Source: Oscillospiraceae bacterium
GTDB lineage: Bacteria > Bacillota > Clostridia > Oscillospirales > Oscillospiraceae
Length of the DNA stretch: 32,000 nucleotides
Assembly (NCBI GenBank): GCA_902778665.1
Contig: CACYYN010000022.1
Span: 14,614-46,613 of the forward strand
Reading direction: 5' to 3'
In this document: in pieces, positions 1 through 32,000 of the stretch
Numbering within the stretch: the stretch's first letter is position 1
Layout: each line of letters opens with the position of its first letter
Made by a program: the position numbers and the translations under genes
The notes under the pieces: generated by a model
Told to the model about the DNA's origin: nothing
Seen by the model: the letters and a program-made list of their open reading frames with translations, nothing else
The model's database searches: none

Positions 1-342
1 CTCATAGTTGCTCTGCAGCTCTTCTATGCAAAACTGGCACTGGGCAGCCTCGTCTGAAATCGATACCCCCAGGCTTCGTGTCATTGTGTACAGTTTGTCT
101 TTCCGATCAGAGGCGGTCCACTGGCACAGCCCATAACCATATCCATCTGACATAAACTGCCACCTGGTCATCATCCCATTATCTACGTTATAGGTGTAGT
201 CTTTGTCGCCCATGGGACAGTTATCCTGGACGTTATTACTTCTCAGCCCAGATTCTGCGAACATATTGCCCATGACACCACATGCTCCAGCTGGCGACAG
301 GCCTTTGGTCCGCAAGGCCGTGTAAATGCTTAATTCACTCAT
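1..342 (-). CDS. Endolysin / peptidoglycan hydrolase, N-terminal part. The C-terminus runs off the window edge.
   Basis: The minus-strand ATG is at 340-342, preceded by GAGAGGAGGAAGT. My translation, MSELSIYTALRTKGLSPAGACGVMGNMFAESGLRSNNVQDNCPMG..., carries the GNxxxESG signature of phage-tail-lysozyme-type domains. It is absent from the ORF track because it is truncated by the edge. Confidence 0.65.
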   Translation of the reverse strand, partial: MSELSIYTALRTKGLSPAGACGVMGNMFAESGLRSNNVQDNCPMGDKDYTYNVDNGMMTRWQFMSDGYGYGLCQWTASDRKDKLYTMTRSLGVSISDEAAQCQFCIEELQSNYE

Positions 343-365
343 ACTTCCTCCTCTCGGATATATAT

Positions 366-393
366 GCGGGCATCTTGAGCAGTTGATGCCCGC
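366..393. repeat. Perfect 9-bp stem hairpin (gcgggcatc / gatgcccgc, 10-nt loop) just upstream of the lysin start
   Basis: The inverted repeat was read directly from the sequence. There is no clear U-run on either strand. Confidence 0.5.
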
Positions 394-492
394 CCGGTTG
401 CATGGCATTGTTATTTAGTAATATTTTTTAATTGTTTGAAAGGGAGACTTTCACCTCACTTTCGTTCCCTGCCGTATTGCTGATGTTTCTCT

Positions 493-527
493 GCAACGTG
501 CATCTTTCGCTTGAAAATGCACGTTGC
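493..527. repeat. Perfect 11-bp inverted repeat (gcaacgtgcat / atgcacgttgc) whose loop contains a TTGAAA -35-like hexamer
   Basis: Read directly from the sequence. It lies ~130 bp upstream of the RHH gene start, so it may be an operator or promoter element (TTGAAA-17-CTTATT with a TG extension, weak). Confidence 0.4.
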
Positions 528-659
528 TTCTGGCTTATTGATTACCGTTGAATTCCTGTCGCGTTGTTACTTTTTGCCATAGTTTAATGTCGTGACTTGT
601 AGTGCCTTTATTTTGCCTTTTTGCCGTGACTGTGGTATTCTTTCCTCGGAGGTGTTGTC

Positions 660-854
660 ATGGCAGAACGCAATCCTACCAGAGGCCTCCCCCGCATGGG
701 GCAACCGCATCCAGAGCCTTGCGCCAGAATGAGTATCGCCGTCTCACAGGAAGTCTTTGATTGTCTTGAGAAATACTGTACCGATGACGAACGCTCTAAA
801 TCTTGGTGCGTCGAAAAGACTTTGAAGATGTGGCTTGAGTCCAAGTGGTACTGA
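660..854 (+). CDS. Small ribbon-helix-helix (CopG/Arc-like) DNA-binding protein, 64 aa
   Basis: GGAGGTG lies 5 nt upstream of the ATG. After a Pro-rich N-terminal tail, the pattern RMSIAVSQEVFDCLEKYC...SKSWCVEKTLKMWLE fits a strand-helix-helix layout. The fold assignment is inference only. Confidence 0.55.
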   Translation: MAERNPTRGLPRMGQPHPEPCARMSIAVSQEVFDCLEKYCTDDERSKSWCVEKTLKMWLESKWY

Positions 855-896
855 GATTCGCAGTACCCCATTTCATTACGGAAGGAGGTGAAATTA

Positions 897-1457
897 ATGA
901 CAGGTGTTATTCCAAATCCAAATCTGCCGCACAGCCAGCAAACGAATCATTCTGTTTTTACCATTACGCACGTTGGGGCAATAGATGACAACTTTGTTAA
1001 TTCCGTTATTAATATTGTCAACTCGTTTCAGACGATGCCAACAGAACTGATTCTTAGTATCAGCAGCGGTGGCGGACAAGTCATGCACGGAATCACTGCA
1101 TACAATTATTTGAAGAAACTTCCATGCGTTTTGCACACGCACAATATGGGCGAAGTCTCTTCAGCTGCAATTCTCCCATACTTGGCAGGTCAAATCCGAA
1201 CAGCTGACGCTGTATCCAAGTTCATGTTCCATCCTTTAACAATTGGGATAAATGCAGAAATGTCTTATCCCAAATTTCAAGAACTTCTTTCGATGCTGGA
1301 CAGAGACATTATCAACTATGCAGCAATAGTAGAAAGAGAAGCCCAGCAGCTCTGCAAAACTCATGATATCATGTCCGTATTAAAACATGATACTCTTGTA
1401 GTGACTGCCGCAGAAGGTCATGAACTTGGGCTTCTCAAAGACCCGGTTGCACTCTGA
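897..1457 (+). CDS. ClpP-fold (S14-like) serine protease, 186 aa
   Basis: GGAAGGAGGTG lies 8 nt upstream of the ATG at 897. SISSGGGQVMHGITAYNYL resembles the ClpP INSPGG motif. GEVSSAAILPYLAG supplies the Ser position, FMFHPL the His position, and KHDTLVVTAAEGHELGLLKD the Asp position plus the C-terminal GL-hydrophobic-D motif. Confidence 0.75.
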   Translation: MTGVIPNPNLPHSQQTNHSVFTITHVGAIDDNFVNSVINIVNSFQTMPTELILSISSGGGQVMHGITAYNYLKKLPCVLHTHNMGEVSSAAILPYLAGQIRTADAVSKFMFHPLTIGINAEMSYPKFQELLSMLDRDIINYAAIVEREAQQLCKTHDIMSVLKHDTLVVTAAEGHELGLLKDPVAL

Positions 1458-1565
1458 TTTGTCATTCTTATTTTCAGACGTGCTAAATTGTGTCCTAACA
1501 GGCTGTTCAATCTTTTTAAGAACAGCCTGAATTTCTTCTTCTGTTCCTTCAATAATCAGCTTCAT
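1380..1565 (-). CDS. Hypothetical 61-aa ORF, possibly a remnant
   Basis: It has a strong RBS (GGAGGT, 5 nt, ATG). However, it overlaps the 3' end of the convergent protease gene by 78 nt and contains the 1499-1529 hairpin. Confidence 0.35.
   Translation of the reverse strand: MKLIIEGTEEEIQAVLKKIEQPVRTQFSTSENKNDKSECNRVFEKPKFMTFCGSHYKSIMF
1499..1529 (+). terminator. 10-bp perfect hairpin (caggctgttc / gaacagcctg) 42 nt after the protease stop
   Basis: The stem was read directly. It is followed by aatttcttcttctgtt, which is only moderately T-rich. Confidence 0.4.
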
Positions 1566-1640
1566 TTCAACCTCCGGAAACGATATATGCTATGGCATTA
1601 ATAATTATTGACGTGACATAATAAAAGATTACTTTAAACT

Positions 1641-1859
1641 TCAATCGGTTGCCGTTTTGTGATGGATAAATTCTTTGTAACCCTCGACACAATCAAGGTT
1701 TTCGTCAGCGATAAAAACTGCGGCAGTGATTACGTCTGCGGCATTCCACAATGTCTGACAAACACCGTGGAACTGCACTTTTGCGGTTTCAATTGCCGTG
1801 ATGCCTTCGGCATGAATCGAGTATACACCGTTGATAACTTTAATAATTGCGTATTTCAT
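1641..1859 (-). CDS. Hypothetical phage protein downstream of the tail fibre, 72 aa
   Basis: GGAGGG lies 6 nt upstream of the ATG, directly after the fibre stop. Confidence 0.6.
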   Translation of the reverse strand: MKYAIIKVINGVYSIHAEGITAIETAKVQFHGVCQTLWNAADVITAAVFIADENLDCVEGYKEFIHHKTATD

Positions 1860-1873
1860 TTTTAGCCCTCCAT

Positions 1874-3637
1874 TTATGCTGTGTAATAATAACGTACTTT
1901 TAGCCCTGTTATAATCTGATTAGGCGCACCAATAACATATGCGCCTTGTGCGGTTATAGATATTGCCGCAACAGGGTCTAATGATGTCCAAGTCAAAAAC
2001 ATTGCCAAAACAACAATTTTATCTTGTGGTGCATATGACGATATATTAGCAAACCCTTGAGCGTTTAATGTTATATCTCCAACAGTTACATCAACATAAC
2101 CACGCATCAAAATATCTGATAATGCGTTATTAGAATATACTAAATTACTGTTTGTATATGTTGCCCCGTTTGCGATGTTATTTATTGCGACATAAAAACC
2201 GTCTGCTAATGTACTGTGTCCCGTCAAATATAACGCAGTGCCGTAATTGATTCGGCTACCGGTATTATTTGTATTACCGTATACCACTAACGCAAGATTA
2301 TTTTCCAAGGAGTTTAAAGAACCCTTTAACTCACTCAGTTCCTCGCCGACAGAATCCGCAGTGTGTGTCGCAAGCGTATCGTCATAGCCGATATTTTCAG
2401 CTGTCAAGGTGCGGTTTGCTGACAGATTCAATCCGTTGATCGTGCGCGTATTTGGGACCTTCCCAGCCTGTAGTTCGTTGGCCGCTTCAGTAAGATTTGT
2501 CGCTGAAAACGTAGAGTCAAGACTTCCAACGCCGACCTTTGCCGAAATAATCCTGTTCTGTACCGGGTTGGCAGAAGTCGTAGACAATGCACTGTCTACA
2601 GCACTGCTCATTCCTCGCCAGTCATAAGTCCCTCCGGCAGTGGAAATGCAGATGTACATGATACCGCCAGTCTTGTCAAAGTACAGCTGGTTGACTTGGC
2701 CGACAGTTGCTGTTGTAGGAGCTCCGTAGTCCTGGATGATCAGCGGAACATCTCCAGCAGATCCGGAAACGCCAATGCCAGCGACAGAGGAAACAGCGCC
2801 GGTCCCGTTGGCACCGTTATAGACCTGGATCTGTGACGTATCACCATCGTTGTATGTGATGGTATACACATCTATCGTTCCGGCAGCATGGGTACCGGAT
2901 GTCTGCGTAAAGGAAACAATGCTGCGGCCGTTCGTCACAGTAAAGGTGTGCGTTTCCCCGTTGCCCATAGTGACGGTATAGGTGTCAACCAGACCAGCCG
3001 TGCTTGTCTTGACAATACTCTCGATCTCGCTGCCATTCGTCACTGTGAAAGTTGTGGTTGTTCCGTTACTCATGGTGACCGTGTAGGTGTCTACCAAACC
3101 GCTGGTCCCGGTCTTCGCAATGCCGGTGATAGATGTGCCGGTGTCTCCAGTATCACCTTTATCACCATATACACCCTGCACCGCCGGCGTCGTTGACGAA
3201 GAGGTCCCATCAGTATATGTGTACCGTGTATAGTGCCACAGATACTTATAGGTTGCCGTCAGTGTTTGCGGTGTTGTCTGCCATGACTGAGGTGTGGTAC
3301 TGCCTGATGTACTTACCGCCCAGTATTCGGTGATGCTTGAAACATTCTCACCATCTCTGACGGTAAGCGTTGATGTTGTGCCGTCGTTGTAGGTAATCGT
3401 GACCGTTGTCACCTTGCCGGATTTACTGGATGTAAGATTACTGATACTCCGTCCGTTCGTGACGGTAAACGTGCTGGTGGTAGCATCAGAGAATGTGATC
3501 GTGTAGGTGTCCACCAGTGCGCTTGTGCCAGTCTTTTCAATTGTCTGGATTCCACCGTGACCATCTGCGAAAGATAGCAGCCAGTTCTCCAAGATCTGCC
3601 CGGTTAGCTTTTTTGCTACTGCACCCTGCTCCAGCAC
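1874..3637 (-). CDS. Tail fibre / receptor-binding protein. The true 5' end is probably near 3700.
   Basis: It contains five ~32-aa repeats of the type KTGTSGLVDTYTVTMSNGTTTTFTVTNG, a short collagen-like GDKGDTGDTG stretch, and a KYLWHYTRYTYTDGT motif. It sits after the other tail genes. Confidence 0.8.
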   Translation of the reverse strand: MLEQGAVAKKLTGQILENWLLSFADGHGGIQTIEKTGTSALVDTYTITFSDATTSTFTVTNGRSISNLTSSKSGKVTTVTITYNDGTTSTLTVRDGENVSSITEYWAVSTSGSTTPQSWQTTPQTLTATYKYLWHYTRYTYTDGTSSSTTPAVQGVYGDKGDTGDTGTSITGIAKTGTSGLVDTYTVTMSNGTTTTFTVTNGSEIESIVKTSTAGLVDTYTVTMGNGETHTFTVTNGRSIVSFTQTSGTHAAGTIDVYTITYNDGDTSQIQVYNGANGTGAVSSVAGIGVSGSAGDVPLIIQDYGAPTTATVGQVNQLYFDKTGGIMYICISTAGGTYDWRGMSSAVDSALSTTSANPVQNRIISAKVGVGSLDSTFSATNLTEAANELQAGKVPNTRTINGLNLSANRTLTAENIGYDDTLATHTADSVGEELSELKGSLNSLENNLALVVYGNTNNTGSRINYGTALYLTGHSTLADGFYVAINNIANGATYTNSNLVYSNNALSDILMRGYVDVTVGDITLNAQGFANISSYAPQDKIVVLAMFLTWTSLDPVAAISITAQGAYVIGAPNQIITGLKVRYYYTA

Positions 3638-3735
3638 AAAAAGGTCCTGTGAGCCGACCTGTGATGCCGCAGTCAGCTCAGATATTGCTTTATCTGCCAG
3701 AAGTCATCACGCTCCTTTATAAGGAATTCCTAAAG

Positions 3736-3954
3736 TCATTTTGTTTCTTTCTGCTCTTTCTTAGAAATGTCCGCCACTTCTTTCGGTGTATTTACAGTGG
3801 TAGAAGATTTCAAAATACTTTCCAAACCAATTTCGATGCCAAGGATAATGTTTATACTGTCGAAACCTTTGATTTCCGTAATATCGCAAAACTGCCGCAC
3901 GGAATTAATCAGCTTCAAGATCTCACTTCGATTTACAATTATGATATCGTCCAT
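3736..3954 (-). CDS. Hypothetical phage protein, 72 aa
   Basis: The ORF is collinear with the tail module. Confidence 0.5.
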   Translation of the reverse strand: MDDIIIVNRSEILKLINSVRQFCDITEIKGFDSINIILGIEIGLESILKSSTTVNTPKEVADISKKEQKETK

Positions 3955-3963
3955 AACTACCCC

Positions 3964-4233
3964 TTAAACAGTTTCAATCAGCGCGACAATTATTGAATTA
4001 TCCGGATGCAGGTCCACTCCCTTGAAGGTAGTAAAGCCACGGTATTCTGCTTTATTATTCATAGTGTCAATAAGGTGAATCAGCAGCGATGTTTCTTCTG
4101 GATTTGTGAATGTGCTCAGAATCGTTGCCATATCCGTCCCTTGTATAGCGAATCGCAATGCAAAATCAATGGTAGATCGCCCACACCACACGATGTCAAA
4201 TTCTTTGCCTGTTGCTGTAATGATTTTTTGCAT
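3964..4233 (-). CDS. Hypothetical phage tail-module protein, 89 aa
   Basis: The ORF is tightly packed between tail genes. Confidence 0.6.
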   Translation of the reverse strand: MQKIITATGKEFDIVWCGRSTIDFALRFAIQGTDMATILSTFTNPEETSLLIHLIDTMNNKAEYRGFTTFKGVDLHPDNSIIVALIETV

Positions 4234-4242
4234 AAAACCTCC

Positions 4243-5721
4243 TCATTGACTATATCTGACGTATCCTTCAGAATAATATAATGGATGCCCGCCAAGAGTT
4301 ACCGCACTCGCCTGCAATACACTGACAATTGCATAGTTAAAATTAGCAGTTCCAGTAAAGTATCCGTTAATTGCTGCGATATTGCTTTGGTTTATTCCAA
4401 CTTGGTCCAATGTCCCAGTGAATGCTGTATTTCCATATGAAACAGTGTAGGTATCAAGATTTCCACTTGTTCCGCCTGTTAAAGTATATGAGGCAACATT
4501 TCCGCCAATAATTGTGCCTGATCCTATCTGCCCGCCATAACCACCAGAAACAGAATACGGAGTTAATCCGGCACCATTAAAAGTTCCATAATTCCCACCA
4601 TACTGGATATTGCCCGCATATACATTCCCAGAAAACGTCCCGCTCGTCGCAGTTAGGTTCCCTCTGCTGTCAACCTGAAATGCATTGCCAATGTTGATTG
4701 ACCCACCAGTAATCGCCAGATTTGTTGCTGTAACCGCTCCGGCAGAAGTGACCTTGAAAGCTCCCTTGCCGATCGATATGCCATCGGTTCCGACATAAAC
4801 ACCATTATGCTGCGTGTCACCGAGGGATGTCATGCCGTTATACATTGCTCTATTGGAAATTGTGAACCCGTTGGACTCATTCCCAATATAGCCGCTTGTC
4901 GCTGTGATTTTCCCTGTAAACTCGCCGTTTCCTTTTACTGTTATGCCGTCTTTATTGGCTTTAAAGACTTCCTGATTGTTGCTTTTGAGGATAAACGCAT
5001 CAGATGTCAACTGCCAGCCGAAGGAAGAATTTGTAAAAGTGTGATCTAACTTTGCGCCCTCAACGCTTGTCGCTCTTCTTACCTCGGCAGAAATACTTTC
5101 TGCGTTTTGGCTGATTGAGCTTCTGAGCGTCCCTTCTGCACTTGTTGCTCTTGAGACCTCGGCAGTGATGCTTTCCGCATTTACTGTAATCCGGCTGCTC
5201 AGTTCTCCTTCAGCGTCTGTTGCTCTCGCGACTTCTGCAGCTATAGCGTCTGCGCTCAAACTGATCCCGGATCTCGTCTGCGCAACCATTCTGGTGTATG
5301 CCCGGTCCGTCTTGGATTCAAAGCCGTATTCGTGTTCGATCTCTTCATCGACAGGAGCAGATACATCAGAAGCCATCAGGCTGTTGAATGTTGTAGCTTG
5401 TACAAATATGCCGGAATATATTCCGTTTACAGTAATGCCGTCGCCAAGTTCAACAGACGGATCTACAAATGCACTGCTTGCTGAAAACGGCTGATACTGA
5501 TAGCCTTTGATCTTTGCAAGAATGGTATTGGCCATCATTTGCGTGCCCCATTCGTTATTGATCTCCAGTGTACGTCCTGTATCGTCACCAGCTTCGTAAA
5601 CGATCTCTGTATCGCCGTCTTCGCTCAGACCGACATGGATAATAACTTTGCTATAAGGTTCAAAAAGCGGTGCCTTCTCGACTGATGCCGCTTTTCTTAG
5701 GATATTTACCGCATCAGACAA
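4243..5721 (-). CDS. Tail fibre / minor structural protein, 492 aa
   Basis: It has repeated SxxAxSIxAEVxRATxAEG heptad-like units and a Gly-rich C-terminal beta-type region. Confidence 0.7.
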   Translation of the reverse strand: MSDAVNILRKAASVEKAPLFEPYSKVIIHVGLSEDGDTEIVYEAGDDTGRTLEINNEWGTQMMANTILAKIKGYQYQPFSASSAFVDPSVELGDGITVNGIYSGIFVQATTFNSLMASDVSAPVDEEIEHEYGFESKTDRAYTRMVAQTRSGISLSADAIAAEVARATDAEGELSSRITVNAESITAEVSRATSAEGTLRSSISQNAESISAEVRRATSVEGAKLDHTFTNSSFGWQLTSDAFILKSNNQEVFKANKDGITVKGNGEFTGKITATSGYIGNESNGFTISNRAMYNGMTSLGDTQHNGVYVGTDGISIGKGAFKVTSAGAVTATNLAITGGSINIGNAFQVDSRGNLTATSGTFSGNVYAGNIQYGGNYGTFNGAGLTPYSVSGGYGGQIGSGTIIGGNVASYTLTGGTSGNLDTYTVSYGNTAFTGTLDQVGINQSNIAAINGYFTGTANFNYAIVSVLQASAVTLGGHPLYYSEGYVRYSQ

Positions 5722-5736
5722 TTGACCACCTCCTCA

Positions 5737-6531
5737 TTATGACGTTTGCCAGATGTTTATTCTGTCTGCTCCGAATACGAGGCGGTTGCCGGCATGATCC
5801 AACAGCAAGCCGGTCTCCGGAGGAAGCTCATTTAACATCACAAGGCGGAGCTCGCCAACATCAGACATAACGAAATTCCCGCCATAAGATGCGGCAATCA
5901 TCCCAAGTACTTCCCTGGATGAATAGCCGATCGGGAGTGGGAATGTATACCCCTCGGTCATTATCGCCCTTGTTCTGGCATCTACTGATACTCCTATTGC
6001 ATTCGCAATATGCTCAACCATAGTAATATCAAGCAGCGGATAATCATGCTGCGAGTCTGACGGATAGTCCATTTCCGTCATCAGCATAGCGTCATATCCG
6101 TGGATAGACATGACTTCAAGCCCTTCGGCTGATGCAGTATGGTCTCTTGTATCGATGAAATAGACGCCCTTCTGGATCCATTCCGAGTGCCTCGTGCCGT
6201 CAGTTGCCCGGACATAAGGCTTGATCATTGCGCGGCGCGGAATTTCTCCCATCGGCCTGATCAGCTGCACATCGATCTCGCTGGCGATTGCATTGCCTAT
6301 CGTAGGAGTATCAGCAAACACCTGTTGATAAGTTTTGCACCCGACCAGCTGGGCCTCACGGTAACCTCCATCAGCTGCACTGGTCGCAACAAGGATCGCA
6401 GTCCCGCCAAAAAGGATCAATTCTTTTTTCTCTGTGATCAGCCTTCCGGATTCGCCTATTGTGACAGAGACCTCATACCAATAGCGAGGGCTTGATATAA
6501 TGTCCTTATAGAGTTGAGTTGTTTCCTGCAT
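5737..6531 (-). CDS. Tail or baseplate-associated protein, 264 aa
   Basis: It is the second gene after the tape measure. I recognised no specific motif. Confidence 0.55.
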   Translation of the reverse strand: MQETTQLYKDIISSPRYWYEVSVTIGESGRLITEKKELILFGGTAILVATSAADGGYREAQLVGCKTYQQVFADTPTIGNAIASEIDVQLIRPMGEIPRRAMIKPYVRATDGTRHSEWIQKGVYFIDTRDHTASAEGLEVMSIHGYDAMLMTEMDYPSDSQHDYPLLDITMVEHIANAIGVSVDARTRAIMTEGYTFPLPIGYSSREVLGMIAASYGGNFVMSDVGELRLVMLNELPPETGLLLDHAGNRLVFGADRINIWQTS

Positions 6532-6533
6532 TG

Positions 6534-6908
6534 CTACAGTTCCTCAAACGTGATCTGCCCCATCTGATTCCATTTCAGGTTTTTATACTGGCACCTGCTA
6601 AGGTACTCAGTTGTTTGCCTGTCGGTAATCATATAAGCGCTTTGATATTCCTGCGCTTGCAGATTGAAGAAGTACACTTCACAAGGCTGCTGGATCAGAG
6701 CATCATATGCTGCTTCTGTTTGAGCTGCCGTCTGCGGATTCAAGCTGAAGGACAAAGCGCTTTTATTTCGGAGCATGACTATGTGGTCAACGCCATCGAT
6801 TGTGGTGATACGTTCTGAGTAGATCGGGATCCGGCTCGTCTGGTAACTGTCCCGCTCAATCATCTCAGTGAAATCAACACCGTTTATAGTCAGTGTATAA
6901 TCAAGCAT
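6534..6908 (-). CDS. Putative distal tail protein (short Dit-like), 124 aa
   Basis: It lies immediately downstream of the tape measure gene. The assignment is from position only. Confidence 0.5.
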   Translation of the reverse strand: MLDYTLTINGVDFTEMIERDSYQTSRIPIYSERITTIDGVDHIVMLRNKSALSFSLNPQTAAQTEAAYDALIQQPCEVYFFNLQAQEYQSAYMITDRQTTEYLSRCQYKNLKWNQMGQITFEEL

Positions 6909-6910
6909 TG

Positions 6911-9145
6911 TTATCCTCCAAGCGCTCTACTAAGTCTTTTCTGCCCAGCCTTGATCTCTCTGCTATCCAGGAATACCCTAACTTCCGTCACTCCGCTGCT
7001 CCCGCTCATTGCAGAAGTTACTGCTTCATATACACCGCGCTTAATGCCGGTTATGATCTGGTCATTGTTTGCTACAGCAGATCTGCCTCCAATTGTGCCA
7101 ACCATTTCAGGGCCTGCTTCCCTTGCGAGGAAGATCTGCCCGCTCTGTGGGAAACCGCCGGCGGCAAAGCCTTCCAAATATGTGCTGTATCCGTTCGCTT
7201 CATTCTTTGCGAGCCTCTGGCCGCCTTTCTCGCCAACAGCATTTAGCCAGGACAAAGCATCACGGCACGCAGCAATAATATTCTGCACAGCATTGATAAT
7301 TGGGCCTACAGCTGCCAAGACGTTGTTAACCATACTGCTAAAGGCACTTGTAACAGTCGCCCAAAGATTTGCAACCGTTTGCCCAAGATTGTCCCAGGCT
7401 GCCCGCAGGTCTTCCACTTTTGCCCCAACTGAAGTCTGAATTGTTTCCCAAACGCTGACCAATTTGTCCTTCAGTTTCCCGGCATACTCTTTGATGGTGT
7501 CCCAGTTCTTATACAGTGCAACACCGGCAGCAACCAGAGCGCCAATAACAGCGATGATCGGCAAAATTGCAGGGCTGACTGCTCCAAGCGCTCCCATAAC
7601 AACCGGCGCGAAGGTCATAAACTGGCCTATACCAGTCAACACGCTTCCGATTACAGTAACCAATGGCCCTATGGCAGCAACGACAAGGCCGATCTTTACG
7701 ATCATGTTCTGCTGGCTTTCGTCCAGGCTGTTGAACTTATCGAGCCACTCCTGCACTTTATCGATCACCGGCTGCATATACTTTGCAACCAGGCTGCCGA
7801 GTGATGTCATCAGAACATCAAGAGATGATTTCAGCCTTTCAATTGAACCGCCGAAGCCGGACATCATGGCTTCCGACATTTCGTCAGTCGTTCCGGCACA
7901 ATTCTTCAGAGACTTCTCAAGCTCATTCACTTCTTCAGGCGCCGTATTAATCAGAGCGAGGAATTTTGCCATCTGGTTTTTTCCAAAGATGGCAGAAGCT
8001 GCTGCAATCTGTTCACTCTCACTTAAGCCTGAAAAAGCAACGTGCAATTTCTCATAAATTTTATGAGCATCTTTCAGATCGTCATTGGTTATTTCAAGGC
8101 CAAGCGCTGCCATTGCTTCAGCGCCTTCTTTCGCAGGGCTTACAAGTCGAGCAATTCCTGTTTTCAATGCATTGGCAGCTTCATTGGCTTCAATGCCGGC
8201 ATTTGCCATAACGCCAATCATCAAAGCTGCGTCTTCAACTTCCATTCCTGCCGTCCGGAAAATAGGTGCTGCAATGCTCATGGAGCTTGATAGCGCATCA
8301 ACATCCAGTGCAGAGTTATTGCACGCTGCAGCGAATACATCAGCGTAATGTGCTGTGTTATCGAAGCTATCTCCGAAACCATTGATAGTTGCAACGAGGC
8401 CCGCAGAAACTGTATCCAGATTCCCGCCTTCACCTGCCGCCAGGTTCATTGCCGGAGCAAGAGCCGCAGCTGCCTCTTTCGCATCCAAACCGGCACGGGC
8501 AAAGTTCAATGTTGCATTTGCGGCATCAGCCATCCCAAACGTGGAATTAGCTGCTGCTTCGCTCATAGCAGCATCCAGAAGCTTTGCTTCTTCTTCGGTG
8601 TTCTTCATCGTGGCGTTGGTCAGTTGCATGATCTTATCGACTTCTGCAAACTTTCCTGCCGCAGCTGCTGCAGTTGCCACAATTGGCACCGTGATATGTG
8701 TTGTAAGGCTTTTCCCTGCTTCAACAGCTTTCTGCCCAAGCCCCTTAATCTTTTCGCCGACAGCTGCAATCTGCTGTGCTCCTACGGAACCAAAGTTTCT
8801 GGTTTCTTTTTCAAGTCCCTTCAGTTCCTGCTCTGTTGCGATGATCTCCCGCTGTAATGCCTGATATTCTTTGGAGTTTTTATCAACCCCGGAAGCATCC
8901 ATCTGAGCCTGTGCATCTTTCAGCTTTTGCAGTTTTTCCCTTGTCGCTGCAATTTCAGTGCCAAGAGCAGCCTGCTTCTGTCGAAGCAGTTCTGTGTTGG
9001 TCGGATCAAGTTTAAGAAGCTTGTCGACGTCTTTAAGCTGTGTTTGTGTACTTTTCAGCGTGGAGTTGACATCTTTCAAAGCTGACTGCAGCTTTGTGGT
9101 ATCTCCTCCGATTTCAATGGTTATACCTTTGATTCTGTCGGCCAT
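6911..9145 (-). CDS. Tail tape measure protein (TP901-family core), 744 aa
   Basis: It has an N-terminal coiled coil, the core ATINGFGD...MSIAAPIFRTAGMEVEDAALMIGVMANAGIEANEAANALKTGIARL, and central TM-like Gly/Ala stretches. AAAGAGGTGG precedes the ATG. Confidence 0.95.
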   Translation of the reverse strand: MADRIKGITIEIGGDTTKLQSALKDVNSTLKSTQTQLKDVDKLLKLDPTNTELLRQKQAALGTEIAATREKLQKLKDAQAQMDASGVDKNSKEYQALQREIIATEQELKGLEKETRNFGSVGAQQIAAVGEKIKGLGQKAVEAGKSLTTHITVPIVATAAAAAGKFAEVDKIMQLTNATMKNTEEEAKLLDAAMSEAAANSTFGMADAANATLNFARAGLDAKEAAAALAPAMNLAAGEGGNLDTVSAGLVATINGFGDSFDNTAHYADVFAAACNNSALDVDALSSSMSIAAPIFRTAGMEVEDAALMIGVMANAGIEANEAANALKTGIARLVSPAKEGAEAMAALGLEITNDDLKDAHKIYEKLHVAFSGLSESEQIAAASAIFGKNQMAKFLALINTAPEEVNELEKSLKNCAGTTDEMSEAMMSGFGGSIERLKSSLDVLMTSLGSLVAKYMQPVIDKVQEWLDKFNSLDESQQNMIVKIGLVVAAIGPLVTVIGSVLTGIGQFMTFAPVVMGALGAVSPAILPIIAVIGALVAAGVALYKNWDTIKEYAGKLKDKLVSVWETIQTSVGAKVEDLRAAWDNLGQTVANLWATVTSAFSSMVNNVLAAVGPIINAVQNIIAACRDALSWLNAVGEKGGQRLAKNEANGYSTYLEGFAAGGFPQSGQIFLAREAGPEMVGTIGGRSAVANNDQIITGIKRGVYEAVTSAMSGSSGVTEVRVFLDSREIKAGQKRLSRALGG

Positions 9146-9157
9146 ATAACCACCTCT

Positions 9158-9672
9158 TTAGAATCTATCGAAATCTTCTTGCGTGGCTTTTTCCCGCCAG
9201 CCTTTCCATTCATCATTTGCCTGCTCCGTGAACATATCGAAGATCATGCCCATACTCAGCAATTCCAAATCAGAAATAGACAGACCGATCTGCACACAGC
9301 GCAACAGGTAAAGCGCCGTGTTCATGTCTCGGTCTGTCGGTCTTATTTTTTTTTAGCTTCGCTGGCCTGATCTAAGTTATCATTCCAGAGTCCTATGATA
9401 TCCGGAGCAGCTGAAAGAATCGCCGTAGGCGAATCGATGCTGGCAAGCCAGTCATCAATCTTTGTACCGATTGGAATCTCACCGCCCTGCACAACCATAA
9501 GGAAAGCAAGGTTTTCAAAGACTTCACTGTCGTTGATCGTCCCGTCCGGAGAGATCATCTTTTGCGTGTCTTTAAAAACATCCTTCCCAAACAGGCCACG
9601 ATAAATGCGAGGAGATGCCCCGTTGGCCACCATGTGATACTGGCGACCGTCAATCATAACCTGCCGTTCCAT
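9158..9672 (-). CDS. Predicted -1 frameshift fusion (gpGT-like) of the tail assembly chaperone
   Basis: The -1 frame from the A9 run stays open for 63 codons (IRPTDRDMNTALYLLRCVQIGLSISDLELLSMGMIFDMFTEQANDEWKGWREKATQEDFDRF). It stops 13 nt before the tape measure ATG. Confidence 0.6.
9343..9672 (-). CDS. Tail assembly chaperone (gpG-like), 109 aa
   Basis: It lies between the major tail and tape measure genes. It ends ...EAKKK-stop inside an A9 run. Confidence 0.8.
   Translation of the reverse strand: MERQVMIDGRQYHMVANGASPRIYRGLFGKDVFKDTQKMISPDGTINDSEVFENLAFLMVVQGGEIPIGTKIDDWLASIDSPTAILSAAPDIIGLWNDNLDQASEAKKK
9346..9354 (-). promoter_or_regulatory. A AAA AAA AA slippery heptamer-type run (A9) for -1 programmed frameshifting
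   Basis: There are nine consecutive T on the plus strand at 9346-9354, immediately before the zero-frame TAA. Confidence 0.6.
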
Positions 9673-10238
9673 TATGGTGCCGGAAGCTGGACAGCGGTAA
9701 AGAAGGTTGCATAAGCGCTATCCGTCGGAGCGCATTTTGCTTTGACAATCTGCTTTGTTTCGCCGCCGATAGTTGTGCTGAAAGCAACTGCAGTAATGTT
9801 GATGGTTTCCGTCACCGGCGTGATCGTCTCCTCGGTAGTCTGAGAAGCGAGCTGCGGGCGGGTTGCCTTGCAGTTATACAGCACATGGCGTACCGCATTC
9901 ACATCGCCTTCAAACTGGAAAAGGAGTGCGAAAGGCTTCGGCTTCGCATCAGAAAGCTCATATTGCAGTCCGGAGCCTTCATCAACCACTTCACCCATAA
10001 CATCCTTCAGGAAGGAATCCGGGATCAGAGCGAGCTCCAGATCTCCGGAATAACCGTTGTTGGAAATGCTGGTATAGAAGTCAATGTTGTCTGCCCGGAA
10101 TTTGTTTGTCTCGCCGTCCTGGTCAAGAGAGAGGTTCACAGCACCAGGAAGCGCGACAGGCGCCCCAAAGGTCCCCTGCTCTTCATTCAGCACAGCATAA
10201 TAGGCATTAGAAAGACCATATTTTACTTTATTTGCCAT
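9672..10238 (-). CDS. Major tail protein (phi13-like family), 188 aa
   Basis: The sequence MANKVKYGLSNAYYAVLNEE...FRADNIDFYTS and its position upstream of the chaperone pair support the call. Confidence 0.85.
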   Translation of the reverse strand: MANKVKYGLSNAYYAVLNEEQGTFGAPVALPGAVNLSLDQDGETNKFRADNIDFYTSISNNGYSGDLELALIPDSFLKDVMGEVVDEGSGLQYELSDAKPKPFALLFQFEGDVNAVRHVLYNCKATRPQLASQTTEETITPVTETINITAVAFSTTIGGETKQIVKAKCAPTDSAYATFFTAVQLPAP

Positions 10239-10240
10239 TG

Positions 10241-10576
10241 TTATACCTCATCCTTTAAAATTATTTCGGATATATATGTCACCATGTGCATCCGTTCACT
10301 GTCGAGATAACTCTCCTCTACCCGGTATGATAGATTGTGTTCTGTAAGGACCGTCTCCACGGCCGCTTCCATCTCATAATCTTTGTTATCGGTATAGAGC
10401 TCAATATTTAGCTGCCGAATCTTCACATAGTTCTTTCGGTCAGCCATAAAGTCATTGGATCCGGAAAGATAAAAGCAGATGAAAGGAGTCGGCTGCTCCG
10501 TCCCTTCCGGGAACTGATAATAAGCATAAGGCAGTCCTATTAACGCTATCAGTTCATTTATTTCCTGCGCTGTCAA
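10241..10576 (-). CDS. Tail completion / head-tail joining protein, 111 aa
   Basis: It lies between the gp10-like gene and the major tail gene. Confidence 0.55.
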   Translation of the reverse strand: MTAQEINELIALIGLPYAYYQFPEGTEQPTPFICFYLSGSNDFMADRKNYVKIRQLNIELYTDNKDYEMEAAVETVLTEHNLSYRVEESYLDSERMHMVTYISEIILKDEV

Positions 10577-10952
10577 TGGCTTCCCTCACCGCCCTTTCAA
10601 ATTTCTGCACTATTTCCTGCTCCACGTTTCCAATGTGTATCCTGCCTTCAACTCGCCCGCCGTTTCGCTTTGCATGGCCATGTTCCAAAAGATGAGGGAG
10701 CCCGGGGATGTCTTTATTGAAGATTATCCCCTGAAGGCTGACACGGCCCTCTTCAAACTTTGAAGTCCACCCCTTGGCATACTTTTTGCCTTTAAAAGAG
10801 CTTTTTGCTCCCTGCTTAACAGCAGTCACGCCTTTCTTGGTAACTTCCCTGGCTGCGGAGTTAACATCAGCAGCGATATTGTCGCCGTATTCTTCCAGAA
10901 TCTTATTAATCGCAATGTCGAGCTTATCAATAGCCGTTCTTCTACTGGCCAT
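10554..10952 (-). CDS. HK97 gp10-like head-tail component, 132 aa
   Basis: It begins MASRRTAIDKLDIAINKILEEYG and contains ...LPHLLEHGHAKRNGGRVEG. I moved the start to the internal ATG, which has a GGAAAGG RBS. Confidence 0.7.
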   Translation of the reverse strand: MASRRTAIDKLDIAINKILEEYGDNIAADVNSAAREVTKKGVTAVKQGAKSSFKGKKYAKGWTSKFEEGRVSLQGIIFNKDIPGLPHLLEHGHAKRNGGRVEGRIHIGNVEQEIVQKFERAVREAIDSAGNK

Positions 10953-11253
10953 TGGTTCCGCCTTTCCTCTGAGTATAAAGCTCCACCCAGTCGCCTGTAT
11001 AGAATGTGCGATATACCCCATAGCGTTTGCCCTGGAAGATCACGGTTTCTTCTCCGTTGTAATCCCCGGCGAATACCATGAAACGCCATTCCGGATTCAA
11101 GCCATTCCTGCCGGCTTCGAAAAATTCGCTCTGGCTGACAGAAGATACTTTGCAGAAAACCTGCTTCAGCTCTTCTGCCTTTTCCCATACTCCGTAACTG
11201 TTCTGGGCTTTGGTGACCGATACTAACTGCAGAACGTCTTCAGTTACCATCAT
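10942..11253 (-). CDS. Head closure / head-tail adaptor (SPP1 gp16-like), ~103 aa
   Basis: The VFCKVSSVSQSEFFEAGRNGLNPEWRFMVF pattern supports the call. The start among three clustered ATGs is uncertain. Confidence 0.7.
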   Translation of the reverse strand: MMVTEDVLQLVSVTKAQNSYGVWEKAEELKQVFCKVSSVSQSEFFEAGRNGLNPEWRFMVFAGDYNGEETVIFQGKRYGVYRTFYTGDWVELYTQRKGGTNGQ

Positions 11254-11545
11254 CCTCATCACCCCAGTTCGTGTAGCCTGTAGCCGTTGCAAGCTGGGCC
11301 TTCTGCTCATCATAAGATGATTTCAGGCGGTCATAGCTGCTATTCAGATGTCCGCCGCCGTCAGGATAACCGAAATTCATGCGGCAATATGTGATGATAG
11401 CACGCTGGCAGATTTCATCCAGTCCATCCGGCAGAACAACACCAGCGATGCCAAGATCTGCTTTTGCCGCTGCGATCAGATCCTCGATATCTGTGTCAAA
11501 GGCATCTGTCGAAATACGCAATGCTGTCTTCACCTTGCCGAGCAT
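11240..11545 (-). CDS. Head-tail connector (gp6-like), 101 aa
   Basis: The sequence VKTALRISTDAFDTDIEDLIAAAKADL is typical of the N-terminus of this family. Confidence 0.7.
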   Translation of the reverse strand: MLGKVKTALRISTDAFDTDIEDLIAAAKADLGIAGVVLPDGLDEICQRAIITYCRMNFGYPDGGGHLNSSYDRLKSSYDEQKAQLATATGYTNWGDEDDGN

Positions 11546-11549
11546 ATTA

Positions 11550-11699
11550 TCAGCCTTTCTTCTTCTGGGGTTTCTTCTCTTCCTCCGCCTTTACAGCAAT
11601 ATCAAGAGCGAGAAGCTTTTCATCTTCCCGCTCGTCGACATCGATCTCAGAACCGGCAGAGAATAAAACCCTCTGATCATGCAGCAGTTTTATCTTCAT
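11550..11699 (-). CDS. Small acidic/basic hypothetical protein, 49 aa (below the ORF-track cutoff)
   Basis: My translation is MKIKLLHDQRVLFSAGSEIDVDEREDEKLLALDIAVKAEEEKKPQKKKG. AAGGA lies 7 nt upstream of the ATG. The ORF exactly fills the gap between the capsid and connector genes. Confidence 0.45.
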   Translation of the reverse strand: MKIKLLHDQRVLFSAGSEIDVDEREDEKLLALDIAVKAEEEKKPQKKKG

Positions 11700-11710
11700 G
11701 CCGAATTCCT

Positions 11711-12832
11711 TTATGCTCTGGCGAATCTTACAAACGCATTGGCATCAATCAGCTCGCCGTCTGCCATCGTTGCACCACGCCACTGAATATTGGTTGTGGT
11801 TGCAGTCTCAAAAGGCTTTACTTCAATAGCCTTGAAGATGTTGAGCTTATATGCTTTCGGATCACCGAAGAAAATGGTCTCTTTGCCGGAGACAAGGGCC
11901 TCAGACATTAGCACAACATCATGGCCGAACAGCTTCATGCCGAAACCATCATTGATGACATAATCGTTCAGGGCAGTCAGAGCCATGACCTCGCTGTAGA
12001 ACATATTCGGAGTCATGATCCAGATAGCGCCCTTATGATAGTTGGCACCAAGAGACGCCATGATTGCAAGGACATCCTTCTTTGCCAGAGTGGCCGGAAG
12101 AGCAGTTGCAGATGCAGTAACAGTTGCAGTAATGCCCTTGCATCCGGCAGTGCCGGCACCGACAAGCACATCAGCGTTCATCTTGGCCCGGATGGTTCCG
12201 ACAAGATTGTCAACAATCCAATCATGCAGGGCACCGATAGCCATATGATCAATATCAGCACCAACAGTGAGCAGTTTTACATACTCAAACGGAGTGAGAT
12301 CCGTGTAGTCAACAACATCGGAAGACTCCGTAATGGGACCACCGACAGCCTGGCCGGCTGCAGGATTAACAGTTGCAGCTTTGGGGAAGCGCACATAATT
12401 CGGGAACTGAGAAACATCAACACGGTTGAGAAGCTCAGCGGGCTTAATCAGTTTATCCCACACTGCATTAACAGTCATGGTCGGGATTACAGCACCGGCT
12501 GCAGTCAGAGCTGCACGCTCTTCCATGCTCATGTCGCGGTTGGAAATGCTCTTAACCCATGCATTTCTGTATTCGATGGAATCAATAGCAAAATTGTCTG
12601 CCATCTTTTTGGTCTCCTTTTCAAAAGTTCTGACGGTCTTGCCGTTCTCAATTACTTTAGCTTCAAGCGCTTTGCGCTCTTCAGCTGCCTTAATAATGTC
12701 AGCTTTACGCTGAGTAAGCTGATCGACTTCTGCATTCAGAGCGGTCAGATCAGCATCCGGAGTATCGAGCAGGCCGCGGATCTCTTCCAGCCTGGATTCG
12801 ACATCTTCCATTTTCATGTCTCTGATTTCCAT
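11711..12832 (-). CDS. Major capsid protein, HK97 family, 373 aa
   Basis: It has an N-terminal coiled delta domain followed by the HK97-fold body. It lies directly after the S78 protease. The RBS is GGAGGT. Confidence 0.95.
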   Translation of the reverse strand: MEIRDMKMEDVESRLEEIRGLLDTPDADLTALNAEVDQLTQRKADIIKAAEERKALEAKVIENGKTVRTFEKETKKMADNFAIDSIEYRNAWVKSISNRDMSMEERAALTAAGAVIPTMTVNAVWDKLIKPAELLNRVDVSQFPNYVRFPKAATVNPAAGQAVGGPITESSDVVDYTDLTPFEYVKLLTVGADIDHMAIGALHDWIVDNLVGTIRAKMNADVLVGAGTAGCKGITATVTASATALPATLAKKDVLAIMASLGANYHKGAIWIMTPNMFYSEVMALTALNDYVINDGFGMKLFGHDVVLMSEALVSGKETIFFGDPKAYKLNIFKAIEVKPFETATTTNIQWRGATMADGELIDANAFVRFARA

Positions 12833-12834
12833 AA

Positions 12835-13482
12835 TTAACCTCCTATGGAAAGTTTGATTTTGAGCATCAGCTGCTCTTTCTGCCTCTCGCGCTCAGACCG
12901 CTCCTGTCTGATTTCGGCAATCAATCCGTCGCTGAAATTACGCGCACTGATTTCTGTCCCGTCGTTCGCCGGAAGGCTCACAGCGGAAACATCGTACAGT
13001 TTTCCGATCTTGGTAATTGTTCTGGTGACCGTTGTGATGCCTGTGGAGTTGTCTTCTTTCACAAGCCGCTCATCTTCTGCCACCCGGAACCCGAAGGACA
13101 TTTTATTCGTATAGCCGCCACGGATCTCATCATAGAGCTGACGGCCAATCTCTGTCCCGCCAAGATTTGCCCGGATATGCAGCCCTCTGTCATCTGCGTC
13201 CAGCTGCAGAGTGCCGTTGCTGAGTCTTGCGAATACTCGCCCCTGGTGATCATACTGCATGATCACATCGGACATATCGCATTCATCAAAGGCTCTTTTA
13301 TCCACCTGCTCAAAAACACGATAATCACCGAATTCATAGAGCAGATAAGGATCATCAAATGTGGTGGCGTATCCTTCAACTATCTTTTCACTGTCATCCT
13401 CAGACTCCAGCGCCCGGAATTCCATTTGAACATTCCGGTATTCTCTGCCACCGTTAATCTTATCATCAATCATTGTTTTCAT
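12835..13482 (-). CDS. Prohead maturation protease, HK97/S78 family
   Basis: The sequence EGYATTFDDPY...IMQYDHQGRVFAR...MSFGFRV supports the call. The start is set at MKTMIDD, which has a GGAGGG RBS. Confidence 0.9.
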   Translation of the reverse strand: MKTMIDDKINGGREYRNVQMEFRALESEDDSEKIVEGYATTFDDPYLLYEFGDYRVFEQVDKRAFDECDMSDVIMQYDHQGRVFARLSNGTLQLDADDRGLHIRANLGGTEIGRQLYDEIRGGYTNKMSFGFRVAEDERLVKEDNSTGITTVTRTITKIGKLYDVSAVSLPANDGTEISARNFSDGLIAEIRQERSERERQKEQLMLKIKLSIGG

Positions 13483-14641
13483 CTGTCCCTCCGTCATCAT
13501 TGTTAACATCATTGGCGTTTTTATATTCGCCTCTGATTGTTCTCACATCTCCACCATCTACCGGTGCCAGATTGAAGATCTCTCTGGCCTCGTTGATGGA
13601 GAAGACACCTCTGTCCGTCATCTGGGACGCTATATTCAGCTTTTCTTTTGTGGACATATACTGCAGCCTGTTGGCCGTCAGCATGATCTGATTTCCATAG
13701 CCGCGCTCGTTTAGGCTGAAGACTGCTTTGGTCATCACATCGGAAAACTGAATTGCAAACGGCTCAATCGCACCCTCGTAAAAGCCTTGCCATGCATCGC
13801 CGTAGGCTTTGTTCTGCAGAACGTCTTCATTTACGCCGAAGTAATCATAAACATTTGTCCTGATTTCTTTCGCCTGTGCTTCGTCTACAGTGTATGGTGT
13901 GATTGTAAGCTGCTTAATATCTGTGTACTGATTCGGGAACAGAAGCAGCCCGCCGCCATCCTCGTCCTGGAAGTTCTGTCGGTTGAAGCGTTTCCGCTCT
14001 TTTGCGAGGTCTTCGGCATTGGTAAAGTTATTCAGCCTTGCCATCAGACGATAACTGTTGGAGTTCTTCGCCGCTTCTTTAATTGCCTGCCCTTGCAGTG
14101 CAATGAGATCCATCGTGTCGCTCAAAGCTTCATTTCCGGAGCCGAAGAAATCGTCATCATATTGGAAACGAGTCATAACCCCGCAGCGTGAAAGCTCGAC
14201 CGCTGCCTCCTGCCCATTGGAGAAGCGATAGCGTAGCCACGCAGTACCGCCATAGTCCTGAACAGATGTAGACGAGGGCAGCACCGGATAATAGCCGGTA
14301 ACATAACGGTATTCATCAAACACCGGCACAATGAAAGCTGTAGTCTGCATATCGAGGATTGTCGACAGCCGGTAAAGGAACTGCCCCCATGTCATCCATT
14401 CATTCGGTGCTTTTGTCAGCTTTGTTTTGAGCTCCGGCTTCGCTGAGCCTATCATTTCAAATTTCAGCTTGCTGATATGCCTTGCTCTGGCATCCACTGC
14501 CGCCCGGATCAGCGCCGCTTCATAAATACTGCCGGCATAATTTCGGAAAACAGGAGTGTAGGCATTCAGCGTCTGAAAATATCCGTTATCCTGTCCGCTG
14601 GGCTTCGGCTGCCGGCCGAATATTTTGTCAAAAAGTCCCAT
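13466..14641 (-). CDS. Portal protein, HK97 family, 391 aa
   Basis: Its size, its position after TerL and the family-typical sequence support the call. Confidence 0.9.
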   Translation of the reverse strand: MGLFDKIFGRQPKPSGQDNGYFQTLNAYTPVFRNYAGSIYEAALIRAAVDARARHISKLKFEMIGSAKPELKTKLTKAPNEWMTWGQFLYRLSTILDMQTTAFIVPVFDEYRYVTGYYPVLPSSTSVQDYGGTAWLRYRFSNGQEAAVELSRCGVMTRFQYDDDFFGSGNEALSDTMDLIALQGQAIKEAAKNSNSYRLMARLNNFTNAEDLAKERKRFNRQNFQDEDGGGLLLFPNQYTDIKQLTITPYTVDEAQAKEIRTNVYDYFGVNEDVLQNKAYGDAWQGFYEGAIEPFAIQFSDVMTKAVFSLNERGYGNQIMLTANRLQYMSTKEKLNIASQMTDRGVFSINEAREIFNLAPVDGGDVRTIRGEYKNANDVNNDDGGTDENND

Positions 14642-16300
14642 TTATTTGCCCTCGTTTCTCAATTGCCCGCCAATCTCTCCATACCACTTCTGTCGCACCG
14701 TCATGGCATCCAGAAGAGCCGCAGTGCCGTCGATGTGGTCTGACGGGTTTATCTTTACGAGCTTACCCCTGCCGCGTTCTACGTTCATTTTTACCGCAGA
14801 ATTCAGCAGATGAATCTTCAGGAGATCATTATCTCCGATATGTATTTTCCCGTCTTTCAGAAGGCCTTCTGTCTCCTGAATCACCGGCCAGAGGTTATCT
14901 CCCTGATAAACATCATCACAGTGAAAGCCGTATGTTTTCAGATCCTGGATAAGATATTGCGCGGAATACCGGTCATATCCAACCTGAAGTGGGTATATAT
15001 GATATTTCTCTACAAGCTGGACAAACCAGTTATAGCATTCTCTGTAATCAACAAAATTGTCGCCGGATGCTGTCAGAATACCACGCTGGATATAGATCTG
15101 ATACGGAAGTCCGTCTTTCTGTGATGCTTCCTCAATCTTCTCCGCCGGCAGGAAGAATTTTGCAAAGATATATAATTCTCCGCCTTTCTCAATCACCGCC
15201 GTGCAGGCTGTAAGGTCTGTTGTTTGTGACAGGTCGATCCCGCCCACGCAATAGCATTCCCGGAAATTTTCAAGCCGTAACTCTTCCCCACACGCCTGCT
15301 GCACTATCTGTGCCGGAAGCCATGCAAAAGCCGATGACTGTTTTATATTGCAATACTTTACTATGAATTCCGTCTTCTTGCTGTAGCTGCCTTCTGCTAT
15401 CGCTATTTCTTCCAGAAGATAGTCCACAGTAACAGAAACGCCAAGGTTCGGATTCGCTTTTCTAAGCTCGTTGATGTCGTTCCATTTTTCAACATCATCA
15501 ATCATATAGAGGAACGGCAACAACCGTTGTTCTTTGCTTTCTCCCATCAAAAAACGAGTTGATCTCTTGATCAGCTCGTCATATATTCCGTCATTCAAAT
15601 ACCCTGATGTTGATATAGACAGCAAAAGCGGCTGTCGCCTCGCACCCATGGACGACTTGAGGACCTCGTAAAACTTCAGCCCAGCATCGCCTTGCCAGCT
15701 TGCACATTCATCTGCAATCGCGCAGGATATATTCAGTCCATCGGATTTCTTTGCGTTGAAGGCCAGCGGCTTTGCGGTGCTGTTATTCTCCTGCACATAG
15801 ATATCCGTCCTCCGTTTTCTGATCATCTTTGCAAGTTCCGGCTCCTGCATGATCATCTGATAATAGGCATCAAAGCACAGGTTGGCTTGATCCAGCTTCG
15901 GAGCTGCGAAATAGATCTTCCCGCCGTATTCGCCGTCGAGGAAAGTCATATATTCCGCAATGGCCGCTGCAAAAAGTGTTTTCCCGTTTTTTCTGGCAAT
16001 CACCAGAAACACCTCCCGGAATTGCCTTGCTCCCGTCTCGTCCAGTACACCGAAGATGATGGAAGCAATCGCTTTCTGCCAGAGCTCCAACCGGATCAGT
16101 TGCGGAGCAAGTTCCCCTTCATGATGATGGCAAAAGTTTTCCATGAAGCGGATTGCTGCCATTGCTTTTTTGTGGTTGTAAAAAAATCGCTTTTCCTGCA
16201 AGCCTCGGATGATCAGGTCATACAGCAGTGTTATCCATTTCCCGACGTTTTCGGTCCCGTCCCTGATTTTCTGATAATAGGCGAAAATATAATTATTCAT
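14642..16300 (-). CDS. terL: Terminase large subunit, 552 aa
   Basis: It has a Walker-A-like ARKNGKTLFAAAIA and a C-terminal nuclease region. It overlaps the TerS stop. Confidence 0.95.
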   Translation of the reverse strand: MNNYIFAYYQKIRDGTENVGKWITLLYDLIIRGLQEKRFFYNHKKAMAAIRFMENFCHHHEGELAPQLIRLELWQKAIASIIFGVLDETGARQFREVFLVIARKNGKTLFAAAIAEYMTFLDGEYGGKIYFAAPKLDQANLCFDAYYQMIMQEPELAKMIRKRRTDIYVQENNSTAKPLAFNAKKSDGLNISCAIADECASWQGDAGLKFYEVLKSSMGARRQPLLLSISTSGYLNDGIYDELIKRSTRFLMGESKEQRLLPFLYMIDDVEKWNDINELRKANPNLGVSVTVDYLLEEIAIAEGSYSKKTEFIVKYCNIKQSSAFAWLPAQIVQQACGEELRLENFRECYCVGGIDLSQTTDLTACTAVIEKGGELYIFAKFFLPAEKIEEASQKDGLPYQIYIQRGILTASGDNFVDYRECYNWFVQLVEKYHIYPLQVGYDRYSAQYLIQDLKTYGFHCDDVYQGDNLWPVIQETEGLLKDGKIHIGDNDLLKIHLLNSAVKMNVERGRGKLVKINPSDHIDGTAALLDAMTVRQKWYGEIGGQLRNEGK

Positions 16301-16643
16301 CGTTCAGGGAAGCGATCAGGTCGTTCAGTTTCCCGCCTTCCTTTGCGTCATCCGTCAGCTGCTTCATGATGTTGATCAATGTGCTCACAGTGCTGTTTGC
16401 TGCCGTCGCCGTGCGGTTGTATTCTGCAATAGCCGGATTCGCCACAAGATTCTCGCGGCCCTTTACATATTCCTTCGTTACGGTCATTCCATGCTCTGTT
16501 ATTGCAGTCTGAAGATCCTCCATAATCTGCAATTGAACTTGATAGCGCTGAAAGGTTGTAGCGAAGAAGTAATTTTGGGAAACGCCGCGCTCTTCAGCTT
16601 GCTTTAAAATCTCTTTAGCCTGCTTTTTCAGCGATTTTGCCAT
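16293..16643 (-). CDS. terS: Terminase small subunit, P27 family, 116 aa
   Basis: The sequence LVANPAIAEYNRTATAANSTVSTL and its position between the HNH and TerL genes support the call. Confidence 0.85.
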   Translation of the reverse strand: MAKSLKKQAKEILKQAEERGVSQNYFFATTFQRYQVQLQIMEDLQTAITEHGMTVTKEYVKGRENLVANPAIAEYNRTATAANSTVSTLINIMKQLTDDAKEGGKLNDLIASLNDE

Positions 16644-16787
16644 GTTTCCGGTTCACCTCCCGCTTAATTCTCACCAATTCCTTGTTATTTTTATTATCAG
16701 CGCTTAAATCATTCATATTCCAAAAATCTCACGCGCACGCGATCGGTTTTTCCTGACTCCCCGCATCGGTCCCCGGAAGCCTCTCTC

Positions 16788-17117
16788 TCAGGCGGAACCG
16801 GGGGGAGCATCTGCCCTCACCGTCACTCGTCCGAATTGGTCCACCTCGTACCGCTGTGGATTCTCATTGCCATCGTGGCGGTGCGCTTCGGCATGACACT
16901 CACGACACACGAGCTGCAGGTTGTTCCAATCAAGAATTACATTCAGATCATTAATGTTCTTAGGGCTGATGTGGATTTTGTGGTGGACGATCTCCCCGGG
17001 AACTATCCTCCCTCTTGCAAGGCAGACCTCACACAATCCACCTTTGCTCTTTGCGTACGCAGCCCGGCATTGTTTCCATGCCACGGACTTATAAAACTTC
17101 TCGGCATATTCTTTCAT
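16788..17117 (-). CDS. HNH endonuclease (terminase-associated), 109 aa
   Basis: The sequence CEVCLARGRIVPGEIVHHKIHISPKNI...NLQLVCRECHAEAH supports the call. The start is set at MKEYAEKFY. There is no obvious SD at either candidate start. Confidence 0.85.
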   Translation of the reverse strand: MKEYAEKFYKSVAWKQCRAAYAKSKGGLCEVCLARGRIVPGEIVHHKIHISPKNINDLNVILDWNNLQLVCRECHAEAHRHDGNENPQRYEVDQFGRVTVRADAPPGSA

Positions 17118-17130
17118 GGCAATAATAAAA

Positions 17131-17141
17131 GGGCATTGGGT
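17131..17141. repeat. Arm of an 11-bp perfect inverted repeat in the late-operon leader (gggcattgggt)
   Basis: Its reverse complement occurs at 17228-17238. Confidence 0.6.
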
Positions 17142-17227
17142 GAGAAACCAACATGAGGCAAAAAACATATCTAAAAAGGAGGTTTGTTAATACCAACGAA
17201 AAATTCCTTGCAGTACCGTGCTATATA

Positions 17228-17238
17228 ACCCAATGCCC
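17228..17238. repeat. Partner arm (acccaatgccc) of the late-leader inverted repeat
   Basis: It is the perfect reverse complement of 17131-17141. Confidence 0.6.
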
Positions 17239-17255
17239 AGCACGGCAGAAATTCA

Positions 17256-17287
17256 AAAGCACAGGGTCTGACCACATCCTGTGCTTT
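17256..17287 (-). terminator. Rho-independent terminator separating the early/middle region from the late operon
   Basis: It has a 10-bp stem (aaagcacagg / cctgtgcttt) with a 12-nt loop. On the minus strand it runs into UUUUGAAUUUCU. An A/T run on the other side could allow bidirectional use. Confidence 0.65.
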
Positions 17288-17319
17288 CAAAAAAATTTTA
17301 TTTTTTCTGCATTTAATGC

Positions 17320-17348
17320 TTAACATACTCGTATGAGTATGTTATAAT
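17320..17348 (+). promoter_or_regulatory. SigmaA-type promoter candidate, TTAACA-17-TATAAT, overlapped by a 10-bp-arm palindrome (17321-17344)
   Basis: The hexamers and the palindrome taacatactc-gtat-gagtatgtta were read directly from the sequence. Confidence 0.45.
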
Positions 17349-17567
17349 AAGACCATCCTAAAGAAAGGAGGTACAGTCCGACGGGCAAACATGAAAGAAA
17401 GCCCAAGAGAGATAATCTCGACAGAATAGCAAAGATCGTTTCAATACTGGCCGGCATTGCACAGATCTTTAAAATCCTAAGAGATATCCTCAAGGGCTGA
17501 CAGGAAGGGAGAGCGAAAGCTCTCCCGACTTTCAAAAACATTATACAGCCCATCGGAGAAAAGAGCA

Positions 17568-17729
17568 ATGAAAATTTTCACTTTAATCGTTTTCATCGCA
17601 TCAATCATAAGCAACATCATCAATGGTATCCGACACGGATTCGATGCTTTTGATATTGTTGTCACCGGCCTCAACGTCATTGCACTCGGATTGAATGCCG
17701 CCGTATTGATCAGAGACAGGAGAAAGTAA
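17568..17729 (+). CDS. Small two-TM membrane protein, 53 aa (below the ORF-track cutoff)
   Basis: My translation is MKIFTLIVFIASIISNIINGIRHGFDAFDIVVTGLNVIALGLNAAVLIRDRRK. A GGAG lies upstream. The stop is 1 nt before the next ATG. Confidence 0.5.
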   Translation: MKIFTLIVFIASIISNIINGIRHGFDAFDIVVTGLNVIALGLNAAVLIRDRRK

Positions 17730-17730
17730 C

Positions 17731-17913
17731 ATGAGCAAAACATCTACAGCTGTCAAGCGCAAGTACAACGAGAAGACTTATTCCCGCTTCTATGCCGATA
17801 TCAAGAAAGAAGACTTTGAAGCCATCGAACAGGCACGCGGTGAAATGAGCCGGGCACAGTTCCTGCTGATGCTCTTCCGTGAATATCAGAAGCAAACAGA
17901 AACAGAGGGTTGA
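17731..17913 (+). CDS. Arc/CopG-like ribbon-helix-helix protein, 60 aa
   Basis: AGGAGAAAG lies upstream of the ATG. AVKRKYNEKTYSRFYADIKKEDFEAIEQARGEMSRAQFLLMLFREY fits the Arc-family pattern common in Firmicutes mobile elements. Confidence 0.6.
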   Translation: MSKTSTAVKRKYNEKTYSRFYADIKKEDFEAIEQARGEMSRAQFLLMLFREYQKQTETEG

Positions 17914-17932
17914 CGCCCTCTGTTTTTGTTTT
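17901..17932 (+). terminator. Rho-independent terminator of the small plus-strand operon
   Basis: The stem is aacagaggg / ccctctgtt, with the stop codon in the loop, followed by tttgtttt. Confidence 0.75.
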
Positions 17933-17989
17933 GCCATCCTTGATGATGATAGCAGAATAACACAGCCAGAAGGCTTTTTTAATGCAACT

Positions 17990-18391
17990 TTATGTGAGGC
18001 CGAGATAATCGGCCACCAGATACACGAAAGACCTGTTCCAGCGGAGCGCTGTGCAGTAATCCACATGCAGCACATGCGCAGCGCCCTGCATGTTATGGGT
18101 CTTCTTGAAGTATGTCATCTCAATCAGCCTGCAGTGCAGCTCTCCGTCCGGCATGCGTCTTGTCTTCCGGAGCGCCCTCTCCACGGCATCAAAACGCTCC
18201 TGATCACGCGGCGGCAGCTGGCGGATGGCAATAGCTTCCGTCTTTCGCTGTGTCTTTCCTCCGCCGCCTGTCTTGCTGTATCCCGGTGTGATCTGCTGGC
18301 TTCTGAGTTGCCGGAGCTCGGCTTTATACTGCGGATACTTCCGGATCACATTCTTCACATATCCCCACCAGGGCTCTCTCGGTTTGCTCAT
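17990..18391 (-). CDS. RinA/ArpU-like late transcriptional activator, 133 aa
   Basis: The C-terminal sequence LIEMTYFKKTHNMQGAAHVLHVDYCTALRWNRSFVYLVADYLGL is sigma-region-4/HTH-like. It is the last gene before the late operon. Confidence 0.6.
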   Translation of the reverse strand: MSKPREPWWGYVKNVIRKYPQYKAELRQLRSQQITPGYSKTGGGGKTQRKTEAIAIRQLPPRDQERFDAVERALRKTRRMPDGELHCRLIEMTYFKKTHNMQGAAHVLHVDYCTALRWNRSFVYLVADYLGLT

Positions 18392-19185
18392 GTCTTCTTC
18401 CTCCCCGGTTTCTTAGGCAGGACAACCTGCCCGCCTCTGACCGCAGGCCGTTCTTTCAGCTTGCAGCGCATGTACTTGCTGATCAGCACGCCGTCCTCAT
18501 CACGGCACTCCTCCACGTCCATAATGGTGCTTCCGTAATCCGGCTGCATGTCCTCCATGTCCATCACCTCCACGGGCTCGGTGTAGATCGGTCTGTCCAT
18601 GCCCCGGCAGCAACTCCACTTGTTCTCCCCTGCAGGCCTGTCATGCACGTTTTCCATCATGTAGGCTGCCATATCGGAGTGATCGATGCGACCGTCGATG
18701 CCTTCCATCTTGAAGGTCCCCGGGCCTCCGAAGTTCTCCCAGATTGATCTGGCAAGTTCCAGCGCATCAGCCGGTAAAATCATGTGATGATGCAGACGGG
18801 CAGGCGCATTCTTGTGCGGGCTCCAGTTTGCCGTCACCCAGATCGCTTTCAGACTCTTTTCTGTGTGGCTTTTATACGCCTTCCGAAGTTTTGATTGGAA
18901 CAGCTTCAGCATCTCTTTTGCCTGCTCATAATCGAAGTCTGCCGGATAATGACCGCTGTCGTAGGCAAGGGTGCAGAACATGTCGCCGGCATCGAAGTTA
19001 CAGTTGATCACCCGGGCGAGATTTCTTTCACTGCTCTTTTCGTTTGCCCGGATCTTTTTCTCACTGGAAGTGCCGGCTCTTCTGGCCCCCCTGGGTTTTG
19101 TATAATCGTTATTCATGGGAAACCATGACCGCTTTGTTTCCACAACGCGGCCGGATATGATTTTGTACTCCATGAGCTTCCTCAT
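18388..19185 (-). CDS. Putative HUH-type rolling-circle replication initiator (Rep-like), 265 aa
   Basis: It has ordered motifs: FCTLAYD (motif-1-like), RLHHHMIL (HUH-like) and MAAYMMENV (a Tyr candidate). The RBS is GAAGGAGGGAG. The family assignment is tentative. Confidence 0.45.
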   Translation of the reverse strand: MRKLMEYKIISGRVVETKRSWFPMNNDYTKPRGARRAGTSSEKKIRANEKSSERNLARVINCNFDAGDMFCTLAYDSGHYPADFDYEQAKEMLKLFQSKLRKAYKSHTEKSLKAIWVTANWSPHKNAPARLHHHMILPADALELARSIWENFGGPGTFKMEGIDGRIDHSDMAAYMMENVHDRPAGENKWSCCRGMDRPIYTEPVEVMDMEDMQPDYGSTIMDVEECRDEDGVLISKYMRCKLKERPAVRGGQVVLPKKPGRKKT

Positions 19186-19232
19186 ACTCCCTCCTTCAGT
19201 CTGATTCTAATGTTAGCCGCTAAAAGGTCTTC

Positions 19233-19260
19233 ATAGATACGCGTGCGCGCGCGTATCTAT
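19233..19260. repeat. 28-bp inverted repeat atagatacgcg-tgcgcg-cgcgtatctat with an alternating CG core, 48 bp upstream of the Rep-like gene
   Basis: Read directly from the sequence. The arms are 11 bp and perfect. Confidence 0.7.
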
Positions 19261-19295
19261 ATAAAGAAGATCTTTCAGTTTTCAAGGTTCACTTG

Positions 19296-19344
19296 AGGCC
19301 CTCAGACAGCAGCACCAGATTTCTGATGCCGTTACCTCAAAGTC
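19296..19344 (+). repeat. Left copy of the 49-bp direct repeat flanking the NYN cassette
   Basis: It matches 20276-20324 at 47/49 positions. The offset is exactly 980 bp. Confidence 0.9.
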
Positions 19345-19381
19345 CCATGAGTATTGTTAATGGAAAATTCTTATACACTAC

Positions 19382-19411
19382 TTGACGCGATGAAGAAATC
19401 TATGATATATT
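19382..19411 (+). promoter_or_regulatory. SigmaA-type promoter, TTGACG-18-TATATT, with a TGa extended -10
   Basis: The hexamers were read directly. It lies ~145 nt upstream of the NYN ATG. Confidence 0.6.
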
Positions 19412-19557
19412 TTGTCTGCAGGTAGAAATACACTGCATACTCGCTTTTGCGAGGGGCTATTAAAGCCTTTATTGCTAAACAGGCTCTTGGTAGTAAGCGC
19501 TCCACCATAAGGAGATTGCTGAATCCTCGGGCCTTATTTGTTAGAAAGGGGTTTTCA

Positions 19558-20229
19558 ATGATACGCACAGCAATTCTTGTTGATGGTGGGTTCTATAGGA
19601 AACGGGCTAAAAACTTATGGGGCGAATTAACTGCTGAAGCAAGAGCAAAAGAACTTGTTGCATATTGTCAAGCCCATATTCACAGTAGTTCAAAAGATGA
19701 ATCAATCCGTCTATACCGCGTGTTCTATTATGACTGTGAGCCTATAGGACGCCGGAGTGTTTACCATCCTCTTCGCCAGGAAAACGTTGACCTCGATAAA
19801 TCTGAAACGTACACCTGGTCAACTGCGTTTCTGGAAGAACTGAAAAAAAAGAGAAAATTCGCTCTTCGGCTTGGGCATTTATCAGACCAAATGAACTATA
19901 ATTTAAAGCCTGAAGTAACTAAAGCTCTTCTATCTGGGAAAAGAAGTATCGAAAGTCTCACAGATAAGGATTTCGTATTTAATATTCAGCAAAAAGGCGT
20001 GGATATGAAAATAGGTGTTGACATTGCCTCTCTTGCCTATAAAAAGCAGGTTGATCAGATTATTTTAATAGCCGGAGACAGTGATTTTGTCCCTGCTGCA
20101 AAACTTGCCCGCCGTGAAGGAATCGACTTTATCTTAGATCCAATGGGTGTTATGATAAGAGATGATTTATTTGAACACATTGATGGTCTGAAATCCCATT
20201 GGCGAAATCAGTCTAAGGTTTCTGAATAA
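19558..20229 (+). CDS. NYN-domain (LabA/PIN-like) predicted ribonuclease, 223 aa
   Basis: The start is set at MIRTAILVDGGFY, preceded by GAAAGGGG. KGVDMKIGVDIASLAYKKQVDQIILIAGDSDFVPAAKLARREGIDF is the classic C-terminal NYN motif with its acidic residues. Confidence 0.8.
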   Translation: MIRTAILVDGGFYRKRAKNLWGELTAEARAKELVAYCQAHIHSSSKDESIRLYRVFYYDCEPIGRRSVYHPLRQENVDLDKSETYTWSTAFLEELKKKRKFALRLGHLSDQMNYNLKPEVTKALLSGKRSIESLTDKDFVFNIQQKGVDMKIGVDIASLAYKKQVDQIILIAGDSDFVPAAKLARREGIDFILDPMGVMIRDDLFEHIDGLKSHWRNQSKVSE

Positions 20230-20246
20230 TTGACTATTTCCCCATG

Positions 20247-20269
20247 CCGCCCGCCAGGGCGGTTTTTTT
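20247..20269 (+). terminator. Rho-independent terminator of the NYN cassette
   Basis: The hairpin is ccgccc-gcca-gggcgg, followed by T7. Confidence 0.85.
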
Positions 20270-20275
20270 GTCCAA

Positions 20276-20324
20276 AGGCTCTCAGACAGCAGCACCAGAT
20301 TTCTGATGCCGTTGCCTCAAAGTC
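20276..20324 (+). repeat. Right copy of the 49-bp direct repeat flanking the NYN cassette
   Basis: It matches 19296-19344 at 47/49 positions. Confidence 0.9.
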
Positions 20325-20333
20325 TCTTTATGA

Positions 20334-20852
20334 TCAGTGCATTGCGTTGCATGTCAGTACCATCCAGGCCTGCAGATCATCCGTTGCGCTTATCGGAGCA
20401 AACAGGGCCGTCACAAACATGCCTTCTTTTGCAATGATCTTACTTTCTCCTGTCTCCGGCATGGTCCTCATAAACAGCTGCATCTGGTCAGAATAGATGG
20501 GCTGCAGATATCGCTCCGGCAATACAAAGCACTTCCCGCTCACATGAAGGATGGAGAATATTGTGCCGTTGAACAGTATGCCGTTATCGTCGATCACGAT
20601 CGGGATATCTGTCCGATCATCCGGAGACAGATCCCACGACTTCGGGAGTGTTTCCTCTTGTGTGAACCAGCTCTCTTTCTTCTCAGGCTTTACACCGAAT
20701 GTAAAGAGCAGTGAATCAACAGAAAACGACGGCAGCCCGCTCAGCTCATAACAGGAAAAATCATCCCCTGCCCATTGCGGACCTTTGTTACTTGAATACA
20801 GCACCAGCATCTTTCGCTTGGCCAACACAGAACTAAGCTTTTTGAAATTCAT
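20334..20852 (-). CDS. Hypothetical phage protein, 172 aa
   Basis: The start is moved to MNFKKLSS, which has a GGAGAG RBS. I recognised no motif. Confidence 0.55.
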   Translation of the reverse strand: MNFKKLSSVLAKRKMLVLYSSNKGPQWAGDDFSCYELSGLPSFSVDSLLFTFGVKPEKKESWFTQEETLPKSWDLSPDDRTDIPIVIDDNGILFNGTIFSILHVSGKCFVLPERYLQPIYSDQMQLFMRTMPETGESKIIAKEGMFVTALFAPISATDDLQAWMVLTCNAMH

Positions 20853-21068
20853 GTCTTTCTCTCCATAAAATGGCACCGGTGGGCCCGGCCGGTGCCATCC
20901 GCTAAACCGGCAGGATTGATGAGCATATTTTGAACCATTTTCGCATGCGAAATTAACCGTTTTCAGATGCAAAGGAGATCAGTTTCACACACGACGCAAA
21001 CAAGCTTTTATGGAGATCCTCCTCTTTTCAGTATAATTTAAATTTCCTGCCGGATGCTTACACATGTT

Positions 21069-22034
21069 TTACGTCTCCACCTTTTTGCGGAAAGCATCAA
21101 CTACTGCCATGATGGCCTTGGAGAGCTTTCCTGCTGTCTCCTGATCAGTATTCCGAATTCTAAGCAGGAGCCCGTGGAGGCGGTTCTGGTCCTCCTGCAG
21201 CTGCGTGAAATAGACCTCGAAGGTTGTTATATCCGGTGAAGCTTTCGCAAGCTGCTTCCGGAGGTCCTCGGCTTTCTGCTCGGCAGCGGCTCTGCCCGCT
21301 TCCGCTGCGGCAATTTCCGCCTGTGCCTCGGCATGGGCTTCTTCCCGGATCTCTCTTCTTTTCTCCTCCGATATCACGGGATTCGCTTTCGCATCCGCCA
21401 GGGCTGCACGGGCATCCTGCAGCTTCTTCTCGGCATCTTCTCTTGCCGATTCGGCCTTTTTCGCTTTGTCAACGGCCTTTGCCGCCTCTGTCTGCAGATT
21501 TGTGACCTGCTGGGCCTTCATGTTGAGGTCCCGGTTTGAATCTCTCAACATTTTATTGTCTTCTTCAAGCTTCTTCTGTGCTGAGACGGCAGCATCCCGC
21601 TCCTCGATCGCTTTTTTCAGTTCCCGGACGGACATGCTCTCCACATCGTGCTCTTTCACGAATTCTTCCCGCTCATTTTCCGGCACGGAAAGAAGGGCAA
21701 AAGCCTGAGAAATCCCCAAATTCCGAAACGTTTCGGAATTTAGATCACCGAAAAGGCTCTCCTGATTTGCCCCGTAGGCGTCATAAATCTTCATCATCAT
21801 GGTGGCTTTGTCCTGAGAGAATGGCAGATTCTCCTTGATCCAGTTTCCCCATTCCCCGTGGTCCACCAGTTGCTTTGCCTCGGTGAGCTTTCTCCCCAGC
21901 TGGATGGCATAGGAAAGCTCAGACCGGAGAGCTGTCTGGTAAAGCGTGTTGATCTCTGTCTTGATAATATTGATGTCCCGGAATTCGCCTTCCCGGACGG
22001 CTGTGGTTCTGCTGATGGTCAGTTCGTCGCTCAT
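21069..22034 (-). CDS. DUF3102-family protein with a C-terminal coiled coil, 321 aa
   Basis: The sequence IQLGRKLTEAKQLVDHGEWGNWIKENLPFSQDKATMMMKIYDAYG...SQAFALLSVPENEREEF supports the call. Confidence 0.75.
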   Translation of the reverse strand: MSDELTISRTTAVREGEFRDINIIKTEINTLYQTALRSELSYAIQLGRKLTEAKQLVDHGEWGNWIKENLPFSQDKATMMMKIYDAYGANQESLFGDLNSETFRNLGISQAFALLSVPENEREEFVKEHDVESMSVRELKKAIEERDAAVSAQKKLEEDNKMLRDSNRDLNMKAQQVTNLQTEAAKAVDKAKKAESAREDAEKKLQDARAALADAKANPVISEEKRREIREEAHAEAQAEIAAAEAGRAAAEQKAEDLRKQLAKASPDITTFEVYFTQLQEDQNRLHGLLLRIRNTDQETAGKLSKAIMAVVDAFRKKVET

Positions 22035-23794
22035 GCGGTTGTCCTCCTGTTATTTTTCAGCAGGTAGGGAGCCAGCACATCCGTCTCCCACGCCTGCACA
22101 AAGTCTGTTACTTCTTTCGGGATGCTCAGCCTCTTCCCGTGTGCGTACTCATTGCCGTATCCGTGCAGCTGGATCCGGTGCACTTTGCTGCCGTTCACAT
22201 CCTCGTTGAGTGTGAACCAGCTTCGCTCCGGCCTTCTGGCATGACGGACGAAGAAGATCATCTGCCCCCGGCAGTGCTGTGAGGCATAACCTCCCACGCA
22301 GTGATGCAGCACTGCACCTTCTCTGACCAGTTCCGCAGGACTTTCCGGAATGACAATGCAGTATTCCCCGTTTTTCCATTCCAGTGGAGCATACTTCTTC
22401 TTCATTTCCGCAAAGGTTCGGCACTCTTTCGATGTGCCGATCTTCTTTTGCTCTATTCTGATGGCCGTCAGCGCATCCGATACACGGTCATGAGCGTTCC
22501 GCAGGTCTCTCGGGAATTTCTCCTCCTGCGTCAGCTCTGTTTCCCGCTCCGTCATCTCGCAAAGGCTTCTGAGCATTCTTCTGTAGTCCAGATAATGGAC
22601 CGCATCGGTTTTCTGCTTCTCAATATAGCTGCAGATTCTCCCGAGGCCGTCTGAAAAGAATGGGGTGAAGCGGTCTATTCCGGTAGGATCAATCTGCTTC
22701 CCCCAGGCTGTGAATTCCGCCGCCGTCGTCTTCGGGAAGATCTTCCGATAGTCTTTGAATGCGCCAACCAGCTGAAGCGTCCAGGCATGAGATACGATGA
22801 AACGATAGTCTACCTTCCCGACGCCGAGGATCCGGTGCGGTTTTTTCTCTCTCAGGTCCATGCCAGCCATGTCCGTGCTGTAGCTGTATCTCATACGTGC
22901 CCGCACATAGTCTGACGCAATGGCAGCGCCCCCGGTTTTCACCAGCGCCTCGATGCTCCGGTTCTTTGACCAGATCTTCAGATAAGAGGAAGCGCACAGG
23001 GCATCCTTTGCTTTGAAATAGGTGTCGATCGCTGTTTTCTCTCCCGTGGTGCCGGTCATGTCCTCCACATTGCAGAACATATATGCGCCTGTTGATTTCA
23101 TGTAGAAACCGCCGCCCTCGCAGTACGGCATGGTTTCCGGATCATTCCACCGGCCGATTTTTCTCCATTTCCCATCTGTCCCGGTTCCGTACCGGATGAC
23201 TCTGCCGGAAGGGCTGACAGCCGTCGCACACCTTGCTGCTGCCGTCACAGAGCTATAGCCTGTCTTTTCCAGCCATCTGGTGGCCAGCCAGTAAAGGATG
23301 ACGGTGGTGGTTCCGATTTTCGTCAACTCGGCGATCTGGACCGTGAGGCTTCTTCCATTTATTCTGCTGCGCCTGATAAGCTCTCCCTCCGTGCCGCACA
23401 TCGGGCAGGTCATGGTTTCCCTTTTATTTCCGCTGACATCGAAGGACACGGTTTCAGGTTCTTCGCCGTCCGTCCATCCGTCCAGGAGAAGGCCGTCTTC
23501 CATCTGCAGCATCAGAATCTGTTTGTTCTTATATCCTGCTGTGAAGGTCTCCCCACAGGCAGTGCATCTGCAGGCTGCACCCCAGTGGTTTTTCTCTTCC
23601 ATCGCATAGCTGCCGAAGCTGTTCAGTATGCCCCAGTTGGCCGGGTCCGGCACGCTCTCCCGGGCCCAGATGATCAGGTGAGGTTTGATCTCCTCCAGCT
23701 TCTCCGCATATCTCCGGAGCTTATCATCCGGCTCATACGGGAGTGCTTCAAGCGTTGCCTGCTCCCACTCCCGCTCATCAATTCGTTTTCCCAT
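22031..23794 (-). CDS. PcfJ-like protein, 587 aa
   Basis: The C-terminal sequence LVREGAVLHHCVGGYASQHCRGQMIFFVRHARRPERSWFTLNE...RIQLHGYGNE supports the call. It also has an N-terminal CxxC...CPMC zinc-ribbon-like pairs. Confidence 0.75.
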   Translation of the reverse strand: MGKRIDEREWEQATLEALPYEPDDKLRRYAEKLEEIKPHLIIWARESVPDPANWGILNSFGSYAMEEKNHWGAACRCTACGETFTAGYKNKQILMLQMEDGLLLDGWTDGEEPETVSFDVSGNKRETMTCPMCGTEGELIRRSRINGRSLTVQIAELTKIGTTTVILYWLATRWLEKTGYSSVTAAARCATAVSPSGRVIRYGTGTDGKWRKIGRWNDPETMPYCEGGGFYMKSTGAYMFCNVEDMTGTTGEKTAIDTYFKAKDALCASSYLKIWSKNRSIEALVKTGGAAIASDYVRARMRYSYSTDMAGMDLREKKPHRILGVGKVDYRFIVSHAWTLQLVGAFKDYRKIFPKTTAAEFTAWGKQIDPTGIDRFTPFFSDGLGRICSYIEKQKTDAVHYLDYRRMLRSLCEMTERETELTQEEKFPRDLRNAHDRVSDALTAIRIEQKKIGTSKECRTFAEMKKKYAPLEWKNGEYCIVIPESPAELVREGAVLHHCVGGYASQHCRGQMIFFVRHARRPERSWFTLNEDVNGSKVHRIQLHGYGNEYAHGKRLSIPKEVTDFVQAWETDVLAPYLLKNNRRTTA

Positions 23795-24153
23795 CAGAGA
23801 AAGTCCTCCAGATTCAGGATATCCTCCTCTGTGGCTGGCACCGGCTCAGCTGCCGGCTCCGGCCTCTCCGTCTGATCCGGGAGACCGTAAAACTTCCGGA
23901 TGACCGTTTCCGCCTTCGCCGGCGTGATGCAGACGCAGTTACCTCTGCTTTTGCTGTGGATCTCGTCCGCATGCTTTCTCATGGCATCCGCACATTTAGT
24001 AAGGCTCATGTCCGGGTTCTGCAGATCCTCCTCAATAATTCCGGAGATCGCAGGCTCTGCTTTGATCATATCGATCAGCTGCATGCCGATCATCCAGGCG
24101 GGACTATTCTCCTTCCCGCTCTGCTGTCTTTTGATTTCCTCGATTGCTTTCAT
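23794..24153 (-). CDS. PcfK-like small protein, 119 aa
   Basis: The start is at MKAIEEIK, which has an AAAGGAAG RBS. It contains ...MSLTKCADAMRKHADEIHSKSRGNCVCITPAKAETVIRKFYGLP. It is adjacent to and translationally coupled with the PcfJ-like gene. Confidence 0.5.
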   Translation of the reverse strand: MKAIEEIKRQQSGKENSPAWMIGMQLIDMIKAEPAISGIIEEDLQNPDMSLTKCADAMRKHADEIHSKSRGNCVCITPAKAETVIRKFYGLPDQTERPEPAAEPVPATEEDILNLEDFL

Positions 24154-24408
24154 CGGCTTTCTTCCTTTCATACCCACAGGCCACGCCGCCATGATAGGGA
24201 AACGTGACCGCATATTTGCATTTTGATCTGCACGTCCACACGCTGACATAGCATCGACCGATTATCGACTGATACTTCTTCCGGATACCCGGATGCGGGC
24301 ATTCCCTCATCTGAGAGCTCCAGAACTGATGCCCGCTCACAGCATCCGCGAGCAGCTCATCCGGCCTTCGCTCCAACTCCTCATACCGTTTTTTTTCTGA
24401 GGCGCTCG

Positions 24409-24639
24409 TCAGACGTCGCCATTGTTATCTTCCAGCAGGTCCAGCAGGCTGTCCCGCTCTCTGATGAGGTATTCGATCAGGTCCATAGCGTCCTGAATTA
24501 CTTTTTTCACCTGGCGAAGCATATCCATCGTGCAGCGATAGTCTCCGCTCCCGTCCAGATGCGTCTCATATTTAAACGGCATGTACAGAACATTTTTCAA
24601 ATCTGTCAGCACGCTTTTTGAATCTCTCACCGGCTTCAT
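24409..24639 (-). CDS. Hypothetical early protein, 76 aa
   Basis: It has an ATGA overlap with the upstream gene. Confidence 0.55.
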   Translation of the reverse strand: MKPVRDSKSVLTDLKNVLYMPFKYETHLDGSGDYRCTMDMLRQVKKVIQDAMDLIEYLIRERDSLLDLLEDNNGDV

Positions 24640-25073
24640 GGTTCCGGCTTCCTTTTCTGAAAACCGTATCCCCGGCCGAGGGCGAGCTGCCGGTCGCCGA
24701 ATGTTTTCACGCTCATGTTCTTCAGCGCAGCTTCTATATCCGTGTCCGGCATATACGCCTCCAGAATATTGCAGCAGAAACTGCTGTTGAAAAACTTCAC
24801 CACCTCATAGCGCCAGATCCATACCCCTTCTGTTTTTGCTCTTTCTTTCCGGCCGTCTTTGTTCAGCTTGTTCCAATCCTGCACAGCCTGCAGCACCACA
24901 CGAACGGCCAGCCCCCGGAGGATCCTTCCGTCATAATGGATTGCACATTCCGCCATCGGGACCTCTTCAAATCGCCGGCCATCCTCCGTCAGAATCTCCT
25001 TCTGATCTATCAGGTCAGCTATGGACCGTCTGGGCGCACGGTGCGCAGCACCCGGTTTGCTCTTCCCTGACAT
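24636..25073 (-). CDS. Hypothetical early protein, 145 aa
   Basis: The start is set at MSGKSKPG, with GGAAGGAGA 5 nt upstream. Confidence 0.6.
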   Translation of the reverse strand: MSGKSKPGAAHRAPRRSIADLIDQKEILTEDGRRFEEVPMAECAIHYDGRILRGLAVRVVLQAVQDWNKLNKDGRKERAKTEGVWIWRYEVVKFFNSSFCCNILEAYMPDTDIEAALKNMSVKTFGDRQLALGRGYGFQKRKPEP

Positions 25074-25209
25074 TGCTGTCTCCTTCCGTGAGTTTATGGA
25101 ATCGGTCGCATACATCCTGCCAGTCCCGGCATCGGTAAGACTTTCCGCTGATGCTCATGATATATGTGCCGTCCGGCTGCTGCTCTGCTTCAAAGGCATA
25201 ACCGTTCAT
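25015..25209 (-). CDS. Hypothetical small protein, 64 aa
   Basis: Its start has an ATGA overlap with the upstream gene. Its 3' end overlaps the next gene by 59 nt. Confidence 0.4.
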   Translation of the reverse strand: MNGYAFEAEQQPDGTYIMSISGKSYRCRDWQDVCDRFHKLTEGDSNVREEQTGCCAPCAQTVHS

Positions 25210-25361
25210 TTCTCCCTCCCCATCTGCTCTGCATCATATTCCACATGCTCGATCTGCAGATCTTCATCGCAGCTGTAGTTCGGGCACTCGTCTCTATACT
25301 GGCACTCGCCTTTGTTCTCCATTGTCCAGAACGGGCAGCGCCAGTTGTCACACGGCTTCAT
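25206..25361 (-). CDS. Cys-rich small protein, 51 aa
   Basis: The sequence is MKPCDNWRCPFWTMENKGECQYRDECPNYSCDEDL. The start is at the internal ATG. Confidence 0.5.
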   Translation of the reverse strand: MKPCDNWRCPFWTMENKGECQYRDECPNYSCDEDLQIEHVEYDAEQMGREK

Positions 25362-25461
25362 CCTGATCCCTGCCTCTCTTTTCAGATTGCTTTCCAACGA
25401 AGACACCGATGAAATAGCAGGCCACGGCCGTTGCCAGCTGGATGAGAATGATTTCAATCAT
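25348..25461 (-). CDS. Single-TM micro-protein, 37 aa (not in the ORF track)
   Basis: My translation is MIEIILIQLATAVACYFIGVFVGKQSEKRGRDQDEAV. GGGAGGAAG lies 7 nt upstream. The ATG overlaps the upstream TGA. Confidence 0.45.
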   Translation of the reverse strand: MIEIILIQLATAVACYFIGVFVGKQSEKRGRDQDEAV

Positions 25462-25631
25462 GATTCTTCCTCCCGCTCCTCTTTTTTTGTTTCCCGCTCC
25501 TTTTCGGTGTGGCGGTGCACCTTATGTGCCTGCAGCTGCTTCTGCCACTTTCTCCGATAGATTCTGTAGGTCGCGTCCTTCGCGCTCAGCTTCGGCACGG
25601 TCTTTTTCTCTTCCGGATAATTCCCGCTCAC
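25458..25631 (-). CDS. Basic/acidic small protein, 57 aa
   Basis: The GTG start overlaps the upstream TGA (GTGA). GGGAGGAG lies 8 nt upstream. Confidence 0.5.
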   Translation of the reverse strand: MSGNYPEEKKTVPKLSAKDATYRIYRRKWQKQLQAHKVHRHTEKERETKKEEREEES

Positions 25632-25876
25632 GGCCTTGTCTCCTCCCACTCGTCGTATTTCATCCAGGAGGCATCATAGGGCTCGTCATCCCGCATGGCG
25701 GCAGTCATGGCCTCCAGCTTATCGCAGAGGCGGCTGATCCATCTGGCAACCTGGCGCCGGCGCTCCGGAGCCGTCATGATGATAATGCAGGCGATGATGT
25801 AGATGCTGAAGAGGATAAAGCCGATGATCAGGATCCTGTCCCAGATCGGCAGCGCCTTGAATAATCCCGGCAGCAT
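25628..25876 (-). CDS. Small membrane protein, 82 aa
   Basis: It has a hydrophobic ILIIGFILFSIYIIACIIIM segment and a GAGGAGGG RBS. Confidence 0.6.
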   Translation of the reverse strand: MLPGLFKALPIWDRILIIGFILFSIYIIACIIIMTAPERRRQVARWISRLCDKLEAMTAAMRDDEPYDASWMKYDEWEETRP

Positions 25877-26172
25877 TATCGTCCCTCCTCTCCCAGATAC
25901 AGGAACCGCTTCGCATCATAGGTGATGCCCAGTGCTCTCAGCCGGACCTTTTTCTTCATGGCACAGACCGAGCAGGCAATTGCAATGCCTCCCTTTCTGT
26001 ATTTGACGGTGTAGACCTTCTCGTTTATCCAGGTGTAGATCTCTCTCCCGCAATCCATGCATCGATAGACCTTCTTTTCTCTGCTGCGCGTTACCGGAGA
26101 TGTTTCTGCCGTTACCGGCGTTACTGACGTTACCGGCTCGGCCGGATCCGGTGTTTTTTTCTTCCTCGGCAT
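25876..26172 (-). CDS. Zinc-ribbon small protein, 98 aa
   Basis: It has paired cysteines (CMDCGREI...CSVCAMKK). The start is at MPRKKK, which has a GAGGTGAG RBS. Confidence 0.6.
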   Translation of the reverse strand: MPRKKKTPDPAEPVTSVTPVTAETSPVTRSREKKVYRCMDCGREIYTWINEKVYTVKYRKGGIAIACSVCAMKKKVRLRALGITYDAKRFLYLGEEGR

Positions 26173-26182
26173 GTCTCTCACC

Positions 26183-26377
26183 TCACAGTTCGCTCAGTGC
26201 TTTGGCCAGCTGCACCGCCGTGCAGCCATCATGCGGAATCTTCAGGTGCTTGTTGCACCACTTGTAGCCTTTACCGGTATACGCCTGCACTTCGGCGAAG
26301 GTGATGATATGCTTCCCGCCGAATTTAGCCAGGATCTGCTCCAGCTCCAGCCGGAATGTCTCTTTTTCTCTTGGCAT
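26183..26377 (-). CDS. Small HTH-like DNA-binding protein, 64 aa
   Basis: ITFAEVQAYTGKGYKWCNKHL resembles an excisionase/MerR-type HTH. The functional call is weak. Confidence 0.5.
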   Translation of the reverse strand: MPREKETFRLELEQILAKFGGKHIITFAEVQAYTGKGYKWCNKHLKIPHDGCTAVQLAKALSEL

Positions 26378-26499
26378 TATTGTATTCTCCTTTATTGTCT
26401 GTTATAATGGAGATGTTCCGGTGACACATGGAACACCTCATACTCACAGCCGTATCGGAGTGCAGCCCGATGCGGCGCTTTTTATTTTGCTGTATTGAA

Positions 26500-26586
26500 C
26501 TATCCGAGAAACTTCCCGACCGTGTTTAGAATTGCTATAAGAAGAGCGATCGCGCTTAAAATTAATGCAGTTCTGGAAATATCCAT
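26500..26586 (-). CDS. Hydrophobic micro-protein, 28 aa (not in the ORF track)
   Basis: My translation is MDISRTALILSAIALLIAILNTVGKFLG. It is preceded by the duplicated GGAAGGAGGAA initiation region. Confidence 0.45.
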   Translation of the reverse strand: MDISRTALILSAIALLIAILNTVGKFLG

Positions 26587-26590
26587 TTTC

Positions 26591-26620
26591 TTCCTCCTTC
26601 CCGCTCCGGATGCGAAAATG
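26591..26620 (-). repeat. Copy A of a 30-bp duplicated translation-initiation region (minus strand: CATTTTCGCATCCGGAGCGGGAAGGAGGAA)
   Basis: It is identical to 26866-26895. Confidence 0.85.
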
Positions 26621-26860
26621 TCAGTCATCTATAAAGACATTTGGGTCAATTCCAATAGTCTTATACTCCCGAAATGAGTTACCATCGATCCCATTCTCTG
26701 TAGCTTTCACCGGCCCGTATTCCAGATGTAACTCAATCTTCATATAGGCTAATTCGTCGGCCAACGATTTAGCCTCTTTTATCAATTCCCGCAGTCTTCT
26801 CGCTTTTTCGATCGCTTCGTCTATACCGGTTACTTTGACCTGCACTTCAGCAGATGCCAC
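26621..26860 (-). CDS. Hypothetical early protein, 79 aa (GTG start)
   Basis: It is preceded by copy B of the duplicated SD region. Confidence 0.6.
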   Translation of the reverse strand: MASAEVQVKVTGIDEAIEKARRLRELIKEAKSLADELAYMKIELHLEYGPVKATENGIDGNSFREYKTIGIDPNVFIDD

Positions 26861-26865
26861 TTGTT

Positions 26866-26895
26866 TTCCTCCTTCCCGCTCCGGATGCGAAAATG
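26866..26895 (-). repeat. Copy B of the 30-bp duplicated translation-initiation region
   Basis: It is identical to 26591-26620. Confidence 0.85.
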
Positions 26896-26942
26896 CACCC
26901 GGCTTTTTTGGTTTCTCTGCGAAAAATGTGTTGTTTCCTTTT

Positions 26943-26970
26943 GCATCATTGCTTATTCAGATTGACAGCG
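26943..26970. repeat. Left arm of a 28-bp inverted repeat (the first 18 bp are perfect) bracketing a plus-strand unit
   Basis: The arm is gcatcattgcttattcagattgacagcg. The reverse complement of 27389-27416 is gcatcattgcttattcaggttggcagcg (26/28). Confidence 0.85.
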
Positions 26971-26991
26971 TTTGTTTTGCTCTGATAGAAT
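26962..26991 (+). promoter_or_regulatory. Strong sigmaA-type promoter, TTGACA-18-TAGAAT, with a TGa extended -10
   Basis: Read directly from the sequence. The -35 lies inside the left inverted-repeat arm. Confidence 0.65.
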
Positions 26992-26997
26992 GTTTTC

Positions 26998-27388
26998 AGC
27001 AGATCACGCTGAGCCAAGCCCCACCAGGGAAGGTGTAACGACTGGACACGGAGCATCCCTCCGGGATGAAGGCACAGTCTGGCCTTGCGGGTGACCGCAA
27101 GAGGCGGGCAGAAATGACCCGCTCCCACATTCGTGGAGTAACAAACCGGATGACAGGAGTCGCTGAAAACATGACAGAAGCTTGTGAGTCTATCAAAGCA
27201 TCCGCTATTACCAGAATGCCCAAGATTACTGTTTCTCCCGCATTGACTGAAGCTCTTGGACGTCTTTCCGAAACTTCCAAACTTTATGATACCGAGGTGA
27301 ATTATCGCCCTGCCGGGCAGCAATGCCCGGTCTGTACTCCGTAAATTCGGCGAAAATCTGCTCCCGCCTCTCAGGCGGGTTTTCTTTT
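26998..27388 (+). other. Autonomous ~390-nt plus-strand transcription unit whose coding status is unresolved. It may encode a 76-92 aa ORF (27066/27114..27344) or be a structured RNA.
   Basis: It is bounded by the promoter and terminator listed separately. The ORF lacks a well-spaced SD at 27066, and there is a weak AAGAGG 9 nt before the ATG at 27114. Two perfect 7-bp hairpins have GNRA loops: 27084-27101 (GTGA) and 27313-27330 (GCAA). The 5' coordinate is approximate. Confidence 0.5.
27363..27388 (+). terminator. Rho-independent terminator
   Basis: The hairpin is cccgcc-tctca-ggcggg, followed by ttttctttt. Confidence 0.8.
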
Positions 27389-27416
27389 CGCTGCCAACCT
27401 GAATAAGCAATGATGC
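27389..27416. repeat. Right arm of the 28-bp inverted repeat
   Basis: See the left arm at 26943-26970. Confidence 0.85.
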
Positions 27417-27438
27417 TCTCCCGCTCCGGCGGGATCTT

Positions 27439-27630
27439 TTATTCCTCCCCGGCCTCTGTCGGACGGAACAGCTTCTCAACCAACTCCCTGCTCAGGACCA
27501 GCTCCAGGGCAGCCTGGAAGCCGTGCAGCTCACTGGCGATCATGCAGTTGCCCATCTCATCGCCTGCCTCTCTGGCATCCTCTGCGAGCTGCCTGTAATG
27601 CAGGATCTGAGCCCGAATCATCTTCTCCAC
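27439..27630 (-). CDS. Hypothetical early protein, ~63 aa (GTG start; alternative ATG at 27621)
   Basis: GGAGG lies 8 nt upstream of the GTG, within the duplicated 25-bp SD region. Confidence 0.5.
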   Translation of the reverse strand: MEKMIRAQILHYRQLAEDAREAGDEMGNCMIASELHGFQAALELVLSRELVEKLFRPTEAGEE

Positions 27631-27631
27631 C

Positions 27632-27656
27632 TTCTTCACCTCCTCACCTTCTTCAC
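27632..27656 (-). repeat. Copy 1 of a 25-bp duplicated SD region (minus strand: GTGAAGAAGGTGAGGAGGTGAAGAA)
   Basis: It is identical to 28002-28026. Confidence 0.85.
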
Positions 27657-27674
27657 CTGTGGCACCGCTGCCGT

Positions 27675-28001
27675 TCAAGCATCCATGATCTCGGCTTTTA
27701 CCAACTCGCACAGGGCATCAGCCAGCTGCTCTTTGTCAAAGCCTTCCGTCCCTTTCCCGCTTATCAGATTGCACAGCTCCGCAAACGTCGGAGTAATCGC
27801 CTTCAGGATAAAGTAGAATGCCAGGACAGGCCCTCCGCCCATGTTGTCCGTTACTTCCGGCACTGGATTCCCCTTCCGAAAAGTTATCAGCATCTGGCAG
27901 TCGTTGTTGTCCAGGAACTCATCAACGATCGCCCCGAAGGAATCAATATTGAGCTCATTCCTGTTAGCTTTTTCCCGCATGTGTCTTCCCAATGGTGTCA
28001 T
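27675..28001 (-). CDS. Hypothetical early protein, 108 aa
   Basis: The ATG follows directly after copy 2 of the duplicated SD region. Confidence 0.65.
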   Translation of the reverse strand: MTPLGRHMREKANRNELNIDSFGAIVDEFLDNNDCQMLITFRKGNPVPEVTDNMGGGPVLAFYFILKAITPTFAELCNLISGKGTEGFDKEQLADALCELVKAEIMDA

Positions 28002-28026
28002 TTCTTCACCTCCTCACCTTCTTCAC
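28002..28026 (-). repeat. Copy 2 of the 25-bp duplicated SD region
   Basis: It is identical to 27632-27656. Confidence 0.85.
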
Positions 28027-28052
28027 ATGGCAGATACTACCATGATCGATTT

Positions 28053-28289
28053 TTAAACCGGCTGCGGATTTGCTGCCTTGATATCTTCGAATAGATAGTC
28101 GAGCTTTTGTTCTCCGTCAAACCATTCTTCGTTGATTTTCACTGCCTCTGGGACAGTGAATCCAGTTATACAGTTTATTTTGTTTCGTGCAGTACGTTCA
28201 GTCACTCCAATAGTTCCTGCCACCGCTTTGGACACGCTCTGTGCTGGTACACCTTTTTTGATTAGCTCTGCTACCAGATTCGCCGTCAT
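28053..28289 (-). CDS. Cro-like HTH regulator, 78 aa
   Basis: The start is at MTANLVAELIKKG, with AAAGGAGGTGATGGA upstream. It has an HTH (VSKAVAGTIGVTERTARNKIN). It is divergent from the repressor gene. Confidence 0.7.
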   Translation of the reverse strand: MTANLVAELIKKGVPAQSVSKAVAGTIGVTERTARNKINCITGFTVPEAVKINEEWFDGEQKLDYLFEDIKAANPQPV

Positions 28290-28437
28290 TCCATCACCTC
28301 CTTTTACCGCTAACGGTAAATTTGATATTATATTATTACCGTCAGTGGTATTTGTCAACAATTATTTTCCGCTGACGGTAATTTTTTTCTTTACTTTTTA
28401 CCCGTGCTCTATTATACTCGCCTTGGAGGTGAAAAAA
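28290..28437. promoter_or_regulatory. Lysis-lysogeny switch with divergent promoters and three related operator half-palindromes
   Basis: The operators are O1 ttaccgctaacggtaa (28304-28319), O2 ttaccgtcagtggta (28337-28351) and O3 ttccgctgacggtaa (28367-28381). The minus-strand promoter is TTGACA (28353-28358)-17-TAATAT (28330-28335), with O2 in the spacer. The plus-strand candidate is TTTACT (28390-28395)-17-TATACT (28413-28418). Confidence 0.7.
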
Positions 28438-28815
28438 ATGTATGACTTTGCTCCGATTCTCGCAAGAATAAAGCAAGTAAAGAAAGCTGCAAATATGACA
28501 AATGAAGAGCTTTCAAAAGCTTCTGGCATTCCATTTGGTACTATCAACAAGATCTTATCCGGTGATACTCAAGAGCCTAAGCTTCCCGCTCTGATGGCAA
28601 TTGCTTCAGCATTAGGTACTTCTGTAGATTATCTTGTATACGGAGCTTCTAATTCAGCCTCCGTCATTCAAAAAATCAAGCCTGAAGAAGAGCGGCTCTT
28701 TGCCGATTATCGAGATGCCTCCGAGGAGATCCGTGGAGCAGCTGCCAGCATGCTGCATGATTCCGCCGAGCGCAACCGGAAAGATGGGCTCATGAACGGG
28801 CCCAGCGCTGGATAA
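28438..28815 (+). CDS. CI-like XRE-family repressor, 125 aa, with no S24 autopeptidase domain
   Basis: GGAGGTG lies upstream of the ATG. The HTH is MTNEELSKASGIPFGTINKILSGDTQEPKLPALMAIASALGTSVDYLV. Confidence 0.9.
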   Translation: MYDFAPILARIKQVKKAANMTNEELSKASGIPFGTINKILSGDTQEPKLPALMAIASALGTSVDYLVYGASNSASVIQKIKPEEERLFADYRDASEEIRGAAASMLHDSAERNRKDGLMNGPSAG

Positions 28816-28885
28816 AGAAAAACGGGATCCGTGTTCTGGCGGATCCCGGGGAATAAAAAAGCCCCCACCGATGAGGCGGGGAGAT
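28812..28885 (-). terminator. Tandem hairpins between the convergent repressor and GNAT operons
   Basis: One hairpin is cgggatccg / cggatcccg (28823-28848). The other is an imperfect ccccacc / ggcgggg (28863-28881). Each is followed by a T-run on the minus strand. Confidence 0.6.
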
Positions 28886-28949
28886 AGAGCATTCGTTTTC
28901 TTGAGATCACGAAAACGATCGAAATGCTTTAGGGAGTCCAAGAGACTTT

Positions 28950-29558
28950 TCATTTAAGATATTTAATCATCTGTATCAAATAGTCTCCTGATATATCAGT
29001 TTCTTCTCGGTCGAGTTCTCTTTTATCGAACTCGCAAAATCCATTGTCTTTATAAAAGTCAACCAGTTTCGGTTTATCTTCACACTCCAGATAAACATAC
29101 CGCCCACCGAGATCAAGCTGAATATTTTTTACCTTTTCACATGCAATCGCAAGAAGTTCATCACCTGTTATCAGTTCATTATACCCGTTCGTGTAATTCT
29201 TTCCCAGTTGAGCTATCAACGGAGCTGTTAATACATATTTTCTGATTTGCGGATAATAAATTGCAAACTTTGCTATCCGCTTTTTATTCGTGCTACTCAA
29301 TCCTTTTGTGGATACAGATATATTTTTATTTGCCAATGTAAAATAGCCTACCAGCACCATTTCCTTTTTATGCGAAGCCATCACCAGATGCGTCTGTGAA
29401 AGGCTCTGCTTTGAAAATTCAATAGCCTTATATCTAAGAAAACTTTCGACGTCCAGATTCAGAGGGCACGAAAAATCAGAGAGGAAATTCTTTGCGAATT
29501 CCTCTCCCATCTCATCCACCAGAATCTTCAGATTAACAACCTTATATCCGTGCATCAT
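28950..29558 (-). CDS. GNAT-fold N-acetyltransferase-like protein, 202 aa
   Basis: The sequence LVGYFTLANKNISV...PLIAQLGKNYTNGYNELITGDELLAIACEKV...GGRYVYLECEDKPKLVDFYKDNGFCEF has the GNAT core beta4-alpha3 and FYxxxGF layout. Confidence 0.7.
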   Translation of the reverse strand: MMHGYKVVNLKILVDEMGEEFAKNFLSDFSCPLNLDVESFLRYKAIEFSKQSLSQTHLVMASHKKEMVLVGYFTLANKNISVSTKGLSSTNKKRIAKFAIYYPQIRKYVLTAPLIAQLGKNYTNGYNELITGDELLAIACEKVKNIQLDLGGRYVYLECEDKPKLVDFYKDNGFCEFDKRELDREETDISGDYLIQMIKYLK

Positions 29559-29737
29559 TGATTCTGGCCCTGCTTAAACATTTCTCTGATTTCCGATCTG
29601 GATGCGACAGAAACAGACCGTTTAAAATGAACTGCTTTTTCTTTTTTCCGGCCTGCATTTTCCAATGCGCTTGCCAGCTTTCTTGCAGTTTCATTATCTT
29701 TGATATGCACAGTTTTCAATATGCTTTTCGTTGCCAT
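29555..29737 (-). CDS. Small partner protein, 60 aa, translationally coupled to the GNAT gene
   Basis: The start is at MATKSILKTVHIKDNETARKLASALENA, preceded by GGGGTG. It shares a 4-nt ATGA overlap with the GNAT start. Confidence 0.6.
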   Translation of the reverse strand: MATKSILKTVHIKDNETARKLASALENAGRKKEKAVHFKRSVSVASRSEIREMFKQGQNQ

Positions 29738-29907
29738 ATTATTCACCCCGTTCTGAGTGCAGCTTCATTTGAGGGAAGATTGTATCTTTTCATAAATACA
29801 CGAAAAGTATAACACACCTTTTTGCTTTTTTGTATGTCTATTTTCCACAATTTTTTTGAAAGAATCATTAATATTTTCGTTGCCTGCAGAAAGAAGGAGG
29901 TGATGCG

Positions 29908-31086
29908 ATGGGCAGGAGGGCAAAATACAAGGCCCGGCCGGACGGGCTGCGGGAGACCACAAAAAGCTATAAGGATTTCGGGCCTTCCCGGTATACCGGC
30001 CGGAAGCACTTCTACGGGCACAGCGATGACGAGGTCGATGCGAAGATCGAGGCCTTTGAGAAGGCGATGAAGTCCGCCCCGGAGAAGAAGGCCCGCTCCT
30101 TCGGAAAGGTCGCCGGTGACTGGTGGCAGGAGAAGGAGCCGACGCTCTCCCCGAATTCCGTCTGCGGATACCGGACGGCCCTGCACCGGGCTGACGAGGA
30201 ATTCGGCAGCATCCCCATCGACGAGATCACCCCGCAGCAGTGCATTGCCTACCTGAAGCGGTTTGCCGCCCAGGGCTACAGCATGAAGGTGATCACGAAC
30301 ACCAAGATCGTGCTGAAAGGGATTCTTGACCATGCGTTCGCCGACGGTGATATCAACAGCAACCCCTGTGCCAATCTGCCGCCGATCAAGGGAGCCGGGA
30401 AAAAGAAACGGCACGCAGCTGAGGATGAGGACATCCAGATTATTGAGCAGACGAAGACGCAGAGCCTATTCGCAAGGATGAGCTACTTCATGCTGTACAC
30501 CGGATGCCGGCGGGGCGAGGCAGCTGCCCTGCAGCAGAAGAACATCGACCGGGAAAAGAAAAAGGCCCGCATCGTGCAGGCGATCGCATACAGCGACACA
30601 AGAAAGCCCCAGCTCAAGCTGCCGAAGAGTGAGGCAGGGTTCCGGGAGATCGATCTCTATGACAATGTGCTGGAGATCCTGCCGGAGTATGAGGATCCGG
30701 AGACCTATGTCTTCTTCCCGGACGGTCTGCCGACGAAGACCTATCTGGAAGCCGGCCTGAAGAAATATCAGGAAGACAACGGCATCCGGGCAACCGCCCA
30801 CCAGCTCCGTCACAGCTATGCCAGCATGCTGCACTCCGCCGGCATCGACGTGAAGGATGCGCAGCATCTTCTCGGGCACAGCACCATCGCCATGACGCAG
30901 GATGTATACACCGAGATCGAGAAGGCGCACGGCAGCGAGATCCGGGAGACGGTGAACGCCTTCATCCAGGACAGGAAGCTGAACAAAGAGAAAAAGACCT
31001 GCCCCGAATGCGGGAGCAGGTATGTGAAAGCACCTGACGGGCATGTGTTTACCTACTGCCCGGACTGCGGTGCAAAACTGGTTTAA
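29908..31086 (+). CDS. int: Tyrosine integrase with a C-terminal zinc ribbon, 392 aa
   Basis: AGGAGGTG lies upstream of the ATG. The catalytic set is TGCRRGE, HQLRHSYAS, LLGHS and QDVYTE. The tail is CPECGSRYVKAPDGHVFTYCPDCG. Confidence 0.95.
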   Translation: MGRRAKYKARPDGLRETTKSYKDFGPSRYTGRKHFYGHSDDEVDAKIEAFEKAMKSAPEKKARSFGKVAGDWWQEKEPTLSPNSVCGYRTALHRADEEFGSIPIDEITPQQCIAYLKRFAAQGYSMKVITNTKIVLKGILDHAFADGDINSNPCANLPPIKGAGKKKRHAAEDEDIQIIEQTKTQSLFARMSYFMLYTGCRRGEAAALQQKNIDREKKKARIVQAIAYSDTRKPQLKLPKSEAGFREIDLYDNVLEILPEYEDPETYVFFPDGLPTKTYLEAGLKKYQEDNGIRATAHQLRHSYASMLHSAGIDVKDAQHLLGHSTIAMTQDVYTEIEKAHGSEIRETVNAFIQDRKLNKEKKTCPECGSRYVKAPDGHVFTYCPDCGAKLV

Positions 31087-31152
31087 GGGTGTCGTATGTC
31101 GTAAAAAATGTCGTAAACGGCTGAGAGGCCCAATAAACACTGGATTCTGTTA

Positions 31153-31178
31153 GGGTTCGAGCCCCCGCTGGAGCACCA
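31153..31178 (+). other. Orphan 3' end of a tRNA gene (T-loop, acceptor 3' strand and CCA), taken as the prophage att core
   Basis: The sequence is gggttcgagcccccgctggagcacca. No complementary 5' acceptor strand (gctccag) lies 60-75 nt upstream, so this is not a complete tRNA. Confidence 0.7.
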
Positions 31179-31182
31179 AAAA

Positions 31183-31221
31183 CCCTTCAAAAGTGAAAGC
31201 TTTTGAAGGGTTTTCTTTTTT
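31183..31221 (+). terminator. Rho-independent terminator of the disrupted tRNA locus (host side)
   Basis: The stem is cccttcaaaag / cttttgaaggg, followed by ttttctttttt. Confidence 0.8.
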
Positions 31222-31367
31222 CTGCTCCGTGATCTCTCTGCTCTGCCGACCTGATCCGGAGAATTTGATAAAACCGGTATTGCTTTTTACCGTCAGATGG
31301 TGATATGATACGAGAAAGGGCAAATCAGGTTGCCCGTTCTGATTTAATAGTACAGGAGGTCTCAGCA

Positions 31368-31967
31368 ATGGTCATCACCATAAGCAGAGAATACGGCGCA
31401 GGCGGACACTCCATCGGCAAAAGCGTTGCGAAAGAACTCGGCATTGAGTTTTACGACCGGGATATCATCAAGGCAGCGGTAAAAGAGAGCGGCCTTGATC
31501 TGCCTGAGGTGGAACGTGTAGAAGAAGAGCTCACCCGCACCGGAATATTCCTGCGGATGATTTCTCCCGCTGCCTATGTGGATGAACAGCACACCGTTCA
31601 TGCAATTGAGCAGCGCGTCATAGTGGAGCTGGCTTTGAAGGAATCTTGTGTCATCCTCGGCAGATGTGCAGACGATATTCTTGAGAAAGCAAATATCCCC
31701 TGTCTGAATGTTTTTCTGTACGCCAGTGACATCCACCGGGCAGCCCGTGTCGGTGAGCTGATCGGCAGTAAGAATCCCACGGAAATTCAGAAGAAAATGC
31801 AGAAGACCGATGCCGCCCGTCGTACCTTCTATGAGCAGTTCACAGGAAAACACTGGGGCGACAGCCGCAATTATACGCTTTCACTGGACACCGGGTTTCT
31901 GGGCTACGACACCTGTATACAGCTGATCTGTGAAGCTGCCCGCAAAGCCGACGCTTTCCAGATCTGA
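31368..31967 (+). CDS. Cytidylate-kinase-like family protein (host gene), 199 aa
   Basis: The start is at MVITISREYGAGGHSIGKSVAKELGIEFYDRDII, preceded by AGGAGG. The N-terminal P-loop-like motif is typical of this family. Confidence 0.75.
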   Translation: MVITISREYGAGGHSIGKSVAKELGIEFYDRDIIKAAVKESGLDLPEVERVEEELTRTGIFLRMISPAAYVDEQHTVHAIEQRVIVELALKESCVILGRCADDILEKANIPCLNVFLYASDIHRAARVGELIGSKNPTEIQKKMQKTDAARRTFYEQFTGKHWGDSRNYTLSLDTGFLGYDTCIQLICEAARKADAFQI

Positions 31968-32000
31968 TCCGCATCGGAGAAATATATCCGCTTTTCAGAA

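Follow-up and report, generated by a model that had tools for sequence, protein, structure and literature searches.

The 32-kb stretch of DNA analysed here (referred to as the window) belongs to an integrated temperate siphophage of a gut-type Clostridia bacterium, and on the strand opposite to the lytic genes it contains two genes that we regard, with somewhat better than even confidence, as a lysogeny-oriented accessory ('moron') unit composed of two separable pieces. These are a promoter cassette encoding a probable ribbon-helix-helix (RHH) protein and, as its cargo, a short paralogue of ClpP (Table 1). The first-pass annotation of the locus had already described two plus-strand genes with ribosome-binding sites and a gap of 42 nt, flanked by a tail-fibre gene and the endolysin, and had proposed a prophage accessory module. 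Gene structure and flanks are confirmed. The ClpP-like gene has the strand of the integrase, which is followed by a host-like gene, and is opposed to every lytic gene in the window. The slot of the cassette is a variable position with a tail-fibre gene on one side and lysis genes on the other. The annotation had also noted that a holin-like ORF is absent, but this is an effect of the window edge because the lysin leaves the window at position 1; a Dp-1-type holin comes after the lysin in a related phage (L011), and two small membrane-like ORFs with weak matches only are found there in L001, which is the same phage. Neither a megablast of the window against the GenBank phages nor an Rfam scan of positions 1-2200 resulted in a match.

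Table 1. Features of the RHH/ClpP locus and related genes, with positions in the window
Feature	Position	Strand	Remarks
Endolysin, N-terminus	1-342	-	Profile matches; flank of the cassette; gene runs off position 1
Inverted repeat	493-527		Perfect 11-bp arms GCAACGTGCAT / ATGCACGTTGC; between lysin start and plus-strand cassette
RHH cassette	548-870	+	Promoter region, 64-aa ORF, terminal hairpin; from alignment with L011
TTTTGCC direct repeats	572, 611, 619 (572-625)	+	Three copies in 54 bp, over the putative -35
Putative promoter	613-641	+	TTGCCT 613-618, 17-nt spacer, extended -10 TGgTATTCT 633-641; regex scan
64-aa ORF	660-854	+	GGAGGT 6 nt ahead of ATG; probable RHH DNA-binding protein
Hairpin GGTACTG...CAGTACC, then CCATTTCATT	847-867	+	Spans the RHH stop codon; within the conserved cassette
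Short ClpP-family serine peptidase, 186 aa	897-1457	+	ATG at 897; GAAGGAGGTG at 881-890
Late-operon orphan ORF, 61 aa	1380-1565	-	78-nt overlap with the ClpP-like gene
Hairpin	1499-1529		Perfect 10-bp arms; 42 nt 3' of the ClpP stop; T-rich tract next on the plus strand
Tail-fibre-like gene	1874-3637	-	Profile matches; opposite flank of the cassette
S78 prohead protease	12835-13512	-	Between portal and capsid; the phage's own

The 186-aa protein is a member of the ClpP family. Residues 22-179 match Pfam CLP_protease (PF00574, peptidase S14) with 33.9 bits (cut-off 20.2), and a profile search for the family retrieved 1,555 50%-identity clusters at E <= 1e-10. The best structural match of its AF2 model (pLDDT 93.4) is 9uxt_A, the ClpP1 of Pseudomonas plecoglossicida (PpClpP1; TM 0.82/0.84, rmsd 1.7 A), which is closest by sequence as well (E 6e-21, 32% identity). 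The annotation had pointed to Ser, His, and Asp positions resembling those of ClpP. Two of these stand, because Ser89 (VSSAA; codon 1161-1163) and His112 (FMFHPL; codon 1230-1232) do not vary among 18 relatives and correspond in the alignment to S97/H122 of E. coli ClpP and S98/H123 of S. aureus ClpP. The third does not: Asp165 (KHDT; codon 1389-1391) is located one residue upstream of the catalytic-Asp column, in the column of the adjacent 'sensor' Arg, and is kept in only 8 of the 18 relatives, while the column of Asp171/172 of canonical ClpP is occupied by Thr166 in the window protein and by Thr or Ser across the family. Fold (TM ~0.7), nucleophile-elbow Ser, His, and long handle helix are shared with the canonical ClpPs of E. 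coli and S. aureus, but the identity to these is just 17-21%, and clpX is not adjacent to the window gene. In addition, helix A, which in canonical ClpP serves gating and the docking of ClpX/ClpC together with the N-terminal axial loop, is absent, as there is no helix before strand 20-26 in the model and a gap at this place in the alignment. Residues 1-19 have low confidence in the model, and the 165-aa relatives begin at the first strand.

The likeness to PpClpP1 (PDB 9UXT) extends beyond the fold. Both proteins are short (183 and 186 aa), lack the N-terminal helix and gate, and retain the catalytic Ser and His together with a non-canonical residue at the third triad position. Given this third residue, the peptidase activity could be low, as it is in PpClpP1. 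However, PpClpP1 and the 165-aa forms are without the 19-residue extension (TG[V/I]IPNPN) found at the N-terminus of the window protein. The latter in turn does not end in the xWW tail seen in the proteobacterial branch, and its gene occupies an accessory slot of a Clostridia-type prophage whereas PpClpP1 was reported as a paralogue encoded on a gammaproteobacterial chromosome. By homology, the protein is expected to form a barrel of the ClpP type, the active site of which consists of Ser and His. Because helix and gate for the docking of ClpX or ClpC are not present, it would either work as a peptidase without an unfoldase or form joint complexes with the ClpP of the host. PpClpP1 forms a tetradecamer with a wide pore and does not bind ClpX, and together with canonical ClpP it builds a mixed complex that is more active and raises the activity of ClpXP (PMC12900304). 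A co-assembly with the canonical ClpP of the host would similarly retune Clp proteolysis in the lysogen.

The protein could also have been a second virion-maturation or scaffold protease, given the weak similarity to ClpP-related head-maturation proteases in PHROG and NCBIfam and a single GenBank record in which an E. coli homologue is named 'head maturation protease'. This explanation is effectively refuted. The score against the respective NCBIfam family (NF045542) is 34.3 bits with a cut-off of 120, the strand opposes that of the structural genes, and in none of the contexts inspected is a ClpP-like gene found beside capsid or portal genes. As the phage already encodes an S78 protease next to its capsid gene, the ClpP-like protease is not the head-maturation enzyme, which had been concluded in the annotation too.

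The 64-aa protein encoded in front of the protease is, based on its sequence and predicted structure, a probable RHH DNA-binding protein. The strand-helix-helix pattern noticed before is present in the AF2 model, in which a disordered stretch (residues 1-22) precedes an extended segment (23-29) and two helices (30-39 and 44-63). Every family match is below threshold, however (RHH_5: E 0.16, 12.2 bits, threshold 26; PHROG Arc-like: E 0.012), and neither Foldseek with the model nor phmmer with the sequence revealed anything useful in the PDB. There are only two database relatives. With BLASTP the protein finds its paralogue L011:6206-6385 (E 6e-10), which itself reaches 17.7 bits with RHH_1 (E 0.0034, threshold 20.5), and hhalign aligns the protein in register with Arc/Mnt proteins (P 2.4e-4).

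The cassette around this gene is found with ~95% identity and sharp edges in L011, where it heads different, unrelated cargo; the equivalent slot of L011 also carries an Acb2/Tad1-type gene. The GC3 of the RHH ORF is 0.57 compared to 0.40 for the ClpP-like gene. The two genes are separable pieces. A regex scan detected an extended -10 in the window ahead of the RHH ORF only (8/12 promoter match plus TG), and none in the 80 nt before the ATG of the ClpP-like gene. Copies 2 and 3 of the TTTTGCC repeats, a heptamer that is present 16 times in the whole 32-kb window, are conserved in L011, and the same region contains two copies of TGYCGTGAC. The TTTTGCC repeats are a candidate operator for the RHH protein, which would be a repressor that most likely regulates its own synthesis through binding over the -35. 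The protease gene, lacking a promoter of its own, would probably depend on read-through transcription that starts at the RHH promoter and ends at the hairpin at 1499-1529.

This hairpin (fold -16.6 kcal/mol, z = -4.0) is likely the terminator of the plus-strand unit; on the minus strand it is part of the translated 61-aa ORF. The hairpin between the two genes is weak (z = -1.7) and could be a weak terminator or attenuator, which might halt transcription short of the protease gene. Both perfect repeats reported in the annotation exist, including the TTGAAA in the loop of the inverted repeat at 493-527 (positions 511-516), but the suggestion that this palindrome is the target of the RHH protein was not substantiated. 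The cassette shared with L011 does not include it, and the palindrome itself is not conserved in L011 although the cassette is, which makes it an unlikely RHH operator. The TTGAAA was also considered as a -35 and was rejected since there is no acceptable -10 at 17-18 nt downstream. The repeat (fold -20.3 kcal/mol, z = -5.3) probably acts as a terminator hairpin or as an insulator. The window contains about nine distinct sites with perfect hairpins of at least 10 bp compared to 0.33 hits per shuffle; such hairpins are genuine features, yet they are not peculiar to the RHH/ClpP locus.

The ClpP-like gene stands alone, and runs antisense to the lytic genes, in ten further contexts from metagenomic phages or mobile elements. 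An RHH gene is not present upstream in any of these ten, and the Enterobacter phage-plasmid L024 does not have one at this place either. An upstream 64-aa ORF in a Clostridia MAG (L012) turned out to be a fragment of an ABC transporter in front of a ClpP-like remnant, and the 69-aa upstream ORF in L016 is, as judged from its translation only, not RHH-like. Six of nine solitary genes are preceded by an extended -10 (regex scan), and the nucleotide homology between the window, L002, and L004 begins at the ATG and stops at the stop codon. A scan of IMG/VR returned no relatives, and a genome scan gave only three because its patterns were narrow. The distribution of these sequences suggests that the protease is a widespread add-on gene of prophages that does not belong to a fixed system of two genes.

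The alternative put forward in the annotation is such a dedicated system, in which the RHH protein is the antitoxin or sensor-regulator of a toxic or defensive protease effector. The two genes lie side by side and are probably transcribed together, and a ClpP without gate could in principle be toxic, if one extrapolates from PpClpP1 (PMC12900304). Nevertheless, we think that this system is quite improbable. A fixed combination of RHH and protease is not supported given that the upstream RHH gene is missing in all ten contexts and that the same cassette drives different cargo in L011. Moreover, solitary genes with strong-looking, constitutive-looking promoters of their own argue against a toxin that needs an antitoxin. 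PADLOC-DB v2 contains no match to either protein at E <= 1 and none to the E. coli homologues at E <= 0.01.

A point in favour of a two-gene system comes from Escherichia coli, where a short ClpP immediately preceded by an RHH gene has recurred independently. The annotations of 126 of 5,426 complete E. coli genomes, the APEC O1 and IMT5155 strains among them, and of six phage records contain a Mnt/Arc-family RHH gene with a short ClpP right after it, and in an evenly spaced E. coli sample 49 of 51 ClpP-like genes have an Arc-family gene upstream. The architecture had been thought to be undescribed, which these annotations qualify; the searches found no published study of the E. coli pair, and nothing on an RHH/ClpP module was retrieved for ClpP paralogues of phages or prophages, for a role of ClpP in defence, or for ClpP in immI. 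P22-like and lambdoid prophages (phiv205-1, APEC O1, PhiR12_5) carry the E. coli pair in their immI region, where the short ClpP is the second gene of a mnt-type operon facing arc-ant. This is the slot that sieA occupies in the map of P22. The RHH protein of the E. coli pair is Mnt, the known function of which, in P22 immI, is repression of the antirepressor promoter, and this speaks against an antitoxin. The recurrence leaves room for a functional link between RHH and short ClpP, but we favour co-transcription only.

Like the pair in the window, the E. coli pair consists of a small RHH gene and, directly after it, a short ClpP that shares 33% identity with the window protein, and the pair is encoded between virion genes on the strand opposite the late genes. 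The two RHH proteins do not have a detectable relationship. The E. coli genes overlap start to stop, whereas the window has the 42-nt gap with the hairpin, does not contain arc or ant, and has its lysin at the side where arc/ant are found in P22-type immI; the immI arrangement was encountered only in the E. coli relatives. In P22, mnt is clustered with the prophage-expressed sieA (sieA-orf59a-mnt; PMC10883804). The sieA/mnt arrangement resembles the window in that an accessory gene expressed in lysogeny follows the gene of an RHH repressor amid late genes, but sieA has no kinship to ClpP in sequence or fold.

As an accessory unit, the RHH cassette and its ClpP cargo would be expressed in the lysogen, and the benefit to the phage would most likely be either the exclusion of other phages or the stabilisation of lysogeny. 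Taken separately, each is below even probability. An effector of superinfection exclusion or anti-phage defence that proteolyses proteins of incoming phages is rather doubtful. It would fit the orientation shared with lysogeny genes, the Abi_2 and DUF3800 genes among the neighbours, the homologue that adjoins AAA_15/21, methylase, and Vsr genes, and the position downstream of mnt in P22-like E. coli prophages, which is that of sieA in P22. However, position by itself is weak evidence, and the PADLOC models do not match. We consider it unlikely that the protease safeguards the lysis-lysogeny decision, either by removing leaky antirepressor or Cro-like regulators or by boosting the turnover by the host ClpXP/ClpCP. 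The gene repeatedly resides inside immunity regions, being only one or two genes away from cro/cI in five of the ten contexts (L005, L015, L016, L018, L026) and having there the orientation of cI, int, Abi_2, or DUF3800. In E. coli it belongs to the mnt operon, which faces arc-ant, and ClpXP activity increases when PpClpP1 mixes with canonical ClpP. The copies in the window and in L024 are in contrast located by lysis genes, away from the cro/cI switch.

More generally, and as a tentative proposal only, short gate-less ClpP paralogues might be widespread prophage effectors wired into immunity regions, which would build own barrels or invade the barrel of the host ClpP, and so alter degradation in the lysogen to exclude rival phages or to lock lysogeny. 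Accessory genes of prophages are a major origin of phage resistance and of fitness functions, and few of those known encode proteases. PpClpP1 is the sole characterised relative, and because it changes the activity of the host ClpXP on mixing it offers a concrete route by which host proteolysis could be reprogrammed. The E. coli copies are part of the well-studied P22 immI region, although no paper on the gene was found, and E. coli phages are, unlike the Clostridia phage, a tractable model.

The convergent ORF at the 3' end of the protease gene was already recognised in the annotation. No database relatives of its 61-aa product were found. It was considered as true partner of the protease and rejected, because its likeness to convergent small ORFs elsewhere is insignificant outside the overlap (p 0.03-0.6). 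The final 25 codons of the ORF run antisense to the 3' end of the ClpP-like gene in codon alignment, and the convergent neighbour on the lytic strand seems always to be in this codon-aligned antisense frame. This overlap may reflect a specific mode of insertion or silencing in lytic growth.

The window holds most of an integrated temperate siphophage with nearly all genes on the minus strand (see table). The two plus-strand reading frames between lysin and tail fibre, their strong Shine-Dalgarno sequences, their spacing of 42 nt and both perfect hairpins are as the first-pass annotation had described them; its observations are confirmed, and its interpretation is partly supported.

Features of the window around the two plus-strand genes and in the rest of the prophage
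Feature	Position	Strand
Phage_lysozyme2 endolysin, N-terminus only (rest beyond window edge)	1-342	-
Perfect 9-bp GC-rich hairpin	366-393	
Perfect inverted repeat, 11-bp arms	493-527	
Block shared with L011	548-870	
64-aa ORF, probable RHH gene	660-854	+
Hairpin at the end of the shared block	847-867	
186-aa short ClpP gene	897-1457	+
Antisense overlap with convergent neighbour	1380-1457	
Perfect hairpin, 10-bp arms	1499-1529	
Tail-fibre-like gene	1874-3637	-
Tape measure		-
Capsid		-
S78 prohead protease	12835-13512	-
Portal		-
TerS, HNH endonuclease, TerL		-
Perfect 11-bp hairpin	19233-19260	
NYN-domain gene, 260 aa, with the hairpin before it	19233-20229	+
DUF3102 and PcfJ-like gene pair	21069-23794	
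Tyrosine integrase	29908-31086	+
Long perfect hairpin	31179-31214	

The 186-aa protein scores above the Pfam ClpP threshold and falls far short of the cut-offs that NCBIfam sets for its true-ClpP and ClpP-related head-maturation protease models. The latter bears out the earlier statement that it is not the head-maturation enzyme; the phage has its own S78 prohead protease, and a head-protease identity is excluded for practical purposes. The closest relative with a solved structure is PpClpP1 of Pseudomonas plecoglossicida (9UXT, E 6e-21). An AlphaFold model based on an alignment of 18 relatives (pLDDT 93.4) superimposes on 9UXT with a TM of 0.82-0.84 and an rmsd of 1.7 Å, followed by the canonical ClpPs with a TM of about 0.7 and 15-22% identity. 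Of the ClpP-like catalytic residues proposed earlier, the serine and the histidine stand, as Ser89 and His112 are unchanged in every relative and match the catalytic positions of the E. coli and S. aureus ClpPs in the alignment. The aspartate does not: that of the KHDT motif is residue 165, retained in only 8 of the 18 relatives, and the canonical column is occupied by Thr166, with Thr or Ser across the family. PpClpP1 is itself a short paralogue without the N-terminal helix and with a Ser-His-Pro "triad", and it forms a tetradecamer with a 43-Å pore; alone it shows little peptidase activity and no binding to ClpX, and together with canonical ClpP it assembles into a mixed tetradecamer whose activity with ClpX is higher (PMC12900304). 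Judged from its sequence, the window protein can safely be described as a short ClpP with a predicted Ser-His active site and, like PpClpP1, a non-canonical third position. Also as in PpClpP1, no helix precedes the first strand in the model, and the 165-aa relatives begin at that strand; the 19 extra N-terminal residues (TG[V/I]IPNPN) of the window's sub-branch are modelled with low confidence. The family of short ClpP-like proteins is large: a profile search against 1.84 billion cluster representatives finds 20 clusters with E <= 1e-30, rising to 1,555 with E <= 1e-10.

The annotation had further proposed that the RHH gene and the protease gene form an accessory module, with the RHH protein as a possible autoregulator or antitoxin and the protease as effector. 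When all relatives on usable contigs were compared, the ClpP-like gene was single and on the strand opposite to its neighbours in ten of ten contexts, none of which has an RHH gene upstream. In the metagenomic phage and mobile-element contigs it lies between a DUF722 gene and the replication module (L002/L003), next to an HTH gene and a Lar-like gene (L004), next to DUF3102/PcfJ genes similar to those at 21-24 kb of the window (L025), next to AAA_15/21, methylase and Vsr genes (L008), or one to two genes past cro within the early operon and opposite to it (L005/6, L015, L016, L018, L026), where it runs the same way as cI, integrase and the accessory genes Abi_2 or DUF3800. In an Enterobacter phage-plasmid a solitary copy adjoins the lysis genes. 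Because so many protease copies are solitary, the toxin-antitoxin reading is weakened. Six of nine solitary genes carry an extended -10 motif (TGnTAnnnT) 27-50 nt 5' of the ATG; in the window this motif is found before the 64-aa ORF, and none is present within 80 nt 5' of the protease ATG. At the nucleotide level, the window, L002 and L004 are homologous from start codon to stop codon and no further. A short ClpP copy with a damaged N-terminus in a Clostridia MAG (L012, 4926-5429), with transposase genes and fragments of ABC transporters beside it, looks like a remnant in decay; the gene upstream of it resembles radical-SAM/SPASM genes by eye.

The 64-aa gene is a separate cassette. Only two relatives of its product were found among 5.8 billion proteins, one of them in the same post-lysin slot of the related phage L011. 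The shared block, which includes promoter region, ORF and terminal hairpin, is about 95% identical and has sharp edges, beyond which the two phages are unrelated on the downstream and on the lysin side. The L011 cassette is followed by genes for 96-aa and 133-aa proteins of unknown function instead of a protease gene, which, like the ten solitary contexts, speaks against a conserved unit; GC3 is 0.57 in the RHH ORF versus 0.40 in the protease gene. The 64-aa protein is probably an RHH protein, since several concordant although sub-threshold RHH profile matches, a predicted strand-helix-helix topology, clear similarity (E 6e-10) to a second L011 RHH-like protein that itself falls just short of the RHH_1 threshold, and an in-register profile alignment with Arc/Mnt proteins all point to it. 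The upstream palindrome, once suggested as its operator, lies outside the conserved block; the three TTTTGCC copies within 54 bp of the block, which span the putative -35, would be the better candidate. The slot shared by both phages is a hot spot of conflict-related accessory genes. In L011 (4965-6617) it also contains the second, paralogous small RHH-like gene and an Acb2/Tad1 hairpin-domain gene (E 2e-24), and the 96-aa protein has a zinc-ribbon-like motif.

An RHH gene upstream of a short ClpP gene is also found in E. coli. A tblastn search against GenBank phages revealed that six E. coli phages encode a homologue of 178 aa with 33% identity, which PGAP labels "ATP-dependent Clp protease proteolytic subunit". 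In the P22-like phiv205-1 and in P22-like prophages of strains such as APEC O1 its gene is the second of two, the first encoding an Arc/Mnt-family RHH protein of 82-84 aa (PF03869, E 9.6e-11); unlike in the window, the unit faces arc and an antirepressor gene, and it lies between the tailspike and ejection-protein genes. In lambdoid PhiR12 phages the entire block is flanked by the tail genes K/I on one side and L/M on the other. Of 5,426 complete E. coli genomes, 126 carry the ClpP-like gene, and it is directly preceded by an Arc-family gene in 49 of the 51 copies of an evenly spaced sample. In some copies, conservation alongside the protease gene is limited to the 3' half of the Arc-family gene. 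In E. coli prophages (including L020, 3660-4444) the 3' half of the Mnt-like gene is linked to the ClpP-like gene and the 5', DNA-binding half is swapped among alleles; some prophages carry the Mnt-like gene but no protease gene. The window RHH protein and the E. coli Mnt-like protein showed no similarity in a sequence comparison, and the gene order in E. coli is an independent arrangement. The P22 map gives the order of mnt, orf59a and sieA relative to gene 16 and arc/ant. In P22 itself, orf59a and sieA adjoin mnt, and sieA is an exclusion gene expressed from the prophage (PMC10883804).

The short ClpP gene is thus placed in three ways: within the immunity region with a promoter of its own, carried along on the mnt transcript, or, in the window, behind a promoter cassette. 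To judge from gene positions, the common thread would be a site where prophage genes are expressed in the lysogen and not an RHH-protease partnership. Therefore, we read the window locus as a composite accessory unit whose cargo is the protease, a PpClpP1-type short ClpP being here a prophage accessory gene. The protease would be expressed from behind a small, autoregulated-looking promoter cassette in an accessory slot near the lysis end of the prophage. By analogy to PpClpP1, the sole characterised relative, it might form a ClpP-type barrel without gate or unfoldase docking, which could act alone on unstructured substrates or mix with host ClpP. As for the gain to the phage, the gene's position best fits either keeping other phages out or safeguarding lysogeny; no support came from the defence-model library. 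For the family as a whole, an interesting and as yet unrecognised role in lysogens has a moderate chance, and the E. coli prophages offer a practical way of looking into it.

Of the Clostridia-type contexts with a convergent lytic-strand neighbour that reaches into the protease 3' end, nine of nine (window, L002, L004, L025, L026, L005, L015, L016, L018) show an overlap in the codon-aligned antisense frame, 24-78 nt long and always divisible by three. The protease stop is always TGA, read as Ser by the neighbour, whose own stop is complementary to a Leu or Ser codon. Beyond the overlap the neighbours share no relationship, and a further antisense frame is just as open; for about seven independent contexts, such frame agreement has a chance of roughly 1 in 1,000.

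The palindrome (z = -5.3) and the hairpin behind the protease gene (z = -4.0) are among about nine distinct perfect hairpins of at least 10 bp in the window, versus 0.33 hits per shuffle. Several border other plus-strand genes, and they look like the phage's usual punctuation, nothing peculiar to this locus. The hairpin behind the protease gene could terminate on one strand only, because it is inside a translated 61-aa ORF on the minus strand and in the untranslated tail of the plus-strand unit. The 9-bp hairpin (GCGGGCATC...GATGCCCGC) in the minus-strand leader just 5' of the lysin ribosome-binding site may control lysin expression. One prophage end seems to be near 31.1-31.3 kb, because the integrase is followed by the long hairpin and then by a cytidylate-kinase-like gene that is probably bacterial; integrase GC3 is 0.79 versus about 0.5 in other phage genes (region 29908-31967). 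The NYN-domain gene (Pfam E 9e-11; PADLOC NYN model E 7e-7), with its upstream hairpin amid minus-strand genes, may be a second accessory or defence gene. The DUF3102 and PcfJ-like pair is common to L004 and L025, which hold the short ClpP gene at another site; therefore, the same phage group gained or moved this gene more than once.

Follow-up and report, generated by a model that had tools for sequence, protein, structure and literature searches.

The segment between positions 19296 and 20324 of the window (the entire 32,000-nucleotide stretch of DNA that we analysed) carries an accessory gene of an ordinary kind, and what is unusual is its junction: the 49-bp direct repeats at its ends are two copies of a conserved, undescribed hairpin of ~52 nt. 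We estimate a probability of about 70% for the full explanation that we favor, in which an autonomous moron, antisense to the phage genes and bracketed by the duplicated hairpin, entered by hairpin-based recombination and encodes an RNase that benefits the lysogen. As read from its sequence, the cassette is an autonomous unit, consisting of a putative promoter, a leader, a predicted RNase that retains its acidic active-site residues, and a predicted terminator. It lies in an integrated Clostridia prophage, where its slot is a hotspot for cargo that separates the last early gene from a Rep-RinA module. The hairpin, which is single-copy in relatives and directly precedes the Rep control region, marks the position at which the cargo differs between phages.

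We recomputed the repeat, which an earlier note on this DNA had described, and found its copies at 19296-19344 and 20276-20324, offset by 980 bp and identical at 47 of 49 positions, with mismatches at 19300 and 19334. The 33-mer common to both copies occurs exactly twice in the window and not at all in 100 shuffles. The order proposed for the interior (promoter, leader, 223-aa NYN ORF, terminator) also stands. A pattern scan returned the near-consensus promoter on the plus strand at 19382-19411, with TTGACG, an 18-nt spacer and TG-n-TATATT (10/12 matches, extended -10 TG), and the GC-stem terminator with seven Ts is present on the same strand at 20246-20273, where a 7-bp stem with 6 GC pairs is followed by TTTTTTT. 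The cassette has a GC content of 40.5%, close to the ~40% counted by hand and compared with 48.6% for the whole window; the ~58% given for the neighboring Rep-like gene was too high, the computed value being 53.8%. The NYN gene is also not the only plus-strand gene, as had been thought: two small genes at 17568-17913 and the prophage integrase (392 aa, 29908-31086) are likewise on the plus strand. The host element is a prophage of a gut or rumen bacterium.

The genes around the slot are on the minus strand. The last gene upstream, before the junction, encodes a 172-aa protein (20334-20852; called in L002). Downstream of the slot lies an HUH-type Rep-like gene (18388-19185) that matches phrog_3584, 'replication initiation protein', with E = 7e-41. 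Its score against PF23343 (25.8 bits) is below the cut-off of 27.8, and the HUH motifs FCTLAY, HHHMIL and AAYMM are visible in its sequence. It is followed by a RinA-family activator (17990-18391; TIGR01636, 32.3 bits versus a cut-off of 31.9). Upstream of Rep, a control region (19233-19285, minus strand) carries an ACCTTGA(A/C)A motif and a palindrome that are kept in all Rep relatives. A -35-like TTGAAA (19285-19280) and a -10-like TATATA (19263-19258) are separated here by a 16-nt spacer, and the -10-like box overlaps the palindrome, which is GC-rich and 28 bp long (19233-19260). These boxes may form a promoter, which is absent from the listing of our promoter scan.

The repeated 49 bp correspond to columns 5-55 of our hairpin alignment and the hairpin itself to columns 3-56, and both end-points of the duplication are within 1-2 nt of the hairpin base. 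Copy A (19295-19347, minus strand) contains the repeat at 19296-19344 and adjoins Rep; it occupies the ancestral position and is the orthologue of the single-copy element in all relatives. Copy B (20275-20327, minus strand) is the extra one. It contains the repeat at 20276-20324 and is located 9 nt past the stop codon of the 172-aa gene. Scored with a covariance model of the element (R1), copy A reaches 55.8 bits on the minus strand and 9.9 bits, a partial match, on the plus strand; the corresponding values for copy B are 64.6 and 23.8 bits. By our own reading of the alignment, the two differences between A and B both keep wobble pairing on the minus strand. Across 23 variants the hairpin has 18 pairs, 12 of them with compensatory changes, and 98.5% of the alignment cells are paired; none of 500 shuffles is as good, and slid controls reach at most 52%. 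G-U wobbles number 40 on the minus strand versus 4 on the plus strand, and the hairpin folds better on the strand of the phage genes. Its stem spans about two helical turns, with conserved internal mismatches and outer arms, free inner stems and variable loop sequences. In the ~30 related phage loci that we examined, the element lies a short way upstream of Rep, once in every relative and twice only in the window and in L032, a second NYN phage from another sample; unrelated NYN loci have no copy. R1 detected no further copies in the 32-kb window, and the window contained no family at the gathering score of Rfam, from which the hairpin is absent. A role as intrinsic terminator, which calls for a GC stem plus a U tract, was rejected because there is no U tract: neither copy is followed by a T run on either strand.

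Comparison with related phages confirms the insertion. An empty site with a single 49-mer had been predicted, and we found it in five relatives (L027, L014/L030, L043, L044 and L045). Removing the cassette and one repeat copy restores the junction of L027, with 2 differences in ~160 nt, and copy B matches the single element of L027 over the 49-bp repeat. In the empty-site relatives, homologues of the 172-aa gene directly abut the single hairpin. The cassette is missing from the same site in related phages, as expected of the self-contained moron that the earlier note had envisaged. That note had left open recombination or target duplication. Insertion holds, but a target duplication of the transposition type does not, the repeat being a duplicated conserved junction element. 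A conserved repeat element had also been named as a finding that would speak against the cassette idea; the repeat is such an element, yet it is found together with a true insertion. In L032 the same hairpin-NYN-hairpin layout recurs with different stems, and the cassette keeps its promoter and terminator, in a phage only ~75% identical to that of the window. An arm-like relic seen by eye beside the L032 hairpin A' scores only 4 bits with R1; this is not significant, and we thus do not count the relic as evidence.

An exact search of IMG/VR with the 33-mer gave no match, and scans of the same database for close relatives with the Rep and 172-aa proteins found none; to recover relatives there, a profile of Rep homologues was required. 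A 21-mer of the hairpin core hit 17 metagenomic loci, only three of which are Rep-linked (L017, L027 and L030, the last on the contig of L014); we set aside the other 14 as chance matches because they have neither a Rep homologue nor an R1 match. In a blastn search of the region against phages and plasmids, only the conserved C-terminal part of the NYN coding sequence was matched. The Logan contig L001 stops at 19330, 1 base before the first 31-mer common to both copies, which is the expected branch point of the second copy if the assembly used k = 31 (an assumed value).

Among relatives, the slot 5' of the hairpin is either empty or holds an Xer-like recombinase, HicAB, DUF3800, Lar or DUF6275, or NYN. 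HicAB is found in reversed orientation, as is DUF3800, which comes with a DUF3800-VIII RNA (L056). The recombinase (NF040815, 229 bits versus a cut-off of 220) has a stop codon that overlaps the hairpin in L003, L008-L013 and L042; L055 also has such a gene in the slot, and the window has none there. Depending on the phage pair, the type of hairpin goes with either the upstream module or Rep, which indicates breakpoints on both sides of the hairpin. A search of sister phages gave no second hairpin next to their recombinase or HicAB cargo, and the duplication is therefore not a general by-product of cargo gain.

The cassette's sole ORF with a family match (19558-20229, plus strand) encodes the 223-aa NYN/LabA-like predicted ribonuclease. 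The domain assignment proposed earlier was borne out by Pfam NYN (PF01936, E = 6e-11; 43.5 bits versus a cut-off of 24.2), with a match that spans residues 130-190 only; the score for TIGR00288 (27.3 bits) is far below the cut-off of 178. Over its full length the protein belongs to phrog_5783 (E = 1.4e-86), a family of unknown function for which our literature search found no published study. Asp-9, Asp-149, Asp-155, Asp-174 and Asp-176, representing the N-terminal Asp, the central Asp and the acidic residues of the GDSD motif, are invariant in 30 homologues. When an AF2 model (pLDDT 81) was compared with known structures for a PIN-like alpha/beta fold, Foldseek gave only unrelated folds in the PDB (best E 7.5e-3, none at E <= 1e-3), and sequence, profile and fold searches found no NYN structure there. 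In BFVD, matches 2 and 3 to the model, which are the named ones in the top three, are NYN and LabA-like viral proteins (E = 8.4e-4 and 1.2e-3, TM 0.40 for both).

At least 8000 homologues of the phrog_5783 type were found, and the best 120 are 73-100% identical to the window protein; as far as we know, such conservation is not usual among defence genes that evolve fast. Of 5426 complete E. coli genomes, 275 (O157:H7 among them) carry a near-identical copy of the E. coli homologue, and homologues occur in 48 Stx2a phage records. In the lambdoid E. coli phage 2B8 the gene sits directly after cI and before N, the interval in which lambda carries rexAB. Other homologues are located between repressor and integrase (Javan85, L069), beside toxin-antitoxin genes (L037, phiE202), on conjugative plasmids and, in some cases, between housekeeping genes (CutC/NT5C, near TrmE). 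PADLOC returned domain-level matches, to PDLC01154 NYN (E = 5.5e-7) and to HEC-09 (E = 1e-4), both confined to residues 143-202, and no full-length match to a defence protein model. The view that a stand-alone NYN defence gene is not a described system has to be revised: there is an earlier description of such a single-gene candidate, HEC-09, which failed to protect when tested (bioRxiv 10.1101/2024.01.29.577857). HEC-09 is, like the window protein, a stand-alone NYN-domain protein proposed to act in RNase-based defence; their similarity is only domain-level (E = 1e-4, residues 143-185), and HEC-09 has an N-terminal HTH-like domain, whereas phrog_5783 has another N-terminal half and a dedicated leader RNA.

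The statement that the NYN gene has no visible partner does not take account of the 145-nt leader RNA that precedes it, which is conserved and structured. The first part (19411-19478, plus strand) forms two small hairpins and scores 33.6 bits with Rfam DUF3800-I (RF02969), below the gathering score of 44.2. Only its first stem-loop is a close match, resembling the DUF3800-I 5' hairpin almost base for base, and the central 42-nt insert of the motif is missing. L032 shares this part of the leader, as do the chromosomal homologues L071, L074 and L076. The second part (19478-19546, plus strand), directly before the ribosome-binding site, shares the architecture of TEG147 (RF03535): a hairpin with an AGUA/GAA internal loop of the sarcin-ricin type and a U-rich tail. 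TEG147 scores are 32.0 for the window, 30.1 for L032, 36.2 for a Dorea phage and 52.6 bits for Javan85, all below the gathering score of 56.1. RNAalifold of 10 NYN leaders gave 15 pairs, 11 of them with compensatory changes, and a TEG147-like hairpin is found upstream of 7 of 7 aligned Firmicute homologues and, as judged by eye, of most proteobacterial ones examined. Teg147 is listed as a genuine S. aureus sRNA of ~60 nt (PMC5826253), where it is expressed from a genomic island (PMC3053349), and DUF3800-I RNA has been linked to DUF3800 genes (PMC5737381). Neither RNA has a reported link to NYN genes in the papers that we examined.

What the hairpin does can be read in several ways. It may tentatively be seen as an RNA element, acting as a processing, stabilizing or insulating site on read-through phage transcripts in the manner of T7 RNase III sites or lambda sib, with the second copy kept to terminate or cut transcripts of the early operon that would otherwise continue antisense through NYN. 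This reading concerns hairpin function and is compatible with our preferred explanation of the cassette. The wobble asymmetry favors folding on the sense strand of the phage genes, although it would equally fit single-stranded DNA; the two-turn stem with its conserved internal mismatches also speaks for the RNA reading, as does the location of the element where the upstream gene or the recombinase gene ends. In L032 the two copies have diverged in sequence but both still fold, which implies that each is under selection. However, the missing U tract argues against an intrinsic terminator, HicAB phages have no co-directional gene that ends at the hairpin, and the element has no Rfam entry. By comparison, we consider it unlikely that the hairpin serves as a site for structure-specific recombination or nicking, into which a fold-recognizing enzyme would have integrated a 980-nt circle of cassette plus one hairpin. 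Candidates for this enzyme would be the Xer-like tyrosine recombinase of sister phages or the adjacent HUH Rep, and models are integron attC cassettes, the folded attP of CTX phage, and release between two rolling-circle origins, since two such origins in direct repeat would release the intervening segment as a circle. Like an integron cassette, ours is a single promoter-distal ORF bounded by imperfect hairpins, with a preferred folding strand, conserved structure and ends and a variable interior, and a tyrosine recombinase adjoins the site in sister phages; the strand-specific fold with its conserved mismatches, the HUH motifs of Rep, the recombinase stop codon that overlaps the hairpin, the duplication end-points at the hairpin base and the two intact L032 hairpins with different stems would fit such a site. 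Yet the locus has no cassette array and the cassette has its own promoter. The hairpin ends on the folding strand read GAGACTTTGAG ... CTGAGAGCCTC, and we rejected an attC identity by its R''/R' boxes (RYYYAAC ... GTTRRRY), as GTTRRRY is absent from both strands. An IntI-type integrase was rejected as well: the sister-phage recombinase is Xer-like and scores 66.7 bits with TIGR02249, far below the cut-off of 265. The window slot lacks the recombinase gene, the hairpin is also present in all phages without it, and recombinase and HicAB cargo are not hairpin-flanked. As for rolling-circle origins and the folded CTX-phage attP, the likeness is a strand-specific hairpin in non-coding DNA directly upstream of an HUH Rep gene, and the conserved arm motif T(T/C)TGA(G/A) / CTTGAGA recalls CTTGATA, the nick site of pC194 and phiX174. 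But the loop sequences vary, unlike typical Rep nick loops, the host is a tailed prophage with an integrase of its own, and two active origins in direct repeat should destabilize the cassette, although the layout persists in two phages of ~75% identity. An extension of this idea, in which the hairpin is a phage-borne, integron-like cassette exchanger with the Rep or Xer-like enzyme capturing, exchanging and releasing single-gene cassettes at a fixed junction, appears quite unlikely; its cargo would be NYN, DUF3800, HicAB and the recombinase itself, and the window would represent a captured cassette with both sites intact.

That the repeat is a transposon or IS target-site duplication, or an assembly artefact, is highly improbable. 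Direct repeats around an inserted segment in metagenome assembly data could suggest either. We found no transposase and no terminal inverted repeats in the cassette, and the repeated unit is a pre-existing conserved element; we know of no target duplication approaching 49 bp in length. An artefact is unlikely because L032, an independent assembly of another sample, has the same layout with non-identical hairpins, which a graph artefact could not produce. Together, these points effectively refute both. A separate question is whether NYN and its leader form a type III-like RNA-protein toxin-antitoxin or abortive-infection pair. In this view the leader would build up as an sRNA that stops at the TEG147-like terminator hairpin and holds back the RNase until infection disturbs it. 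ToxIN, a type III system found on phages and plasmids, consists of a promoter, a structured RNA, a terminator and an endoribonuclease gene. The predicted layout of the NYN cassette resembles this order, a terminator-like hairpin and U tract lying ahead of the RNase gene, and NYN homologues likewise reside on phages and plasmids. The sarcin-ricin-type loop is of a protein-binding kind, the hairpin co-occurs with NYN genes from Firmicutes to Proteobacteria, Teg147 is an established sRNA, and the L056 slot holds DUF3800 with its own dedicated RNA motif. Against this, TRF found no tandem repeats in 19200-20400 that could correspond to the tandem antitoxin repeats of ToxIN, NYN has another fold and is unrelated to ToxN/AbiQ, its toxicity is hypothetical, the window scores for both Rfam families are under their gathering scores, and the leader hairpin may be a mere attenuator or autoregulatory cleavage site. 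Such a pair seems improbable.

For the moron with a duplicated hairpin, the explanation that we prefer, we propose that the cassette entered, and may leave, by recombination using the hairpin and not by transposition. Entry could have occurred by unequal crossover between two element-carrying phages, or by a Campbell-type crossover of a hairpin-bearing circle. Because the copies are identical at 47 of 49 positions, they could recombine with each other, and this would delete the cassette precisely to leave an empty site of the L027 type. The end-points at the hairpin base and the L032 layout with different stems hint at a hairpin-directed mechanism instead of plain homologous or illegitimate recombination. 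The NYN gene would be transcribed from the lysogen, gated by the terminator-like leader hairpin, and its product would act as an RNase to the benefit of the lysogen, most plausibly by excluding superinfecting phages or by abortive infection. Defence is a plausible role. The domain-level PADLOC matches, the lack of protection by HEC-09, the homologues among housekeeping genes and the 73-100% identity are observations that stand against it. With morons and exclusion genes such as lambda rexAB the cassette shares the promoter-gene-terminator unit, a site that is empty in relatives, deviant GC content and an orientation opposed to the lytic genes; it differs in encoding an uncharacterized NYN predicted RNase and in being bracketed by two structured junction elements, for which we know of no parallel among morons.

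The locus would be no more than an ordinary moron if the hairpin turned out just to stabilize RNA passively and NYN lacked a phenotype. Phrog_5783 nevertheless represents a large, conserved and uncharacterized NYN family and, since its members sit where prophages keep exclusion genes, it makes a concrete candidate for a new role in immunity by RNase or in RNA control, for which a tractable E. coli orthologue exists. The leader, shared across phyla, connects TEG147, an orphan Rfam family, with a protein partner, and our findings suggest that prophage cargo of this kind also includes the orphan DUF3800 RNA motifs. The hairpin at the junction, an element so far undescribed, shows strong covariation and lies on a mosaic boundary of the phage. 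The mechanisms that act at such boundaries in temperate phages are poorly understood, and the hairpin might account for the exchange of cargo at one fixed position.

We compared the window with related phage contigs reached through homologues of its Rep protein. In five relatives (L027, L014/L030, L043, L044 and L045) the site is empty, and a homologue of the 172-aa gene (window 20334-20852, minus strand) is followed by a single hairpin element and then by Rep (18388-19185, minus strand), giving the single-copy site that the earlier note had proposed to look for. The closest of them, L027, has a Rep 96% identical to that of the window and a single hairpin identical to copy B over the 49-bp repeat; its junction is the window without the cassette and one copy, save for two differences in ~160 nt, and is thus the simple junction predicted in the earlier note. 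The NYN cassette is a genuine insertion, a moron in a cargo hotspot, and as such a known kind of feature. All details previously described for the repeat were reproduced: the copies lie at 19296-19344 and 20276-20324, offset by exactly 980 bp and identical at 47 of 49 positions, with mismatches at 19300 and 19334. A 33-mer common to both copies occurs twice in the window and in none of 100 shuffles. Between the copies we found, again as described, a TG-extended promoter-like site (TTGACG-18-TATATT, 19382-19411), a leader of ~145 nt, the 223-aa NYN ORF (19558-20229) and a terminator with a GC stem and T7 (20246-20273). The GC content is 40.5% for the cassette, close to the ~40% first counted, 53.8% for the Rep gene, for which ~58% had been too high, and 48.6% for the whole window. 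The NYN gene had been called the only plus-strand gene in a long minus-strand block, yet two small genes at 17568-17913, encoding proteins of 53 aa (hydrophobic) and 60 aa between the RinA and HNH/terminase genes, also lie on the plus strand, opposite to the phage genes, as does a 392-aa phage integrase (29908-31086) at the right end. The two small genes are conserved in the relatives L005 and L009, and a reversed HicA/HicB pair occupies the equivalent position in the relative L004, so that this position looks like a second cargo slot. Host-like cytidylate-kinase-family (31305-31967, plus strand) and Clp-protease (888-1457, plus strand) genes lie outside the two prophage ends, indicating that the window spans a complete integrated prophage.

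In every relative, homology upstream of Rep starts exactly at GAGACTTTGAG, the edge of the 49-mer. We aligned 23 variants of the junction element as a ~52-nt imperfect hairpin of 18 pairs, 12 of which show compensatory changes. Pairing reaches 98.5% of cells compared with 80% in shuffles, none of 500 attaining the observed value, and a slid-partner control gave at most 52%. A G-G mismatch is retained, as are two motifs, TTTGA(G/A) and (C/T)TGAGA. The fold is strand-specific and favors the phage-gene (window minus) strand, on which 406 of 412 cells are paired (370 of 412 on the other strand) and 40 G-U wobbles are found, as opposed to 4. Folding energies of the two window copies are -26.1 and -22.6 kcal/mol for the minus strand but -15.7 and -10.3 kcal/mol for the plus strand, and both substitutions between copies A and B retain a wobble pair on the minus strand. 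With R1, the covariance model built for this hairpin, the window gives two hits and no more, each on the minus strand; every relative gives one, except L032 with two, and unrelated NYN loci and chance 21-mer loci give none. The repeat is a pre-existing conserved structured element, present as a single copy in relatives, and we therefore rejected the target duplication offered in the earlier note. The hairpin is followed, at a distance of 0-25 nt, by a conserved -35-like motif, ACCTTGA(A/C)A, and a GC-rich palindrome; the genes of an HUH-type Rep and a RinA-family activator come next. The hairpin lacks a U tract, and an Rfam search gave no match to it. An RNA role as a processing or insulator site would fit the wobble asymmetry. 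In the window, the 28-bp palindrome (ATAGATACGCG...CGCGTATCTAT, 19233-19260) overlaps a -10-like box, and a 25-nt block, GACCTTTTAGCG(G/T)CTAACATTAGAA (minus strand, 19205-19229), lies ahead of the ribosome-binding site of Rep; closer Rep relatives keep the block almost unchanged, and distant ones have it in recognizable form with several substitutions. Together, palindrome and block may form an operator or origin. The hexamer TAGCGT resembles CS-6, a motif of the single-strand origin ssoA.

L032, a second phage carrying NYN, stems from another sample and encodes an NYN protein 89% identical to ours in a region with ~75% DNA identity to the window. There, NYN occupies the same slot in reverse orientation, again between two hairpins. 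The stems of these hairpins differ from each other but are internally compensated; one hairpin is similar to that linked to Rep in L044, the other to its counterpart in L045 and L042. This independent layout led us to reject an assembly artefact, and the compensated stems argue that both copies are selected to fold. In addition, the Logan contig L001 (ERR3224597) stops at window position 19330, one base before the first 31-mer common to the repeat copies. If its assembly used k = 31, as we assume, this is the branch point expected with both copies present, and a second assembler thereby lends the duplication indirect support. Homology between L032 and the window stops at position 20326, precisely where copy B has its outer edge. 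The comparison suggests either an old arrangement, with the window copies homogenized on an L027-like backbone, or a hairpin-bounded cassette moving between phages. Between hairpin A' and the NYN promoter of L032 (~2024-2085), a 5'-arm-like GAACTTTTTGAG and a 3'-arm-like CCTGAGAATCTC may be relics of earlier hairpin recombination; R1 gives them no significant score.

Directly 5' of the junction hairpin, some relatives have no cargo, and others carry Lar, DUF6275 proteins, a HicA/HicB pair that is reversed and has a terminator of its own, or a co-directional tyrosine recombinase of the Xer family (NF040815, 'XerA / integron integrase', 229 bits, above cut-off). The recombinase (328 aa; L003 3855-4841) is also found in L008, L010-L013, L042 and L055, and in L003, L008-L013 and L042 the hairpin shares its first bases with the stop codon of this gene. 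In the IMG/VR relative L056, the slot holds a reversed DUF3800 gene (1043-2002, minus strand) with a DUF3800-VIII RNA in its 5' region (1894-1959, minus strand; 67.5 bits, gathering score 40.2), which puts an orphan Rfam motif together with its partner protein into a prophage cargo slot, in parallel to NYN and its leader. The hairpin type tracks the upstream module in some pairs, across two Rep lineages (recombinase-type in L003 and L008, 172-aa-type in L027, L014 and L043), and Rep in others (L042/L045, L044/L032), which places recombination breakpoints on both sides of the hairpin.

We infer that the simplest route to the duplication would be a single unequal or illegitimate crossover between an empty-site phage and one carrying NYN beside a hairpin, as HicAB is placed in L004; alternatively, a circle bearing one hairpin could have entered by a Campbell-type crossover. 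In the alignment, the duplication spans columns 5-55 and the hairpin columns 3-56, a near-complete overlap. End-points at the hairpin base would also fit a structure-directed mechanism, as would the two-hairpin layout seen again in L032, a fold specific to one strand, and the neighboring HUH Rep and Xer-like recombinase. However, attC boxes and an IntI-type integrase are absent, the loops are not conserved and the two-copy layout has persisted, and we consider such a mechanism unlikely. A search around recombinase or HicAB cargo found no second hairpin. An RNA role of the hairpin is compatible with either duplication route. A junction hairpin duplicated around cargo, with strong covariation, is undescribed and represents a new point.

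The NYN assignment in the earlier note is borne out by Pfam NYN (43.5 bits, cut-off 24.2), with the alignment confined to residues 130-190, and the five aspartates expected in the active site are invariant in 30 homologues. Over its full length the protein belongs to phrog_5783 (function unknown; E = 1.4e-86). An AF2 model (pLDDT 81) has an alpha/beta core with inserted beta-hairpins. PDB searches by fold and by sequence returned no match; the best BFVD match by fold is unnamed (E = 8.1e-6, TM 0.47), and those ranked second and third are viral proteins with the names NYN and LabA-like (E = 8.4e-4 and 1.2e-3, TM 0.40). NYN domain membership is thus assigned from profile and motifs. At least 8000 homologues were found, all significant, the best 120 being 73-100% identical. 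Some lie between repressor and integrase (Streptococcus phage Javan85, L069), beside ImmA, an MNT/HEPN-like pair and integrase (L037), next to a toxin-antitoxin pair and integrase (Burkholderia phage phiE202), on conjugative plasmids of Campylobacter and Xanthomonas and, in rumen bacteria, between housekeeping genes. In the lambdoid Escherichia phage 2B8 (L082 2178-3858), a 42%-identical homologue directly follows cI, after a terminator-like hairpin, and precedes N, the position in which lambda carries rexAB. Near-identical copies of the 2B8 gene occur in 275 of 5426 complete E. coli genomes, O157:H7 included, annotated merely as 'NYN domain-containing protein', and 48 Stx2a-converting phage records contain homologues. 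C4 antisense RNA and isrK-type immunity RNAs, scoring above their Rfam gathering scores, adjoin homologues in Moraxella phage Mcat4 (L081 2339-2539) and a Xanthomonas plasmid (L080 754-845), a further link of the family to phage immunity regions. PADLOC gave domain-level matches only, and HEC-09, a single-gene NYN candidate defence, did not protect in tests (bioRxiv 10.1101/2024.01.29.577857).

All seven aligned Firmicute homologues have a conserved hairpin with an AGUA/GAA internal loop and a U-rich tail in the ~60 nt ahead of the ribosome-binding site. By eye, the same architecture precedes homologues in Dorea, Streptococcus, Xanthomonas, Moraxella and Burkholderia elements; the E. coli leader has a similar terminator-like hairpin in which the loop is not obvious, and in the Campylobacter plasmid leader the motif is not clearly present. 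RNAalifold of 10 leaders gave 15 pairs, with compensatory changes in 11. The hairpin is a diverged relative of Rfam TEG147 (Javan85 52.6, Dorea phage 36.2, window 32.0 and L032 30.1 bits; gathering score 56.1), a family derived from a ~60-nt S. aureus genomic-island sRNA (PMC5826253, PMC3053349) in which a sarcin-ricin motif has been noted (PMC13085918). The first leader hairpin is also similar to the one at the 5' end of the orphan DUF3800-I motif (PMC5737381; 33.6 bits, under the gathering score). The leader region contains no tandem repeats. Given this conserved terminator-like hairpin, NYN expression is probably gated by the leader RNA, which may bind protein; attenuation, autoregulatory cleavage and a type III-like RNA partner are the options. 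As a tentative best guess (probability roughly 0.4), we infer that the NYN protein may act in exclusion or abortive infection, expressed from the lysogen. A large, uncharacterized NYN family with a dedicated leader RNA, located in exclusion-gene slots, is a new point.

Follow-up and report, generated by a model that had tools for sequence, protein, structure and literature searches.

The question raised by this locus is what a short segment of DNA with inverted repeats at its ends is doing among the early genes of a prophage. A sequence-only reading of the window, by which we mean the whole 32,000-nt stretch of DNA that was analysed, had left two answers side by side: a MITE-like or invertible cassette encoding a small protein, or a prophage-expressed structured non-coding RNA. 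We propose a model in which the choice between protein and RNA resolves as both, with a structured RNA that has a coding ORF inside it. In this model the RNA closes like a clamp and gates, in cis, the translation or stability of the embedded accessory ORF in the lysogen. We regard this as the best explanation and give it a probability of roughly one half, an estimate that includes, as part of the whole, the view that the segment forms a transcription unit of its own within the lysogeny and early region of a temperate siphovirus prophage. The model is built on what is seen directly at this locus and its relatives, namely the anatomy of the unit, its covariation, its coding signature and its genomic context.

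The unit and its genomic setting

The segment opens with a plus-strand, sigma-70-type promoter (26962-26991), which the sequence-only reading had recognised as near-consensus and as starting within the left inverted-repeat arm (26943-26970). The -35 box, TTGACA (26962-26967), is overlapped by that arm and is followed by an 18-nt spacer and TG-n-TAGAAT (26983-26991); the site matches at 11 of 12 positions, has the TG extension in addition, and is the top site in a 4-kb scan, with transcription predicted to start near 26998-26999. At the other end lies an intrinsic terminator (27363-27388), also found where it had been reported, which consists of a stem at 27363-27379 and then a T-run. The right arm (27389-27416) follows, and just 3' of it stands a second terminator-like hairpin on the same strand (27419-27443, stem 27419-27434).

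Relatives were gathered by protein search, from the encoding contigs and by nucleotide scans blind to ORFs, which recovered 50 distinct units from gut and rumen phages, prophages and Clostridia genomes. The first conserved base lies 5-9 nt downstream of the -10 box in 24 of the 27 units compared, and the -10 box carries the TG extension in 20 of those 24. On the 3' side conservation ends at the last base of the closing helix, P1, and nearly all relatives have a strong terminator hairpin directly 3' of P1, the sequences of these hairpins being unrelated. Across the relatives promoters and terminators keep their positions while their sequences differ. These boundaries point to a plus-strand RNA covering 26999-27361, about 365 nt, plus the terminator. 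The earlier suggestion of a prophage-expressed structured RNA is borne out in so far as conservation is bounded by the -10 box and P1 and the fold shows compensatory changes, its expression being predicted.

In the window the unit interrupts minus-strand genes, as had been noted before, and these flanking genes make up an early operon, divergent from an XRE/CI-type repressor gene (28438-28815). The units of relatives sit in lysogeny modules, beside CI-type repressors, tyrosine or serine integrases and Ant anti-repressors. Three of them (L047, L055 and L056) are co-directional with cI and int, and another (L002) is placed in the capsid module; in the window and in L002 the cassette runs opposite in direction to the surrounding phage genes. 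Some copies reside in chromosomal metabolic loci and not in phages, one is on a relaxase-bearing element, and two cultured isolates, Colidextribacter sp. OB.20 and Dysosmobacter sp. HCP28S3_G4, carry the unit. No partner protein or target is consistently encoded near the unit among the related loci examined; an NYN-domain RNase was considered as a partner and set aside, as it is present in the window and at one relative (L016) and absent at the other loci. The unit promoter shares no operator with the cI/cro region, and the arms were likewise rejected as operators shared with that region, whose sole palindrome, the window operator at 28335-28382, is unrelated to either.

The RNA family matches no known RNA family in Rfam 15, in deposited phages, in plasmids or in the literature searched. 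No Rfam 15 covariance-model score reaches gathering anywhere in the window, and at E-values up to 10 over 26700-27700 the only same-strand matches overlapping the unit are terminator-like chance matches. At fifteen other unit-bearing loci Rfam returned only a neighbouring tRNA and one sub-threshold chance match (NsiR1), and ARAGORN detected neither a tRNA nor a tmRNA in the window. With BLASTN, deposited phages and PLSDB plasmids yielded nothing beyond a 49-nt chance match to mycobacteriophage tail genes. Full-text literature searches with the unit's sequence and peptide strings gave no match, keyword searches gave nothing specific, and the unit sequence is absent from the first 200 of the 408 supplementary files of a human-microbiome structured-RNA survey. 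A retron, a DGR or another RT-associated ncRNA was also rejected, as no RT domain occurs in the scanned window ORFs (Pfam), in agreement with the sequence-only reading, or in the called genes of the related loci.

The conserved fold and its covariation

With one exception, all copies share a single architecture, in which a variable middle separates a near-invariant 5' domain (about 150 nt) from a conserved 3' module (about 70 nt); the exception (L040) has the 5' domain without the 3' module. In the window the comparative alignment and its covariation place the structured 5' domain, which on this evidence is non-coding, at 26999-27146, and conservation and covariation place the 3' module at 27294-27361, where it overlaps the end of the ORF; both are on the plus strand. 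In the predicted fold the 3' module pairs with the 5' domain through three long-range helices, P1 (26999-27003 with 27357-27361), P2 (27007-27012 with 27347-27352) and P4 (27048-27053 with 27337-27342). The 5' domain further holds P3 and P3a (27013-27034), P5 (27054-27058 with 27064-27068), a small hairpin (27070-27080), P6 (27084-27101), H4 (27105-27121), H5 (27125-27136) and the element GGAGUAACAA (27135-27144), and the 3' module holds a Shine-Dalgarno-like GAGGUGA (27294-27300), P9 (27313-27330) and a conserved UAA (27342-27344). P6 (CTTGCGG-GTGA-CCGCAAG) and P9 (CCGGGCA-GCAA-TGCCCGG) are the two perfect 7-bp stems capped by GNRA loops that had been picked out from the window alone. In the inspected sequences both loops stay GNRA (GUGA, GCGA, GUAA, GCAA), the single exception listed being the P6 loop of one relative (L048, given as GCAA), and the junction bases are invariant.

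RNAalifold predicted 55 pairs on 23 sequences, 20 of them compensatory. In this alignment 99.1% of cells are paired, against 30-38% when the partners are slid by 1-3 columns, and none of 500 shuffles reaches any of five structure measures. Enlarging the comparison to 44 distinct sequences gives 58 predicted pairs, of which 98.3% are canonical and 33 have compensatory pair types, and the compensatory changes keep both GNRA hairpins and nine other helices. The long-range helices covary as well: P1 occurs as GCAGA/UCUGC, AUAGA/UCUAU, AGAGA/UCUCU and UUAGG/CCUAA, P2 changes from C-G to U-A, and P4 changes both from A-U to G-C and from G-C to A-U. The structure is assigned to the plus strand because G-U pairs are invariant and frequent. 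No conserved alternative pairing of the kind suited to a riboswitch expression platform was found in the unit. An 11-nt stretch (26990-27000) is complementary to the start-codon region (27162-27172); this complementarity was set aside, being confined to the window's clade and lying mostly upstream of the predicted transcription start.

The embedded ORF and a proposed clamp

Three frames are open across the segment, as the sequence-only reading had listed, one on the plus strand (27066-27344, 92 aa) and two on the minus strand (26946-27479, 177 aa; 26996-27280, 94 aa). None of these three, nor the 57-aa ORF described below, has a match in Pfam or PHROGs. Gene callers predicted the 92-aa ORF in 13 protein clusters. 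Its ATG (27066) falls in the 3' strand of the covarying helix P5, and 16 of 48 relatives have TTG, CTG, CCG, GTG or GCG in place of this codon. Just 16 of the 48 keep the frame open, the other 32 having it broken within the 5' domain; among the 15 distinct units that the first ORF-blind scans yielded, 12 have it interrupted. The 92-aa ORF is by this comparison an artefact of gene calling, and an ordinary gene over its whole length was rejected, with the start not conserved, the frame broken and only the last 57 codons behaving as coding.

These 57 codons make up the embedded ORF, on the plus strand at 27171-27344; an in-frame start further upstream, at 27150, would lengthen it to 64 aa. The length from its ATG to GAGGTGA is a multiple of 3 in all 10 of 10 cases, all gaps are multiples of 3, and substitutions at the three codon positions run at 0.44, 0.26 and 0.58. 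Codon-position periodicity and strictly in-frame gaps together show selection acting on the sequence of the peptide within clades. The small protein of the earlier reading therefore stands in part: the shorter ORF from 27171 (or 27150) shows a clear coding signature, with its translation predicted, while the 92-aa version falls away. An ORF of at least 45 aa occupies this place in 43 of 48 units, and the five without the usual ORF have a short one of 10-24 codons instead. Among 41 ORFs, 20 stop at the conserved UAA, 7 earlier inside the 3' module, 12 beyond it and 2 before it. At least two reading frames pass through the module, and stops arise inside the P9 loop while the P9 stem covaries. 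Unlike the neighbouring genes, which carry strong GGAGG boxes, the ORF has a weak or distant Shine-Dalgarno (GGAG at 27135-27138, partly inside helix H5, and AGGAG at 27154-27158), 11-12 nt from the start codons. In some relatives the cargo differs, with single-pass membrane proteins in one subfamily and a surface-anchored protein in one case.

In the model that we propose, the strong promoter would give rise to the plus-strand RNA, whose 5' domain would fold into a multi-helix junction with the GNRA-capped P6 and whose 3' module would present the GNRA-capped P9. P1, P2 and P4 would join the two modules, and the RNA would close like a clamp around a translated small ORF (57-64 aa here) that evolves fast and is exchanged for other cargo in some relatives. 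Since the ORF extends into the 3' module, a ribosome completing it would have to open P9 and P4 and would cover P2. From the geometry of the predicted helices, the closed fold and translation of the ORF would therefore be mutually exclusive. The conserved fold may thus serve as a cis gate that sets the translation or stability of a moron-type, lysogen-expressed ORF, and this gate would perhaps respond to some ligand or factor that the 5' domain binds; the direction of regulation and the nature of the signal are suppositions on our part. More tentatively still, the unit may represent a new compact class of clamp RNA in which ribosome traffic through the ORF sets the open or closed state, such that the prophage could read from it the translation status of its host, or the binding of a ligand, and link this to the maintenance of lysogeny, to defence against superinfection or to induction.

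Alternative readings, known systems and meaning

The main rival to the cis gate is that the folded RNA is itself the functional product and acts in trans, as an RNP scaffold, a decoy, a ribozyme-like RNA or a sensor, with the ORF as a passenger or control device; translation could, for example, hold the clamp open, and stalling would let the RNA close and become active. We hold this to be possible, if doubtful. It draws on the contrast between modules that are near-invariant across host families and a peptide that is hypervariable, on the persistence of the modules with three unrelated cargo types, and on the presence in every copy of a separate promoter and terminator, which mark it off as a discrete unit. 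Furthermore, the two GNRA loops, kept but for the one P6 exception, and the invariant junction bases suggest a compact tertiary fold, and the ORF need only enter the 3' module, in any of at least two frames. Against this reading stand the codon periodicity and in-frame gaps, which show selection on the peptide within clades; moreover, neither a partner protein nor a target is consistently encoded nearby at the loci examined, and there is no match to a known ribozyme or RNP family.

A type I toxin-antitoxin-like locus, in which a stable folded toxin mRNA is silenced by 5'-3' pairing as in hok or aapA1, is improbable. The pairing of the 5' and 3' ends, the poorly placed Shine-Dalgarno, the small size of the ORF, the occurrence of the unit on prophages, a relaxase-bearing element and chromosomes, and the single-pass membrane peptides of one subfamily would all fit such a locus. 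The window peptide, however, is like most others hydrophilic and without a membrane segment, and inside the window's unit there is no promoter-like site on the minus strand and no antitoxin RNA was seen; a transcript of the early operon would be antisense to the unit but not a dedicated antitoxin. Type I loci are, moreover, usually far less conserved in RNA sequence than this unit.

We consider it very unlikely that the 28-bp arms define a MITE-like mobile element or an invertible, inverton-type cassette, as the sequence-only reading had allowed. The arms themselves are real, 26 of 28 positions being complementary with 418 nt between them, and with up to 3 mismatches their 18-mer core still has just these two occurrences in the window, where shuffles expect 0.08 matches and none of 100 reaches 2. 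The left arm holds the -35 box, and in the L006 clade one A/T change is mirrored in both arms. The arms are nevertheless missing from most units, being found only in the window and in L006/L007/L026, L012, L013, L015 and L017, with unrelated flanks elsewhere. No target-site duplication flanks them, as had been seen before, and there are no further copies in the window or in IMG/VR, where one chance match lies inside a tail-fibre gene. No dedicated invertase is present near the unit, only prophage integrases, and these are of the tyrosine type at some arm-bearing relatives and of the serine type at others. The arms do flank the promoter, but it points inward, which means that inversion could not turn on a flanking gene, and it meets the terminator ahead of the far arm. 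Wherever an arm-bearing locus has readable flanks the unit has the same orientation, opposite to the adjacent early genes. At L015 the genes past the right arm run the other way. A search for an empty site with the neighbouring 108-aa early protein found one distant unit-less phage, too diverged for insertion boundaries. Judged by their distribution, the arms are a lineage-specific addition that does not define the unit; they could pair only in the antisense early-operon transcript, or they may have been a single palindrome that insertion of the unit split in two.

The weakest reading, a simple 92-aa protein gene at 27066-27344, has the open frame of the window and its 13 predicted clusters in its favour, but besides the inconstant start, the broken frame and the absence of a Pfam or PHROG match, nucleotide conservation continues upstream of the ATG and downstream of the stop, which leaves it next to no likelihood.

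Several known systems resemble the clamp-gated unit that we favour, each in part. SgrS/SgrT, RNAIII/delta-haemolysin, SR1/SR1P and VR-RNA/hyp7 of Clostridium perfringens are dual-function regulatory RNAs, and with these the unit would have in common a separate transcript, a few hundred nucleotides long and with a promoter and terminator to itself, a conserved structure and a small translated ORF. In our unit, however, the conserved parts lie on either side of the ORF and pair with each other, one of these pairing modules is overlapped by the ORF, the peptide is hypervariable, and no sequence or covariance-model similarity to these RNAs was found. Like hok/Sok and aapA1/IsoA1 it has long-range 5'-3' pairing around a small ORF and resides on mobile elements, but its peptide is hydrophilic, no antisense RNA was seen and its conservation is much higher. 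With tmRNA it shares paired 5' and 3' ends and an internal ORF that ends in conserved RNA, but it has an ordinary ATG start and no tRNA-like domain by ARAGORN or Rfam. The multi-helix junction, the invariant junction bases and the conserved, covarying helices upstream of the ORF recall riboswitches and structured leaders, although here the aptamer-like domain needs a partner module 3' of the ORF and the downstream genes give no metabolic clue. ROOL and GOLLD are likewise strongly structured RNAs, without an assigned function, from prophages of gut and rumen Firmicutes, but the unit is much smaller (about 220 conserved nt), contains a predicted translated ORF and is matched by no Rfam model. 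Finally, phage morons are also cassettes of promoter, small gene and terminator whose position varies among phages, as between the lysogeny module and, in L002, the capsid module; in the unit, however, it is the RNA scaffold that is conserved and not the protein.

The unit thus represents an RNA family, with at least 50 distinct sequences and 33 covarying pairs, that is matched neither in Rfam 15 nor in the texts searched, and it lies in the region where temperate phages of Oscillospiraceae and Lachnospiraceae control lysis and lysogeny. Both families are abundant in the gut and rumen, and the regulation of their phages has, to our knowledge, hardly been studied. The analysis also corrects gene calling, which at present turns what appears to be a non-coding leader into a false 92-aa protein in 13 database clusters. 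The two cultured isolates, Colidextribacter sp. OB.20 and Dysosmobacter sp. HCP28S3_G4, make the family directly testable. The pairing of conserved 5' and 3' modules across a hypervariable ORF is an unusual architecture, and it could offer a general means of coupling the folding of an RNA to its translation.

A clamp-like RNA family

On comparative sequence grounds we identify the unit at 26999-27361 of the window as a discrete plus-strand RNA gene with a predicted promoter and terminator of its own, and we refer to its family as clamp RNA. The sequence-only reading of this segment had described a near-consensus promoter, a terminator, two GNRA-capped stems and overlapping open frames, each of which we recover: the promoter at 26962-26991 (TTGACA, 18 nt, TG-n-TAGAAT) is the top site in a 4-kb scan, the terminator lies at 27363-27379 with a T-run behind it, the two 7-bp stems carry GTGA (27091-27094) and GCAA (27320-27323), and three ORFs cross the segment, on both strands. 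The family is unmatched among the known families and texts searched. Rfam, ARAGORN, Pfam, PHROGs and BLASTN against deposited phages returned no relatives of the unit, and neither the 50,697 deposited phages nor the 72,556 plasmids contained a match; the Rfam check suggested earlier matched no Rfam 15 family with any variant of the unit, and a full-text literature search found no paper with its sequence strings. A protein search with the 92-aa ORF (27066-27344, plus strand) gave 13 clusters, whose contigs were retrieved; because this set is biased toward intact ORFs, conserved nucleotide strings were also scanned, yielding eight genome loci (Colidextribacter, Dysosmobacter, Lachnospiraceae, Oscillospiraceae and Eubacteriales MAGs) and nine metagenome loci, and a looser core pattern found 40 IMG/VR contigs, for a total of 50 distinct units.

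The first conserved base falls 5-9 nt past the -10 box in 24 of the 27 units surveyed, 20 of those 24 boxes bear a TG extension, and the promoter sequences differ among units. On the 3′ side conservation runs as far as the final base of the closing helix, after which come terminator hairpins of unrelated sequence. Units consist of a 5′ domain of ~150 nt, a variable middle, 107-281 nt long where measured, and a 3′ module of ~70 nt; whole-unit length is 356-530 nt in the units measured and is given as 506-540 nt for the long subfamily. Covariation supports a predicted clamp-like structure in which the plus-strand helices P1 (26999-27003 with 27357-27361), P2 (27007-27012 with 27347-27352) and P4 (27048-27053 with 27337-27342), each with compensatory exchanges, would tie the 3′ module back to the 5′ domain. 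In structure alignment A2, which holds 23 distinct sequences as 5′ domain and 3′ module joined by an N spacer, RNAalifold predicts 55 pairs in 11 helices, 20 of the pairs with compensatory changes; pairing holds in 99.1% of cells, as compared with 30-38% once the partners are shifted by 1-3 columns, and none of 500 shuffles reaches any of five structure measures. Extended to 44 distinct sequences, the prediction gives 58 pairs, 98.3% canonical and 33 with compensatory pair types. The earlier suggestion of a structured RNA is thereby supported, both GNRA hairpins (P6 and P9) included; their stems vary freely and their loops remain GNRA in the sequences inspected, the one listed exception being P6 of locus L048 (GCAA). 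It is the plus-strand transcript that carries the structure, as invariant G-U pairs show, and the fold of the window RNA beats 100 of 100 shuffles (z = -3.0), the opposite strand being weaker (z = -2.0).

Two contigs carry variant arrangements. L081 (IMGVR_UViG_2837229570_000003) has two 5′-domain copies 1.6 kb apart (matches at 12-31 and 1640-1659), one of them cut off by the end of the sequence, and L003, on the same contig as L005, has at 5888-6108 a short version of ~220 nt that retains the P1 and P2 5′ strands together with the entire 3′ module and is missing the 5′-domain core.

A small predicted ORF within the clamp

The small protein also proposed from the sequence stands in part, as the shorter ORF at 27171-27344 (57 aa, plus strand) shows codon periodicity and the 92-aa ORF is rejected as a gene. 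The ATG at 27066 is part of the P5 3′ strand (GGAUG) and is not kept, the codon being ATG in 32, TTG in 11 and other in five of 48 units; the frame stays open over 80 codons or more in a minority (16/48), and of the 15 distinct units from the first ORF-blind scans 12 have it broken, as does the close relative L013. The suggested comparison of coding with structural conservation divides the unit, the 5′ domain and 3′ module being conserved as RNA and the middle showing a codon pattern. In the relatives L012, L020 and L021 stop codons occur in the loop or stem of P9, with covariation retained in the stem and conservation persisting downstream, and members use at least two reading frames through the 3′ module.

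That the variable middle reads as coding is indicated by ten distinct members aligned at the nucleotide level, blind to codons: the distance from ATG 27171 to GAGGTGA is a multiple of three in all ten, as are 31 of 31 internal gaps, and differences per site at codon positions 1, 2 and 3 are 0.44, 0.26 and 0.58. A codon-aware alignment gives a concordant result for the middle, and 43 of 48 units have an ORF of at least 45 aa whose start is no more than 75 nt away from where the 5′ domain ends. Three Shine-Dalgarno-like strings are conserved, namely GAGGUGA (27294-27300), which is in-frame as Glu-Val in 34/42 units, GGAAGGUG (27030-27037) and GGAG (27135-27138); the Shine-Dalgarno sequences of the small ORF are weak and 11-12 nt distant, with GGAG partly within helix H5. 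Among 41 ORFs, 20 end at the conserved UAA (27342-27344), seven earlier within the 3′ module, 12 beyond it and two before it, and the ORF therefore almost always overlaps the P9 and P4 strands and often those of P2. This places a small, predicted-translated ORF inside the clamp, overlapping the 3′ module, a geometry in which the closed fold and a translating ribosome would be mutually exclusive.

The prophage and the inverted arms

The window is a temperate siphovirus prophage. Pfam and PHROG searches of its ORFs identify a tyrosine integrase (29908-31083) and an XRE/CI-type repressor (28438-28815) on the plus strand and, on the minus strand, PcfJ (22034-23794), DUF3102 (21072-22034), large terminase (14645-16300), portal (13469-14641), prohead protease (12838-13512), major capsid (11714-12832) and a minor tail or tape-measure-type protein (6914-9145). 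The minus-strand early operon diverges from the repressor gene, and the plus-strand unit lies three genes into it. Two ORFs run counter to their neighbours, an NYN-domain protein (19447-20226, plus strand), whose gene also adjoins the repressor gene in the relative L016, and a low-GC 202-aa ORF between cI and int (28953-29558, minus strand) with no Pfam match. Between cI and cro, a 14-bp inverted repeat (13/14; 28335-28348 and 28369-28382) probably serves as operator of the genetic switch; it bears no relation to the arms of the unit.

Direct repeats also occur in the early region. A 55-nt repeat containing a ribosome-binding site (26566-26620 and 26841-26895; minus-strand reading CATTTTCGCATCCGGAGCGGGAAGGAGGAA) lies directly upstream of two consecutive minus-strand early genes, and has a third, short copy at 27419-27429; its core TCCCGCTCCGG also makes the hairpin of a second plus-strand terminator found by the terminator scan past the right arm (27419-27434). 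Of a 28-nt repeat (96% identical; 27632-27659 and 28002-28029), one copy is directly upstream of a 108-aa early gene and the other falls inside a listed 90-aa ORF, so that the true start of the latter is probably later, near ATG ~27613, in agreement with the shorter calls of 63 aa in L013 and 69 aa in L006.

The arms (26943-26970 and 27389-27416) are complementary at 26 of 28 positions, as first described, and likewise show no target-site duplication; the MITE-like or invertible cassette proposed from them is not borne out. Their 18-nt core does not recur in the window at up to three mismatches (shuffle expectation 0.08), no further copy of the arms was found, nor an invertase at arm-bearing loci, and arms are limited to the window's clade (the window, L006/L007/L026, L012, L013, L015 and L017; 24-26 of 27-29 complementary), with a partial left arm in L022. 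Units outside this clade lack the arms, their flanks being unrelated; in L030 and L032 P1 is lengthened to 19-23 bp in place of arms. The L006 clade has one A/T change mirrored in both arms, the integrase of arm-bearing relatives is of the tyrosine type in some and serine in others, and the unit is opposite to adjacent early genes at every arm-bearing locus with readable flanking genes, the genes past the right arm of L015 running in the other direction. The predicted transcription start falls downstream of the left arm, so pairing between the arms is possible only within the antisense early-operon transcript. There, speculatively, they would form a duplex of 28 bp enclosing the antisense insert, a potential RNase III site; alternatively, the unit may once have inserted into a palindrome of which the arms are the two halves.

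Cargo, setting and a candidate cis gate

The usual cargo is a hydrophilic, hypervariable ORF of 48-77 aa. The long subfamily has a short ORF of 10-24 codons, followed in the members examined closely by a conserved hairpin and a single-pass membrane ORF, and in L040 the 5′ domain precedes, with no 3′ module, a 225-aa protein with an LPXTG-like anchor. The unit resides mostly in lysogeny modules. In three loci (L047, L055 and L056) it is divergent from an Ant anti-repressor gene and upstream of, and codirectional with, CI repressor and integrase, the repressors of L047 and L055 matching CI-like-repressor and UmuD-like PHROG families; elsewhere the unit is found close to HTH regulators, ImmA-type peptidases, and integrases of the tyrosine or serine type. 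The exceptions are L002, in a head-gene region just upstream of ORFs judged scaffold-/capsid-like by eye, with no family match, L025, beside a relaxase, and three long-subfamily members at chromosomal transporter/aminotransferase loci with no recognisable prophage, two in Dysosmobacter between genes for an aminotransferase and a sodium:alanine symporter (L031/L036) and one after TRAP-transporter and aldolase genes (L035). No constant partner gene accompanies the unit among the loci examined. At L029 a tRNA gene (953-1025), ~200 nt away from the unit, may represent an old attachment site.

The model we favour, at a probability of roughly one half, is that the conserved fold would act in cis as a gate on a moron-type accessory ORF, controlling its translation or stability, perhaps as the response to some ligand or factor. 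Such a gate is favoured by codon-level selection on the peptide, the exchange of cargo and the L040 arrangement. The main rival, which we consider less likely, has the folded RNA itself as the effector, with translation of the ORF controlling the RNA; in its favour, the RNA is far better conserved than the peptide. There is little support for a type I toxin-like, a MITE or inverton, or a plain-protein reading. The nearest concepts to the unit are dual-function sRNAs, fold-back-inhibited type I toxin mRNAs, tmRNA and riboswitch leaders, and it is a member of none. As it has no operator in common with the cI/cro region, its promoter is probably not CI-controlled, and the RNA carrying the proposed cis gate would therefore be made in the lysogen.

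What the first reader, a model, noticed from the sequence alone, without database searches (positions are those of the whole stretch)
28950..29737. GNAT acetyltransferase with a non-canonical 60-aa upstream partner in the integrase-repressor slot
Seen in the sequence:
- Two minus-strand genes share an ATGA overlap and lie between the CI-like repressor and the integrase.
- The segment is strikingly AT-rich. A hand count gave about 30% GC on one 60-nt line, against about 58% in the adjacent integrase.
- The pair ends in tandem terminators.
- The 202-aa product has GNAT hallmarks (IAQLGKN...ITGDELL..., FYKDNGF).

Established knowledge: GNAT toxins such as TacT, AtaT and KacT acetylate aminoacyl-tRNA. 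They are paired with an upstream RHH/DUF1778 antitoxin.

Inference: this is a TA-like or exclusion module in the classic lysogenic-conversion slot. The partner (MATKSILKTVHIKDNETARKLASALENA...) does not look like DUF1778 to me, so the pairing may be a new variant.
Basis: partly seen in the sequence, partly recalled or inferred. Interest (0 to 1): 0.7.

Follow-up and report, generated by a model that had tools for sequence, protein, structure and literature searches.

The report
Phage GNAT-toxin relative with new partner
A prophage carries a two-gene cassette: a distant relative of the enzymes that poison bacteria by acetylating charged tRNA, always paired with an unannotated 60-residue protein; the same uncharacterised pair sits in hundreds of Firmicutes genomes and temperate phages, including prophages of S. 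aureus and C. difficile.

Summary
Two translationally coupled minus-strand genes (60 aa at 29555-29737, 202 aa at 28950-29558, ATGA overlap) form a low-GC island (37.9% against 58.6% in the integrase). They lie between an HTH repressor and a tyrosine integrase and end in two terminator hairpins.

The 202-aa protein matches no Pfam model. Its AF2 model and profile searches place it specifically with the tRNA-acetylating GNAT toxins (GmvT, AtaT, TacT, KacT): hhalign 98%, E 1.5e-13. Its invariant Tyr169 aligns with AtaT Tyr144.

The 60-aa partner is not DUF1778, RHH or DUF4065. It belongs to an unannotated family with an invariant Met-Ala-Thr-x-Ser N-terminus.

The partner lies directly upstream of the GNAT gene in 172 of 172 loci, spanning Clostridia, Negativicutes, Paenibacillus, Staphylococcus and Streptococcus phages. 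Partner-only loci exist (4 of 80). GNAT-only loci were never seen.

Best reading: a toxin-antitoxin-like accessory cassette of temperate phages with a new kind of neutralising partner. Toxicity, substrate and role are inferred, not shown. Two features depart from canonical systems: a basic partner with a near-neutral enzyme, and a degenerate acetyl-CoA loop. No paper in the held library describes the pair. Verdict: new variant of a known kind, interest about 0.6.

The parts
29555..29737 (-). Partner gene, 60 aa (MATKSILKTVHIKDNETARKLASALENAGRKKEKAVHFKRSVSVASRSEIREMFKQGQNQ). Basic (pI 10.5). New unannotated family with invariant M1-A2-T3-x-S5.
   Evidence: ORF and Shine-Dalgarno sequence. PHROG 3291 'unknown function', E 2e-12. 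No Pfam, NCBIfam or PDB hit. Present upstream of the GNAT gene in 172/172 loci. Synonymous codon variation at the invariant residues. AF2 monomer pLDDT 71.6, helices 15-29 and 47-55, N-terminus unstructured.
28950..29558 (-). GNAT-fold acetyltransferase gene, 202 aa. Remote homologue of tRNA-acetylating type II toxins. Invariant Q117, G132 and Y169 (Y169 at the catalytic Tyr position).
   Evidence: PHROG 1758 'acetyltransferase', E 6e-49. AF2 pLDDT 86.8. Top Foldseek matches are the toxin structures AtaT, AtaT2, GmvT, KacT and TacT1-3, and entry 7byy ('bacterial toxin'). hmmsearch against PDB hits only GNAT toxins, best 1.1e-7. hhalign against DUF1778-linked toxins 98%, E 1.5e-13.
29555..29558 (-). 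ATGA stop/start overlap, implying translational coupling of partner and GNAT.
   Evidence: Sequence. In relatives the gap between the two genes is -32 to +26 nt.
28862..28882 (-). First intrinsic-terminator-like hairpin followed by a T-run, 68 nt after the GNAT stop codon.
28823..28848 (-). Second terminator-like hairpin (9 pairs, 7 G-C) followed by a T-run. It lies 8 nt beyond the convergent repressor gene's stop.
29738..29907 (.). AT-rich (34% GC) divergent spacer between the partner gene and the integrase gene. SD GGGGTG at 29749-29744. By eye, a candidate extended -10 (TGTTATACT, 29814-29806) on the minus strand. No convincing operator palindrome.
   Evidence: The promoter is an inference by eye; the consensus scan found none on the minus strand here.
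28435..28815 (+). Context, not part of the cassette: CI/Xre-type HTH repressor, convergent with the cassette.
   Evidence: HTH_3, E 3e-12.
29908..31086 (+). Context, not part of the cassette: tyrosine integrase with a C-terminal zinc ribbon, divergent from the cassette.
   Evidence: Phage_integrase, E 3e-17.

Best explanation
**What it is.** This is a self-contained, horizontally acquired accessory cassette ('moron') of a temperate siphophage-like prophage. It encodes a toxin-antitoxin-like pair. The second gene makes a divergent member of the tRNA-acetylating GNAT toxin lineage (TacT, AtaT, KacT, ItaT, GmvT).

**Proposed mechanism (inferred by homology).** The enzyme uses acetyl-CoA, with Tyr169 as the catalytic acid, to acetylate the alpha-amino group of aminoacyl-tRNA(s), which halts translation. 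The first gene makes a 60-residue basic protein. It is translated first and coupled to the enzyme through the ATGA overlap. It binds and neutralises the enzyme.

**How the partner might act (inferred).** The partner lacks the ribbon-helix-helix DNA-binding domain and the C-terminal toxin-binding tail of DUF1778 antitoxins. I propose its strictly invariant processed N-terminus (Ala-Thr-x-Ser after Met removal) contacts the equally invariant catalytic pocket.

**Proposed role (inferred).** The cassette either stabilises the prophage (addiction) or aborts or excludes superinfecting phages when partner supply fails.

**Shown here:** gene structure, coupling, foreign base composition, own terminators, GNAT fold, specific homology to the toxins, conserved catalytic Tyr, obligate pairing and co-divergence of the two genes, residence on mobile elements, and asymmetric loss (partner-only loci exist, enzyme-only loci do not).

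**Inferred:** toxicity, tRNA substrate, neutralisation mode, biological role.
For: **Homology to the toxins**
- AF2 model pLDDT 86.8, pTM 0.81.
- Nearly all of the top 40 or so Foldseek PDB hits are GNAT toxins (E 1e-8 to 1e-6, TM 0.55-0.76).
- A 62-sequence family profile hits 14 PDB sequences at E<0.01, and all 14 are GNAT toxins (GmvT 1.1e-7, AtaT about 8e-6). No other GNAT appears.
- hhalign against eight DUF1778-linked plasmid toxins gives 98.0%, E 1.5e-13 over 136 columns.

**Catalytic residue**
- Y169 is invariant across 62 sequences of 35-58% identity.
- It aligns with AtaT Y144, the residue mutated to Phe in entries 6gtp, 6gtq and 6gtr. The corresponding KacT mutant is Y145F in 5xun.

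**Module behaviour**
- The partner lies immediately upstream in 172/172 GNAT-seeded loci, at 29-100% GNAT identity.
- Partner and GNAT divergence correlate (Mantel r=0.71, 0/500 permutations reach it).
- Of 80 partner-seeded loci, 76 have the GNAT gene downstream and 4 are orphans. L184 has a partner identical to that of L183/L082 but has lost the GNAT gene.
- One in-frame partner-GNAT fusion exists (P0237).

**Mobile context**
- The window is a prophage with TerL, portal and tape-measure genes.
- Relatives occur in C. difficile phiC2 and phiCD119, S. aureus P954, Streptococcus satellites, C. botulinum c-st and IMG/VR contigs, next to tyrosine or serine integrases or in late-gene accessory slots.
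- The cassette has low GC and its own terminators.

**Literature**
- The toxin field expected few GNAT toxins in Firmicutes. It left GNATs with short non-DNA-binding upstream ORFs as an open case (PMC9177977).
Against: - No experiment supports the model. Toxicity and substrate rest on remote homology, about 15% identity to solved toxins.
- The acetyl-CoA pyrophosphate loop is degenerate. The canonical Q/R-x-x-G-x-G/A (QGQGWG in AtaT) is N-E-L-I-T-G here. Only the last Gly (G132) is kept.
- Charge is reversed relative to canonical systems. The enzyme family has median pI 6.9 and the partner 10.0. Eight canonical toxins have median pI 8.8 and their DUF1778 antitoxins 6.5. This weakens the expectation of a tRNA-binding basic surface on the enzyme. 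It also fits a nucleic-acid-binding or targeting role for the partner.
- No operator-like palindrome was found upstream, and the partner has no recognisable DNA-binding domain, so classical autoregulation is unsupported.
- PADLOC has no model for either protein, so there is no independent link to defence.
Confidence: 0.55

Rival explanations
1. An obligate two-subunit acetyltransferase that is not a toxin. The basic small protein is an activating or targeting subunit that brings RNA, DNA or a host protein to the enzyme. Alternatively it is itself the substrate, acetylated on its invariant N-terminal Ala or on Lys4. The pair would then modify a host or phage component for lysogenic conversion or counter-defence.
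For: - M1-A2-T3-x-S5 is invariant at the protein level, with synonymous codon variation. Ala2 is a standard substrate for Met removal and N-alpha-acetylation (established knowledge of RimI/RimJ-type GNATs).
- The partner is basic and the enzyme near-neutral, the reverse of canonical toxin and antitoxin.
- The partner has no DNA-binding domain.
- An in-frame fusion, P0237, exists.
- The CoA loop is degenerate, which suggests altered chemistry.
Against: - Profile searches hit only the aminoacyl-tRNA-acetylating toxins and no protein N-acetyltransferases.
- Partner-only loci exist while enzyme-only loci do not. This is the asymmetry expected for an antidote, not for a helper subunit or a substrate.
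- The order 'small gene first, overlapping stop/start' is the typical type II TA layout.
Confidence: 0.25
2. A canonical GNAT/RHH toxin-antitoxin system in disguise. The partner would be a severely shortened, diverged ribbon-helix-helix (DUF1778-derived) antitoxin that still dimerises, binds an operator and neutralises the toxin. That would make this an already known TA class.
For: - The partner has the beginning of an RHH pattern: an N-terminal extended segment (SILKTVHIK), then helix 15-29, often followed by Gly, and a late short helix (SRSEIREMF) that resembles the N-cap of an RHH second helix (the resemblance is my reading).
- The only hhalign alignment to DUF1778 overlays beta1-alpha1 on beta1-alpha1.
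- The enzyme is homologous to DUF1778-linked toxins.
Against: - hhalign probability is 1.0%.
- None of 66 diverse partners hits any RHH or DUF1778 Pfam model, even at E<=10.
- The partner profile has no PDB sequence hit at E<=10, although TacA, AtaR, KacA and GmvA structures are present in the PDB (their entries appear).
- Foldseek returns nothing for the partner model.
- The partner is 58 aa against about 94 aa for DUF1778 proteins, so it lacks the C-terminal toxin-binding region.
- A roughly 17-residue non-helical insert sits where the RHH turn should be.
- DNA-contact residues would not be expected to stay invariant from Staphylococcus to Clostridia.
Confidence: 0.12
3. An ordinary cargo acetyltransferase (for example antibiotic or metabolite modification) preceded by an unrelated or spurious small ORF.
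For: - Databases call some members 'N-acetyltransferase' or 'GNAT family acetyltransferase'.
- Makarova et al. 2009 initially favoured antibiotic resistance for GNAT-RHH pairs (PMC2701414).
Against: - The small ORF is conserved in 172/172 loci, has a Shine-Dalgarno sequence and shows protein-level selection.
- Homology is specific to toxins.
- Relatives occur on phages and satellites, not in metabolic operons.
Confidence: 0.03

Closest known systems
Type II GNAT toxins with DUF1778 antitoxins (TacAT, AtaRT, KacAT, ItaRT, GmvAT)
   Same: - Both have a GNAT fold, and homology is specific (hhalign 98%, E 1.5e-13).
- Both share the N-terminal F-x-C-x...L...A motif, the beta4 segment and the FY..GF segment, with the catalytic Tyr conserved.
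- Both are bicistrons with the small gene first and overlapping the enzyme gene.
- Both reside on mobile elements.
   Different: - The partner is unrelated in sequence and is 58 aa rather than about 94 aa. It has no RHH and no C-terminal neutralising tail.
- The enzyme is about 30 residues longer. It has two extra helices after beta1 and an insert between beta3 and beta4.
- The CoA loop is degenerate.
- Charge is reversed between the two proteins.
- The hosts are Firmicutes and their temperate phages, not Proteobacterial plasmids and chromosomes.
DUF4065 (Panacea)-GNAT pairs, 'clade C' of Bikmetov et al. 2022 (PMC9177977)
   Same: This is a precedent for a GNAT toxin that has swapped its DUF1778 antitoxin for an unrelated partner.
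   Different: The partner here has no DUF4065 match and is far smaller. The enzyme lies outside what that study sampled: it reported GNAT toxin homologues 'almost absent' from Firmicutes.
GNATs outside the 'true TA clade' with short, divergent upstream ORFs (Bikmetov et al. 2022, discussion)
   Same: The description fits: a bicistronic TA-like locus whose short upstream ORF has no predictable DNA-binding domain and whose function is unknown.
   Different: Those upstream ORFs were described as divergent. Here the partner is a single coherent family with an invariant N-terminus, co-diverging with the enzyme across at least 527 species genomes. I could not establish whether any of their sequences belong to this family.
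PHROG 1758 ('acetyltransferase') and PHROG 3291 ('unknown function')
   Same: The window proteins are members: E 6e-49 and 2e-12.
   Different: These are clustering labels only. They state no link between the two families, no link to toxins, and no function.

Membership tests
tRNA-acetylating GNAT toxins (TacT/AtaT/KacT/ItaT/GmvT) | GNAT fold | tested here: met
   AF2 pLDDT 86.8. Foldseek top hits are GNAT toxins, TM 0.55-0.76.
tRNA-acetylating GNAT toxins (TacT/AtaT/KacT/ItaT/GmvT) | Sequence homology specific to the toxin lineage rather than to GNATs in general | tested here: met
   Family profile against PDB: all 14 hits at E<0.01 are toxins, best 1.1e-7. hhalign against eight DUF1778-linked toxins: 98.0%, E 1.5e-13. 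Pfam GNAT models barely see the family: 8 of 62 members, best E 5.5e-4.
tRNA-acetylating GNAT toxins (TacT/AtaT/KacT/ItaT/GmvT) | Catalytic tyrosine in the FY..GF segment (AtaT Y144, KacT Y145) | tested here: met
   Y169 is invariant in 62 diverse members. It aligns with AtaT Y144, counted from the HMMER alignment. The Y-to-F mutant names come from the PDB titles.
tRNA-acetylating GNAT toxins (TacT/AtaT/KacT/ItaT/GmvT) | Acetyl-CoA pyrophosphate-binding loop Q/R-x-x-G-x-G/A before alpha3 | tested here: inconclusive
   The aligned segment is N-E-L-I-T-G, against QGQGWG in AtaT. Only the last Gly (G132, invariant) is retained. Binding is through backbone amides, so activity is not excluded.
tRNA-acetylating GNAT toxins (TacT/AtaT/KacT/ItaT/GmvT) | Basic protein or surface for tRNA acceptor-stem binding | tested here: inconclusive
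   Family median pI is 6.9 (window protein 7.6), against 8.8 for eight canonical toxins. Surface electrostatics were not computed.
tRNA-acetylating GNAT toxins (TacT/AtaT/KacT/ItaT/GmvT) | Growth arrest through N-acetylation of aminoacyl-tRNA | not testable with these tools
   Needs expression and LC-MS.
tRNA-acetylating GNAT toxins (TacT/AtaT/KacT/ItaT/GmvT) | Cognate upstream DUF1778/RHH antitoxin | tested here: not met
   See the DUF1778 rows.
DUF1778 antitoxins (TacA/AtaR/KacA/GmvA), for the 60-aa partner | Match to the DUF1778 (or any RHH) profile | tested here: not met
   No such Pfam hit among 17 plus 66 partner sequences, even at E<=10. hhalign against eight DUF1778 proteins gives probability 1.0%. 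No PDB sequence or fold hit.
DUF1778 antitoxins (TacA/AtaR/KacA/GmvA), for the 60-aa partner | About 90-100 aa, with a C-terminal toxin-binding extension after the RHH | tested here: not met
   Partner family median is 58 aa (54-68), against 94 aa (88-109) for DUF1778.
DUF4065/Panacea antitoxins | DUF4065 domain in the partner | tested here: not met
   No Pfam hit.
Type II toxin-antitoxin module (generic) | Two small adjacent co-directional genes, antidote first, overlapping or closely spaced | tested here: met
   ATGA overlap in the window. Gap of -32 to +26 nt in 172 loci.
Type II toxin-antitoxin module (generic) | Strict co-occurrence and co-evolution of the pair; residence on mobile elements | tested here: met
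   172/172 loci paired. Mantel r=0.71. Phages, satellites and prophages.
Type II toxin-antitoxin module (generic) | Toxin never found without antidote, while orphan antidotes are tolerated | tested here: met
   0 of 172 loci have a solo enzyme. 4 of 80 have a solo partner, including a recent enzyme loss in L184.
Type II toxin-antitoxin module (generic) | Antitoxin binds an operator and autoregulates | tested here: inconclusive
   No DNA-binding domain was detected and there is no palindrome in the 170-bp spacer. The partner is basic (pI 10), so DNA or RNA binding is possible.
Type II toxin-antitoxin module (generic) | Toxicity of one product, rescue by direct binding of the other, labile antidote | not testable with these tools
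Needs experiment.

The most novel reading that the evidence does not exclude
The cassette defines a new class of GNAT toxin system specific to temperate phages of Firmicutes. The antidote would be a minimal 58-residue protein that neutralises the enzyme through its invariant, Met-processed N-terminus (Ala-Thr-Lys-Ser). It would act as a mimic of the aminoacyl alpha-amine, either as a pseudo-substrate plug or as a suicide acetyl acceptor in the active site. The module would act as a prophage-borne abortive-infection or exclusion switch in pathogens such as S. aureus and C. difficile.
Probability: 0.2. Interest if true: 0.8.

Novelty: new variant of a known kind. Interest (0 to 1): 0.62.

Why it matters
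tRNA-acetylating GNAT toxins have been studied almost entirely in Proteobacteria, paired with DUF1778 antitoxins. A 2022 survey reported them 'almost absent' from Firmicutes and suggested a physiological reason (PMC9177977).

This locus belongs to a large, coherent and unannotated family:
- 2,220 clusters at 50% identity.
- Relatives in at least 527 species-level genomes.
- More than 1,000 contigs each in S. aureus and C. difficile, all labelled 'hypothetical'.

The family is a specific homologue of those toxins, is carried by temperate phages and satellites, and has a different kind of partner. If it is toxic, three things follow:
- It fills the Firmicutes gap.
- It offers a new neutralisation mechanism to study.
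- It adds a candidate prophage stabilisation or phage-exclusion function to clinically important lysogens, including phiC2- and phiCD119-type C. difficile phages and P954-type S. aureus phages.

If it is not toxic, it shows a toxin scaffold re-purposed as a two-subunit phage acetyltransferase. Both outcomes are directly testable with cloned gene pairs from cultivable phages.

Tried and rejected
- **Library scans of the 202-aa protein.** Pfam, NCBIfam and PADLOC gave no usable hit. phmmer of the single sequence against the PDB also found nothing. Homology appeared only with family profiles.
- **Searches on the partner.** Pfam (17 and 66 members), PDB profile searches, Foldseek on its low-confidence model and PADLOC gave nothing significant. 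The weak PDC-M05A (E 0.008) and tRNA_edit (E 0.037) matches are noise-level.
- **Operator or RNA switch.** The spacer has only a 20-nt two-copy direct repeat and a 12-nt inverted repeat between the putative -10 region and partner codons 3-6. Across 120 loci, complementarity between the 5' region and the coding sequence is no better than shuffles (8.2 against 7.9 nt). I rejected it as chance.
- **tRNA attachment site.** No tRNA gene is present in the window.
- **Literature.** Five full-text searches found no paper characterising this pair. The supplements of PMC9177977 that are held hold no Firmicutes or phage entries.
- **Ordinary cargo GNAT reading.** Rejected on the 172/172 pairing and the toxin-specific homology.
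- **Genome scan with the diverse alignment.** It was repeated with A1.
Full report
**1. The observation**

The minus strand of 28950-29737 carries two ORFs. One is 60 aa, from ATG 29737 to stop 29555-29557. The other is 202 aa, from ATG 29558 to stop 28950-28952. Their stop and start overlap as ATGA. A Shine-Dalgarno-like GGGGTG lies 6 nt before the first ATG.

The pair is 37.9% GC and the upstream spacer 34.1%. The adjacent integrase is 58.6% and the window as a whole 48.6%. It is the most AT-rich 788-nt stretch of the window.

Two terminator-like hairpins with T-runs follow the 202-aa gene, at 28882-28862 and 28848-28823.

The neighbours are an HTH_3/CI-type protein (about 28435-28815, plus strand, convergent) and a tyrosine integrase (29908-31086, plus strand, divergent). 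The rest of the window is a prophage with terminase, portal and tape-measure genes. A cytidylate-kinase-like host gene lies beyond the integrase.

**2. The 202-aa protein**

No Pfam, NCBIfam or PADLOC model matches it, and phmmer against the PDB finds nothing. PHROGs places it in phrog_1758 'acetyltransferase' (E 6e-49).

It has thousands of relatives. A word-indexed search found 2,171 proteins. An exhaustive profile search found 2,220 clusters at 50% identity at E<=1e-3.

An AF2 model built on 32 homologues is confident (pLDDT 86.8, pTM 0.81). Foldseek against the PDB returns GNAT folds. Nearly all of the top 40 or so are the tRNA-acetylating toxins: AtaT, AtaT2, GmvT, KacT, TacT and TacT1-3, plus entry 7byy, titled 'bacterial toxin' (E 1e-8 to 1e-6).

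Because GNAT folds are ubiquitous, I asked whether sequence agrees. A profile of 62 diverse members (35-58% identical to the window protein) was searched against all PDB sequences. It gives 14 hits at E<0.01, and every one is a GNAT toxin (GmvT 1.1e-7, AtaT about 8e-6, AtaT2 2e-5, TacT3, TacT1, TacT, TacT2, KacT). No other acetyltransferase appears.

I then collected eight DUF1778-plus-GNAT pairs from plasmids. Profile-profile comparison of the phage family with these canonical toxins gives 98.0% probability, E 1.5e-13, over 136 columns.

- the N-terminal F-S-C-P...FL..KA segment, equivalent to F-D-C-G...WL..RA;
- IAQLGKN, equivalent to LGRLAVD (beta4);
- ITGDELL, equivalent to GFGKWLL (start of alpha3);
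- FYKDNGF, equivalent to FYERFGF.

Only three residues are invariant across the 62 sequences: Q117, G132 and Y169. Counting along the HMMER alignment, Y169 matches AtaT Y144. That is the residue replaced in the Y144F crystallisation mutants; KacT has the corresponding Y145F mutant.

Differences from the canonical toxins:
- about 30 extra residues (two short helices after beta1, and an insert between beta3 and beta4);
- a degenerate CoA loop (NELITG instead of QGQGWG);
- a near-neutral pI (family median 6.9, against 8.8 for the eight canonical toxins).

**3. The 60-aa partner**

It is a member of phrog_3291 'unknown function'. It has no Pfam, NCBIfam or PDB match, either alone or as profiles of 17 or 66 sequences. 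Its AF2 monomer model (pLDDT 71.6; helices 15-29 and 47-55; unstructured N-terminus) has no Foldseek match.

Against eight DUF1778 antitoxins, hhalign gives 1.0% probability. The family is 54-68 aa, against 88-109 aa for DUF1778, and is strongly basic (median pI 10.0 against 6.5). It is therefore not a DUF1778, RHH or DUF4065 antitoxin by any test available here.

Across 66 diverse members the invariant residues are M1, A2, T3 and S5, with A24 and L25 near-invariant. Codons 2, 3 and 5 vary synonymously, and 107 of 111 distinct contexts have a Shine-Dalgarno sequence. So the conservation acts on the protein.

A profile search of 5.8 billion proteins finds only stand-alone proteins of roughly 56-100 aa. 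None has a domain, and the only names are 'hypothetical protein'.

**4. The pair as a unit**

In 92 phage or virome loci and 80 genome loci seeded with the GNAT gene, a partner gene lies immediately upstream in all 172. The gap is -32 to +26 nt, across 29-100% GNAT identity. Partner and enzyme divergence are correlated (Mantel r=0.71; none of 500 permutations reaches it).

Seeding with the partner instead, 76 of 80 loci have the GNAT gene downstream and 4 do not. In one of those (L184) the partner is identical to that of an intact pair (L183/L082) but the enzyme gene is gone. One database protein (P0237) is an in-frame partner-GNAT fusion.

The asymmetry is what an antidote-poison pair predicts: the enzyme never occurs alone, while the partner sometimes does.

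**5. Distribution and position**

Relatives occur in:
- C. difficile phages phiCD119, phiC2 (phiC2p82/p83), phiMMP01/03, phiCDHM19 and phiCD418;
- S. aureus phage P954 (gp68/gp69);
- Streptococcus satellite prophages;
- C. botulinum phage c-st;
- Solobacterium and Latilactobacillus phages.

They also occur in at least 527 species-level genomes, all Bacillota. The closest are rumen and gut Oscillospiraceae at 77% identity. Exact-sequence look-ups show the S. aureus and C. difficile versions on more than 1,000 contigs each, always named 'hypothetical'.

The position varies:
- next to a tyrosine integrase, as in this window;
- next to a large serine recombinase (L001-L006);
- after the late regulator near the genome end (phiC2, phiCD418);
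- after the endolysin (P954);
- before the small terminase (SMO_1P).

These are typical accessory-gene ('moron') slots rather than one fixed slot.

**6. Mechanism**

The best-supported reading is a toxin-antitoxin-like cassette. By homology, the enzyme acetylates aminoacyl-tRNA using Y169. The co-translated partner binds and silences it. The phage gains stabilisation or exclusion of competitors.

The neutralisation mode must differ from DUF1778 systems, because the partner has neither their DNA-binding domain nor their C-terminal tail. The N-terminus is the only part of the partner that stays fixed from Staphylococcus to Clostridia, so I infer that it contacts an equally fixed surface, most plausibly the catalytic pocket. 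This step is inference only.

Evidence that cuts the other way:
- charge is reversed between enzyme and partner;
- the CoA loop is degenerate;
- there is no operator palindrome.

These keep open a non-toxic two-subunit acetyltransferase, in which the partner is a targeting subunit or the substrate (rival 1, 0.25). A cryptic, truncated RHH antitoxin (rival 2, 0.12) is not excluded by the secondary-structure pattern, but it fails every profile test.

**7. Comparison with what is known**

Makarova et al. 2009 listed GNAT-RHH and GNAT-Xre pairs (PMC2701414). Bikmetov et al. 2022 made four relevant points (PMC9177977):
- they defined a DUF1778-linked 'true TA clade';
- they found a DUF4065-linked subclade;
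- they stated that GNAT toxin homologues are almost absent from Firmicutes.

Five full-text searches found no paper on this pair.

**8. Verdict**

The locus works like a GNAT toxin module and is homologous to one on the enzyme side. It fails the membership test on the antitoxin side. I classify it as a new variant of a known kind. It is of moderate-to-good interest because it is widespread, unannotated, present in phages of major pathogens, and immediately testable.

Noticed in passing
window 29908-31086 (integrase residues about 357-390): The tyrosine integrase ends in a CxxC...CxxC zinc-ribbon (KKTCPECGSRYVKAPDGHVFTYCPDCGAKLV; Zn_Ribbon_TF E 3e-5). This is an unusual C-terminal appendage for a phage integrase.
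   Followed up: no
family-wide (alignments A4-A7): Charge is reversed relative to canonical GNAT TA systems. The phage GNAT family has median pI 6.9 and its partner 10.0. Canonical toxins have 8.8 and DUF1778 antitoxins 6.5. This is unexplained. It may mean the partner, not the enzyme, supplies nucleic-acid binding.
   Followed up: partly
L173, L184, L187, L236 (partner at about 1501-1662 in each): These are orphan partner genes with no GNAT gene downstream. In L184 the partner is identical to that of an intact pair elsewhere. In L236 it is followed by a 291-aa protein whose identity I did not check. They could be remnants or anti-addiction/anti-exclusion genes.
   Followed up: partly
P0237 (248 aa, metagenomic protein): An in-frame fusion of a partner-like N-terminus (MATFIDKND...AKRFLSAVNEAK...) to a GNAT-family body. 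It is either a natural fusion or an assembly or calling artefact. Only one example was seen.
   Followed up: no
L109 and L110 (Blautia producta DSM 2950 chromosome, 1.24 Mb and 4.17 Mb): Two copies of the cassette, with identical partner sequences, occur in one complete genome. This suggests two related prophages or a duplication.
   Followed up: no
window 21072-23794, minus strand: A PcfJ-like protein (587 aa, E 4e-23) and a DUF3102 protein (321 aa, E 5e-41) sit side by side in the early region of the prophage. As far as I recall, both are better known from conjugative plasmids of Firmicutes; I did not check this.
   Followed up: no
window 29716-29735 / 29865-29884 and 29720-29731 / 29800-29811: A 20-nt direct repeat (80%) brackets the spacer: GGCAACGAAAA occurs both in partner codons 2-5 and just upstream of the integrase start. 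A 12-nt inverted repeat links the putative -10 region to partner codons 3-6. A survey of 120 loci showed no excess of such complementarity, so this is probably chance.
   Followed up: yes
window 31087-31304 and the whole window: No tRNA gene is present anywhere in the window. The prophage abuts a cytidylate-kinase-like gene (31305-31964). The attachment site was not identified.
   Followed up: no
L009 (C. botulinum phage c-st, CST141/CST140) and L007 (phiC2p83): Deposited annotations mis-start these genes. CST141 is called as 89 aa although the conserved partner begins at an internal MATISF. CST140 and phiC2p83 are called shorter than the full GNAT ORF. Such mis-calls help hide the pairing in databases.
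   Followed up: partly
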